DNA of 63,765 nt, the filler included, from Folioceros fuciformis (taxonomy: Eukaryota): the NCBI GenBank assembly GCA_049999805.1. It is 3 parts of 3 records of this genome, joined end to end, with 100 filler letters (N's around TTAATTAATTAA, not from the genome) between each part and the next. Parts side by side here need not be neighbours in the genome. Positions count along the whole stretch, not along the records: positions 55,558 to 63,765 come from JBNGIO010006133.1; 2 more parts are not named here. One strand, 5' to 3'. Position numbers and translations under genes: made by a program. Of the stretch, positions 1 to 63,765 are shown piece after piece (positions within the stretch are counted from its first letter, which is position 1; every line of letters starts with the position of its first letter). The notes beneath the pieces were generated by a model, which saw only the letters and a list, made by a program, of their open reading frames with translations, was not told the origin of the DNA and did not search any database.

Positions 1-1640
1 GGCGTAAGGTCTTGCCCCCATGACGAACTATACTTTGAACGTGATCTGAAAGAACAAAAAAGTAGAATATGGTGGTCTGAAGATGCTAAAGTTGCACAAT
101 AGTTGTTGCTTTCTATCTTGTTCTCCCTAAAACGCATTTTGTCATTAGCCCTAAAAGTCACTTTGGGCCCAAAAGAATCTTTTTATCTCTAAACAATGGA
201 GGCTGCCTTCATTCCTTAGGAGCCCTTAACAAATTCTGCTAAGTTTTGTGAAAGAGTTTCTCTCGTAGAAGAATGAAAGCATGGCTGGAATTAGAACTTC
301 AAACAAGCAAGTTCCCTCAATTTCATTGAACCCCAGAGCATAAGAAGTTTTTGTAGGATCTAACGAGGATATTCTATCACTACCTTCTTTTGAAAATTGA
401 AGTGATAGGTCTCTCTCTCAATGGAGCCTGATCGAACTGCCCAACAATAACAATAGTACTTAAATAAGTTGATGCACATGTACGACAGGAGTGGATTTCG
501 AAAGGTCATCTATCTTTCAACACTGTGAACATAGTTTGTGTGATTATATGAAGGCTTACTAGTCTGATGAAATAATTTTGAAGCCCTTGAAATTTGAACT
601 TCTAGCTCTAACAATATGTGATGCAAGTACGCTAACGAAACATTCCTATTTAAGTGGGAATGCAACATCACCCATATAGCTATCAGCGATGCATGCTCTT
701 TTCCATTAAAATAAGAACCTCATCACTCAGATGTGAAAATTAGTGAGTATCCTATTCGCCTCAACTTGGCTCGAGCCCCCCTCTATCCTCTTTAATATGC
801 TATATCCTAATCCCTTTCTCAGGATGTGAATTTTAGTACTTAAAACTCTACTTGAGGTGTACACATTGTTATTAGAAGTTCTCGGTGTCTTCAGGATTTA
901 GCAAGCACCTTTACCTCTACTAACACCACTACGTCTTCCCTTCTTCCTTTTGTAAGATGATTGTCCATGTGAGTTGGGGGATACCATCATGTCTTTAGAC
1001 TTATGCTCATGTGATTTAGCACGATACCTTTCCTTCACACAAAGATGCACAAATTTTCTCTACCATCTTTCTATGTCTTTATCACTTAATGCTTCTTTCA
1101 TGCCTCCATTCTTTGTTTCTTGTTTCCTTCTGCTCTATCATGCCTTTGCTTCCTTCCTCCTTGCATAGTCTTATATTCTATTGCTTTTACTTACTGCTTC
1201 CAAATTCATTCAAAATGCAGCTTTAACACTCGCCATCATTTGTTACCTCCTATACACTCTCCTTTATCATCACACTTCTTCTTTCCATGACATCCCCACC
1301 TCCATCTGTACTTTGTGTCAAGCACAACAACAATGGGTCTTCTTCGTCATCACATTCCTTCTTTCCATATCGTCCCCACCTCCATTATACTTTGCATCAC
1401 ACACCACAATGATGGGTAAGGTGTGCATCCTTGTGTTTCTAGCACCATATCCACACCCAAAAGTTCTCCATCTATTTAGATAGCCAAACGTCATCTCAAC
1501 CATCACTCTGTTTCCTAACATCTCCCTTTTGTTATGTCTTCCTTATGTGTAAGCATCCCATCTTTGTTGCCATTTGCTATCATTCCCCTCTTGTTGTGTT
1601 TGCATCGTTCTCTATCGGTCCTCTAGCCACCTCCTAGCTG

Positions 1641-1950
1641 CCATTTTGCTTTACCAAGCGACTAAAGTCTAAACTCATTTTGCTTCACCATGCTACTAAG
1701 TTAGTCTTACAGTGCTCCACTATGCCACTCCTATTCACTCCGTATGCTCCACTCTACACCATTTTGCTTTACCAAGCGACTAAAGTCTAAACCCATTACA
1801 CTACTCCACTATGGCGCTCCTATTCACTCGCTACACTCCATTCTACACCATTTTGCTTTACCACTTGACCAAAGTCTAAACCCATTTTGCTTCACCATGC
1901 TATTGAATTAGTCTGACACTGCTCCACTATGCCACTCCTATGCCACTCTT
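1641..1950. repeat. Degenerate tandem repeat, about 3 units of 90-120 bp
   Basis: The block CCATTTTGCTTTACCA...AAAGTCTAAA...CTCCACTATG recurs at about 1641, 1759 and 1848. Confidence 0.7.
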
Positions 1951-2630
1951 CAAACAACATACTAACCCTAAATGTAACCACAATCTCAAGGTTTGTTTGT
2001 GCTTAGCAAGCGTATCTCACATCCATCACTATAACCATTTTGCAAATGGTTGGCTCATCCATGGTCTATTTTCGGCACTAGCTTAAGCCATGGTTTTCAT
2101 TTATTATTTATATGGTTATAATATTTTAGTTTCTCAAAAAAACTTATTTAGCTTAATTTTAATTATTTTATTTTTATGTACTTCATTCATTATTTGTGTA
2201 GTATGATATTTTAGTTCCTCAAACCCTTAAGTATAATAATTAGGTAGCACCTCCTGTTGTGGTGGATGAGAGTGGAGTGACCAAGTGAGGGGGAAGAGAG
2301 CGCCAAGTGAGAAAAAAGGCCTTGACCTTAGGCTTGGGAGAAAGGAGGAGGTGGAGGCTAAGTAGGGACATGGGAGAGGGGGCCTTAACCTCATGCTTAG
2401 ACAAGTGGGAAGGGGAAGCACCTTTGCCAAAGGCTTGAGAGAGTAAGTAGGAAGGAGGAACGTAGGCCTCTATCATATGGCACGCGACACTCAATCTGTG
2501 TATGTCAAGGGCCCTTGCCTAGTGTGCTTTAAACTTTATTTCATGGTGTTAAGCATGATCGCTTGGTTGCATGCAAATAATAATTAATTAATAATTATGG
2601 TATACTAATAAATACTATTTGTGGTAATCA

Positions 2631-2660
2631 ATATAATATAATATAATATAATATAATATA
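2631..2660. repeat. (ATATA)n microsatellite
   Basis: ATATAATATAATATA run seen directly. Confidence 0.85.
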
Positions 2661-3608
2661 AAGTCAACAACAAGATAGACACACAACTAGATGTGTGGAC
2701 GTGGTTGCAATAGGTCCAAGTATTAGGCATAAAGGCCTAGTTTAGTAGTATTTGCTGCAGCTATTATCTTGTATTCTCTTGAATGTGTTTTTTCTGGAAT
2801 AGGCTTTTTCTTGAAAGAGCGCTCTTGTGAGTGCATCATCTTGGAAGTGCTTTCTCTTTTATGGAAATTTGATTCAAGTGTGCATATGCATAGCTTACAA
2901 GAACATATGACTTGGTTGAGGATTTGAGAAGCCCAGCTACAGCTCTAAGAAGTGTAGATGTAGGTGGTGAAGATTTTGTGGTGTCTGAAGAAAGCAAACT
3001 CCTTACTTTTACAAGCTTATAACTACATGCAATGCTTAATGTATATAATGTCGTGTGGTGTAAATAGTTATTAACTAATGAACCAAACATGAGTGCGATG
3101 TTTAGTGGCACAGCACACGAAGCGTCTACGGGTGAAAAATCACATTGGTCGTAAGCATAAGGACTTCAATAGGACCACTTGGGTGGCACAGATGCGGCTT
3201 GCTTCTTCTTCTAAACCAATTGCCAATCCTCTTCCAACAGATCCCCTAGGGCTGCCCCTAAAGGCTTGGTTGTGCTTGCAAAGGCAATTTAATTACTTGT
3301 TGGCTCTTTTCCATGCTTGTTTTCCATGTTCTCACCTCTTTCGATGTCTCCCTAGGCGCCTACATGATAATGTTCACCTTACTGCCCCATGGATTTCTTG
3401 AGGAGGTTTGTTTGACACAATTTACGACCATTTTCGAGATTATTTTTCTCCAAAGGGTCCTTCAAATGGCTTTTTACACTGGCAACTGCTGTGGTTAGGA
3501 GCAAGTTTCTTTATCGAATCTCTCAGGTTTTGGCAACTAGTAGGCTGCTAGTGATGGAAGTATGCCCTCAGGAGTATGCCCTATAGTTGTGCGGGAGGAG
3601 TTTCTACA

Positions 3609-3833
3609 CCTCATCAACCAGAGTATCGCAATTCAACTTCGAGAGCACTTCCAAACACATCTCACACCCCACTAAGTTTGGAACCTCATCAACCAGAGTA
3701 TCACAATTCAACTTCGAGAGCACTTCCAAACATATCTCACACCCCACTAAGTTTGGAACTTCATCAACCAGAGTATCACAATTCAACTTCGAGAGCACTT
3801 CCGAACACATCTCACACCCCACTAAGTTTGGAA
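3609..3833. repeat. 75-bp tandem repeat, 3 copies
   Basis: CCTCATCAACCAGAGTATC...CCACTAAGTTTGGAA three times, near identical. Confidence 0.95.
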
Positions 3834-4334
3834 TTGCTACTCTAGGTGGGTGCGAGTTTGGTGCCCTTGGCATCCTGACCTCTTTGGAGTCACATCCTTG
3901 TTGGGTAGCTTGTTTTTTTGTGGAAGAAAATTCTTACAGCTCACGTTGGAAGATGATAACAAAAAATTGAGGATGAACTAAAACAAGTCACGCAGTCTAT
4001 TGTCTTGTCGCTGCCTAGCCTGCTCTATAAAACAAAATATGTCAAAATTCTCTAGGGGCATGAGTGTTCGTAGTTATACCTGTAGTTATACCTGTCCAAA
4101 TGATTGCGTGCAGTACAGAAAAATAAATTAATAAAAATTACATCAATTTGAGGAACTCAAATATTATAACATGTGAAAAATAAATGAAAACCGTGGCGTA
4201 AGCTGGTGCCGGAAATAGACCAGGAGGAGGCAGCCATTCGCACAGGCACGCATGCTTAGCGCAGACAGACCTTGAGACTGCCGTTATATTACGGTCAAAC
4301 AGTTAGTTATGTTCCCTGGACTCGGAATGAAGCA

Positions 4335-7080
4335 TCAAACACTTGCACCCGCAGCATCATGACCCATGTTCCCGAAATTGTGCCCGGCTCCGAATCCCAT
4401 GTGCCCCAGCAGCACCCAGATGTGGGTGATGAATTCCCCGCCCTCCGTGAGCAGCTCCACATGCTCCTTGGCCTTCTCAGCCACAGCTATGGAGATGAGG
4501 AGGTCCGCCCACACATTCCCCAGCATCTCCCACATCTGGGCCCTCATCTGGTCGCTACTCTCCTTTTTCGAAGGAGAAAAGCTTTTACGCAATTGCGACG
4601 CAAGGAGTCTCCCAGCCTTCCATGGCTCGTGGGCATAGTGTTGCGGATGCTCGTTGGCACGCCACTCGTGGAGATCGTCCGCGTTGTCGTCCAGAAGCGT
4701 CCTGGAAGCCAGAGTTCCCTCCGCCTGCGTGTGGCTGCTGTTGTGCGTCGCAAGATTGGGAAGGTGGAGTCGGCGCTGGAGTTCGTGATTGGTGCGCCAG
4801 AACACCTCCTTGGCCAGGGCGACGTTGGAGGGCAGCAACTGCGTCCGCTCCTTGAGCAGGTACAGAGTGTACCGCGACATGTACTGCGACATCTCTTTGT
4901 CGTTCTCGGCCTTAGCGGAGGAGAAATCGTTGCTGCCCCAAATCATTGCCTTCAGCATATTCCAAATCCTGTGGATTTGGAATATGTTGCGTTCCTGGTA
5001 GTTCTCCTCGCGGTTGATCTCGTAGGCCTCGCACAGGCTGGTGGCCACGTGCCATGTGACTATGGCGTTCTCCAGGTCCGTGCTGCTGGCCCACGCGAAG
5101 TTCTTTGGATGACGCCGGTCGTTTTTCGGGGTGTTAGCGGCGTAATAGCCGGAGAGAGTGTACCCGGGAACGGAGGCCATGGTGTCCTTCAGATCCCGCA
5201 GCTGCCACATCTCTTCTGAGCCCTTCTTGGCCGACTGATTCTTCACCTGGTGCAGGAGCTTGCACCTGTCGAACACCTTGCCTAGTAGGAAAACCTTGAA
5301 GGCCCGCACCTTGGGCTTCGGGACCCTCTGCCTGTCGTCGAATTCCTTCCCTCGGACAGGGATCATGGAGACCTGCCCGAACCGGTGCCTCCAATACCTG
5401 CGCCTGAAGAACCCAAAAATCTTGAGGTTCACCACCGAGAGGCATAATAGGGCCACCTTACCCATGAAGGTCCAAAAGTAAGTGAGCATTTGCTTGGGCC
5501 AAGAGAGGGTGTCGTTTTGGAGAAGGTTGCCCCCTTGTCACCTGCCTGCGACAGATGACATACGCGCAGGTTAGCCAGACTCTCGTCCAGTCGGTGAGGA
5601 GCAGCCTTACCAGCTGGTAAACCTCCACCAGGATAATGAAGGCGAACAGGGTCCATGTCACTATTCCAGCCACGCCGTTTGGCTGGAGGTCCTTCTCCCC
5701 TTGCTTGAAGACAATCACAGAGCATGTGATGATGACGGAGAGGGAAAAGGCTCGGGAGGCCGGGCCGACCCATGTGTATGCTGTGCCATACGATTTGGTG
5801 AACATGCTGTCGAACAGGAAGCGGAGCTCCATGTCCAGGACGTCGACGAGTCTGTCCCTTGGAGGTTTTGAAGGATTTTGAGACCGGTCTTGGATAGCTG
5901 CTGAGCTTGATGATGATGATGACTCTCCCCACAGCTCATTGAATAATGTTCCGATCTTGTTCTTTTCCCACTCGTACATGTACAGGTTTGTGAGCCGTCT
6001 GCGGTACATCTTGAAGAGAGCAAAGGCTATGCAGATGTCCACCACTTTCCTGCCGTGGCCCGGATTCTGCCCCTGAAGTGCTTCTGTGAGGTCCATCACC
6101 TCTGAGACCATCACCACCGCGAAGCACTCTCTGATCTTTCGTTGCACTGCCGCCCCGCCGCCTTCGGGCTCAATTGGGAACGTTGGAGACCAGTTGGTGA
6201 ACAGGGCCTCGCACCATTTCTGTTTCTGCAAGAAATCCAGCACGTGGTGGTACCATTTCGGAGTGTTGAAAGCGTGATCGTATGCCCCTTTCTCTCCTAA
6301 TACGAAGTAGTTGTATGCTCCATTAGATTCGACAGACACAAGCTCGTGCTTCATGAGTTTGTAAAGGGGGCGGGCCGCCTCGTCCAGATGGTCCTGGCTA
6401 CCATGGTACAGAGCCACAGTTCGCTCTCCGTACTTCACAGTTCCCACTATAGCCAGAATCAGGCTGATCCAGAGGATGGTGCCGTGTGCCGAGGAGAACA
6501 CCACATAGAACGCCGTGACCACCTGCCCAGCCAGCGACATCACGAGTCCACTCTGCATGGGCTGTACAAAATGGAGAAAGGGTAAGGATGGTGGAACCAA
6601 ACCTGCAAGATCATCTGAAAGCCATGCCTCTTCCAGAGCTCGGCATCGGCTATGGAGTAGGCACTGATGTTGTCAGGCCCTCCCAGGTGGAATAGCAGGA
6701 TGGCAGCCCAGACCCCGTACACCTCCTTCCGTTCGTCACATAGTTTTCCCAAAGCTCCCAGGGTGTAGACAGCCACTGCATCCGCCGTGTTGTAGGCCAG
6801 CCAAGAGACAGCTTGTAGAGATCTAAACCACTTCCTGCTGCCCCCTGTGCAGATCTGCACCACCTGCAGAACAATGCTGATCATCATCAGCGTGGGCAAC
6901 ATCCACTGAGACTTGAAATGATTCTCCCAGTTAGGGGATTCGACAGGCGAGGCCTGGGCTTGGCTTGAAATCCGAGGCAAGTATTGCAACACCATGGCAG
7001 CGATCACAACCACTCCCTTGCCTCCCACAGAGGGTCTACTTGCTCTGCTGCGTCTCATCCTGCTGCCGATACTCCCCATC
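4335..7080 (-). CDS. DUF4220/DUF594-domain membrane protein (start uncertain)
   Basis: N-terminal WLAYNTADAVAVYTLG...LFHLGGPDNISAYSIADAELWKRH (DUF4220) and C-terminal WADLLISIA...HVELLTEGGEFITHIWVLLGHMG (DUF594). GT-AG intron 6602-6523 and a possible 49-nt intron 5541-5493 join the three ORFs in frame. Confidence 0.85.
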
Positions 7081-8408
7081 CCAGATTCCTTGGCCCTAGT
7101 TGCGTAATCGAAATCCAACTTGATTCCTTGATCCACTGAATCAGAACTCAAACTACACACACGTCACTCCCTCGTCTCCACCTGCAGCTGACGCCTGCCG
7201 ATCACCGATTGCTCCATCCGGGCCTTCACATCCACTTACGTTGCCTCCTTCACCGGCACCACCTCCTGATGAGTAATCCTGCCTGACGCCGGAATACAGA
7301 GCTTGCACTCTGTGCTTTGCCCTGGCACTGGAGATTTCACACACTTTGCCTCCGTAAATACAACTCTTCTCCGGGACCGTCCGCGTGCAGCCTCCACTCC
7401 TCAACGTCTCAGCGTGACCTGAATTGACCTCCAATACGCGCTCCTCAGGAGGCTACCCTCCGAGCTGGATTCATCCCTCATTATTCCCTCTGTGCAGGGG
7501 AAATCATCCCACCACCCATTACCGCCCATTACCGCCCATCGTCACGATCGCAACCAGTCTCCCCGCCAGCAGCATACAGTACATCCAATGACCACGGGCC
7601 AATGGGGGAATGTGTGTCGTCAAATTGAGAGATGGGCGCAGCTTTCTCAAGCAGGATGCGTGGTTCTGGGAAGCGACCATCGATGCGTAACGTTCCCGCT
7701 TCACAAAAGTTTTATAAAGTCGACCCAATACACGTGCTCCGTTGTGACACTTTGTAGAGCTTCCTCCGGCTGCGGAACACAGACCTGGTCCCACACGGAG
7801 ACTTCGGACACGGAGACTTCGGACATGGAATCTGGAGTCTTGGGCCCATATCCGACTGGGACTCTTCTCAGAAGTTTACTTACTTCAGAGACTGGATTCC
7901 TCTGATATGTCTGGATGTTCGGACAAGGAAGCAAACTGTCCCGAATCACAACAGATTTATAACAGACGAGCCAGTACACGTGCAGACCTTTCCCCACGCA
8001 GAGATTTAGTATGTACTGTATTTGATGCAGATACTATTCCTGGGGAAAACGATTGTGCACCATTTTCGAATCGGTGATGGGAAGTCATAACCTTGGCCAT
8101 ATCCCACTGGGACCCTGCAGTTCCTCCACAATCACAACTCACAATCAAACTGTTGTCCCGCTAGTTCCTCTCACAGCTCAGCTATACCAGCTTGGAGAGC
8201 ACGCCGACGAGGTATTGCGCACTTACGAAGAATGCATACACGGCCTCAGTCTAACAAAATTGAGGGGCCCTCGAGCCAATAGGCAATGGATACCTCACCC
8301 ATGGCCTCAGAGATCAACTGCAATACACAGATTCAGATCTGGGCCGGGACAGAGGGCTGGGAAAGGAAAAGCTCTACATAATGCCAGTGTTTCACATTTC
8401 GGGGCGCA

Positions 8409-10729
8409 CTACATCTCTATTTTCTTCGTCTTTCTTTTCTTGGCCGGTTCTTCTGCTGGACGTGGAGGTGCTTCCGCTGGCTCCACTACCTTTGCCTCTT
8501 CCTTTCTAGCCTTCTTGGGCTTCTTACTCGAAGCTGCTGCCTTGCCGTTGGATTCTGGGGCAAGGGCAACTTCGGTAGCACCGTTGGCGGCTTCCACCTT
8601 GCTGTCTTTCTTCTTTCTCTTCTTGTTCTTCTTCTGTGTGTCTTCGGCAGCAGGAACTGCGCAGAGGACAAGGTATCGCAAACCCCAAAAAAACGTCAGC
8701 CTAAGGTTTAGGAAAAATATCCAAGGCCAAGAACAGCGGTCAGGTAGTTTCTCTTAAACAAAATGGAAAACAGTGGCGGGTTATTATTACCTTCTCCATC
8801 CGCAGCTGATGTGGGAGTGGCATCCACATCCATAGGAGCTTCAGCCGCAGCCGCCTTTACTGCTTCGTGCATGACTTGTATGTTCTTCCGAGGTGCAACA
8901 CCTTTGTCATAGAATTCTAGTCTCTCTTCCACTTGCTCTCTGAGCTTCTCACCAAAGACACTGGTCGCGACCTCTGAAACAAACGGGCAGCAACAATCAC
9001 CGAAAGTTCCTCCACAATCACAACAATGTCAGCATCTGTGTAATCTGGTAGCACCAGTAAGGGAAAGGTATGCACTGAACCTGAAAAGCAGTCGATCCTA
9101 GAGGCTATTGAGCATTTGTTGGCCAGATATCGAGATATGCGCCCTTTATTTCTGGTTGAAGCCCTCCCAATGAAGGTGGAATGAAAAATAAGTCCGTACT
9201 TAGGAGTTTTGCCCTTAGTTTTCAAGGCCCTGGACAAGAAATACCAACTACAAAGTTCAGGCACCACCACCAAATCAACACGTACAGGTGTGAACTGATT
9301 CTATGATTGTTACCTGAAGAGAGCCTTTTCAGCACCCAAAATTTGCACCGTTGATGCAGCACACTTGGCCAGATTAGTTAGACTACCAGCCTGCGAAATC
9401 AACCGTGCGCCTACACTTTCTCCAATCAATGCAGCAAGATTCGGGGCCACAGCTGACATTTTTGACACCAGATATGTGTGCAGCTGTTTCCGATAATCCG
9501 CCAGACTGACTACTCTATCCGCAAAGTTCTCAATGCTGAGCAGGTCCATGGGAGAAATGTCTTGACCTGTACAAGGAAGCAACATCAGCGGCGAATGGTG
9601 CACAATCCATGGTAGATTAAAGCCAACAAGTCAACTGTGCAAGAACAACTCGAGGCAAATGGTTGGATATGGAGATTGCATACCCATGGATGCTTTTGCC
9701 GCTTCTATGATTGCAATTGCCTTCTCTTCCTCTCCAACAAGTTCTGTCAGATCCGCTAGCGCTTCCTCAGTGAGCTTGGACTTGTCCTTGATGTACTTAG
9801 CCACTTTTGCATATGAGTAATTGTCGTTGACAATCTTGACCAATTCTGGGAAGTGCCAGGAGTACCATTCTCTGTCCACCGTCCACAGTGACAGAACTGT
9901 GAGACTTCCGACCAAGGCACAATCTGAGCACATTACAGGAGCCTTCAGCGATAGAAATCAAAAGCCACAGTTATCACCTGACTCGCATACAGAAGGTGTT
10001 GATATCCTTGTCCAAATTATCAAGCAACGCAATAGCTTGTATGATCATATTGTCCACACGGTTGACATTGAATTTCACTTTGGACCTGCTGTAACCATGG
10101 GCAAGCCCTAGTTGAGCTTTTTGGAGGTCACCCTCCTGCAGAAGCACGAAGCTTTTAAGCACATCAAGCATCAAACGCCCTCACGGCAGACCCTCAAACA
10201 GGAGAATCACCAAACACTAGTATCAACCTTCAAGTCCTTGACAAACCGCTCGAAATGAAGACGGATCCCCCTGAAAAATTCCAACATGAAATCATTGCAG
10301 ATGCAAGGAACTCCCAGCGTCTCCAGAACCGATGATCCCAGTTTGGGGTCAGCAACTCCGAGATTAAACTTCGGCTTCTTCCCCTGCTTCACCTTGGGAA
10401 GGTTGAACACCAGAAAATTTGAGAGCTCCGGAGTCAAAGCACCTGCCAATCCCACCGTGTAAGAACAAAAAGCCCTCCGAATTCCTGCCCAACGCAAGAG
10501 GTTGCAAGGCGGGCATCTACTCACTCTCAGAGAGAGCATTAGCCTGCTCCACCGCTTCTGCCGCTGAGCCGAAAGGCTTGAAGGAAGTGAGCTTCACGAC
10601 CTTCCCGAACCTGGTAAGGTCGGTCACGGAATCCTGCACTGCTTGAGCGTTTTGCCCTATCTCATCCAATCCGTGAGCTTCGAAAAGGGCGTACCCTGAG
10701 GCCGACTCAAAGAGCAGATACAGCGCCAT
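8409..10729 (-). CDS. NOP56: Nucleolar protein 56 (box C/D snoRNP), multi-exon
   Basis: [104 protein letters not shown] and a K/E-rich tail. Confidence 0.97.
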
Positions 10730-11267
10730 AGCCGCAACTTGGTTCAAGCTCGGCACCAGAACTGGATTATATCCAAGCTTCGGTATACTCTCACCCCCTA
10801 TTGAGAACGAAGCTGCTATCCTAATGTGACTTCACGAGAAAGGCCATATCTATACATGCATGGCTCTCGAGGCGGGATAGCTGTCTACCAGTCCTATACC
10901 TCACCGGAAGCATTACCACATCAATCCCTGCCTGGAACTCCAGGGCAGCACTTGTTGCCCGTTTCGGGCGACTCATGAAGGCTTAGGGCTTATGCTTGAA
11001 TCATTAGGGCTTTGTGTTGGGTTCGGATTTAGGCTCGAGGTCCGGGTTGGGGTTCGGGTTATGGGGCAAAGTTCAGTCTCAAGACAGTCTACACAGACTG
11101 CATCGATTCACCTCACGTCCTCCCTTCCCGTGGAGTGAGAAGGATTTGCATTAACTGCTGGAAGTTGCCCCGGTAATCGTTGGTGCAAACCGCTACAGGA
11201 GACCTTTGGGCCAGCGACATTTCCGTCGCCGACGCCGCAATCGATTTGGCTCAGGGATTTCATCGTG

Positions 11268-11925
11268 ATGGTGAGCTTTGTCAAATCAAGGGCACAAGGA
11301 TGGAGTGCTTTGCTTACTGCTGCTGTGTTTTTCGGAGTTAGCGGAAGTCCAGGCATAGGAACTTACCGGTGTCACTGGTTTTCAAATTTTAGGCCATGTT
11401 CATCAGAGTGAAGCGGAAGAAGACGACGTATTTTGTGCATTGTGATCCGTCAGAGACAGTCCTCGACATCAAGGAAAAGTTGCAGGTGCTCACTGACAAC
11501 CACGTGGACCGTCAACGGCTCGTTCTGATCTCGGCTCAGCAATCTCACGTTTTGGATGACTCAAAAACCCTTGCTGATCAAAAGGTTTGCGTTGCAGCTT
11601 ATTGTGTTAGAGGCCTGTGATTCGTCTTTCGTGGCCGATGATTAGTGCTAGGGAGATGTGTGATTTGTGTGTCCCTGGAGGATTGTGTCCATGACAGCCT
11701 CGCCGGACATGTGCAGGTTGAAAATGATGCTGTCGTGGCATTGACGTTGAAACTCCCAGGTATGTGCGCAAAACTGGGGAAGTCTGAGGTTTTTGCTTCC
11801 ACAGACAGCGCACAATCTTTCTCAAGTTGTTTACTTTGTGGTGATGTGCAGACAGCAATAACTGGGAGGCAGTGATGATAGACAAACCATCCAAACAGCA
11901 GAACGTCTATTCCATGGACGACTGA
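11268..11925 (+). CDS. Ubiquitin-like Elongin-B-like protein, 4 exons
   Basis: ATG|GT micro-exon at 11268, then AMFIRVKRKKTTYFVHCDPSETVLDIKEKL...LDDSKTLADQK|VENDAVVALTLK; last exon ends in TGA at 11925. Confidence 0.85.
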
Positions 11926-12379
11926 GCCTACCTTGGCCTTGCTGACAACCCCTCTTTCCTTGACAACGAGGGAAGGCAGCTGCAGTTTGAAAGTCGTTTG
12001 CCTCTTCGTGCGTACGCCATCCAAGCTTGGTTCACCAGCGTTCACTTCCTTCACCTACTCCTCCTCCTCCTTCGGTTGTTTGTAGATGGAATTAACGGAA
12101 CGAAAATGACGATGTATTTAGGTAATCTATATCGGCACGTTGTAATTATCTTTCAAGAAGAAGTTCTGTAGTGCGGTGATCTGACTTACCTTTCCGAATA
12201 CCTTTCCGAATCCGATTCAACCTGTCCCTGTGAGACCTCGTCTGCGAATGTGGTTCGAGCAGAAGCAGCGAGCCCGCGATGGAACCAGTTTCAGTGCCAA
12301 GTTGGAGCAAGCCCAGCTGACGGCCTTGGGATGCAATTACAAAGGTGTGGACATCATTTGTTTCAGGCAACCACCCGAG

Positions 12380-12865
12380 TCAGAAGTTGGCAGCACTGTC
12401 ATCTAGCTGCGAGGGGTCCTCAATGTTCACTTCCAATATCTCAGGAATCCGGGAGCGCAAGAAGGAAGCCAGCCGCGCAAGAACCATCGATCTCTGGTGC
12501 CAGAACCGTCCCCGCAGCCGCAACGTGACGAAGGGCCCGTCCACGTCTGCTAACTCCGCCACGCCGGTGATCCCCACTGCGTCATCGAACAGCTGCAAGA
12601 GCTCAGTCCTCGCCTCCACCAATACCTTCTCGATGTTCTCCTCCGTCAGGTCCAGCGGCTCCACCACACCGCTTCTGCACCGGCGCCTCATCTCCCGGCC
12701 CAGGCCTTGCTCTGTCCTCTGCCTCTGCACCCAGGCTCGCTCCTTTCCCCGCAGCAGCCTCAGAGCGCCAGTGCTGGCAGTGCCGGCTTGCACAACTCCT
12801 TGACAAGGAGAACGGCAGGGGAGGAAATGCGCGAGAGCTCCTGCGCAATGTATAGCCCCCGCCAT
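12380..12865 (-). CDS. Plastid NifU/NFU-domain protein, single exon
   Basis: Transit-peptide-like N-terminus, then PLDLTEENIEKVL...ELADVDGPFVTLRLRGRFWH...LRSRIPEILEV. Confidence 0.8.
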   Translation of the reverse strand: MAGAIHCAGALAHFLPCRSPCQGVVQAGTASTGALRLLRGKERAWVQRQRTEQGLGREMRRRCRSGVVEPLDLTEENIEKVLVEARTELLQLFDDAVGITGVAELADVDGPFVTLRLRGRFWHQRSMVLARLASFLRSRIPEILEVNIEDPSQLDDSAANF

Positions 12866-13562
12866 CTTCAGAGCTGATGGATGCAACGCAACTCTTGTTA
12901 GTGGAAGCCCTTTATATATGCATCCCAGGTGCGCTTCACGCGGAAGTCTCTTCTCTTAATCGCGTCAGCTTTTTTCTATAAAACGCGGCCACGATGAAGC
13001 CTGGTGTTCCACGCGGCAGGTTGTGATGACTACTTAGGTTGGTGCAAGGAAAGCCAAGCATGCAACGGGAAGGTGGTGACGCCTGTCCGTAAAGCAAGTT
13101 CAATAGTCTCCAAGACTTGTGTATTATGTAAAGTTCCACATACCAGTGCCAAATATCAGCACGACACACTAAGAGACTGGGCCCCTAACATGATTTTCAT
13201 CAAGGGGGCTACGAGAGACTTTGCCTGGAAAACTCATCAACGAAGTGTTCAGAACAAGCTCCAATGGCTTGATGAGAGGAGATCTTGTTGCAACCCGGAA
13301 TGCCCAGCTGCATTGCTTTTATTTTCCTCCGACTCGGTCTTACTTCTTTGCTGGCCTACCCCGCTGTGATGCGGGTGGTACACAGGTACAGTAGTCCCTC
13401 CAGAGCACAGGTATGAGCCGACGTTGAGACCAGCCCCCGCCCCCTCCTCCAACCAAGGATGCAGATGATGGACAAAACAACGCTGCCACAATGAGAGGAA
13501 ATGGACATGGCCAAGGTAGACCAATTCAAGTTCGAGTAGTCATCAATGCTCCGCCAACAACA

Positions 13563-14054
13563 TCACTGGAGCCGTACCCGCAAAGGCTCTATGAGGACAG
13601 GTCTGACGGACTTGGCATCGCACTCGGGGCCCTCATCGAAGTTAGAAATGGGGTACTTGGCGGAGAGGATGCCGACGGAGAAAACCAGATTGTCATTGCT
13701 AACCTCAATGCTGGTGATGCTGAGCCACACGAAGTACACCTTCACCTGAATGCCTCCCAGGTCCTTGAGCTTCCCATACTGCAACACCCCGGTGATGGTG
13801 TCCGCGTAGCTTACCGGCAGCTTCTCCCCGGGAATGGTGTAGGTGCATTTACCCGTCAGATGCACCACGAACCTGCCATTGCTCTGCAGGGTGTAGTCCA
13901 CCACAGTGTGGGGGAGAAGCCCTTTGGGGAAACCGTTCCGCTCCAGCTCCTCGTACGCTGTGATCTCCGTCCCAGCATGAGCCTGCCCCCGCCACAGCCA
14001 CGCCTGCAGCGCCACCAGGGCCACGCACAGCTTCTGCAGCATCCTCCCCTGCAT
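13563..14054 (-). CDS. DUF538 family protein with signal peptide
   Basis: TAYEELERNGFPKGLLPHTVVDYTL...YADTITGVLQYGKLKDLGGIQVKVYFVWLSI. Confidence 0.9.
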   Translation of the reverse strand: MQGRMLQKLCVALVALQAWLWRGQAHAGTEITAYEELERNGFPKGLLPHTVVDYTLQSNGRFVVHLTGKCTYTIPGEKLPVSYADTITGVLQYGKLKDLGGIQVKVYFVWLSITSIEVSNDNLVFSVGILSAKYPISNFDEGPECDAKSVRPVLIEPLRVRLQ

Positions 14055-14326
14055 AGCTCAGCTCAGCCTCCTTCCCGGCCTGGATCTGAGCTGGAGGTAT
14101 GAAGAGCGACCAGGGAGGATTCCTCGTACTTTGTAAGGTGCGCCAATAATTGACGTGAAACCCCTGTGTTAGATGTTGGTATTAATCCTTAAGGTTTGGA
14201 GTTGGAAACCAATTTGCTCAGTGAAAGCGAAAAAACGTCTTACCGCCTGCCGTGAGACGCAACAGCACCAGCAGGAAGAGCGCGTCCGAAATCCTGCGGA
14301 TGTGCGCGTAGTTCAATCCGCGAGCC

Positions 14327-15370
14327 ATGGCCTCCGCTCGCTTGCACCAGGTTCGTGGACGCCGTTACCGACGCTGCGTCGCTCCTTCTACAGCCAATGT
14401 TTCATTCGAGCATTCTCCGCGTTCCTGATGCAGGTTGCGAGCGTGTCGGTGGTAGGATCGAAGCTGGATGCGGTGCGTTCGGCTGCTTCCCCGTTGCCAT
14501 CCGCGGTGAGGTTCAGGCCGCGATGGCTGATGGCGAGCGCTGCAGCGACCTCGGCTGTGCCAAGTAAGAGCCGGGCACAGAACGATGTGTCCAAAGCCCT
14601 AAACCCTTCCAAAACCCTGCATGTTTTCCTGCCTCGAGGTCTTGGACTGATATGGCAGGCAGTACAGTGAGGATGAAGTAGAAATTCAGCGTTTTTTGAT
14701 GGACGGGTAGTGGATTCCTGCAGAAAGGAGCCTTGGATCTTGCTCCTCGGCATTTTACGAGGGAGAATGTGGCCGGATTCGGACAACGCTCGGCCTAGGG
14801 ATGACTGCTCTGCTTCCCCGGAGAGGGAGTAGGGGAGGAGGGGCCGCTCGAGCTGCTGATGACGTTCCTTCTTTCAAGGGATTTCCTCCCATGACCGAGA
14901 AGCCAAAGTGGTACTGGAGGCTGCTGGCCTGCATCCCCTACCTCATGCCGCTGAGTGAAACATGGATGTACGCAGAGACGGCCTACAGTCTGCACCCGTT
15001 CTTGGAGGATTATGAGTTCTTCACCTACCCGTTCCTCATCATGATCGGCTCTCTCCCGGGATGGTTTCTCCTTGCTTACTTCTTCGGCGCCTACCTTGGC
15101 ATTGTCCGGAACAACAGGTGGCCTCATTTCCTCAGATTTCATGTTGTTACCGGAATGCTGTTGGAGATCATGGTGCAGGTGATAGGCACGGTGAACGACT
15201 GGGTGCCGCAGGCGCTATACTGGGGCAAGCTCGGAGCTCACTACTGGCTTGCCATCGCCTTCGCCTTCTTCTTCATCGTCATAGACTGCATCCGCTGTGC
15301 TCTCAAGGGCATGTATGCCGACGTGCCCTTCCTGTCAGATGCTGCTTACATGCAGATCCCTTATGAGTAA
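14327..15370 (+). CDS. TIC20: Chloroplast import protein TIC20-I-like, 3 exons
   Basis: PPMTEKPKWYWRLLACIPYLMPLSETWMYAETAY...WPHFLRFHVVTGMLLEI...YADVPFLSDAAYMQIPYE; transit-peptide exons at 14327-14350 and about 14434-14563. Confidence 0.93.
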
Positions 15371-16784
15371 ATTGTTTCTCGTCTATGACCAAGACAGACC
15401 CTGATTAGTTGCCGGCTCCGCCCTGCTGGCCAAGAGGCATTTCACGTTGTTCCTGTCTGCTTTGTTCTAAATTGTGAACAGCTGTGTGTGTGTTTGGACT
15501 GGTCGTTGTCGACTTGGTGCACTATTTTACGTCTTGGAATTCTCTCGAAAACATATTACCTGCTGCAAACATTTCATGTAGCGGAAGAAACCGGCGCCGT
15601 GGGTAGGCGGCTTGTGACAGACAGTAGAGGATTAATAAGCGGAGAGAAGCATCAACAAATGCCGCCACAGGGCCTTGTGCTGATACGATGCGAGCGCAGC
15701 AGACTGCAGCAGTGCGCCGCTGGAGATTGCATCTCTCCCCTCCGCGGATCCCATAGCGGTGCGGAATCTATGCGGTCAGGGCAGACGAGGCGACTCCTCT
15801 CCGGCACCGCGGTTCGCATTGCGGACGCCTGCTCCTCCGTGGAAGCTTCCGGATGAAGCTGCCGGCGTTTGTGGGCTTGCGGAGGTCTTGCAAGGGCGGC
15901 CTCGAGGAAGGCTTTTGGCGGCGGAAAGTTCGCGGATCTGAGGTTTTGGAGTCCTTTCTGGGGCACCGCAGACGAGTTTCGGCAACCTGGATTCACCAGC
16001 TGGCAAAATTTGCGCTCCTGCGTGTCGGTTTGAGTTGGTTCTAGCTGGCGGTGCACCTTTCGCGGCGGGGGCGATTAATGTTCTCGTATTCTTCCGAGCT
16101 GCTGTCATCCGCTTCCAGCTGAGCTTCACTAGAAAAATGGCAACTTGGAGCTGCAGCTGATCCAACTCATTTCCGGCGGTCCTGTTGCGTGCGCGCGGTC
16201 AGGATCAGGATCCGCTTGTGTATTAGGACAGCGTGCAGCGGCATTGCGTGGAGGGATGCGGAGGATGATGTGCAGTCTGCTGCAATGTGATTTGGTGCAC
16301 AATCTTCTGCTGGAGAGGAGTAGATGAGTTGAAATGTAGACAAATTTTCGGAGTAGACTTGGGCGGAATGCGCGGGAGGACGCGGTTGGTCGCGATCTAG
16401 AGATTTGAGCTGATCCCGCTGTGTATTCATTGGTTGCGAAGGGAAGCGAGGAACCACAACCTGTGGCTTGGTGTGGAAGGAAGCTGAGGGTACTTTTTTC
16501 TCGCTGGTATTCGGTTTCGGCAGCTACTCGAAGATCAAGCTTCGGAACAAATCTGTGCATGACAGTGAAAGCATTCCGAATTTTCTCAGGGAAGGTTGCT
16601 TCTCGGCACGCCGTTGCAGGGGTTTGCTTTGACTAAGCATAGCCCTCTTAAGCGATTTGGTACAAGTGATAGCTTCTGTGCGTATGACGAAAGGCATATT
16701 GCCTTGGCCTAAGACGCAGGGGACACTGCTAGGCTATGGGTTGGACAGGTCATAGACCAGCGGCAGGATTCATAACTTAAGTCA

Positions 16785-19469
16785 ATGGAGGGTGATTCTC
16801 GCCCTGAATTATCGTCAGATCTCTCGGGAGTGGTGCTGAAGACCTCAAATCTTGCAAGCAGCCGTAGTCTTAAACTGACAAATACACCATCCGGCAAGCT
16901 GACCCCTCGGGCCTCGGCTCTTAACTCTCCATCTTTCCGACGTAGTTCGTCCTTCAGGGCTCACAAGAAGGTTGAGGCCCGAGACGGGACTCGTCTGGTG
17001 GCATCAACCAGGTGGATTTCGGGACTGTGTTCTCGCCGAAATGTTGTTCCATGGCTACTCCTCATTGGGCTGTGGAGTTACGTGGTGTTTCTTCTGCAGT
17101 ATCGCTGGGTTGCAGGGACAGAAACTACTTTTGGCCTTTTCGGTTCTGGAGTTCAGGAGGATCCAGATCTGAGGACTATGACTATTGAACATTCTGCTCC
17201 ACGTCATTCTCATAACTTATCAGCACATAAGACTTCGAATGCTGGCTTTACAGGTCAAGTGAATGGTCATGTATCCGATCCAGCTACAGTCGGCAGAAAA
17301 TCGAAAAGCAAAACATGGTCTCGGTTGTGGCCCTGGAGGGAAAAGGGACCTGAACAGATGGACAACGGCAGACACGGAAGGGTACATAAGAGGATTGTCG
17401 AATCTGAAGGAAAGGCTGTTGAGCAAATAGCAAAACCCGGAACCGTTGCTGGACGTCTGGTACATGAAGATGTCAAAAGCTCAGGCACCAGTGACGAATA
17501 CCCTATGGTACTGACAGGTGATCCAGCCCAAGGAAAGCTTGTTGGTCCTTTTGATTTTGATTCGAAAGCGGTGGGCTCTGCTGCTAAGAAGTCGAGAAGA
17601 TGCAAGAGGAATGGCTCGTTCCCTAAGTTTGTGAAGGACAAAGTGGTGATTGTAGTCCTACATGAGTTGTCTATGACAGGAGCGCCGTTAGCAATGATGG
17701 AGCTTGCGGAGGAAATGCTCAGTTGCAAAGCTAAGGTCTCTGCAGTTGTTTTAAGTAGAAAAGGGGGCCTTTATCAAGAACTCACATCCAGAGGTATAAA
17801 GGTCATCGGTGACAAATCACAGAACAGTTGGAAGGTGGCTGCAAAAGCTGATTTGGTGGTTGCTGGTTCTGCAGCGTGCGCTTCATGGGTTGGTAAGATC
17901 GTGTTTTGACTTGTATGGGGGATAGCGTTGGTTATCCAGCATTTGTGTCATCTGCCAGCACAGGAGATGACTCATAAGCATTTGCATACTGCACTTGAAA
18001 GGTTGCATTAGTGCAGGTAAGTCAGCAGCTTACAATCAGAGTCCTGAGGAGTTTGCTATTTTGCAGGTCCTTACTTGGCCAGAAACCCTGGGGCGGCTGG
18101 CCGCTTGGTGTGGTGGATAATGGAGAACAGACGAGAGTATTTTGACAAGTCTAAACAGCTTCTCAACAGGGTACGAGCTTTGGCGTTTATCTCTGAGTCC
18201 CAGGCACAACTCTGGCAGCAGTGGTCTCTAGAGGAGAAGATAGCACTGCAACCCACTGTCGCTGTGATACCTTTATCAATTAGTGATGACCTGGCCATAT
18301 TGGCAGGTGTTGGTCAGTCTGGCAAGCTAAATGGCACGCTAACCATAGACATAGCAGAAGAGATGGCAGAGAAACGGAGAAAGATGAGATTTCAGGTGAG
18401 ACGAGCAATGGGAATAGATCCTGATGATATGCTCGCCATTTCACTGAGTAGTATCACTCCAGGAAAAGGTCAGTACCTGCTGGTACTTGCAGCCCTTATG
18501 GTTGCTGAAGACATGGAGGACGAGGGCCCAGAAGGTCTGGCACGCTTGGAGAACGTAACAAGCGGTACTTTGTCTACCTCGATCGGTGGAGCGGGGTCCA
18601 GGGGTTTAACTGCAGCTTCCGTGCGATTTGAGCTTGCGGAGTTGTCAAGCGAGCAAAGCAGGGCCAGTACATCTGAGGCAGAGTCTGTCGTAGAGAGCAA
18701 GGGAGATGAGCAGCCTTATCTTCAAAAGCCTAGTCCAACAAGCAGGACACTCCAAGCAGCAAGCAATGCCGGGGATAGAACCTTGAGAATTCTAATTGGA
18801 TCGGTGGGTTCGAAGAGTAACAAAGTACCCTACGTGGAGAAGATTGTAGGTGTGGTATCCAGCCACTCTAGCTTGGCTGACACGATGTTTTGGACGAGAG
18901 CTTCTGTGCATGTGGCACCTCTGTACGCTGCTGCTGACGCATATGTGATGAACGCACAGGTATTATCTTTAGCCTGATATCGGGATTTGGATTGTTGCAA
19001 GTTTCGCTCTGTTTCTGTTAAAACGGGAAGTTGATATGAATGATGACAGGGCATTGGAGAGACTTTTGGAAGGGTTACCATCGAGGCCATGGCTTTTGGT
19101 TTACCGGTTAGTAGTACCTTCCTTTCTTTCTTCCGTTGAGGAGAAAAAGATGTCTTGCTTCCAGCAAGCCACAAGCCTGCGAGTGAAATCTCAAGGCCGT
19201 CTACTGTCTGCCGCATGCAGGTGCTAGGGACGAATGCCGGAGGAACCAGGGAGATAGTGGAGGACAATGTGACAGGGCTACTTCACCCGGTTGGACGTGA
19301 TGGGGTTCCGGTTCTTGCCCAACAGTTGAGGCTTCTACTAGACAAGCCTAGTCTTGGAAAAGAATTGGGTCAGAGAGGCAAGGAGAAAGTCGAGCTCCTT
19401 TACAGAGAAGGACCCATGTACGAGAAGTTAGCTAGATTATTTTCTCAAACTGAGGAAGGACCATCCTGA
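16785..19469 (+). CDS. Glycosyltransferase family 4 (Glycos_transf_1), type II membrane protein, 4 exons
   Basis: TM segment; HELSMTGAPLAMMELA; WWIMENRREYF; YAAADAYVMNAQ|GIGETFGRVTIEAMAFGLP|VLGTNAGGTREIV. Confidence 0.93.
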
Positions 19470-19688
19470 AGTTCTAAGCCTTCACTAGTTACAAGGGAGG
19501 GTGACCGGCTCAATTCTGTGTACTGTACCATACGCGTTGATTCTTTGAATAAATTTCAGATATGCCGAAATTCAGATTACAAATTTGTGATCCATACATG
19601 GTGTCAATCGATCGCCAGAGACCACTGTACAGTTGCAGTTGGCTGGACTAACATGCGTTACACCGTGAGACGGATCAACATGTGAGAT

Positions 19689-20276
19689 TCATTGAGGCGG
19701 CTTCAGCCTGAGACAGTTGTCTGCTACCTGATGAAATAGTTCTTGAATCTGCTTCAACTCCCTTTCTGCAGCAGATGTGCAGTGAGAATGAGATTCAGAC
19801 CAAGGCTGAAGATCAGATTCTACAGGTTAACACAAAGGAATGCAAGCAAACCTGCAGCATCCAGCTCCCTGAACAGATCGTTGCCAACAGCATCGTTCTC
19901 TGCTTGAAGCTCTGCCAGTCTCTTCAGCTGCTGGGACTCCCCTCCCTCATCCACCGGAAGAGCAGCCACCAGCGCATCAAACTGTTTCACCACACCATCG
20001 GCTTCAGAGGCCAGATGACCATCCAGCCAGCCAAGAAAGCACGAGACTGCCTCAAGCACAACCTACCTCCTTCGCAGCCTGCACCAGAGCTTCAGCCATG
20101 ACTTTAGGCTGCTCCGCAAACGCAGCTATTTCCTCGGCAGTCTTGGTCTGCACCGCCTCCGAGTGGTCTCTGGACAGCCCCGTCGGCGGGGCGTCTCTCT
20201 GGAACGTTCCCACGGTGGTGAAAGCCAGGAACGCGATCTTGTTCGCCTGCTCCTGCAGCTGTGCGATGATGTCCAT
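19689..20276 (-). CDS. MED21: Mediator subunit 21, 3 exons
   Basis: MDIIAQLQEQANKIAFLAFTTVGTFQRDAPP...KQFDALVAALP...QLKRLAELQAEN...ELFHQVADNCLRLKPPQ*. Confidence 0.93.
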
Positions 20277-20368
20277 GGCTGCCTCCGGCCACCTCCGATC
20301 CAACCAAGCCCTAACCTCCCGTCTCGCTCCGCTCACTTCTCACTTCTCCAACTCCCCGCGCTCCGCCG

Positions 20369-20920
20369 ATGGCGTTAACCGTGTCTGCACATCTCCTTGC
20401 GCCCCTCGCCGCCGCGCCCCTTCTCCGGCCGCAGCGGCCGTCAGCAACCTCCAGGCAAGCAGCATCACGCGTCAGGACAAGAGCTTCAACCGCAGCGGGG
20501 GAAGATAGGCCCGCACCGGATCGGAAAGGGGAGACACTGTGGAGGAAGGAGCTCCAAGGGCTGGACAATCTTACAGCGGCAGATTTCGGCTCGGATCTGC
20601 AGCAGGACATAGAGCGGCTCTCGGAGAAGCGCGAGGTGGAGAAGAAACTGGAGAGCTACAGATCAGGGAGCGGGGATAATGTGAAGCCCAAACCTTTCGT
20701 CCAGGATGCGGTGGAGAAGATACTGGTTCTGGATTTCTTCTTCATTCTCTTCATTTTGGCATGGTTTCTAGCCGGGCTAGGGGAGAAGGCAACGCTGCAG
20801 TCCTCCGGGTTGATTGATGCCTGGCTGCCACTGTGGGCCACCGTGTTTCAACCGGCCTTGGGCGTGTTCATGGCTGGAGCGCTAGTGTCTGCTTTTTCTG
20901 CCTGGTCTTCTAAGAAGTGA
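20369..20920 (+). CDS. Uncharacterised predicted plastid membrane protein
   Basis: Ala/Arg/Ser-rich transit peptide; two hydrophobic helices (LDFFFILFILAWFLAG; WLPLWATVFQPALGVFMAGALVS). Confidence 0.8.
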   Translation: MALTVSAHLLAPLAAAPLLRPQRPSATSRQAASRVRTRASTAAGEDRPAPDRKGETLWRKELQGLDNLTAADFGSDLQQDIERLSEKREVEKKLESYRSGSGDNVKPKPFVQDAVEKILVLDFFFILFILAWFLAGLGEKATLQSSGLIDAWLPLWATVFQPALGVFMAGALVSAFSAWSSKK

Positions 20921-21677
20921 GACAATTACCGAGAGTCGTCCAGTGCAAGCTCGTGAGATGGTCGACCACTCCAGCACCCTGACGCGCAAGCTCCAGGCCC
21001 TCGCACCCTCGTCACCAACCTCCTCCTCCCTTGCACGCCCCGGCTACTGCCCTGTGTAGGTAATTAAGCATGATATAAATACAGAATAATTCCAGACTGG
21101 ACCTCACTCTGAATCGATCTCCATATTTAAGCAAATCTGTTTTGATAAACAAGGACCCCCATAAGCAGGATACGCGGAATCTCTCGCGGAAACATTATAA
21201 CCCAGTACCCACCTACGTCTGTATATAGGTTGTACCTCCCTACTTCCATCTTTGCACAAATCACCACACACATATAATATTTTATAATATTTTATAAATT
21301 GTAGTATCATCTTATATAAAATTAAAACATTCTTCATTATATCTACCTCTTATAATTTTATAAATAATAGTTTTATATGAAAATTTTATTACATATTATG
21401 AAACAGTAATCAAAATAATATCTCATATTCAAAATTTCTGAGCTCAATATTGAATATTATTTTAGGAATTCTAAAAATTCTCAAATGAAAAAAGGAAAAC
21501 ACATATATATAACCTACAACATCATGAAGAATTGAATACAAAGAAGTTGTAATGAAAGTTGATTAACAATAACACTAAAGGACAAGAGAACTTAAGTTTC
21601 AAGAAAAATTGTAGGTACATAGGCTATTCTAGTTGTAGATGTGTTATCTCTCTCTCTGGAAGAGCTAAGTAAATGTT

Positions 21678-22220
21678 ATGCATTGTGGGGATGCATTCAA
21701 CTTAATGCATAGTGTTGCATGTCCAGTGCACAATAAACTCTTCATAGCTTCTGACCCAATGATTAACTTCAATGTCTTGTTACATAAGAACTTAAAGATA
21801 CTAATTTTTATTTATCTAGGTATAAATCAAGGCAATGTTGTGAAGTCATCAACTCCTATTGGTGACACACAAGATAGAGATGAAGTTTTGGATAAAGTTT
21901 GTGCACAACCCTTCATTCCATTAACATTTGAAAACGTGGTACTTGAAAGGAGTTTAGTGAAGGACTTGGTTGAGATTGGTTCCACATATTTTCCAAATGT
22001 TCCATACACTTATGAACCACATTACCTAATGGACAAAGTTTTGTTTTCAGGTACCATGAATTGTTATGCTTCAATCCCACACATGATGAGTGATACTCAG
22101 TGTCTTGACTGTGTCACCAGGTTAATGAACAGATTAGTGGATGATGTTTGCAAAGGGGCAGAGTATGCACATATGTTGGTGAAAGATTGTTATTTAAGAT
22201 ACGCATTTGAAGAAATATGA
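21678..22220 (+). CDS. Hypothetical ORF in AT-rich island
   Basis: 180-aa ORF in stop-rich AT-rich DNA with protein-like composition; family not recognised. Confidence 0.3.
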   Translation: MHCGDAFNLMHSVACPVHNKLFIASDPMINFNVLLHKNLKILIFIYLGINQGNVVKSSTPIGDTQDRDEVLDKVCAQPFIPLTFENVVLERSLVKDLVEIGSTYFPNVPYTYEPHYLMDKVLFSGTMNCYASIPHMMSDTQCLDCVTRLMNRLVDDVCKGAEYAHMLVKDCYLRYAFEEI

Positions 22221-22489
22221 AAATATTACGTATAAATTTGAAAAAAAAGAGAGTATTAGTACCATAGGGGGAATCTATGATGCAAAAAGTAGGTGCTATG
22301 GAAGTAAAGTGTTTGAGAAAGGAATTCAACATATGAGTTCTGGGGTGTCTGTTGTGTGATGTTATGATATCTTATACTTATTCAATTTTTTTGAGTTAAA
22401 TATTTAATTATCAAATCTCTTTGCACTTGTACATGTAAGATAGGTTAGGTTTTGTTGGGTGGGTAACAAGAGAACAAAATCTGAACATC

Positions 22490-22984
22490 ATGGAGAAACC
22501 AAGACCCACATTGATAGAACTTGAGAAAAAGAATAGCATGCTTCTCTCAGCCAAACGGATGTTTTGGCTAGATCAATTAGGATATGAACCAAAGGTGTAT
22601 TTGCATGGTGTGCAAAATGGGGTTCGTGATGGTTTGATTGAGATTGGAGTAATGAATGAAATAGACTTTCTGAATGCTAACAACTATGAGTATCCTGCTC
22701 CAGGTTGTTGCAAGACATTCTTAAGACACTTAGGTGAAAAGTTTGATAAGAATCAAATTACTAGGAAAGATGCATTTGCATTGTTGAAGAAACATAGCAA
22801 TGGAATCACTTATTGGCAAATGAAAAAATTGTACATGGTCTTCAAAGTTCCTTGCTCCCAATGGATTAAGAAAAACTTTGTGGAAGCTGACATTTTGATT
22901 GAAAGGCTAGAGAAAGCTAAAGCTAGGAAAGACTTGATGCTTAGACTTGGATTTGCTAATCTGAAACACACAATTCAGGAGTAA
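22490..22984 (+). CDS. Hypothetical protein in AT-rich island
   Basis: ATG-initiated 164-aa ORF with globular composition; family not recognised. Confidence 0.4.
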   Translation: MEKPRPTLIELEKKNSMLLSAKRMFWLDQLGYEPKVYLHGVQNGVRDGLIEIGVMNEIDFLNANNYEYPAPGCCKTFLRHLGEKFDKNQITRKDAFALLKKHSNGITYWQMKKLYMVFKVPCSQWIKKNFVEADILIERLEKAKARKDLMLRLGFANLKHTIQE

Positions 22985-23457
22985 TGTTGCATAACTTGTC
23001 TTGCTTGATCTCGTTCTTGTTACAATTTCTATCATTTTGACACGTATGAAGCAAACAACATGGCAGCCCAATCTCACAAAGCCTATTCGAGTTCGAGTTC
23101 AAGTTCAATCTCTCACGTTGCACCACTCCGGCTTGTCTCTTGAGAGAACGATGCCCTGCCCAAGCGCCGAAGGAATGATGTTGAACGTGAGAAGACACGA
23201 ACCGTTTAAGAAAGCCGCTGTTTGAAACTCTGGTTATCACCGAATCTCCCACCCAAAAAGAACGGTAACTGATTGAATATTGTCGTCCAAGCGTCAGAAC
23301 CGATGTTTAGTCGGAAGCTTGAGCAATTCTGCGCCTTGTGAAAAGTGTGCGCTCTTACTGCTCTCAATTGTATCTCCCCTATTCTGTCTGCTGTGCTGTC
23401 GAGCATCCCAGTTCTCCTTTTGCCTGGATTCGCCGCGAGGGACGAGGCGTTTTCGGT

Positions 23458-26400
23458 ATGGGTCCAAAGAAGGTATGCAACACTACTGTCTGCCAGGTGA
23501 CAAACCAAAAGAAAAAAAAAAAACCCCAGAAAAAAGAATCTCTGGATCAGATGATCGCTCCCCCTGTACAGCCTCGGAAATAAGCCTCCAAATTTTGGCC
23601 TCTGTGTGTCAGGAGAAGCGAATCCTCACACATGAAGAGAAAGCTATCAAAGCGCAGATGCAGGCTCTCAAGGTACATACATACCTTACTGCCGGAGGTA
23701 GGAACCCTGACAAGAAGTTTAGTGAGAAAGTGCCTTACACAGCAGCATATCTTGGACTGGAATCACAGGCTGAAGAAGATCGGAAGAAGAAAGAGCAGGA
23801 AAGAATTGATCGCATGCAGGAACTTCAGGTCAGGCGTTAAGCCAAGATTTGTCCCAGTTGGAAGTTTGAATCTGACTCTGCACTGTGCGCACTGTGAGAT
23901 GACGTGATGTTCTCTTTGGTGCAGGCACATGAGGACAAAATCTGTACGGCTAATATGAGGAAAATACAGACTCACTGGCGCAAGATACTGAGAAATGCCA
24001 AAGTGCAAGAGCTTAAGACAGAAATTCAGAGGTTGTCTGAGGAACATGAACGTCAGGTGGCGAGAAAGGACAACATGATCAGGACGTTGAGATCAGATTT
24101 GAAAGAATCAGCTGATCAGCACAATCTACGCTACGAAAATCACGTGAAGTCTGTTGATGGAATTATCGATTTGCATCACCATCGCTTGAAGGTCTGCGAG
24201 CCTGCATACCTGACACTCCCAGGTCGCAGTCCAGCTACTGTGTGGCTTGCTGTCATCGAACTCTGTTTCTTTTGCTGAGTGGGATCTTCTCTGCTCAGGT
24301 CATGGAAGACCAGTTCCAGGACATGCTTCGTCTCATGCAGCGAGAATTTTCAGCAGAGACGGATTCCATTGATTCTACTTTTGCAAGGAATAAAAAGGTC
24401 CGCATTTGATCAGGTGGTGTCCAGAACCAGCGTGCCTGAGATGGCCGAATCTTTCCTAACCTATGTCCCGCTCAGGAAATGACCAACATGTCACACGCCA
24501 TGAAAGAGGAGTTTCAAGAACTCAAGGCAGAAGTTCAGCACCAGTTTGATGCTGACAAGGAAGAAGTGAAGGTGCGGGATCTCAGTCTGAGGGTTTCTGC
24601 TTTCTTCAATTCTCCTCAAAGCGAAGCTCTGATGAATCGTTTTTTGTGTGTGAGAACTGCCATGACGCAGAATAAGGACGCGGAGGCATACAATATCATG
24701 AAACTGTCGTTGGAGGGACAAATCATGGACCTTGAGAATCGAATCGAAATAGCACATCAGGTACGCTGTCGTGTTCCAGACATTCCTGTTTCTCGCGGAT
24801 AACGCTGTAGGCGATGCCCTTAACAACTGGCCACGGCAGCAATACTTGGCCAGCACAGAGGCCAAGACGGTTGCCTATAAACAACTCTCAGTGAAAGATG
24901 CCGTCACCTCTCGGTCGATTGAGAAAAGAATGAAAAAGCTTATCCATCTGCACGAGCTGCTTGCAATGTGGCGAGCCAAAATTGCAACAAATAGGTATGG
25001 CTAAACTCTCCAGTCCACACATGCATGTGATTCGGTCGGACATAGCTCTGTTTCTCTCTAATGCTTTTAGGGCATAGTGCATCTTTTGCAATTGTCTGAC
25101 ACACGTTCCAGCAAAGAGTGGGAGGCAACAAACCAAGCTCTCCGTGAAGAGAAGGACAATATCAACAAACATTATCAGGAACTTAAGCGAAACTTGGTCA
25201 GAACTCACAAAGTGGAACATGAAAAACTAAAGGTGGAATGCAGTTTTTGATTAAAGCCATGTGATCACAACGGGCTGATGTCCCTTGCCACATTGCTCGC
25301 ACAGACATGCCACTTGGAATCCTGGGTGAGGGATAGGCCAACTTATGCCATCTGCTGCTTGCATGGGAATGAATGAATTTGGAGCTAGAATATCTGAGCT
25401 GTAGACATTGAAGTGCAGGCCATCTCTGTAGCCAGTGGAGACGCAGTTTCTAACTTGAAGAAAAAATATGAGATAGTAGAGCGTCTTATCAAACTGGGGA
25501 TGCTAAATAGCAAAGTAAGAGGAGAACTTTGTATACCCTGAAAGTGCGGAGGGGATAAATCAAGAGATTACTAACATGTGGGTATGCTATGTGGGCTTCT
25601 CAACAGCTTGAGACTGAATGTGAGAAGATTTATCCCTTCGATCCGCTGCGCTGCTCAACCTTCCCCACACAACCAGTTGCTGAATATGATACAGAGAACG
25701 GGGAGGATGAGGAGTCCGACCTGTTGGAGCCGAACAGAAGTAAGTGTCCCAACTCGCTTCCTACCTGAGCACCGTATGAACATGAAATCCTTTTCTCTTC
25801 GCTTTCATCTCTGCAGAGCTTTCGTTCTTTGAGGAAACGGCTGTGGGAGCTGACAAGAACAAGAGCACCACATGGCCAGAGCCGTCCCCGGAGTCACAGC
25901 CTCGGTCATGGAGCCTGCCGGATCTAGAGCACATGGCCAATTTGTCTAAGCGGGGAAGCAGGGCAACTCTCACGGGCACAGAAGTGCTCCCTCAACTCCC
26001 AGAAGACAGGGCCGTGGTGCCCAGTTTAGACCACTTGGCCAGAATGTCGTCGAGGGGCAGCAGATCAAGCTTGCTTGGCCTGGATCAGCCGTTGCCAGAG
26101 AAGGAAGGAAACAACATCCGACTGGCCTCCTATGCCGTGGATGAAGATGATGAGGAGGTTGCCGAGTGGGACTACTTGAACCGATTCAACAAGCGGTTCA
26201 ACAAGGTAACAACCATCATTCATGATGCTTCTGCCAGGCCCTCCCCTCGAGGCTCGTGAGAACCGCCTGACATCTCCAACACAACAGGTGCAACTGGACA
26301 CCTTGACCATCGAGGTGTCCAAGGCCAGGCTCTTGGAAGAACACAACAATCTGAAGGGGGCTCTGGAGGTGTACTTGAATGGCCTCTCCCTGAATGACAA

Positions 26401-26571
26401 GACAATGTCAAGGACACCCAACTCCCTTCTGGTGCGTGCCGTACAACAGTACTTCCCCGCCCCTTCCCCATTATTAAAATTCGGACACATAAACAACTCA
26501 TCAACACGCTCCCTCTTGTTCAGATTGTCAGGCGCCTACTACAACGTGCGGAGAGAGAAACCCCAGCCTGA
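23458..26571 (+). CDS. DRC2: Dynein regulatory complex subunit 2 (CCDC65), multi-exon
   Basis: MGPKK|...NMRKIQTHWRKILRNAKVQELKTEIQRLSEEHERQVARKDNMIRTLRSDL; C-terminal FNKRFNKV|QLDTLTIE...LKGALEVYLNGLS; GT-AG introns throughout. Confidence 0.85.
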
Positions 26572-27071
26572 ATTTCGTCACTTGACCACACGGCTGCTAT
26601 CTTGCTGTGTGACGACGCATGTGCCAGCCACACGTCCATGGTCAGAAGGTCGGAAGCGATTTGCAAGCGGCTTTCATACTGCGGTACGAAGTTTTGTGTC
26701 CTCTCTCCGATCAGTGCCGATGCCAATTACTCGAATCCCAAGTTATTCATCCTAAAAGTTTGCAGTTGGCCGGCGGGTACAGCCTGGACTGTCACACCGA
26801 CGCACCGGACATTTGTGAGAAGTCGTCCAGGCTCCCTCCATCCGCGGGAGATTAAGACCAGGAAAAGGGGCTGCTTGTCCACTCAGCAACTGCCGCGACG
26901 ACTGCGAATTTTCTTTCGGCTCCTTGTATATATAGTACAGTTGGGTGATACGGCCGGCATGTCATTGTCACAGACTCTGTGTCTGCCCTGAACGCTCCAG
27001 GTGTCAGAGGGGAACGAAGCTGTGATTCTGGGGATTGCATACAATTCTGAAGGTCTTCTTCAATCAACTTT

Positions 27072-28707
27072 TTGTGGTGTCTTGGAGTGCCTAGCGCTGT
27101 TGTCAATCCGGTTGGAGTTCCTGGCTCTGATCACGAAGATTCTGAGCTACAACTCTGTCAGGATGACGAGTTCTTGTCGACTCCGGCCATCCCTCTTCGT
27201 ACTTGGTATGTGCACTTCGTGGCCACCGACTCTCGGCCAGTACGCGCTTGTACGTCAATCCGAGTGGAGGCAGCAGAGAATTTGTCACTGATTCGGACGT
27301 TGGCTTGTGTTGTTGCGTCCGTTGAATCAGGATTTTGCCTGGCAGCACTCTCGGTGTCCGTGGAGGCAGGGAGGTCACTGCTTGCAACCAAGCACGCACT
27401 GTTTGTGTTTGGAGACTCTTATGTAGACGATGGGAACTTGCCCAAAACGGCAAGAAACTGGGCGAATCCGTATGGGAGGTCACGGCCTGGCTCTCCCACC
27501 GGAAGATTCTCTAATGGCCGAGTCTTGTCGGATTTCATTGGTGAGTGATTGAGCGGGAGGTACCGGGATTGCAATGGGGGTGCAGGACAAGGGAGGGAAT
27601 TCGTTGGGTCTGGAATTGAGTCATTCAGTTAACAAATTTTACATCTCGGCGTTGTGGCAGCAAAGCTCCTGCGGATTAGGCCTCCTCCGCCGTACAACTA
27701 CCTGCCACAGCCTCCGTCTGCCTCCTCCATCGCCCACGGGTTGAACTTCGCTGAGGGTGGCAGTGGCGTGTTCCGGGGAGGCCCTTCCCTCGACTTCAGA
27801 AACGCCAGCGACCAGATCGTACAATTCCAGGAGGTGCTCGCAATCGGCGCCTTCACAGCAGAGCAGCTCTCCCACGCATTCGTCCTGTTTTCCATCTCAG
27901 GAAACGACTACTACGCATTCCTGGCAATCAACGGGCTCGGCAACCTCACGGTCAGTTCCTCTCCCTTCAACCAGTAGAAGATCGTGACATCCTCATCAGG
28001 CTGCACATCTCTGACGAACCAAGATTTAAAATCTGCACCTCGGCCTGTCGCAGCTGTACCCGCCCTTCATTGCCTCCGTGGTGAAGCAGATGTCCGTGGA
28101 CATCACCACCTTATATGAATTGGGACTGCGCAAATTCATCATCCCCAACCTGGTGAATGTGGGTTGTGCTCCCAGCAGCGCCTTGCTCACCAACTTCACC
28201 GCATGCGTCGACAGTCTCAACAGCCTTGCGGCTCTGCACAATCAACTGCTGACCGCGGCTGTGCACCAGCTCACGGCCTCATTGCCAGGCTCCAGCTTCC
28301 TCACACTGGATCAGTTCAAGGCGTTCAGCACCATCTTCGCTGACCTGCCAGGATTCGGTAAGCCTGCACTGGAATTTCCCAACACTCGTTCCTAATCGAT
28401 ACCAGCCAATCCCCATGCTTCAAAGCACTCCCCGTACTTCAATGCTGTAACATGGCGGGCTGGTCTGACAGGATTCAAGAATACTTTGGAGCCGTGCTGC
28501 TTGGGAACTGGGACTCAAGGCAATTGTGGCCTTTACGATGCCGCCGGCAATGCATTGTTCACAGTGTGCAAAGCGCCCAAGAAGTCATTTTTCTGGGACA
28601 TGAGCCATCCAACGGATGCGGGATGGAGAACTGTGAGCACGCTCTACATCAAAGGCTCAAACTTCACAGCCCCGCTACCAAACTTGCGGGCATTTATCGC
28701 AGCGTAA
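27072..28707 (+). CDS. GDSL esterase/lipase, multi-exon (start uncertain)
   Basis: LFVFGDSYVDDGN, PYG...PTGRFSNGRVLSDFI, GLNFAEGGSG, SGNDY, FFWDMSHPTD. Confidence 0.92.
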
Positions 28708-29685
28708 TCTCGGGTTCTATCCAATCCTTCACTCCAAGCGTTTCTCTGCTATTTTTGCTCATGACCGTTGAGCCGACCTCGTTGAGAGGGAATAAAAGAC
28801 CCTAGGTTTTGCAAGAATATCTGGGACTGTGGACCCGGATATACATTGTAGACCATTCACACAGCGCTGAAGATGTAATATACACCATGAAATATTTAGG
28901 GTTTAGGGTTTAATTCGCATCAATCCGCATCAACTCGACAAGGCCTATATAGCAAAGAAAACTTTCACTCACATGTGGCACAAAATCCCAAGGCATTATG
29001 AGAGGGATTGTAGAAAGAAGAATGGTGTGAGCCCAACAGGAGTTAGCCATCCAAGAGTCTTATATTGTTGTAGCCAAAGCTAAACATGTTTCCAAAGTCC
29101 TCAACCCCCTAAAGACATTGTATGGTTTGACACAATTTTACACAGCCCACAATGAAGTATTTCATGAGGGCCCACAATGAAGTATTTGATGAAGTCCTTA
29201 TTGAGTGAGCTAGGTCTTGTTTGCCTTGATACTGACACTAGTGTACATAAAATTCTATTCGAAGGACAAGATTCTTACAAGGATCGCTTGTTACATTGTT
29301 AGTTGAGCATTCATCGTCCTTCCCCTAGTGGCTTTTCTCCTAATCTTACTTTGTTAGCTGGGCATTCATCGTCCTTCCCTTGGTGGCTTTTCTCCTCAAC
29401 TGGCACACCCACAATTATTCGCCAAACCTCGCTGTCCCCTAATTTGCTGTCAGGAGTGGATGGTCCTCCCTCATACTGCACATCTCAAATCTCCAGTGGG
29501 CAAACTATGTCTCTCTGTCTTTTAGTCGTTTCCAGCATTGACATTTACTTTCAACAGGTTGGTGAAGGGTTCTACTAACCTACATGCCTTACCATCTCCC
29601 ACCCTGGCTACCTTCTCACCCTCACCAATACCTTCTCACCCTCACCAATACCATACTCAGATTGCTGCAAGATCTGCCACGATAT

Positions 29686-29880
29686 CTCACATTCACTAGT
29701 CCACCTCTACAAAGGAAGATCCCTCTCACATTCACTAGTCCACCTCTACAAAGGAAGATCCCTCTCACATTCACTAGTCCACCTCTACAAAGGAAGATCC
29801 CTCTCACATTCACTAGTCCACCTCTACAAAGGAAGATCCCTCTCACATTCACTAGTCCACCTCTACAAAGGAAGATCCCT
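29686..29880. repeat. 39-bp tandem repeat, 5 or more copies, running into the gap
   Basis: CTCACATTCACTAGTCCACCTCTACAAAGGAAGATCCCT in identical units. Confidence 0.95.
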
Positions 29881-29980
29881 NNNNNNNNNNNNNNNNNNNN
29901 NNNNNNNNNNNNNNNNNNNNNNNNTTAATTAATTAANNNNNNNNNNNNNNNNNNNNNNNNNNNNNNNNNNNNNNNNNNNN
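29881..29980. other. Artificial contig-join spacer
   Basis: N run with a central TTAATTAATTAA (stops in all six frames). Confidence 0.95.
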
Positions 29981-29988
29981 GTATTAGT

Positions 29989-32900
29989 TTGTGCCCATCG
30001 CTACCCTCTTCCCAAATGCACCTACCTCACCGACGCCGGCAACGCACCCGCCTTCTAAGCTTTGTATATGTGGCGTTCGGGGATTTCTTCGATGGATTAC
30101 CACGGCCGGTGGAGAAGGAGGAAAGAAAGCGGTGGAGGCAAGTGCGGCAGGAGGTGTTGATTGCCGTTGGCAAATGCACCTCCCTCAGGCAACTGGAAGG
30201 CTTGCCTCATGACATCTACGAGGGGCGAGAAGATGACGATGAGGAAGCACTGTTGGGAGGTTTAGAGTCGATTGCCAACTACTCGGCCTTAGAAACGTTG
30301 AATTTGGTAGACTGCACCGCTGTGTGGGGGAGTGAAGTTACATGTGCTGCCCTTTCGGGCTTCCTCCGCTCCAGTCCCAGCATCCGCCATTTGGTGTTGG
30401 CGCGTACAGGTCTGAAGCTAGACGGGCTGGGTCAATTGGTGCGGGGGTTGGAGGCGAATCTCCACCGCCCTCTCCGCTGGCTGGATCTGTCAGGGAACGA
30501 GGTGGGAGGTGGTGATGGCGGTGCAGCAGGAGGTGAGGGCGGGGCTTTGCAGTTAGCGAAGCTGCTTCAGGCCACCGTGTGCCCCAACTTGCAAAATTTG
30601 TCGAAGAACTCGTCGGTGCGCACATTGCACGTGGGAGGGGAGAAAGACAAAGGGGTAGGGTTACTGCTTTGGACGGGACTGGCGAGGGAGAGGGACAGTT
30701 GCCCCACCCACACTGGTTTGGCGGAGGAGAATGGAGATGTCACCGACCTTACCATCTACTGGATGAGCGAAGAAGATGTGGACGACGTGAATGTCGTGTT
30801 GAGCACTAATCCTGTGCTGGAAGAGTTGTGTCTGTGGAATGCCTCCTGTGCTGTAGCAAATATAGGGTTGACGGTGAAAGAGAATACCAACATCAAGATG
30901 CTATCGTTACAACATGGAAAGTACAGCCAAAACTTCATCAGAATATTCCTACAATCATTGCAGGTCAACGCAGCAGTGAAAACGCTCTTCCTACATGTAA
31001 CGGAAATACTGGACTTGCATGTGAAAAGCAACGACCGGATATCGGACCTCGATGTGGTAAGCAGCGACCGGCTATTGGATCTCGATGTGGAAAGCAACGA
31101 CGACCGGGTATCGGACCTCGATGTGGAAAGCAGCGACGAGGTGTTGGACCTCGGTGTGGAAAGCAGCGACCAAGTATGGGACCTTAATGTGGACAGCAGC
31201 GACAAGGTATCGGACCACGATGTGGAAAGCAGCGACCGGCTATCGGACCTCGATGTGGAAAGCAGCGACCGGCTATCATACCTCAATGTGGAAAGTAACG
31301 ATGACCGGGTATCGGACCTCGATGTGGAAAGCAGCGACGACCGGGTATCGTACCTCGGTGTGGAAAGCAGCAACGAGGTATCGGACCTCAGTGTGGAAAG
31401 CAGCAACCAGGTATTGGACCTCAGTGTGGAAAGCAGCGACCAGGTATCGGACCTCGATGTGGAAAGCAGCAACCGGGTATTGGAATTCTTGTACATCCAG
31501 CTGATGGACGTGTTGGATAAAAATATATCCTTGGAAAGCATTTACCCTAGACCTTCCACCTGGAAAGGTGGCATTGATAGAGGAAAAATTACAGCGAAAT
31601 AGAAGCATAGCAACTTATCTTCCTCAATTCCAAGCACAGAATTTCCAATTTGCCACTCCAACCACTGGTAGAATTTTCCTTCTCGGTCCACCAGCTGCAG
31701 GTAATACTGCTTTTTCTTTTTTTAACGTTATTGAATGTGCCAGTCACCACGTAACTAAGTTGTGCTTGAACATTTTTTCATGAAGGAAAAACAACTTTGC
31801 GAAAAAAACATATGCAAATTCCATGATTCTCAAGCAAAATCAACGGACTGGAGCATGCGGATCAAGAAGTTTATATGGCAGCCATGGAGGAAAACTAAAG
31901 GCATAGTAGTAGAGTCCCTCCTCCATCTAGAAATGGGATTGCAAGTAAGCTTTTGGGATTTAGCTGGCTAAGATGAGTATCGCATTCTGCATGACTATCT
32001 CTTCCCTAATATCCATCAAGCTTGCTTATTTTTATTTGTGTTTAGTCCTTTTCAATTAATAAAGCTTTTAAATAGTAATGAAATTAGCACACAATTTCGA
32101 AACAATTTAGTTATTGGTTAGTTTATTAGTTATTTTCGAAACAATTTAGTTATTGGAAGTTTATTTCATCTAATACGCAAGAAAGGAGGAAGAAGAAACC
32201 AAAAGTATTTGTAATCATCACTCATTTAGATAAGTTTGAAAAAGAGAAAAAGACCATTCGTAATAATTTACACGAAGAATTTAACAAATTAAAAAATATA
32301 TATATAATGAACTTATTAGTTTTCGGATGGAAATTCAAATGATAAATACTCTTTCTACAATAGACATAGAAAATATATGGTCATATACCTCAAAAACACT
32401 AAAAATACTTGTGTGAGAAAGCAATTAAAGTGCCAAAAGTGTGTGAGAAGGTAAGTAGTGCCTTGATAAAGTGGACACTACATAACCAATCTCAACCCTT
32501 CATGACCCAAGCTGAGTTTACAAGCTTTTGTATGTCCACGTGTGAAGAATTAACTAGCTTAGAGTGGGTTGACCAAATCAACATTATAAAGGCTATTTCA
32601 TCTTATCTAAATGATAGTGGAAATATTCTTTAATTTAAAAAGTTTAATATCAGAATAGTAAATCCAAATTGGATGACTGAGCACTTTTTAGGTCAACTTA
32701 TACAAACACGTAGTCCTTTACTCAAAGAAACTAATGACCAAGGATTTATTGCACGAAACCATCTCGAACATGTCCTTGATTCTATATTTGTTAATGATGC
32801 TAAGTACACTAACTTGAAAACCCAAGACTTGGTGAATATTATGGAGGAGTTAGAATTGTGTTACAAAGCCACTTTAGAAGATGGTCAAGTACAAGGCTTC

Positions 32901-34429
32901 TTCATTGCAACAACGATTTGTCCCCCACCGGGCAAGAAGAAAGCTCTACAATGGTTATCTGGATGCGATAAGCAAAGAGTGCAATACGAATTTTTTGGAT
33001 GTCGAATGCAATGTGAAGATTCTTTTCGAATGGTTTTAATATATGGTTTTTTTCCACGGTTTCAGGTACGCTTTACTTCTTTGTGTGAAGTACTTACGTT
33101 CAAGAATATGACAAAGATGCTAATCTACTTAGTGTAGCTACTTGCATTCACTCCTCATATTTCCTTGTTGTAGGTGGCCTTACAAAATCGTCTCTTTTCT
33201 AAGACCAACTTTAGAATGAATCCTCATCAATACAAGTTTGGTTACAATCTTATCTCAATGGCTTGTGACAACATCAATATTTTGATAGAATTGAGTGGTG
33301 GAGACATAATTGGTGATTATGTCGACGTACTCATCAGATCAAAACAAAGTCCAAGTTTGGCTTATGCATTTGTGAAACATCACATCCTTGACGAGTTGAG
33401 AGCTTTTTGGGCTTCACCGAAAGGTTGCCACATTGGTGCAAGGTATCATAAATCCCTATTGTGTACTCAACTTGATACCTTGCAATGATAGACATGGGCA
33501 AGCATGGTTGGAAAAGGATTATAGAGAGCATCTTCTAGATGAAAAGCAAGCTTTGAAGTGCGGGAAAGGATACTTTACAATGAGCAACATATTGGATGAT
33601 GTACATTATTGGCCTGAAATTCCTGGACATGGGCCACATTTGACATCCAATGCCTTAGTAGAACTTTTGGATGCAGAAGACTTGAGCAAGATAGTGAGGG
33701 AGAATGCTAAGTTTCACGAGGATCAACATCATTCCATATTGAAAATGGTGGATGCTCTTACACATGGCAAGCAAAAAGGTGTAGGTGGAGGTGATAGTTT
33801 GTCTATGACAACAAAAGAGACAATTACGAGCTCAAAGTCAAAAGATCGTTTTGCAAGTGTGACTTCAACAAGTTCTTGTTTTTGTAAGGTGTCGTTCTGA
33901 TCTTTTGGGTGGAACAAGATTGGAACGCATGGAATATATGTTGAAGAATATCAAGGACAACCAAGACATGCATCATGGGGAAGTTATGAGAAAATTAGAT
34001 TGCAATAAAGAGGAGATGTTGAGGGCCATCAAGTTTAGTGACGAGAAGCTAACAAATTTCAACAGGGATACTTTGGGTTTATTGGAGTTGCTCATGAGTG
34101 ACATTATTGGGTATCATAGTTCTTCCAGCTTACCTTGTCGTCCTTACATTTCTCGTGATAATGTATTTGTTGTAGAATTGCTAAAAGCTTTGGTTCAAGT
34201 TGGTGTGCCGGTCCGTCTATGCCTCATGTGTGAAGAGAGGGGTGGGAATCACGTAGTGCAAGGACAATCTAGCTATGCTATGGTTGTTGAGGAGAAAAAT
34301 TGTAAGTGGATTCGCAAGCTTTCAGTGAATGCTGCCAAGATGTTCTGTTTTCTAGTCAAAGTAGGGCTTCATGTGGCTGCTGGGATAGACATACCAAATG
34401 GTATAAAAGGACTTGCATTAGGGACATAA
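29989..34429 (+). pseudogene. TORNADO1-like LRR-ROC-COR (Roco) gene, disrupted
   Basis: RI-type LRRs (LRWLDLSGNEVG), P-loop RIFLLGPPAAG|KTTL, RKTKGI, FWDLAG*DEYRILHDYLFP (stop at 31969), COR-like GFFPRFQV and CLMCE; several frameshifts and stops. Confidence 0.8.
31006..31480 (+). repeat. Coding minisatellite, about 14 units of 33/36 bp (VSDLDVESSDR)
   Basis: GGACCTCGATGTGGAAAGCAGCGAC core repeated in frame. Confidence 0.95.
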
Positions 34430-34744
34430 TCCATGTTGGCCAATAGTGAATTGGTGCTAATGGAAGCCACAGATAGGAATGATGGGGAAGTGGCCATGGA
34501 TGGAGGGTTGAAAGAGCTTCTCGAGTCCATTCAATCTCGCAACGAAATGTGGAAGTTATTTTAGTTGACGCGAGTGAGATACTTGGAAGACAAGAAAACA
34601 ACATGGCTTTGTGATGAATGCATAATGAAGTGCAAGAATAAGGGGCTTGTTGTAGATTGTTGATTTTCGAAGATTAGGAGTATGAAATGTAATAGGTTTG
34701 CTTTACTATGCCACTTTGTATGTAGCATTGCAATGCACTGCTAC

Positions 34745-34840
34745 TAATCATATATTGTAATGAAGGATTTGGATTCAAAAGCATGGTTGTATTAATCATA
34801 TATTGTAATGAAGGATTTGGATTCAAAAGCATGGTTGTAT
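34745..34840. repeat. 48-bp direct duplication
   Basis: TAATCATATATTGTAATGAAGGATTTGGATTCAAAAGCATGGTTGTAT twice. Confidence 0.9.
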
Positions 34841-35364
34841 TTCATTTTATGAATGATGATGAGAAACAGTCTAATCCAATGTTAGTTAGCATAACATTTT
34901 ATGAAAATGTTCACCTCGACATGCGGTGCTAAGGGTGCAGATATGTGGGCAAGCTCTTTTGTTGACGTTCTCCATCTCCATGCCAGCACAGCCCCAATTG
35001 AACATAACGTAGTGAAAGAAGGATTTTGGTCAAATCAAGTACAGTGGCAAGACAATAGGTCTAAGAGGGTAACGTATGTCTTGTGCTCAAGATTACTTGC
35101 GGAGTTGCGCTCTTTTAGTCAATTGCCTCCCTTGTGCTCCGCTCCTGACAGTTGGTCTCATGAAGCAATTCGCATGTACAGCAACACTTTAAAGGTGGCT
35201 ATCTAGATTGACTATTCCTCCACCTCTTTGGGTTTATACTTATACGGAGATGCAAACCCAGCATGGCCTCGGAATGCAGGGCAACTTTTCTCATCTTCAA
35301 ACGTACACCTTCAGCTTTTAGTAGGCTCTCTCGAGATTAACAAATGGTCGAAGGAGACTAGAGC

Positions 35365-35480
35365 AGGAGGCCATTGATGATGACCATCTCGAAAGGAGGC
35401 CATTGATGATGACCATCTCGAAANNNNNNNNNNATGATGACCATCTCGAAAGGAGGCCATTGATGATGACCATCTCGAAA
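35365..35480. repeat. 29-bp tandem repeat spanning a small gap
   Basis: AGGAGGCCATTGATGATGACCATCTCGAA, about 4 copies. Confidence 0.9.
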
Positions 35481-35813
35481 CTCCAACAGGAGGATGGGGG
35501 AAGGCTATGTGTAGCAAAACCTTTGGATCCTTGGGGCACATTCACGATTCTACTGAACGGAACGTCTTATAGCTGCCATTGCTTCCCTAGTACTTGAAAG
35601 ACCTTAAGTATGGCTTGGCAAGATGTCTAGCCACGTATTAGTGATTCAACAGCTAATAGTATTAATAGAAGCAAGAGTGCACGGTCCCATTGTGTCATTC
35701 GTCGAGTCCGTTGCGATAGAATCAACACTAGTTGATGGCCTACGAGAGTTAGTGAGTACCAAGGGACAACATGATCTAGTCCTCGCAGTTCCGTAGGCAT
35801 TTGGGAGCAGCAG

Positions 35814-37770
35814 TCATCCTTCTCGGCTGGACAAGGACAACAAAGGCTTGTCGTTTGGTGCCGTGCAGCGCTCAAGGCATTCGGTGTCCTCGTCAATTGC
35901 TGTGGAAGGAACTCGGTAAGCAAAGCGAACCATACTCGAACCTTGTTTCTTTGAAAACAGAGCAGTGGACTCGGCATGAAAATCCCGCGAAGCCAGGAAG
36001 AGAGGAAGATAAAGCAAGCTTGACAGGAGTAGCTTGCGTGCCGTTGGAGACGACGGCTGGAGATAAAATTGAGATGCCATCAAAGCCATGCCAGTTGTCA
36101 GCATGCTTGTCTCCACCGTGAAGTACTTGGAAGTTGTACCCCTTGTTCAGGAACGTGACAAGACAGATGAAATTGCATCCGAGAGAACACAACTCCCCAG
36201 GCAATATGGCACATGAAGCTTCGACCCGTCACTACTTACATTGGTAAGCTAAAAACCCGAGAGGAAAGAGATAAATGCAATTCCGAAGAGCTGCCGAAGC
36301 CGTTCTTCTACCAGAAACATCAAGAAGTGAGAGCATCTTGTACCTGAATCACGACGTCTTGTAAAACATCAGAAGTAATTTTGCCGAAATCTCCGAGACA
36401 GGCTAGTCGTCTCGAATACTTAGATTGAATACGTTAATGAAGCAAAATACCAGAAAATGAAAGAGCCTAAGCCATACCCTCCAGCTGCATATTCACTTCG
36501 GCAGAGAAATGCCAAAGCCATGAAATGCGGAATCTGCCAGAAGTACTAAGCACCCAGCTTGCCGGATCAAGGTGTCAAGAGGCAGCAGCCCATCTGCCAT
36601 CAGCGAGTAAAATCATGAGTGGCAAAGACTCATCTTCCAATTAAGCTAACCCTGAAGGCACACAGCTAAAGCACGACAGGAAACGCAGTAACATTGTTGA
36701 CTCTATAACACAACGGAACATAGACAACAACATCACGCAAGACGTAGCCCCGCGCATGACCAACTACAATTTCATTTGCAAGTGGTGCCACAAACTCAAC
36801 CTACCCCATGAGCGGAGGAATGGCACCAACAACTGCCCCAACCCAAGTACTAACAGGATGGATCTGCTTGAGAGGAGTGTATGCGACAGTGTACATAGCG
36901 ATATTCGCAGCTCCTAAGGTGGCTGTCAATGCGTTAGCCTGCAACACACTTGAGAAAGAAATTTCCCATCAAAACCGAGAACCAGAGCTTTGACACAGCA
37001 AACAGGAAATATATTTGTTAGGGCGGGCGCCGTAACAAAAAGAAGAGTCACTCCACCATCCCGTGCTCGGAAGAGTTCGAATGGAGAGAGAGCAACCTTC
37101 CAGACTAGTACAGTAATGCCAGTAACGCCAAGACAGGCGGCCCACACCAAAGCATGAGACACAGTAAGGCGCCCTGACGGCAGCGTCCTTCGCATGGTCC
37201 GCTTCATAACAGCATCGTTGCCAACTTCCATCGCCTGGGGCCACCAATCCATGGCATCAGCCTGGAACCAAAGTTCACGGAATTCATGCATGGGCAGCAT
37301 TCCCCGAGCTGCAACGTCATCTGCAAACCGCAAAAACTAGCACCTGGTTGAATGCGCTGGCAGATGCAGCAGCCATCATCGTCCCAGCTGCTGTCCACAA
37401 CCTCTCCGCTTCCCAGTACAAATCCTACTCCTGCAGTAGACAAGACCAGCATGCTGCAACCAGCAGGGAGGGTGGATCCACATGTCAAAATCCTGCAATT
37501 GGCATCCAGGCGAGACGCACTTCTATTGTTCGGCAGATCTCACCTGAGCCGTGCCTTGGATAGCTGCCAATAGCATTGCCCGTAGTGCCGGATGGCCTCT
37601 GCCAGCGGCCTGGACGTATGGGGCAAGACCTCGGTCTGTCCGGCGGCTGGTGCTGCTGCTGCCAGAGCTCCAGAAGCTGAAGCAGAAGATCGGCGCACAC
37701 CGAGGACCAGGAGAGCGCCGCTTCTCCAGGCCCCCGCCGCTCTGACCAGTGCTCCCAGCGTCATGGCCAT
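35814..37770 (-). pseudogene. COX10: Protoheme IX farnesyltransferase (heme O synthase), apparently disrupted
   Basis: [64 protein letters not shown]. Lesions: frameshift after GEVVD, in-frame TGA in WAAAS*HLD, and a deletion before YFWQ. Confidence 0.85.
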
Positions 37771-38163
37771 TCCCACCTGCCAGAGCGCGCGTCGACGCCA
37801 GCAAGGAGCACCAGGAGCATTGAACAACTGGACGCGACGGTAAACCGGGCGACCATACGGTGACCGGACGCGCCGGTGGGAGTGCGACCCCTTGGTGACC
37901 GGATGCACCGATCATCTCAAGCCCTATTCTCGTCATCGTCGGTGACGGGAGAGCGATCGCCATGCAGCTGCGGGATAGGGTAGGAAGGGAATGAGTTGCA
38001 TCGTATGAGTTGCAGAAGAAGAAACAACGAGAACAAGGATGGAGTCCATTTATGGAGATCCTTGCCCTACATGTTGTCCATCAACCGTACATTAAGCTGA
38101 ATTTTTTTGACTCAGATCATTTGATCCGATTTGGTGGTCTCCCGTTTGTTTGGACGCGCAGTG

Positions 38164-39548
38164 ATGCCGTATCTGCAAGATTTCATCGCAAGTATGTAAT
38201 GTTCTTACTGAAAGATCTTTTCCTCCGATTTCAGCCGTTGCTGTATTGCAAGCCTTCCGTTTCTGATGTCTCCCAAAACCCTAAGAGTTGAGCCATGTCT
38301 GTATTACGTGTTGTCCTCGAGCCGTTTCTGTTGTAAGATTGAACGTCAATCCCTCGCGGTTCTGATGAAACTATTTCGGCAGGTTTGGGAGGGCTGCCTG
38401 CACATCTTCAGAAGCAGTATGGTCTCCTTGGACAATTGGACCTGCAGTTCCAAGGTGATGGACCAGTTTTTTAGCCACTTGGATTCTGGTGCCAATTCGC
38501 ATCAACCAGTTAGTTGTTTGGCATCATAATTCATCAACAATTTTGTAACATGCTTTTCGCGGCATTTTTTTCAGAGCATGAGAAGGCAATGCTGGAAAAG
38601 TGTTTTCAGGGGCACAAGGAAGTCACAGAAGCAGCACGGAAGTCTGGTGGTTCCGGGCTGGAAGTTCTTATTCGAAGGCACACTGCAGGCATTGTAGAAG
38701 CCCACAGGGCAGCTCTCGAGGTTGCTGATTACAAAGCGACCTTGGCACAGCAGACTTATGATGTGGTCTGTGTTCCATGTATGTTTCTGTGATTCACTGG
38801 GTGCAAGTCTTACAGTTTTTCGGACCGTCTTATGGTTTATCTGTACTGCAAGACTGATGACACATGGTCCCTTGTGCAGGTTGACAGCCACATTCAGCGG
38901 CTTGATAAGGACCTGAAGAAGTTTGAGGAGGAGCTGAGGAGAGGTTTGACATCGAAGCCAGCATTCTGAGTTCCTCTTTTTCTTACTCAGTTTCGGTTAT
39001 AACCTGTCCATCTTCTTGCGCAGAGCAAGTTCAGATTGGGGGCCAAGGAATTGCAGCAGGGTCAGAGATTCTCATTCAAGAGGAATCAGGGAGGAAAAAG
39101 TACGCACTCAAGACCAACACTTTGTTTCAAAGCGTCCATTCCCTCCTGCAGTTCTCTTTCAGCATGTCGCATCCTGCTTAATTTGCTCTCTGCAGCAGAG
39201 GGCAGTACACTGTTCCTGCTGCCCCACAAGTGGAGATGCATCTACCAGTGCATCCAAACGAGCCAACGTACTGCTACTGCAACCAGGTCTCGTTTGGTGA
39301 AATGATAGCTTGCGACTTTTCGGAGGTGCACATTCTTCTTCTTCCCTCCCTAGCTAAGTTGCTGACGGCAATCCAGTTCTTCCCTACCACCTTTCTCAAT
39401 GCCTTTTACTCATCACACTGTTGCACTTGGACATCAGTGCCCGATAGAGTGGTTCCACTTCGACTGTGTCGGCATCACTGCTCGGCCAAGAGGCAAATGG
39501 TACTGCACCGACTGCTCTACAGTGATGAAGAAACGACGAGTGAAGTAA
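38164..39548 (+). CDS. ING1: PHD finger protein, ING family, multi-exon
   Basis: MPYLQDF...LPAHLQKQY...[19 protein letters not shown]...[33 protein letters not shown]...GKWYCTDC. Confidence 0.9.
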
Positions 39549-39901
39549 CTGACAACCAGAAGGGAGGCATTCCTGCAGGAGGCACAGCACTTTCGCAACA
39601 CAATATGAACCACTTCCTCGCTTCATCAGTTTGTTCCGTTGTGTACATAATTCGCGAGTTTCCGAGCTGCTCATTGCTACGCTCCGGATTAGGACTCTGG
39701 GTATGGGTCCCTTGCCTGGGCCCTACGGCACCGAGGATATCAAACGCAAGTAAAAGTAAAATGCCAGGGCAACTGGGCGCAAGAAAACGCTAGCAACCAC
39801 TCTGTGTACATATTTTGTTTGATGTTCCATATAGCAGATGGATTAGTCAGTTAACCACTTATTCCAGCAACGGTTAGCTGGTGAGTTTGAAGCCATTCTG
39901 C

Positions 39902-40290
39902 TCATGCCTCGACCTGGCACGAGCCGGTCCCCGCGCTTCTGCAACTGATAAGCCTTGCAGCCACAACCAAAAGCTTCCTGGACAGCTGATTATGTCCCTC
40001 AGCAAGTGCAGATTTTGCAGTGTATAGAACAGAAGGAGACAGGCGGTCAAGAAGCTGTTCTTGGCGCCAACCTGTAACCAAGCTTGACCCATCTACACAC
40101 CTGCCCCTGTTTCTCCTTGGTCCCAACCATCGCCTGTACCTCGCTGATCCGTGGAACTTGCTGTAGTAAAAGTGCAGAACATCCTGCATGGCCTTCTGCC
40201 CAACAAATATCTTCACCATGTGGAAGTCCTTGCCAAAGAGATACAGGCCCACTGTAAAAGCCTTGATGTCATTCTCATCCTAGGGGTAAG
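39902..40290 (-). pseudogene. Plant SANT-domain protein fragment (At2g47820/At1g55050-like)
   Basis: *DENDIKAFTVGLYLFGKDFHMVKIFVGQKAMQDVLHFYYSKFHGSARYRRW...TGWRQEQLLDRL; a TAG sits at the expected first SANT Trp (40280-40282). Confidence 0.7.
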
Positions 40291-40735
40291 TCATGGTACC
40301 GGGCAACAGAATCTGGTTGCTCCCAGGTGTTTCCTCGCTTGCCTGATTCAATTTGCTCATACTCGTCTCCTTAGTGTCATCAGTACGGCATTGCACGGAA
40401 CTGGATCAAATTTAACTACTATGGTATGGACGTATTGTTGGAGAGCAGTGGGGATATTGGGGAGGAGACTGGGGACATTGGTGATCGTGTTCACATTTTG
40501 ATGATGTCACTCAAGAGCACAGACAAACGATCGAATTTCTCCAGCAGAGTATTGTTGCGAAACTGAGAACATTTTGTGCTTCTCCTGAAGAGAATCCTGG
40601 ACTTGAACTAGTAGAAGGGATCATCAGGACTGAGTGTGTGGAGAACCTCGGGGAAGGAACCATCATATCCAAAGTCAGTCACAGGGACCGCCTCTACTGA
40701 AGTCAGGGAAGGAACCATGATATCCAAACGAAAGG

Positions 40736-41134
40736 GTGAATGAAGGTCACCGGCGAGGTCTTGCAATAATGGTCAGTATAGAAAAAGGCAGAGATGGAGG
40801 ACAGCTAGACAGAGGGCGGCTTGACGTTCTTCTCCAAGGTGTGCCCTGGAAGTTTGAGATAGCTTGTGCGGTGGACGATCTTAAGGAAGCGAAATCAACG
40901 TTGGAGCACCTTCTCAGGCATCCTGACTCAGAAAAGGACGATTGTTTTCTGTTTTGCGTTAATGCCCATGGCGAGACTGAAGAAGATGGTAGAGAGTATG
41001 TTTGCTTAGGTGAAGTAGATAAGGCGGAGAAGCTGTACGGTGAAGAAGATGTTTTGATCAGGGCCATAGCCATTGCCAAGTACTTAGTGGTGGTAGACCC
41101 ACCTGCATGTTCCACCGGGTGTAGGCATAGATAG
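40736..41134 (+). other. Caspase/metacaspase-like (clan CD) domain fragment
   Basis: DCFLFCVNAHG (His-Gly) and KYLVVVDPPACSTG (D..AC) in caspase-like order and spacing. Confidence 0.4.
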
Positions 41135-42790
41135 GGCAGGGATAACGTCAAAGGTTGGATGCGATATCATGCACAGCCCAAACCATCGGTTCAATAGAAG
41201 TAGATTCTAAAAACGAATCGGACATATTACAACGGCAGAATGTCACTACCTTTCCCTCTCCGTATGTTTTCCCTTACAGCAAGTGTAAAAAACAGCAACC
41301 ATGCCTATTGGGTGAAGAAGGCACACGACACAGGTCAACAACCATGAAAATGGACAAAGACCTTGGCTGGAATCCACATCCACATCAGAATCCATATCCT
41401 TGTACACCCGATAAGCTTGACTAGTGCAGGAGCGCGCCCATCCCACAAGAAATGATTCAAAAGGAACAAGAAAGAAAGGAAGCAAGAAGAGCAATAGAAT
41501 AGTTGTACCATCCTGATGCCAACCAGATTTCAAGCACACAAAAGGTTTGTGGAGCAAGCATTGACGACGCTCCAACCTAGAGAATGAATTCCAGGTACGT
41601 GGAGGAGGCAGCGTGAATAGGCTCCACCTCAACCTCAATAGGTTGCTTCCCATTAATAGGCCAAGGGATGGCATTCACTAGTGCGCCTTGAAAATGATGC
41701 CATGAAATGATTCCCACACTGGAGCATGACTAATTGCATACCATGTATGGAATATAGATCAGAGATCAAGTGAAGTTTTGTGAAATGTTTCAAGTATTGT
41801 ATAGGGAAACAAGTTTTCCAACTAGTCTTCGTAAGATTGACATTCCATACACAAAAAGATCTACCGCAGTTCACCAGCTAAGGAACCAAAAGATAGATAG
41901 TGTAGATACTAAATAACCAACTATTTGCTATACATTGTTGCAATTTATGTGCCACCCATTATGGCAATTTATTTGCTATCTATTGTTGCAACAATTGCAA
42001 ATTATGTCCAATGGGTCCATCTTGCATGCAACATTGGGTCTACATAGTCTAGCCCTTATTGCTAATATTGGGTTGGACTCCAGGCAATCTAGGTCTGGAC
42101 CTTGCCCTTAACATTTTGTCCTCACCACCGCTTGCAATTAATATTGAGTCCACAATCTTGACTTGTTGGTAAAATTAGATCCACAAACTATACACTTTAA
42201 ATTTGCCAATAAAATGACGTTCTCGCTATAACCTTGCCAATGAAAAAAGTTGGGTCCATACCAAAGATATGAGTTGTGTCCACATTATCCCTTACTAGGT
42301 ATTATAAGTTGGGTCCTTGTCAGAAACATTAGGGCGTGTCATTCTTATTGGTTTGTCTTGTATTTGGTCGAGACATGCCATCGTACGATACTTACGTATT
42401 AGATCAAATACGTAAGCATTTGGGTTGCGTCGAATCCACTAGGGGGTATCCTAATAGATTTCGCTAATACGTAATACTTCGTGAACTTATATGCCACCCG
42501 TCATTCCATCCCCATGTGACCAGGGTGTGACCCACCCGTATAAATGCCGTCCTTCTCTCCCTCCAAATTGCCCTTACTTCTCATTGCTTATCGCCCTTCT
42601 CTCCCTCCAAATCGCTCTTACTTCTCATTGCCCTCGCTCTCCCTCCAAATTGCTCTTGCTTCTCATCGCCCTTGCTCTTCCTCCAAATCTCTCTGCTTGG
42701 ATCCTTGTAGGCTGCCCACCTTCCAATGCATCACTGAATGGCTTGCCAAGGGTTTGGTGTTGATTACTCTGAGTGTTGTAGGCCATTACT

Positions 42791-44100
42791 ATGCCATATC
42801 GCTCACTGCGGAAGCAATTTTTATTGGACTTGGAGAAAGTTATGGCCATTACAAGTTTGCTCAACGACACTTCTGAGGAGGAGGATTCGTCTGATGAGGA
42901 AGAAACTCTCTCTGATTTATATATACTTGCTCAAGCATCTCGATTTGTGAATGTGAAAGGCAAACGTCATCACCCCTTGTACTTGTGGTCATCCACACTT
43001 TCTAACATGCATCCAGATGAGTTCAGACAATTGCTACGTACTTCACATCAGGGTTTCAAGTCGCTCTGCACCCTCCTTAGCAACAACCAAGTTTTCTTTA
43101 ACAACTCCAATTGTTCTCAGAGTCAAGTTGCTTGGCAATTGGGAGTTGCTTTATGTAGATTTGGAGCTGCAGGAAATGGAGCAAGCATTGGGAAAATATG
43201 TCAACTATTTCACATTGGCCATGGCACCGTTGTAAAATGGACCCAACGTGTGATCACTGCTTTGCTTGATATGCGCCATGAGTGGATGAAATGGCCAGAT
43301 GAGAGTAGACGTTCTGAGATTAGTGAAGTGATGTGCCTAGAGGGTTTTGAGGGATGTGTTGGCTTCATTGACGGGACAACTTTGCCGTTATCACAAAAGT
43401 CTGGTATTGGCGGCGAGCAATATTTTGATAGGAAACGAAGGTATGCCTTTAACATTTCACAAACATCAAAGACATCCAACATGCTTGATTTATGATTCCA
43501 ATACTATGTTTTGTGTGTACAGGTATTCTATGAACCTCCAAGTTGTCTGTGATGTAGACAAAAGAATCACTTCTCTACATGTTGGTTGTCCTGGCTCTAA
43601 TCATGATGCATTTGTGTTTCAAAGAATGAGTATTTATAAGGATCCAAGAGCTCATTTTTCGGTAGGGCAATACCTTCTAGGAGATTCCGCATATCCAGTG
43701 TCACATTTTTGTATTCCATCATATCAAGCTCCTACCTCTAGGGAGAATATAGAGTTCATTTATTGCTTATCTAAAAGCACAGTTCGAAATGAGCATTGCA
43801 TTGGCATATTGAAGTCCAGGTGGGGATCTCTGCGAGAGCTACGACGCCAAATCAAATGTGAAGAGGATGTTAGACAAATATCTAGGTGGGTTGTTGCATG
43901 TTGCCTCCTACACAACATGTTGGCCAACCTTGGGGATGCTTGGAATGAGTTTTTATCATGAGAAAGATCCTGTGTTGAATGCACAGGATGACCTGACACA
44001 AGTTTATGGAAATACAGCTGCAAGCTTTCATGAAGTTTTAAAGCCCAAAGTACTAGCTAGAAATTATGAGAGAGGTGTATTGCCGTTAACTCATGTATGA
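42791..44100 (+). CDS. Harbinger (HARBI1-like) DDE transposase
   Basis: GFIDGT, YSMNLQVVCD, GSNHD, LLGDSAY, RNEHCIGILKSRW, CCLLHN; one intron at about 43442-43522; probable frameshift near 43955. Confidence 0.9.
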
Positions 44101-44122
44101 ACTGTTACTTTTGAAGGGCTAT

Positions 44123-45427
44123 CTACAGACTCTTATCATTGCCAAAATTCTTTTCCAACTTCTGAATGATGTCCTTCATTTCTTCTCGATCCAACTTTGC
44201 ATCAAGAACGGACTTCCACAGCTCCATTCGCTTTATCTCAAGCTTGGTTTTGTTGTCCTCTTTGGCAATTTCCAATTTCAAATGTCTCTCTTCCCGTTGT
44301 GCAGCTTGTTGTGATTCTCTCTCCTCTCTCATTGTAGTTTGTTGCACTTGGAATCTTTCTTTCTCCCATGCCAACTTCTCTGTCTCTGTTGCTTGTCGCA
44401 CTATCATTACAGGAAATATTATTATATGACAAGAATGTTGTTGGTTTGCCATTGAAAACAAAGTGCTTCGAAGCCACAACTTACTTTGTGCTTTGGCCTT
44501 GGTAGCCATATGGAAAGAGTGTGCAAAAGAGTTGGTGCTTTTGTTATCCCGTGCACTTGCACCTACATCAAGTTTGGCCGGTGCCCTCTTACTGTCCACT
44601 TTTCTAGCATCAGCCTTCACTTTGTGTGAACTGGTGGATGATGGAGAGGGCAAACTCTTTCGCTTAGTCCCAACTTTAAGTCCCTGTAGTTCACTGTCAC
44701 CAAGTTGCATGGAAGCACCAATGATGGTATCATCGTTAGCTAGAGAATCAAGGTCTACTACTTCATGATCCCTATACATACTATCCAAATCCTCTGTAGC
44801 ATTAAGCATACTAGTGAAGCATTCTACACCTCTTGTTGTATCATCAAGTTGTGAGGGCATAGTGAAACCCTGTTGGATGCCCTCTAGGTTCTGCTCAAGA
44901 TTATCTGCATTAACCTCAGCTTCATGGAGGATTGGCATGTCTTCATTCAAGGAACGATGCAGCTGACCTCCTGATGTGCCTTCAACCCCCTGATCGTATT
45001 CAAAATGAGGCTCAATATTTGCCCTGCTACCAAACAGTTTGTCGATTCTATAAAAAAAAGGGCATAACATCTCAAACTTTCGTTCAATGGTGTGAATCCC
45101 TTTAGCTCTATCAGATTCATCCAAACCAAAACCGGTAGTGTTGAGGAGGGCCTTTGTCTTTGTGTATCTCTGTTTGTAAGTCTTGAACCTCTCCCGCATC
45201 GCCTTACCATCTAGCATAAGGCGAACTTTGCTAGCTAGAGTGACATGATCAGCTAGTTTTTTGTATCCTACATTAGCTGGAACACATGTCATCCCAATGG
45301 AAGTCTTACCTTCCTCTCCCCAAAGCATGCTTCTATTAGCTGGATTTTCTAACCATGTCACAATTATAGCATAATCTGCATGGTTGAGATGCGCCTTTTT
45401 GTTAATAATTGATGCATCATTAGGCAT
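44123..45427 (-). CDS. Harbinger ORF1 Myb/trihelix-like DNA-binding protein
   Basis: IVTWLENPAN...YKKLADHV...RERFKTYKQRY...TGFG...CPFFYRIDKLFG plus a C-terminal coiled coil; convergent with the transposase inside the TIRs. Confidence 0.8.
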   Translation of the reverse strand: MPNDASIINKKAHLNHADYAIIVTWLENPANRSMLWGEEGKTSIGMTCVPANVGYKKLADHVTLASKVRLMLDGKAMRERFKTYKQRYTKTKALLNTTGFGLDESDRAKGIHTIERKFEMLCPFFYRIDKLFGSRANIEPHFEYDQGVEGTSGGQLHRSLNEDMPILHEAEVNADNLEQNLEGIQQGFTMPSQLDDTTRGVECFTSMLNATEDLDSMYRDHEVVDLDSLANDDTIIGASMQLGDSELQGLKVGTKRKSLPSPSSTSSHKVKADARKVDSKRAPAKLDVGASARDNKSTNSFAHSFHMATKAKAQSKLWLRSTLFSMANQQHSCHIIIFPVMIVRQATETEKLAWEKERFQVQQTTMREERESQQAAQREERHLKLEIAKEDNKTKLEIKRMELWKSVLDAKLDREEMKDIIQKLEKNFGNDKSL

Positions 45428-45733
45428 ACCCTTATTCCAGGTTTGTTTTTTGGCAAGAGGCTAAGTTAACGGGTCTAGCAAACTGTCCATACTCGTATTG
45501 CAATCTTGCCCACAGAGAGTCCTGCTTGGTACTTGCACAAAGAGAGAGGCCACAACACCAGATTGAGGCATGGCAAGTAGAAGGCACTCTCCATGTACTT
45601 GTTAATTCGCCACTTACCACAAAATAGCTCCCCAGCTCTAAGAAAGGCACATACAACAGCACCTGGATCACGCGCTGGAGGAGCTCATCATGAGCTTGGC
45701 GGACTGCAACACAGGATTTCAACGTAGGCGGGT

Positions 45734-45862
45734 TAGAGGTGATGAGCTTGAAGGTCTTCAGCGATGAGCCGACTCGAAGGTCTTCGGCTAGAGGTGATGA
45801 GCCTGAAGGTCTTCAGCGATGAGCCGACTCAAAGGTCTTCGGCTAGAGGTGATGAGCATGAA
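45734..45862. repeat. 55-bp subterminal tandem repeat, about 2.3 copies, inside the Harbinger element
   Basis: TAGAGGTGATGAGC.TGAAGGTCTTCAGCGATGAGCCGACTC.AAGGTCTTCGGC. Confidence 0.9.
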
Positions 45863-46328
45863 CTCTTCAACCATGAGATGACTAAGCAGTGTATAGAGTA
45901 CTCAAGATCCGGGTCACCCGTTTTTACTTCACACCCAGAATGCGCAATGACAACCCTCGAGATGCACACGCATATAATGGTGTGACCATGCGTATCCTCG
46001 TCTCTCGGAGATACGGCGTACCCGATTCATGAAATCGCAAGAATGACACACCCTATTGAGTCAAGACTACGCCTTGCTAGAATCATTTAATCCACACCAC
46101 TACTCGCTTGGTAGGATCATTCGATCCACACTACTACTCGCTTGCTACAATCATTTGATCCACACTACTCGATTGCCATTGGGTCCACACTGCACCATTG
46201 AGTTTGAACTATGCCTTGCTAGAATCATGCAGTCCACACTACTTGCTTGGCATGTAGTCCACACTATGCATAACATACATTGGGTTCATGTTGCTACTTT
46301 TGAGTTCACATTGCACGTCACCATACAT

Positions 46329-46497
46329 TGGGTCCATATTGCTCCTTGTTGGTGGCGTTGAATCCACACTGGGTCCATATTGCTCCTTGTTGGTGGCATT
46401 GAATCCACACTGGGTCCATATTGCTCCTTGTTGGTGGCATNNNNNNNNNNTGGCATTGAATCCACACTGGGTCCATATTGCTCCTTGTTGGTGGCAT
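46329..46497. repeat. 41-bp tandem repeat, 4 or more copies, spanning a gap
   Basis: TGGGTCCATATTGCTCCTTGTTGGTGGCATTGAATCCACAC. Confidence 0.92.
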
Positions 46498-46729
46498 ATA
46501 ATCCACATTGTACTCACCGAGAAACATTTGGTCTACAATGTGAACCCAATATTTGGAGTGTGAACCCAAGTGTGCTCTATTACATAACCATAGGCTAGGT
46601 GTCTCGAACTTGCTTTCACTTCCAACACTAGAGACAAGCATTATGCTTGGGCGATTACTGTTCATAATTTTTAAGTCGTTCATGTACAAACAGAACACGG
46701 GCCTAGTCCTCATTGTGCGTAGCCAACAA

Positions 46730-47620
46730 TTAGGGAGTATTCCATGTCACCAGAACCTTTTTGTCCTTGCTGTCAACAGCCTGGCGGCAGTCTCTCAGTT
46801 TACCACAATTTTCAGACCCAGCTATCAGGGCGTTCCACATTTTGCATATATGTCTACCAGGTTGGTGCCAAGAAACAACTCTGCTCTGGAGGACATCACA
46901 ATCAAATGTTCTTTCAAATTTCCCTTCTTCATCAGCCAATCTAAGCTGTCAAAAATGCCTGAGTAAAAAACTAAGCTCATTGGCAGGCCTTCATTAAAGA
47001 TTCCTCACCTGCGGCACTTACAGCACAATCGCATGCCTGTATGCAGTTTCCGGTGTATAGGAACCCTTCTTCTGCCAAAATGCAGTCACGACCCTCCTGG
47101 TACGGAACACCTAATGACACGTTCATCCAAAAGCCCAAACTCCTATCGTAGTAAGCCTAACGAAGGTTAGTACACTCCAGGTGGTTGTTGAAGTAGCTCA
47201 CATCATTCATAAGCTGTGAAGGTTTTGTTTATTATTGAAAAAAAAAGGAGAGTAAGCTGGATTCATAAGCTGTATGCTAAGTCGATTTTACATCGAGACA
47301 ACTCGAGTTGGGAACGAAGCAATTATCTGGCTTGGATGTGTATAGAAAAGACTTTGCAACAGCTGTTAACATGATGGATGAATGTGAAGTGTGTGCGGGC
47401 TCCCTTACGAGGACGTATGATTTTATGGCGACAAGCATTCATCGATGGAAAATGTTCCATTTCCGACCTAGAGTCTCTTGCTACAAACCGACCAGTTGCT
47501 ACAACGCACCCTCAGATTCTTCAACACTCGAATGGGAGCTGGAGCGGAAATGTTCGGCAGACGGGAAGCAATGGCCAGTTTCTCACTACGGTACTCTGCA
47601 CTGTCCTCTAAGCTGCTTTC
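46730..47620 (-). pseudogene. PLS-class PPR and DYW-domain remnants
   Basis: YRSEKLAIASRLPNISAPAPIRVLKNLRV, then a shifted RFVARDSR..HF (DYW-like); MWNALIAG..CGKL..VTWNT (PPR-like). Confidence 0.65.
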
Positions 47621-49357
47621 ACCGCCATCCTGTTCAACGTCACGCCGGCTGTGGCGAGGGTACTTCAAAATAGGATCCCTGTGACCCTGGAGATGACCTC
47701 GGTGCAGCAGTATGTAATCGGGGTCTATCCAGCCGTCTGGGTTCAATTTCTTCTCCTCCCTGACGTACTTCAACATCCAATCGATGGCGTTGTTCGCGGT
47801 CTCCATCCCCTTCAAGCTGATTCCTTCGTTCATGAGCTTCGTTGGACCAGTCGGTGAGCCCTCGTTGACGTCATCCAAAATGGCACCGGATAAGCCTGCA
47901 GACGAAGCAGACTACTTCATCTTGACTGAAGCCTTCAGAATCTCTAGGCCTCTGTATTTCTTCAGGCAAGGGTTTCTCCTCTATGCTTCTTGTAAGTCAG
48001 GTCAGAATCTGACAAATTGATTATTGCGGCCTCAACTTTCTCAACTGGAGAACCTGGAAGACTGGTCTCCAATGGTTTAGATGCACTAAAAGGGGATGGC
48101 AAAGTTGTAGCTGCAATTGAAAAGGATGCCAGAGGTGCAGCTGCACTTGAAGGGGTTGCCAAGGGCGTGGCTGGATTGAACGGAGAGGCCCATAATATAG
48201 AAAGTATGACTGGGAAGGACACAGCTGAAGGGGGTGCCGGGGGGATAACAGGCTTGGCAGGTATCTCCTCGTTCTTTCTTCTCTAGCTGCTCGATCCTCC
48301 GGAGAAACAGGACGTTGCCCAGGTGTGCGCGCTGCAGGCAGCACTTCGTATTGATAACCACTGATAGGACCCGTGTTGTTTCTTGAGGCACCGTGGGTTG
48401 CGTCCATGCCTCAATTTTACCAACAGAGCCCAATACTGTAGGCTGCACAGTCTTGATGAATACTGATAGTACCCGGCCTTGCTGTTTGAGGCGCAGTTGG
48501 TTGCGCCCATACCTCACTTTGCCACCGGAATCCAATACACTGGATGGCTTTCAAAAATAGTTGATCATACCCGACTTCATTTTCCCCTCTTTAGCCTGGG
48601 CGAATGTGTGATGAGCCCAGTTTCTAGCCTGGTGGGAACATCGCCCCTTTTGCCCCAGGCCTTGACCTGGACAGTTCGGTCAGTTAGGTCTTGGTCTCAC
48701 ATCAGAAACATGTGAAAAGAAACCTCTGGAGCCCTTTGCCCGGCACTGCGTCGGCCCTTTGCGATTCAGTTCCTCTAGTAATAATCCCGCTCCTTCGATG
48801 AAAAAAAACTCGTGTACTAACAATGTCGCGAACTGCTCACATCTTTACATATCAAGTCAAGCTTCTTAAAATATCTCGGGTCCGAGAGTCAATACTGCCT
48901 CACGTCCAGGAACGCAGTCGAGGTTACCTTGCCTGAGCTCTGCTGAAAAATTCTGCATTCTTGCCTCCTGACTGTCCAACACCGACATTTCTTCGATTAG
49001 AGGTTGATGAAGAACAGCTGAGGCCCCCCCCGCCTCCAGAAATCACGCACGAACTGGAACAGAGCTGCTCTTGCTGGGTTGGAAACATATCTCTTTGCCA
49101 GCTTCACCGCCTAAACTGCAACTCGATCAGTTCGGCTTGCTTGCTATCGTCCACACCCTGCACTCTCTAAATTTCCCGAGCCTGTCGTCAGAAGTTTCTC
49201 ATGAATTTCGCCTGAAGAGAGCATTGGTGTAGCAGAAGGAAACCATAAGAGACGAGACAACATGCCTGATTGAAAATCCACCAACACGCGGGCTTCGCAT
49301 TGCACGGGTCCGATTCGCACACATCCTTCAAGAAAATATTTCCATACGCACGCTTGT

Positions 49358-50648
49358 TCATCGGCGATATAAACCTGAACCTTGTAACATCTTGCTGTAA
49401 TCCGCCAGGACAGGAGACTTCTTCACCAAGTCCCAGATCCGAGCAGCATTCCTTAGCCAATCTCGCTCGCTCATGATTTTAGCAAATGGTCGTCTTGGCA
49501 TAGATAGCACCTACGAGGCATGAGTCAGGAAACCATGCAAACAACTTCCAGCGAACAAAAAAAAAAGTAGCTGACTGAAGCCGTACCCGATCTCGGAGCT
49601 GCCACATCATGGATGAGAAGCTTTCGTACTGCCTTCTCGTGCAATCTTCGACTCCTTTGAGAGGGAGCACAAAGAAATTAACTCCGCCAGCAGGAACCGG
49701 CCGGCCCGCAATCAACATATTATCATCCTGCACAGCTGCCTTGGAGTGCCTACCATGACTTGATGCGGGAAAGTGCGGGGCAATGTAGCTCACCGCTCCG
49801 TTCTTTCTAAACGCTGGCAGCGAAAATAACTTGCATAGCGTCCTTTCTAATCGCTGGAGTTCAGGCAGCGAGACCTCCTCATCCCTCAGCTTGGAATGCA
49901 CAAAAATCGTATCTGCGAAATAGTCTGCACTTTCGTCTAGCGTGCCATCAGCACTCTCAGGCTCAACTGCCCCCGCAGGCAGCGACGGGTCTGGAATTCC
50001 TTGCTTCAGCATCTCCACCGTCTGCATCAGGCGCAGCAACCTGACGTCCTGCAGCCCCTCCGTGACTAACAACACCACATGGCAAACTGAGCAAAGAAAC
50101 ATCCCGAGCTGCAATGACATGAGCTCCAGCGCCTGTTCCCCAGACACAACCTCACCCGGTAGCACGGGCACCGCCGACGATCCGTCCGGCCGCATCAGAT
50201 CCGTCAGGACGGATGCCGAGAACAGCGGCTGAGTGTCCAGCAAGATGAGCCGCTCCGCAGACACCCGCAGTTCCATCCCCATGCTACAATGCCTGGCAGT
50301 GGCTTGATTCTCCTCAGACTGCACTGCAAACGGCGGCAAAACGGAGGCAGGCGCGGTGGCGTCGAATCCGTAGAGCTGGTTCATGATGGTCGACTTCCCC
50401 ACTCCCGGCGCTCCAAGCACTCCGATTACCGTAAAATCGGTGTTGTCGGAGACGAGCGACATCGATCGCTCCAGCACGAACTCCCACGCATCAGACAGCA
50501 GATTGAGCGAACCATGCGGCAAGCGTGCGCGAGCTGTTCCGTCGTCCTCCCTTTCTCGCATCAGCTTCAAGCCCCCATCGATGCGCGGGGCGGCCGGCTT
50601 TGCCAGCAGGATCTTCGGCCCTACACCGCCTCCTGCCATAGCCACCAT
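49358..50648 (-). CDS. SMG9: Nonsense-mediated decay factor SMG9, 2 exons
   Basis: GPKILLAKP, DFTVIGVLGAPGVGKSTIMN, ILLDTQPLFSAS, FLCSVCHV; exon 2 VLSMPRRPF...SERDWLRNAARIWDLVKKS. Confidence 0.92.
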
Positions 50649-50840
50649 CGCCGAGCTCAACGCGTAGGTGCAGGGCTGCACGTTAAAGTAGTACGTCCCG
50701 AAGGCCTCTTGTCCTAGGGTTTCTTTTTATGAACTCAAACTCGGAGCATTCAGAGGACTCTGCTTGTAACTCTCCTGCTTGCGCATGCGCCTTACCCGTG
50801 GATTCGCTGTAGAGAGCCCTGGACGTGAGATTCTGCAACC

Positions 50841-53047
50841 ATGGTGCAAGAGGTGAGTTTCTGCCTTCGCTCAGTTGTTCCGGCAAGGAGATGCGACGTG
50901 TTAGCCTGCGGATTTCGGAGGGTGACATCTGTTTGGCGAGCTCAATCAGGGTTTCAAAAATTCCAATGCGTAGCGGATGGTTGAGGCCGGATGCCGGATG
51001 CCAGAAGTTTCAACGACCATTGCGTTGATGAATTGTGCAGGCAACTGTGATTTGCATTGACAACTCGGAGTGGATGCGAAATGGGGACTACTCGCCGACA
51101 CGGTTTCAGGCCCAAGCTGAAGCAGTCAACCTTATTTGTGGTGCCAAGACGCAGGTGGGTGTCTGGGTTCTAGGGTTTTCAGTTTGTTGCTATCCTCTTC
51201 TCGTGCGGTTTTGAGTGCTGAGATTTCAGGTTGCGAGGGAGTGTATGCTCTCTAAAAATGGCCTCGTTTGTTTTGACAGTCCAATCCGGAGAATACAGTT
51301 GGCATTCTGACGATGGCAGGGAAGGGAGTAAGGGTGCTTGTGAACCTAACCACAGATCTCGGGAAGATACTGGCTTGCATGCATGGTGAGGAAACAGATT
51401 AACGTTGGGATTTCGCTGACTGTTTTAGGGGGCACCATCCCTCACGGACCACAGTGGAATTTGCAGGTCTTGAGGTTGGTGGGGAGATGAATTTGACATC
51501 CGGTGTCCAAGTTGCTCAGTTAGCTTTGAAGCATCGTCAAAACAAACATCAGCGCCAACGAATTATTGTTTTCGCTGGCAGGTAAATCCTTTAATTTGTT
51601 CTTTGTTTGCTGGTATTCTACTTTTCCAGAATCATGTTGTGAGAATTGGCTTCCTCGGCAGCCCTATTTCGTCAGACAAGAAAACGCTGGAGAGCATTGG
51701 AAAAAGGTTGAAGAAGAACAATGTTGCCTTGGACATCGTTGATTTTGGGGAGGAGGAAGGTGGTAAGGCAGAGAAGTTGGATGCTTTGTTGACGTCCGTT
51801 AACAGTAACGACAACAGCCATATCGTGCACGTGGAACCCGGTCCAAATATTTTATCGGATGTGCTCATCAGGTATCCCGTCCTTCGCTACCTCGCACCTG
51901 CTTTGATAGAAAGCTGCAGGATAGGCTCAGATGAGTAAGGTATTGAAAGATGTGTACCACATGGCAGTACTCCAATCTTCACGGGCGATGGAGAGGGTGG
52001 TAGTGGCTTCGCAGCTGCTGCAGCAGCCGGTGCCGCAGCTGCAGCTGCTGGTGGAGGTGGTGCATTTGAATTTGGAGTAGATCCAAACCTGGATCCCGAG
52101 CTCGCTCTGGCACTCAGAGTGTCCATGGAGGAGGAGCGCGCAAGGCAAGAGGCAGCTGCTAGGAGAGCAGCTGAAGATTCGTCAACGAAAGCTGCACCTG
52201 GTGAAGGTTCTGGCAGTGCTGCAGATGTTGGCGCCACTGAAGCCAGTCCGGTTGTTGGAGCTCCAGACCGGGGACCCGATCTAATGGTAAGATGAACGTT
52301 GCCTACCCAAGTCCTAGTGGAGTGCTCGTCACTGCATGTATACTCACTGCCATGCTAATCCGCCACCACATTCCTACCCTGGCAGGACGATGACACAGCC
52401 CTGGAACAGGCCTTGAGCATGTCCATGGCAGAGGCAGGTGCTGGATTGACAACCTCAGGTCCTTCTCCATCGGGAGATCTTCCCATGCTAGATGCCAGCG
52501 CGGAGGATCCAGAGCTCGCATTGGGTAAGAAACCATTGATCCATTTCCCACAGTCAAGCACTCCCTCATGCGCAGGGGATGGATTCACGATCTTCTCCCT
52601 TGTCTGACTGTAAAACCCACGGCTGTTCAGCCCTTAAACTCTCGATGCAACAAGGTGCTGGGAATTCCCCATTGATTCGAGTGCTTGGTGACCGTCGGTT
52701 CATGTCCTCAATTCTAGTTACGGTAAGCAAATTCAACTTCCCTCACTCTCTGCTATCCTTGTCTTCCCTTCACGGTTCTCTTACCCTCTCCTACGTGTGT
52801 TACAGCTACCTGGGGTGGACCCGAACGACCCCTCAGTACGGGACGTCCTGGCATCACTTCAACAGGAAGGAGAGGTACAAACTTACCGTCGCGTCCCCCC
52901 ACACGACTCCTGTCCCGAGTGTTGGCATCTTGGAGGACTCCTCTGCTCTTTTCCCACTAATATCTCACCACTCTCACTCCTCTGCAGGATCCCAAGGAGG
53001 ACGAGCCTGGCGACAACAGCAACAACAGCAACAACAGCAACAAATGA
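50841..53047 (+). CDS. RPN10: 26S proteasome ubiquitin receptor RPN10 (PSMD4), multi-exon
   Basis: [64 protein letters not shown], UIMs, LPGVDPNDP. Confidence 0.97.
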
Positions 53048-54464
53048 GTTGCCATTGCTGATGTCACTTCGAGGTGCCCATCCTCTCGTGGACGTGCGTG
53101 CCTCCGGAGTCGCTTCCAGCGCCCGCTCTTGCTGTGCCCAGAGGTCCATGGGAGTGCTGTCTTCTCAGCTTTTGGCAGCTGTCTTTCAGTCGACTCTAGC
53201 TATCTCGTCCCCCGGTCACTATCTCGCCTCTAACTCCAGTCCTGTTTGGGCATTCATTTAACCATCTGGTCGTAAATGTGTACTGTGTCTATTTAAAACT
53301 GAGTCGAGTCACCCCCGGACTCCGCCCCATCCTCTCCGGGGCTATTATGATTAGTCTTGTCCCTCGTGACCGTATCCGCAAAATGATAAAGAGAATCTCC
53401 ACGTCGCCCACGCCTCAACTACTTACCCCCTAGTGTCGCCGTCAGCATCACCCATCCAGTGCCGACGCGTCCCAGCCCAGGCCCGGCGCAGCCCGGGCGT
53501 GCCATGGGACCTCGTGGCTCCCCCGGACCATACGCCCATCTTTCCGCGTCAGCTGGGTTAGAATTAACCAGAGAACCCCTGGCTATCCGTGCCGGATAGG
53601 CTACCCTCCCGGATAGGACAGGACAGGGCATTCTCCTGTCCTACCCGTTTGGCCGAAGAATGTCTACCGGGATGGGAAGGAGAGGCAAGTCTTCACTCCA
53701 TCCCCGCCCCCTGTTCTCAAAAACGCTGCCATACAAGGCTCATGTTGTGATTTTATGCCCATTCCCTTTGCTGGGCTTGCGATAGCAAACCAATTGTGAA
53801 GGGCTGTGAAACTCTTGTTGTTGCCCAGCCAGTGAAGTCTTGACAATGTGGATCAGAGAAAGTTGAAGGAAGTGTGTGTCATGCAAGGAGAAGAAAAGTG
53901 GGTTGTGTGATTGAGGCAAGCGGCAGGAATGTAGTGGTTGCATCACACACTGGTCCAAGGTGAGATATTTAGAGTGGAGATGGCCACTAAGCGCCGGATA
54001 GAAGCAGCTGTTTGGACAGGAGAGGCGGATAAAGTAGGCAGTGCCTCGATAAATCTGGCTAAGTATCCTTTTCCTAACAACCGACAAGCCAGATTCCCTC
54101 ATCCAGCGCGTCAGCACGGATTGCAACACGGTCCCACCTCCGGGGAGCACTCACTCGGGTTAGACCACGGTTGGGTCAGTATATATTTTTGCGCGGGCCT
54201 TGGTAGATTGCAAGCTTCCTTTTCCGCTTCGGCCCGTGACTCGTCCGACGGCCTGCGCGCTCTCGAGCTTATCTGCTCCTTTCACTGTGTTTGTGCGCGA
54301 CGGGAATTGTGACTTGCGAGCCTTGGGAAGGAGCAATCGCATCGGCACGGACGCTGCATTCGCAGCTGTGTCGGAGCTTGGATTTGGACTTGGGTGTGAG
54401 TCGGTTCGAGTGCTTGCGTCCCGGCTGTGGAACTGCGTTTTTCTTAGCTAGCTAGCCTGCCGGC

Positions 54465-55457
54465 ATGGGGCTTCTGGACAAGCTTTGGGACGATATCGTG
54501 GCCGGGCCTCAGCCTGAGCAGGGCCTGGGACGGCTGCGGAAGCAGAACTCGATGCGGCATGCGCCATCGGAAGGCGCAGGTCTCGCTTCTGCTCTTGCTT
54601 TCGTCGTCTTGCTTGCGCGGAAAGGTTCTTGCGGGGGTTTGGCGTGCCTGGTGTGGGGGAAGAGAATTGGCGCTCTCGTGGTCTGGAGGCTTTCGAGAGT
54701 GATTTGGACGTGCTCTGGTGTGGAACGGGACGGGAGCTGACGGGAGAGCGTTGTGAGTGCAGAATTGGACGAGACATCTGGGAGAATGATGGATCGGCGG
54801 CGCAGTGGAGACTTTCAGTACCAGCAGGACGAGGCTCGGCGCGTGACTCAGAGCATTGCGATTGCCAAGCCTCCGATGCTGCAGACTGCCTCGCAGGAGG
54901 AGGGAAGCGGATCTCTGCCTTCCACTCCCGTGGCGCAGAGTCCGGTCTCGTCTTGGTCGTCTCCAAGTAAGCATCCGATTCGACGTGTCTCTAGAGGCCT
55001 GCGTGTCGACAAAGAGGAAATTTGGAGTGAACGGCTTCTTACGTGGTGGCCTTGTGCCTGGTGAGCAGGTCCGAGGGATAGGGAGAATATCTGGCGGAGC
55101 GTTTTTCATCCTGGAAGCAATAAAGCTATGGATCGCGTGGGATCTGCGAAGTTCGACAAACACTCGCCTAACTCTCCCACGGTCTATGACTGGTAAGTGC
55201 GCTGACCTCTTGTTTGCGCGCTTCTGAGTCTCTTCTTCCTCCTGCTCCAAGGTGAGGTGCATGATGATTGATTTTTAGTTAGTAAGCGATTGAGCCTGGC
55301 AACCGTGGTTTGGGACTGGGGAAACAATTGAGTCGTAACGTGAGCGTGAGGTATCTATCAGCTTTGGAAGTCTCTTTTCGAAAGCTGCTACTTGAACCCG
55401 AACAAACACCATGCTAAACCTTTAGGTGCAACCATTGCTGGACTGCATTGCAGGGTA
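54465..55457 (+). CDS. Dormancy/auxin-repressed protein (DRM1/ARP family), 3' end in the gap
   Basis: [38 protein letters not shown]...[12 protein letters not shown]. Confidence 0.92.
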
Positions 55458-55557
55458 NNNNNNNNNNNNNNNNNNNNNNNNNNNNNNNNNNNNNNNNNNN
55501 NTTAATTAATTAANNNNNNNNNNNNNNNNNNNNNNNNNNNNNNNNNNNNNNNNNNNN
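55458..55557. other. Artificial contig-join spacer
   Basis: N run with a central TTAATTAATTAA. Confidence 0.95.
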
Positions 55558-55662
55558 TGGAGGCCAGCAACAGCCAGTAGAAGCCTGAAGGTACTGTGGG
55601 TACAACTGAAGCAATGTGTGGTGTCCCAGCGAGAGTCACTTCCCTAGGCCTGGTGTTGTCAA

Positions 55663-58023
55663 TTGCAGCACAGCACCTCACTGTTTTTGCCAAGCACCAG
55701 CTGTAGGTGTAACAGGGGTGCATGGGGTATGCAACCAGATCAGCAAGAGGCCAGCCTACGTTACCGATTGAGGAGTCGAGACATTCCTATCAGGGTATCA
55801 CCGGAGCGTGCACAACGGAGGAGAAGATGGGCAGCTCGACGACGCCAACTTGCAAGTGAAGAAGACTTGAGAGAGGACTTGGAACTAGCAACATCCGTTG
55901 GGCAACCCAGCTGGTCACCCCTCTTAGACTTGGGCAAGATTGTTGTGCTAACTAGCTCAAATTTAGGGGGTCAGCTAGTTTGTGACGAGGAACCTGAACA
56001 ACAAGGGTCTCTCTATTCACAGCAATCATTTGTGAGGTCACAGCAGACACATCCAGGGTTTGCTGGGTCTGTCCTTGGTGTAGGGCAAGGCCTGGGTGAC
56101 TTGTCTGAAGGGTCAGACACCATGGAGGGTGGTTCATCAGGGTTTAGGCCTGAGAAATTCTCAGGCAGACCAAGCACCCAATCCTTAAGGGACTTCCGCT
56201 TGTTCATCAATGCAGTCATCAGCAGGGTGAAGTTCAAACATGGTGCTGCCTACAACCACCAGTACATGTTTGAACAGTTGTCCAGCTACTTAGGAGATGA
56301 GGCATTGGATTTGTACGAGGCTCACCAGGCTGAGCTATCGGGCACAATTGCCACTCCTAACCCAGCCCATCATTCGGCTCTACAGTTGGCATATAATGCC
56401 AAACTGGCAGCAGCCATTAATGACCATCAGGTTGAGATTGTAGCCAAGACCATCTCCGCCACCACACCACCTCCAACGGTGGTGAATTTGACACTAGCAG
56501 AGCGGGCTACTGCCACAGCTGGTGTGCAAGAGTTTCTACACACTTGCAAGTACCTGAACCCAGTGGAGGAGTTCCTAGCTATTTTAGAGAGGGCATTCCC
56601 ACTGAAGACCCCAGAGAAAATTGCAGAACTTGCTGCCTTTGCTCGCAAAAAGGGGGAGACAGTCCAGATGTGCTTCAGGAGGCTACAGAAATTGAGGGAA
56701 GGTACAGGGATGTTAACAAATCAGGAAGCAGCGCAAAGGTTTTTGACTGCACTTGAAGGAGACCCGTTGTTTCATTTCCAGCTGGTTACATCCTTGGTGG
56801 ACAAATATGGGGACAAGTATACTTTGGAGCAAGTGCATGAAGAAGCTGAGAAGAAGGAGGTAGCCTTTTCGGCCTATGCCTCTCGGCATTCCAAGGCCTT
56901 CACGCACTACCAGTCCATGTTCTCTAGCAAGGGGGCAGCTAACACAGGTGCAGGAGCCAAGGCTGGTCAGATTAAGCCAGTTAAGGTAGCTTCAGCAGCA
57001 GCTCCAACGGCAGCAGTGGTAGCCATGTGTAACCATTGTGGCAGCCCTGAGCACATGTCCCCTGCATGCAAGTGTCCTCCGGAGGGACTCTACTGCACCC
57101 ATTGCCAGAAGAATGGACACGTGGTTACTGTGTGCTTCCAAAAGCACCCCGAACGAAGATACCAGAAGATTGGTACCGTAGGGTTTGCAGGAGCCACAAT
57201 TGCTAGTGTGGAAGCAGGAGGAACTAGGAGCGTTGTTGGGTTGTCCCGCAGTAAGCAGCAGCGTGACAAGGCCAAGGCTAAGGCAGCCGCCACTGCTGAC
57301 AAGGTCAGCTCCCTTGAGGCTTCCATGGCTGCCATGACAGCTCAACTTGGAGTCTTGACAGCCAACCTGTCCAGCATCACCGGCTCTTCCAAACCAGCCA
57401 ATGTGGTGAAGTTGGTACCAGGACCAGAGGATGAGGATTATGGCCCAGCACACCAAGTATGTATGGTTGACAGAATTGGTGAGAGCAGCATGGAGGTGGA
57501 GTTGCCAGCCACATGGGTGGGGCAGAATTTACAGGTGGTCATGGGAACAACAGCACCTGCCTTAGGGCCTATCACCAGGAATCGAGGGGCTAGGGCTACC
57601 ATGCCAAAGTCCTTTGCCCCGCTGCCACCGGGGTCTGCAATTCTGGTACGAGGCCAGGAGCACTCAACGCTGCGTGTGGAACAGCTGCCCACGAGTAGAA
57701 CACCTGGCCATAGCATGCCAACACCAGAGCATGTGTATCTCTTACCCCAAACCACCACAGTCACACAACTGGCTGCCAAGCTAACTCAGGTGCCAGTTTT
57801 CACACTGCAGGACATGGGCATCACGACCAGCAGGCTGAAGGAAGTTCTTCAAACTGCTGAAGCCACGGCTGCATCTGCTGACCCTAGCCTGGGTACAGCG
57901 TACACTTCACAATGGGTGCTGCCAATAGCGATGTCACACTCTACAGGTGGGCAGACAACACCAAGTCACTGCAATGGCTCTTACACTGTACAGCTAGTTG
58001 AGGGAGTTGACAGCCAACCGTGA
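55663..58023 (+). CDS. gag: Gag-like polyprotein with two CCHC zinc knuckles
   Basis: FRPEKFSG, RKKGETVQMCFRRL, CNHCGSPEHMSPAC, CTHCQKNGHVVTVC; ends in a TGA in frame with pol. Confidence 0.8.
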   Translation: MQHSTSLFLPSTSCRCNRGAWGMQPDQQEASLRYRLRSRDIPIRVSPERAQRRRRWAARRRQLASEEDLREDLELATSVGQPSWSPLLDLGKIVVLTSSNLGGQLVCDEEPEQQGSLYSQQSFVRSQQTHPGFAGSVLGVGQGLGDLSEGSDTMEGGSSGFRPEKFSGRPSTQSLRDFRLFINAVISRVKFKHGAAYNHQYMFEQLSSYLGDEALDLYEAHQAELSGTIATPNPAHHSALQLAYNAKLAAAINDHQVEIVAKTISATTPPPTVVNLTLAERATATAGVQEFLHTCKYLNPVEEFLAILERAFPLKTPEKIAELAAFARKKGETVQMCFRRLQKLREGTGMLTNQEAAQRFLTALEGDPLFHFQLVTSLVDKYGDKYTLEQVHEEAEKKEVAFSAYASRHSKAFTHYQSMFSSKGAANTGAGAKAGQIKPVKVASAAAPTAAVVAMCNHCGSPEHMSPACKCPPEGLYCTHCQKNGHVVTVCFQKHPERRYQKIGTVGFAGATIASVEAGGTRSVVGLSRSKQQRDKAKAKAAATADKVSSLEASMAAMTAQLGVLTANLSSITGSSKPANVVKLVPGPEDEDYGPAHQVCMVDRIGESSMEVELPATWVGQNLQVVMGTTAPALGPITRNRGARATMPKSFAPLPPGSAILVRGQEHSTLRVEQLPTSRTPGHSMPTPEHVYLLPQTTTVTQLAAKLTQVPVFTLQDMGITTSRLKEVLQTAEATAASADPSLGTAYTSQWVLPIAMSHSTGGQTTPSHCNGSYTVQLVEGVDSQP

Positions 58024-58440
58024 GTGCAGTCCACCAATCGACTGCAAGCTCGTGTCAGCAATGCAGTTGTTGACAATCGTTGTGGGCACGTCACAATCAA
58101 TGGGTATGCACCCAGAGTGGTGTTGCTAGACACGGGAGCCCAACCAGTACTCGTTGGGAAGATTCTAGCTGCAAGGTTGCATCTTCAGGGTGATGCATTG
58201 CATACCTCGCCTTGGAACATCAGGACGGCATCCGGGGCTATTGAACCAGTCTGTGGTGAGACAGTCCAACCCCTGGACATCACCTTGAACTCGGGCACGC
58301 CAGATGCCATGACATTGTCCTTGCCCTGCCTGGTAACCACAGCCACCAACTATGATTTGCTGTTGGGGCAAGAGTTCCTCTTTCCACCAGGAGTTGGTGT
58401 GGATAACTGGACTGAGCAAGCCTTCTATAGGCCTGACTGG
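58024..58440 (+). CDS. Retropepsin-like aspartic protease domain of pol
   Basis: VLLDTGA, IRTASG, YDLLLGQEFL. Confidence 0.88.
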
Positions 58441-58809
58441 AAGCAAGGAGGTCGTCGCATTGCACATCTGCCATTAGATTTGCATGGCCAGGTGGAGGTT
58501 GATGTAGCCACTTTGGTGAAAAGCCCGGCTGTAGTTGGTATCAAAAGTAGCAATGTGGTGGAGCTTGTCCAAGACACATACCAAGTGGACAAGCATCTAG
58601 AGACCAATGTTGCAGAGGCCCAAGTGAGGTGTACTAGTTTGCAGCAAGCTCTAGTTCAGCCTGACTGTCCAGAGCAGGCAAAGGCATTGCTGACCAAGGC
58701 ACAAGAGCAGGTCAGCAAGGTGCAACAATTGTTGGAGGCCGGGACCCTATCATCTTGTCCCACATCTTATGTGGACAATACTGTCATCATATGGGCACCG
58801 GCTGCGCTA

Positions 58810-59745
58810 GCCCTTACAGTCGTTGAACTGTTTGGTGGTATTTGTACCGGGTTAGAAGCTTTGCTCTTGACAGGTTTGAGCATTCAAAGGTACCTTTACT
58901 GTGACAAAGACCCCGTTGCCAGGCAAATTGCTGCATTTCGGCTGCAGGGTCTACAACATCGTTTCCCACAGCAATTGTCAGCTGAGGCTTTGGCTAATAC
59001 ATTCACGTCCTTACCTCAGGACGTCCAGTATATACAGCAGGGCCACATCCAAGCCTTGGGCCCCATCTACATGGTCATAGCTGGCTGGGAATGCCAAGGA
59101 TTCTCTCAAGCTGGGGTAGGTGCAGGGTTGACAGATCCACGTTCTGGTCTGTTTAGAGATCTCCAACAAATCTTGGCATGGGCACAAGATAGTAACTCTC
59201 AATGTGCATACCTGCTCGAGAACATACCAACCCAGTTTGATACCCGGCCACAGGTGCAGCAGGATATGGCCATTGTGCGACATTTTGCAGGGCCACCATT
59301 CCTCATGGATGCTGTGCAGGTGGGTAGCTATGCCCACAGGCTTCGTAACTACTGGACCAATTTGGTCCATGTCTCCGTGTTGGACTTGGCTCTCTGGAAC
59401 ACTAGCAGGGATCCAGGGCTGCAACTTTGTACTGTATTGGAGAACTACCACCAGCCACGACCTGTGGTGGCCAGTGAGAAAGCCCCTTGGTTCAAGACCA
59501 ACATTCCAGGTCAGCCAAGGCAGACGTTGCCCACGCTGGTCAGCTTTCCGGGTTCATTTGCTTACAGAGGAGAAGGACCTGGCTTATTATTGAATACTGA
59601 AACGCAACGGTGGGAAGAACCAACAGTTGAGGAGCGAGAGCGACTCATGGGTTTTCAAACCCATAGTACAGCGGCCCCCACTGTCACCAATCGGCAGCGC
59701 AAGGGCACTCTAGGACGAGCCATGGACCTCCATGCCATCACATGG
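58810..59745 (+). CDS. C5 cytosine DNA methyltransferase domain embedded in pol
   Basis: Motif I VELFGGICTG, II YCDKD, III DVQYI, IV AGWECQGFS, V DPRSGLF, VI LLENI, VIII AHRLRNYW, IX ERERLMGF, X LGRAMD. Confidence 0.88.
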
Positions 59746-59912
59746 TTGGTGAGTTTGTGCCTTGCCTTTCAGCTGCACACTCAGGTCACTCCCATGCTAC
59801 TCCCAGGCTTGTTTGCTAGCATCTGCCATGGAGATGCTGTTCACCTCCTATTCCCAGGATACACACAGCTGCCTTTCTGGCTAGATGCTGGGGGGGGGGG
59901 GAGTACGCAGTA

Positions 59913-62900
59913 TTGGCATCACGTACTGTTTACTCAGCATCTGATCAAGCCAAGGCAGAAAAGGAGGATCCAGGAGCTACACCCAAGCTGTCTGCTGTTA
60001 ATTTCCCGTGGAAAATGGGCTCAGAACTCAGTCTGAAGCAACAGGACCGCATTCGTAACTTGCTGCTTAGGTACAGGGACTGTTTTGCCTTTTCCATGCA
60101 TGAGCTCAAGAGGTGCAATGTCACAACCTTTCGCATCAACCTTACCACCCAAGAGCCTGTATACAGGCGACGGTATAGGTTGAGCAAGACGGAATGGGAC
60201 ATGGTGGATGCAAGATGCAAGGAGCTGTATGAGGCGAACCTAATACGTCCCTCTAACAGTGACTACGCTGCTGCCACTGTGATGCCACCCAAAAAGGACA
60301 GTCAGGGTTTGTGGACTGAGAAGAGGATGTGTGGCGACTATAGGCCCATCAATGCAGTAACTACCCAGGATCGGTACCCAATGCCAACACCAGAGGAGAT
60401 CTTTGACCGTCTTGGACAGTCTATGTTCTTCTCCACGCTGGACCTGCGACAAGGGTTTAACCAGGTCCCAGTGGCAGCTGAAGATATCAAGAAGACAGCC
60501 TTCCATGGTTCTCAACAGCTATGGGAATGGCTAGTGATGCCCTTTGGATTCAAGAATGCGCCAGTGACCTTTCAGCGCATCATGGACATAGTACTAGCTG
60601 GAGCCGGCTATCTCATGTGCTACATTGATGATGTGCTAGTCCACAGCATGGACTTCAAGGATCATTTGGTACACCTGGAAGACCTGTTTATAAGATTACG
60701 GAAGGCACAACTCACGTGCCACCCAGCCAAGTGTGAGTTTGGCATGAGCACTGTGGCGTATTTGGGTCACAGAATTGTCCCCAATGGTGTCACCCCACAT
60801 GCTGCCAAGGTTCAGGCAATTATGCAAGTTAAGGAACCGACCACCGTATCAGCCCTGCGTTCATTTCTAGGGTTATGCAATTACTATCGAGTAAACATAC
60901 CCAATTTCAGCAAGATTGCCAAGCCTCTTAATGATCTGTTGCGCAAGGATGTAGAGTGGACATGGGCAGAGCAGGCACAACAAGCTTTTGACACCTTAAA
61001 GCTGGAGCTAACAGTTGCACCAATGTTGGCCAGACCCAATTTTAACAAGCCCTTTGTAGTTCACACAAATTGGAGTAGTCTAGGGCTAGGGGCTGTGCTG
61101 GCTCAACAGGATGAAGCAGGTTGTGAGCGTGTGGTTGCTTACGCCTCGCGTAGCAACAATCGAGCTGAAGCCAACTATAGCAGCTACGAGGGTGAATGCC
61201 TCGCTGCTGTGTGGGCAGTGTGCCACTTCAGACCATATTTATATGGTCAGAAGTTCACACTCGTGATAGACCATCAACCACTCAAGTGGCTGATGACCAA
61301 CACCAAGCTCAGTGGCAAACTCGCACGTTGGGCCATGATCCTTCAAGATTACGAATTCCCGGTTGAACATCGGCTAGGAGTGAAGCACCAGAATGCTGAT
61401 ACCTTGTCACGAAATCCTGACAGCAGTTGTGTGGATACCACTGGCGCTTGCCAAGATGAAGAGTACAGCACAATGCTTGCCGTATCGGCTCTGGTGGCCA
61501 TGACTTGCTTGGGACAGGTGCCTGTAGGTGCAGCTCAGCAATCCTCCAAGGATATTTGGGAGGATCCAGCTACCCTTCAGTATGTGCAGACAGGTAGAGA
61601 GGACCCCACTTGGACCGCGGCCACAAGGGAACGAGTTCACCAACGGGCTACCAAGTATTGTTGGCGGGACGGACATCTCATCCGTCAACAGGCTCAAGGA
61701 GTGGAGCGATTGGTACCCCCACCAGCAGATCGTGCTGCCCTCATCAAAAGGGTGCATGATGACATGGGTCATTTTGGGGTCAAACGCACCTACAGCCTGT
61801 TGACTCCCTATTTCTACTGGAATCGAATGCATGAACAAGTGAAGGAACGAGTAGCCTGTTGCGAGCAATGCGACCGTGTCAAGGCTTCCTTCACCATGCA
61901 GCACCCAGAGCTGCACCCTTTGCCCATCATGGGTTTATTCTTCAGATGGTCATGCGACCTGATGGGTGAGCTCCCGTAGTCTCCACGAGGCAACCTGTAT
62001 GCGATGATCATGATGGAACACTTCAGCAAGTGGGTGGAGGTAGTGGCCCTGCCAGACAAGACCTCTAGGAGTACCTCACAAGCCTTCCTACAATGTGTGC
62101 TCAGTAGGTTTGGTGGCTGCGCAGAGTGTCTCACAGATCAGGGTTCTGAGTTTCGAGGAGAATTCCAGGATCTAATGGATGCAGCCCTTATTGACCACAG
62201 GAGAACTAGCCGGGACCACCCGCAGGCTGATGGCTTAGCCGAGCGCATGGTCCAGACTATGAAGAAGGGGCATCGCAAGCTGTGTCTCCGACAACCCAAA
62301 ACAGATTGGGATCTCATGCTTCCATATATTGCAATGGGCTACCGCATGAGCAAGCATGCTGCCCTTGCCCATTTTTCCCCTTACTTCCTCTTGTTTGGCA
62401 GAGAACCAATTCCACCTAGTTCTATAGCCAAACAAATGCTAGAAGTTGTCAAGCTGGATGATGCAGCTACATGGGCACGTGTGATAGGGAACAGGGCAGC
62501 CTTGTTCAAATAGGCCATGCCCATGACCATGGCTAACTTGCACATTGCCCAGCATAGGGATACCCTTCGTTATGCACACACCAGGGGAGGCAGTTTTAGG
62601 CCCAAGCTTAGGAAGTTCCAGGTAGGAGACTTTGTTTACCTCCAGAGGTAGACCTCAGATACCCTGGACACTTCGAGCAGTCGGCATGTGTTACGGATTC
62701 AGGAGGTCAAGCCTAATGGCATCCTGGTATTGCAAGGCTCAAATGGTCAGATCACCACTGACCACACCAAGAATTGCGCACCTTGCCACTTGCCCAATCT
62801 TGATCCTTCTATTGTCACAGCATATTGGATTCCACCAGCGGACTACCCTTGTCAGGTTTGTCAACGCATAGATGATGCTGACCTCATGTTACTTTGTGAT

Positions 62901-63023
62901 GGCTGCAATGGGGGTTTCCACCTTTTCTACTTACAGCCACCACTTACCCATGTACCGGAGCAACTTTGGTATTGTCCCAAGTGCCAACCGAACGCAGCAG
63001 GTGTGACCAGCCCAGAAGTGTAG
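59913..63023 (+). pseudogene. pol: pol RT-RNaseH-integrase-PHD with three in-frame stops
   Basis: RMCGDYRPIN, LDLRQGF, MPFG, YIDD; VAYASR, DHQPL, NADTLSR; HDDMGH..CEQC, TDQGSEF, DGLAER; TAG at 61977, 62511 and 62649; PHD at 62850-62984. Confidence 0.92.
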
Positions 63024-63070
63024 CTCTTGTCGTGCTCTTCATGCTTTCAACCCGTCCATCAGCTGGGGGG

Positions 63071-63675
63071 GGAAGGCATGGACAATCTTTTTGTTCTCTT
63101 TTTCTTAGTGCACAAGACATTAGCCTTGCAGTTGATGGACTGAACTGAAGTGCTCACAACAGCTGATGCCAAGAGCACGACAGCTGTCGTGAAATTGTGG
63201 TAAAAATGGACTTATAGTAGAGCGTCATGGTGAACGTGATAGTTTAGTGGAATTCAGTTGATTAGATAATAGGTGATTAAACTAACTCAACCTAAATTAC
63301 GTAAATGGCTAAAATACTAGCCATGGCTACTTGCCCACTAGAAGCACGTGGGCTCATACAGCCCATGGGAAACGGCTTGGAGGGGCACCAAACAAAGAAA
63401 CCGAACACGGCGAGGAAAAAGGCAGTTGGTGCAGATTGAGGGTGTAAGGGAGATGGTGGCATCCCGCTAGTGACTGACCAACTCTGGGCAGCCCGACGAG
63501 GGCAGTCCCCTTTTTGCAGCTTTACGACACGGAGTGAGCTATGGCGCATGTGAGCAGCCTAACATCATGAAGGCATGGACAATCTTTTTGTTCTCTTTTT
63601 CTTAGTGCACAAGACATTAGCCTTGCAGCTGATGGACTGAACTGAAGTGCTCACAACAGCTGATGCCGGGAGCAA
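63071..63675. repeat. About 105-bp direct repeat pair downstream of pol
   Basis: GAAGGCATGGACAATCTTTTTG...ACAACAGCTGATGCC at about 63072 and 63570. Confidence 0.9.
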
Positions 63676-63765
63676 GACAGGAGACGCGCTCTCCTCAGAC
63701 CTTGAAGACGCCATGTTCTTTGAGGTGTTGAGCCTGTGCCCTATGAGCCTAGCCGCTATAAGGCA

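Follow-up and report, generated by a model that had tools for sequence, protein, structure and literature searches.

A decayed Ty3/Gypsy-type retrotransposon carrying a DNMT3-type methyltransferase in the Folioceros fuciformis assembly, and its likely membership of the Gypsy-DNMT3 kind

As a rule, DNA methylation is directed at transposons, and an element that carries a writer enzyme inverts this relation. Here we ask what such an element is, and what its enzyme may do, at one locus of the Folioceros fuciformis assembly GCA_049999805.1. The window, i.e., the whole stretch of DNA that was analyzed, measures 63,765 nt and consists of three parts with 100 letters of filler between one and the next. 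The element lies on the plus strand of the part taken from JBNGIO010006133.1 (window positions 55,558 to 63,765); the scaffold edge cuts it off at 55558, and its 3′ end is at 63679. An initial annotation had placed, within a Gypsy-type pol, a stop-free C5 methyltransferase domain after the protease and before the reverse transcriptase (RT), with its motifs in canonical order and the catalytic Cys, Glu, and RxR retained, and the features listed below bear this out. Our best explanation, a decayed and scaffold-edge-truncated copy of a multicopy Ty3/Gypsy-type Gypsy-DNMT3 element, to which we attach a proposed mechanism, is very probably right; that the element is of the Gypsy-DNMT3 kind, taken by itself, we hold with slightly greater confidence still. 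The features, in window coordinates, are as follows.

55458-55557, linker (N44 + TTAATTAATTAA + N44), directly before the element's scaffold piece
55558-55647, plus strand, leader; the scaffold piece begins within the element
55648-58023, plus strand, gag-like open reading frame (ORF), ending in TGA 58021-58023
57028-57069 and 57094-57135, plus strand, two gag CCHC zinc knuckles (CX2CX4HX4C)
58090-58380 (aa 23-119), plus strand, retroviral-type aspartyl protease (PF13975, E 5e-7; PF13650, E 7.5e-7)
58129-58137, plus strand, protease DTG motif
58807-59793, plus strand, DNMT3-type C5 cytosine methyltransferase domain, stop-free, with motifs I, II, IV, VI, VIII, IX, and X in canonical order
59890-59901, plus strand, run of 12 G, at which a 2-nt frameshift separates the RT frame from that of the DNMT
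60288-60776, plus strand, reverse transcriptase (PF00078, E 2.1e-28)
60621-60632, plus strand, RT motif YIDD
60963-61352, plus strand, RNase H (PF17917, E 1.2e-37; PF17919, E 4.5e-34)
61716-61886, plus strand, integrase HHCC zinc domain (PF17921, E 5.6e-17; HHCC at 61755-61871)
61953-62510, plus strand, integrase D,D,E catalytic core (PF00665, E 1.2e-10; CDLMG, TDQGSEF, GLAER)
62511-62651, plus strand, stretch between two in-frame TAG stops (62511-62513 and 62649-62651)
62850-62984, plus strand, PHD finger at the integrase C terminus (PF00628, E 6.8e-11)
63065-63076, plus strand, purine tract G8AAGG, directly 5′ of repeat B1 and 42 nt past the final stop (63021-63023)
63072-63182, plus strand, repeat B1, 96% identical to 63569-63680
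63176-63191, no strand assigned, B1/A2 junction CACGACA-GC-TGTCGTG, a perfect 16-nt palindrome
63185-63568, plus strand, repeat A2, with a piece absent at 63429 in the window copy
63569-63679, plus strand, repeat B2, ending in CAAGACA, the element's 3′ end
63680-63765, no strand assigned, DNA inferred to flank the element, as other copies diverge at 63679

The coding part has the composition expected of a Ty3/Gypsy element. The gag-like ORF, for which Pfam returned no match, carries the CCHC knuckles and resembles the gag of the relatives P0281, L001, and L003. It is followed by protease, RT, RNase H, and integrase in the Ty3/Gypsy order, with the DTG, YxDD, HHCC, and D,D,E motifs of each and with the DNMT domain between protease and RT. 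Protease and methyltransferase share, in this order, an ORF of 670 aa without a stop (58024-60036, plus strand). The coding part is bounded by split direct repeats instead of two identical long terminal repeats. An identity as a DIRS element was rejected, since PF17921 and PF00665 are both matched and a recombinase match is absent.

The methyltransferase motifs start at 58831 (FGGICTG), 58897 ((Y)CDKD), 59083 (GWECQ), 59218 (ENI), 59335 (HRLR), 59641 (RLMGF), and 59710 (LGRAM), and the window copy retains the catalytic residues of motifs IV (Cys), VI (Glu-Asn), and VIII (RxR). This canonical order led us to reject a DRM identity, as DRM enzymes have a circularly permuted order with motifs VI-X before I-V. 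The search with PF00145 that the initial annotation proposed gave a divided answer: the window copy falls just short (20.1 bits versus the gathering cutoff of 22; E 4.7e-4; aa 334-385 only), whereas 13 of the 15 relatives scanned pass (26.1-45.5 bits), the other two, P0013 and P0015, having no match. Despite this near miss, three further lines identify the domain as a DNMT. A phmmer search of the PDB returned 29 distinct sequences at E≤1, every one a DNMT3A, DNMT3B, or DNMT3C (best, DNMT3A, at 1.1e-9). The AlphaFold model of the domain (pLDDT 93.7, pTM 0.92) has as its best Foldseek match the DNMT3A-DNMT3L structure 6f57_D (E 3.6e-18, TMt 0.83), and its best fold matches are DNA-bound DNMT3A/B. 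Finally, the family search gave 250 cluster representatives at E≤1e-30 (1777 at E≤1e-3). DNMT3-type enzymes act on DNA, as opposed to the DNMT2 type, which acts on RNA.

The catalytic domain of cellular DNMT3A/3B/3C is thus the best match in sequence and fold, with its motifs likewise in canonical order and its target-recognition region likewise short. Identity is about 21%, however, and the element's domain has no PWWP or ADD. Cellular DNMT3 is a stand-alone gene with N-terminal readers (PWWP/ADD, or a DUF in plants), while the domain studied here sits inside the gag-pol frame of a retroelement polyprotein, the only histone-reader-like module of which is the PHD finger after the integrase. 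A transposon insertion into a host DNMT3 gene was rejected as an explanation, because the frame is continuous in sister copies. A further difference is that the residue preceding the catalytic Cys is Glu and not the usual Pro. Among 127 aligned elements Glu is the commonest state at this position (79, versus 38 with Pro), and all 127 keep the motif IV Cys, the motif VI Glu-Asn, the motif VIII RxR, and the Gly of motifs IX and X.

Most relatives, too, have a PHD finger at the C terminus. The best PDB matches of the window's finger are KDM5D, Lid, WSTF, BAZ2B, KDM5A/B, UHRF1, and CHD4, and we take the fingers nearest to it (KDM5, BAZ2, UHRF1, CHD4, AIRE type) to be readers of unmodified H3K4. 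The arrangement is reminiscent of chromoviruses, in which a chromatin reader is likewise fused to the integrase C terminus, presumably steering integration, although the reader there is a chromodomain and here a PHD finger.

Split direct repeats in the order A-coding-B-A-B frame the element, and its outer ends are inverted (TG...CA). A plain repeat search of the window finds a 112-nt pair only, and the split-repeat reading derives from the relatives L001 and L008, both complete (A1-coding-B1-A2-B2) and without a B copy ahead of A1. The window holds B1, A2, and B2. The scaffold edge cuts off the 5′ part, including A1 and about 1.1 kb of leader, and A1 is known only through a contig from X2, one of three public runs (X1, X2, and X3) that come from three studies and are labelled with the same organism as the window. 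This contig extends 1138 nt further upstream of 55558 and then enters a copy of 63430-63566. In X1 and X2, contigs have corresponding loose ends at 63428 and 63430, and in four X1 contigs the sequence right after 63679 is unlike that of the window (agreement 0.55). The B1/A2 palindrome adjoins the two inverted ends of the element; the homologous junction reads CACGACA-AC-TGTCATG in L001 and L008, and L001 has a G9 tract at the position matching the window's purine tract. Neither L001 nor L008 has an obvious primer-binding site after A1, and scans with Rfam (gathering thresholds) and for tRNAs over the whole window gave zero matches, hence no primer-binding site or lineage marker there.

The window copy makes nothing itself. 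It has four in-frame stops (TGA 58021-58023 and TAG 61977-61979, 62511-62513, and 62649-62651), one of which, at 61977-61979, interrupts the integrase catalytic core, as well as the frameshift in the G run, at least three private amino acid changes in the DNMT domain, and, in the PHD finger, TAC (Tyr, 62928) at a position where a zinc-binding Cys is expected. The initial annotation ended its stretch at 59901, the last G of that run, where the frame shifts into that of RT. Sister copies lack these lesions in part: contigs of X1, X2, and X3 have two G fewer at 59890 and no frameshift, and at the stops at 58021, 61977, and 62511 other copies carry a different first base, so that these three are read through. 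In the sister copies the domain, which is nonrearranged, lies in a Pol ORF that is continuous across 58021 and 59890. Sister contigs at 90-100% likeness number 265 in X1 and 207 in X3, and bridge 58540-59027 and 59484-60044; one 9251-nt contig of X2, a run that may be RNA-derived, matches the element at 98.8%, which bears neither way on expression, and none of the runs listed as containing the element is marked as RNA. Sister copies without the domain, which the initial annotation had named as a finding that would overturn it, did not appear: no joint skipping the DNMT domain was seen among the X1 and X3 contigs. The decay itself is biased, with 21 of 31 listed private C>T/G>A changes in CHG context versus a background of 22% (p 9e-8), as expected from plant-type CHG methylation.

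The element is not a one-off, since green algae have a large family of such elements, which is also annotated, though unnamed, in the liverwort Calypogeia fissa. P0387, a liverwort protein, shares 43% of its residues with the window element along 502 aa of protease and DNMT, and the closest named relative lies on liverwort contigs of 66.6 and 14.8 Mb. The closest relatives (L001, L003, L005, L008, P0282, and P0284) have the same seven-domain order. In the 254 relatives examined, two separate architectures occur: the DNMT stands after RT/RNase H or directly before integrase in 185 (RT-RH-DNMT-IN) and after protease in 23 (PR-DNMT(-RT), as in the window), the remaining 46 having the DNMT alone. 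DNMT and RT domains co-diverge. In trees made of 127 elements alone, the 10 that share the order seen in the window group as a single clan with both domains (support 0.995 for DNMT and 1.0 for RT-RNase H). K. nitens proteins were absent from the family-search matches listed (the best 120 of 138, and all 69 of another listing). A metagenome scan with a single protein found no relative, while one with an alignment did.

The element very probably belongs to a kind known since 2018, when it was reported from a green alga; what is new is a copy in a land-plant-like genome. As reported in PMC5890265 (de Mendoza et al. 2018), KnitGypsy-Dnmt3 occurs in Klebsormidium nitens, and DIRS and LINE elements with DNMTs occur in Symbiodinium, which agrees with the precedent that the initial annotation had named for Klebsormidium and dinoflagellates. 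The 2018 Gypsy-DNMT3 report is restated in PMC12344493, and in the literature searched the term itself was found only in PMC5890265 and the preprint 10.64898/2026.05.21.726589. The one Gypsy case with a DNMT in that literature is from a charophyte alga, and the combination of retrotransposon, DNMT, hornwort, and Gypsy gave nothing.

Judged by its published description, KnitGypsy-Dnmt3 shares with our element the Gypsy domain set, a nonrearranged Dnmt3-type domain in the Pol ORF with key catalytic residues kept, the A-coding-B-A-B repeats of the DIRS arrangement, and a streptophyte host. It differs in that the host here is land-plant-like and not K. nitens, and in the C-terminal PHD finger, the word “PHD” being absent from the main text of PMC5890265. 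SymbioDIRS-Dnmt3, as described in the same paper, also has a DNMT3-type domain in Pol, two coexisting domain orders, and A-coding-B-A-B repeats, but uses a tyrosine recombinase, whereas the window element encodes a protease, a Gypsy-type RT-RNase H, and an integrase of the DDE class (PF00665, PF17921). The DIRS-like Ngaro/PAT elements have the same A1-coding-B1-A2-B2 plan, in which the internal B1/A2 junction equals the joined outer ends; again, a tyrosine recombinase is found there, as opposed to short inverted TG...CA ends and a DDE integrase here. The initial annotation was thus sound in structure, residues, and precedent, and had overlooked the stops and frameshift, the DNMT3 type, the PHD finger, the split repeats, and the large family.

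Intact relatives are predicted from their sequences to encode, in one long ORF, gag, protease, a DNMT3-type domain, RT, RNase H, a DDE integrase, and a PHD finger. In the mechanism that we propose, the methyltransferase would be made within Gag-Pol and would enter the particle along with RT and integrase. New double-stranded cDNA would then be methylated by the element's own DNMT, most likely at CG, after which the PHD finger may guide the integrase toward chromatin whose H3K4 is unmodified; any new copy would land premethylated and away from promoters. The cDNA-methylation step is the tentative part of this proposal, and we would stop short of calling it probable.

Less likely than that step is an active methyltransferase with another target, be it host DNA at the insertion site, the genome in trans, or RNA in the manner of DNMT2, e.g., the element's genomic RNA. 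In favor of such targets, the more frequent architecture places the DNMT next to the integrase, as would befit an enzyme working on target-site DNA; the PHD finger is similar to H3-tail readers; and PMC5890265 raises both effects on insertion-site chromatin and, for a LINE-borne DNMT, RNA methylation. An RNA target sits poorly with a sequence and fold that are DNMT3-type and not DNMT2-type, all 29 PDB matches being DNMT3 and the fold matches DNA-bound DNMT3A/B. The domain could instead be a catalytically silent, DNMT3L-like module with a structural or recruiting role, such as binding host DNMT3 or DRM or dimerizing Pol. A PC dipeptide altered by Glu in place of Pro, as seen in the window copy and most aligned elements, would fit such a module, and so would the yeast experiments of PMC5890265, in which SymbioDIRS-Dnmt3 domains brought about de novo CG methylation and the K. 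nitens Gypsy-DNMT3 domain, the sole one tested, yielded none. The authors of that work call the latter result inconclusive, and human DNMT3B was likewise inactive in the same assay. Moreover, a pseudo-enzyme would be expected to lose the Cys, Glu-Asn, RxR, and Gly residues that all 127 aligned elements retain, and we consider a silent module improbable.

It must also be asked whether the element is the host's own, or whether it represents an assembly chimera of a host DNMT3 and a Gypsy element, a one-off capture, or contaminant algal DNA. The element is alone on its scaffold piece, which is joined to the rest of the window by a linker; blastn and tblastn found no fragment of it in the two host-gene pieces, whose genes look land-plant-like; and many of its relatives are algal. 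For SMG9, considered as a marker for placing the host, the 120 matches listed include no named hornwort or alga, so that a tree of them would not separate these two kinds of host. Set against this, the same order in one frame recurs in independent contigs of three studies, the 9251-nt contig among them, and in relatives from other sources, and the DNMT and RT trees agree. The excess of changes in CHG context is what plant-type CHG methylation predicts, and the liverwort contigs that bear the closest named relative are megabases long. Contamination is therefore unlikely, and the three variants together seem to us barely credible.

Read jointly, our observations would describe a still-active DNMT3-Gypsy lineage in a land plant, probably a bryophyte-grade host. 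This lineage would belong to an old green-lineage clade in which DNMT3 and PHD travel with RT and DDE integrase, would replicate via a joined-ends intermediate, and would methylate its own cDNA, giving a presilenced, tolerated entry. As a whole this picture is speculative and we think it unlikely to hold in every part. Cellular DNMT3 joins a reader to a writer, and DNMT and PHD would restore this logic as two separate modules; the palindromic B/A junction may record replication through joined ends; and the PR-DNMT-RT order (streptophyte) and the RT-RH-DNMT-IN order (chlorophyte) could stem from a single old capture and a later relocation of the domain, or from two captures.

Such domains may be mistaken for host DNMT3 genes in annotation and thereby inflate DNMT counts. 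The hundreds of green-algal relatives, the two domain orders that co-diverge with RT, the PHD finger on the integrase, the Glu before the catalytic Cys, and the palindromic junction all offer experimental handles. If the host is indeed a land plant, the Gypsy-DNMT3 kind reaches the embryophytes, where well-developed CG, CHG, and CHH pathways and methylome tools would make its function testable.

Our comparisons show that the DNMT3-type domain of the Folioceros fuciformis Ty3/Gypsy element is part of Pol, is constrained across the family and travels with the reverse transcriptase (RT). The window consists of three scaffold pieces with linkers of 100 nt (N44 + TTAATTAATTAA + N44) between them, at 29881-29980 and 55458-55557, so adjacency across these positions is not real. 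The element occupies the greater part of the last piece, beginning at the piece edge within its leader, and includes an open frame of 670 codons at 58024-60036 (+):

55648-58020, +, gag-like ORF with two CCHC knuckles
58021, +, TGA stop after the gag-like ORF
58090-58380, +, retroviral-type aspartyl protease (PR; PF13975, E 5e-7), DTG at 58129-58137
58807-59793, +, C5 cytosine methyltransferase (DNMT) domain, second part of the 670-codon frame
59890-59901, +, run of 12 G shifting the frame by two, after the DNMT domain and before RT
60621, +, RT, YIDD
between RT and integrase HHCC, +, RNase H
between RNase H and 61977, +, integrase (IN) HHCC
61977, +, TAG stop inside the integrase core
around and after TAG 61977, before TAG 62511, +, rve core
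62511 and 62649, +, TAG stops between the rve core and the PHD finger
62850-62984, +, PHD finger
63021, +, final stop
63065-63076, +, purine tract
63072-63182, +, repeat B1
63185-63568, +, repeat A2
63569-63679, +, repeat B2

All seven C5-methyltransferase motifs named in the initial annotation are present in canonical order. The PF00145 match it had proposed as a check proved a near miss (20.1 against a curated cut-off of 22 bits, E 4.7e-4), while 13 of 15 Pfam-scanned relatives pass at 26.1-45.5 bits, the proteins P0013 and P0015 giving no match. A sequence search of the PDB returned 29 distinct matches at E<=1, every one of them DNMT3A, 3B or 3C (best E 1.1e-9), with alignments that take in motifs I, IV, VI and VIII and, more weakly, IX-X. 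The AlphaFold model of the domain (mean pLDDT 93.7, from 38 aligned sequences) has DNA-bound DNMT3A and DNMT3B as its top Foldseek matches (6f57_D, E 3.6e-18, TMt 0.83, 21% identity), and an exhaustive HMMER search matched 1777 cluster representatives at E<=1e-3, of which 250 reach E<=1e-30. Together, the PDB matches, the structural model and the HMMER family settle the C5-methyltransferase identity despite the sub-threshold PF00145 score.

The motif IV Cys, the motif VI Glu-Asn and two Arg of motif VIII are invariant in 127/127 aligned elements, as are the Gly residues in motifs IX and X. This invariance argues strongly that what is predicted to be a working active site is retained in the family. 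In 79 of the 127, Glu precedes the motif IV Cys (window 59083-59106), and in 38 Pro does; Pro-Cys is, to our knowledge, the near-universal state in C5 methyltransferases.

Using the window's own domains as queries, we examined 254 related proteins. DNMT lies behind RT/RNase H or directly ahead of integrase in 185, 23 have the order PR-DNMT, followed by RT where the protein continues, and 46 are DNMT-only pieces. Most relatives (P0003-P0384; locus L007) carry DNMT between RNase H and integrase rather than between PR and RT, including those from Haematococcus lacustris, Chlamydomonas eustigma and Monoraphidium neglectum. Trees were built from the window and 126 proteins with near-complete DNMT, RT and RNase H, the other 128 being dropped. 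The two domain orders form separate clans in the DNMT tree and in the RT tree, and the ten tips that share the window's order group as one clan in both (0.995 for DNMT, 1.0 for RT-RNase H). Because the same ten-tip clan recurs, the DNMT domain is, on these trees, co-diverged with RT and neither a recent nor a one-off capture.

Among named hosts, the window's order occurs in Closterium spp. and in the liverwort Calypogeia fissa; proteins P0387 and P0453 of the latter lie on contigs of 66.6 and 14.8 Mb. The window PR-DNMT ORF is 43% identical to P0387 over 502 residues and 45% identical to P0281 over 512. The closest relatives overall are six metagenome contigs (L001, L002, L003, L005, L006 and L008), all decayed themselves, with identities of 48-66% in RT, 65-77% in the integrase core, 56-69% in PHD and 43-49% in DNMT. 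L001, L003, L005 and L008 have the window's seven-domain order; in L002 the PR and RT matches are missing, and in L006 the PHD match.

The element is present in runs of three studies under one organism label. Short contigs on it at 90-100% likeness number 265 and 207 in two DNA runs (X1 and X3), and their three likeness classes per run (105/79/81 and 71/64/72) indicate a multicopy family. Sister copies lacking the domain, a possibility raised in the initial annotation, were sought: no contig joint skips DNMT, and both its borders are bridged (58540-59027 and 59484-60044). A single 9251-nt contig from another run (X2) spans 55558-63428 at 98.8%. In the high-depth copies, stops 58021, 61977 and 62511 have another first base than in the window, and the G run is two letters shorter, so that gag, PR, DNMT, RT and IN stand in one frame at these points. 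Among the best 40 of 144 copy differences, in which stop 62649 does not figure, 35 are coding, 27 protein-changing (three being the stops) against 8 silent, as expected from neutral decay of the window copy; three fall in the DNMT domain, all away from catalytic residues. While the copy in the window is dead, the same is not evident for the family.

Private changes of the window copy relative to the X1 majority are mostly C>T/G>A (47), with 21 in the opposite sense and 25 transversions. Taking the majority state as ancestral, and again within the best 40 of 144 differences, the window has T/A for C/G at 31 sites, of which 21 are CHG, 5 CG and 5 CHH by context, against a background of 22%, 9% and 68% among 4231 cytosines (CHG excess, p 9e-8). 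The element has a CpG observed/expected ratio of 0.36, and the two host-gene pieces have 0.65 and 0.67. This mutation pattern resembles erosion under CG and CHG methylation of the plant type.

KnitGypsy-Dnmt3 is reported in a figure legend (PMC5890265, Fig. 4) to have an A-coding-B-A-B layout of split direct repeats. The same layout occurs in L001 and L008, which read A1, leader, coding region, G-tract, B1, A2, B2, with no B ahead of A1. The window holds B1, A2 and B2, and the X2 contig carries a second copy of the A end 1138 nt upstream of 55558. The B1-A2 junction, CACGACA-GC-TGTCGTG (63176-63191), is a perfect 16-nt palindrome in which the two inverted ends of the element flank a 2-nt spacer, so that the outer ends are inverted (TG...CA); homologous junctions lie in L001 (about 8262-8277) and L008 (around 11340-11360). 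Four X1 contigs part from each other directly past the terminal CA at 63679, fixing the 3' end there and making 63680-63765 flank. In sequence, the junction resembles a circle or tandem junction retained inside an integrated copy, and a joined-ends intermediate may serve the DDE integrase in acting on split direct repeats.

At the place where chromoviruses have a chromodomain, the element has a PHD finger. The PDB sequences that it matches best are those of KDM5D, Lid, WSTF, BAZ2B, KDM5A/B, ORC1b, UHRF1, CHD4, ATXR5, PHF21A and AIRE, most of which read the H3 tail in its unmodified state (H3K4me0). The window finger has Tyr at the position of a Cys in the aligned fingers. Of the 12 relatives that keep the window's order as far as RT, a PHD match is present in only a single one other than the window itself.

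The two other pieces carry plant-type genes, namely DUF4220/DUF594 (of a family regarded as plant-specific), TIC20, a GT4 glycosyltransferase and a Harbinger transposase. Located features of these pieces are:

4335-7163, -, DUF4220 + DUF594 gene in three overlapping frames (introns or frameshifts)
42782-43961, +, Harbinger/PIF-type DDE transposase split over two frames (PF13359, E 5.7e-24)
44123-45460, -, 445-aa ORF adjoining the Harbinger transposase, with no Pfam family
49479-50726, -, SMG9-like gene, equally similar (about 48-53% identity) to ferns, lycophytes, liverworts, mosses and gymnosperms

The top match of the SMG9-like gene has 65% identity, and the best 120 of its 191 matches include no alga. 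This gene suggests a host of land-plant grade. A long ORF at 30756-31602 ends in many tandem acidic units of about nine residues (…SDLDVESSD…).

The initial annotation named a precedent in DNMT-carrying retrotransposons of dinoflagellates and Klebsormidium, and DNMT-carrying Gypsy elements are indeed in print (PMC5890265); the report, of 2018, is repeated in PMC12344493, and a 2026 preprint cites "streptophytes (Gypsy-DNMT3)" as previously described (10.64898/2026.05.21.726589). Gypsy-DNMT3 is thus already described, and the window element adds to it: the literature searched (few subscription journals, no supplements) yielded no land-plant case, no breadth in green algae, no pair of co-diverging orders, no PHD finger and no palindromic junction.

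The algal or contaminant origin considered in the initial annotation draws on the absence of a physical link between the element and the window's host genes. Several observations count against it: three studies give the element one organism label, it is multicopy, its liverwort relatives sit on contigs of chromosome size, and its decay is CHG/CG-biased. We regard an artefactual DNMT-in-Gypsy arrangement as very improbable. A silent, DNMT3L-like module is improbable too, given catalytic residues that never vary in the 127 elements. According to PMC5890265, DIRS-borne DNMT3 domains perform de novo CG methylation in yeast; the Klebsormidium nitens Gypsy domain gave no methylation there, a result from which its authors draw no conclusion, since human DNMT3B failed likewise. 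Action on host DNA or on RNA instead is rather unlikely. The reading we tentatively put forward is that DNMT would be translated within Gag-Pol and then packaged; that it methylates double-stranded cDNA before or at integration is possible, at somewhat less than an even chance. The PHD finger, for its part, may tether integrase to H3K4-unmodified chromatin.
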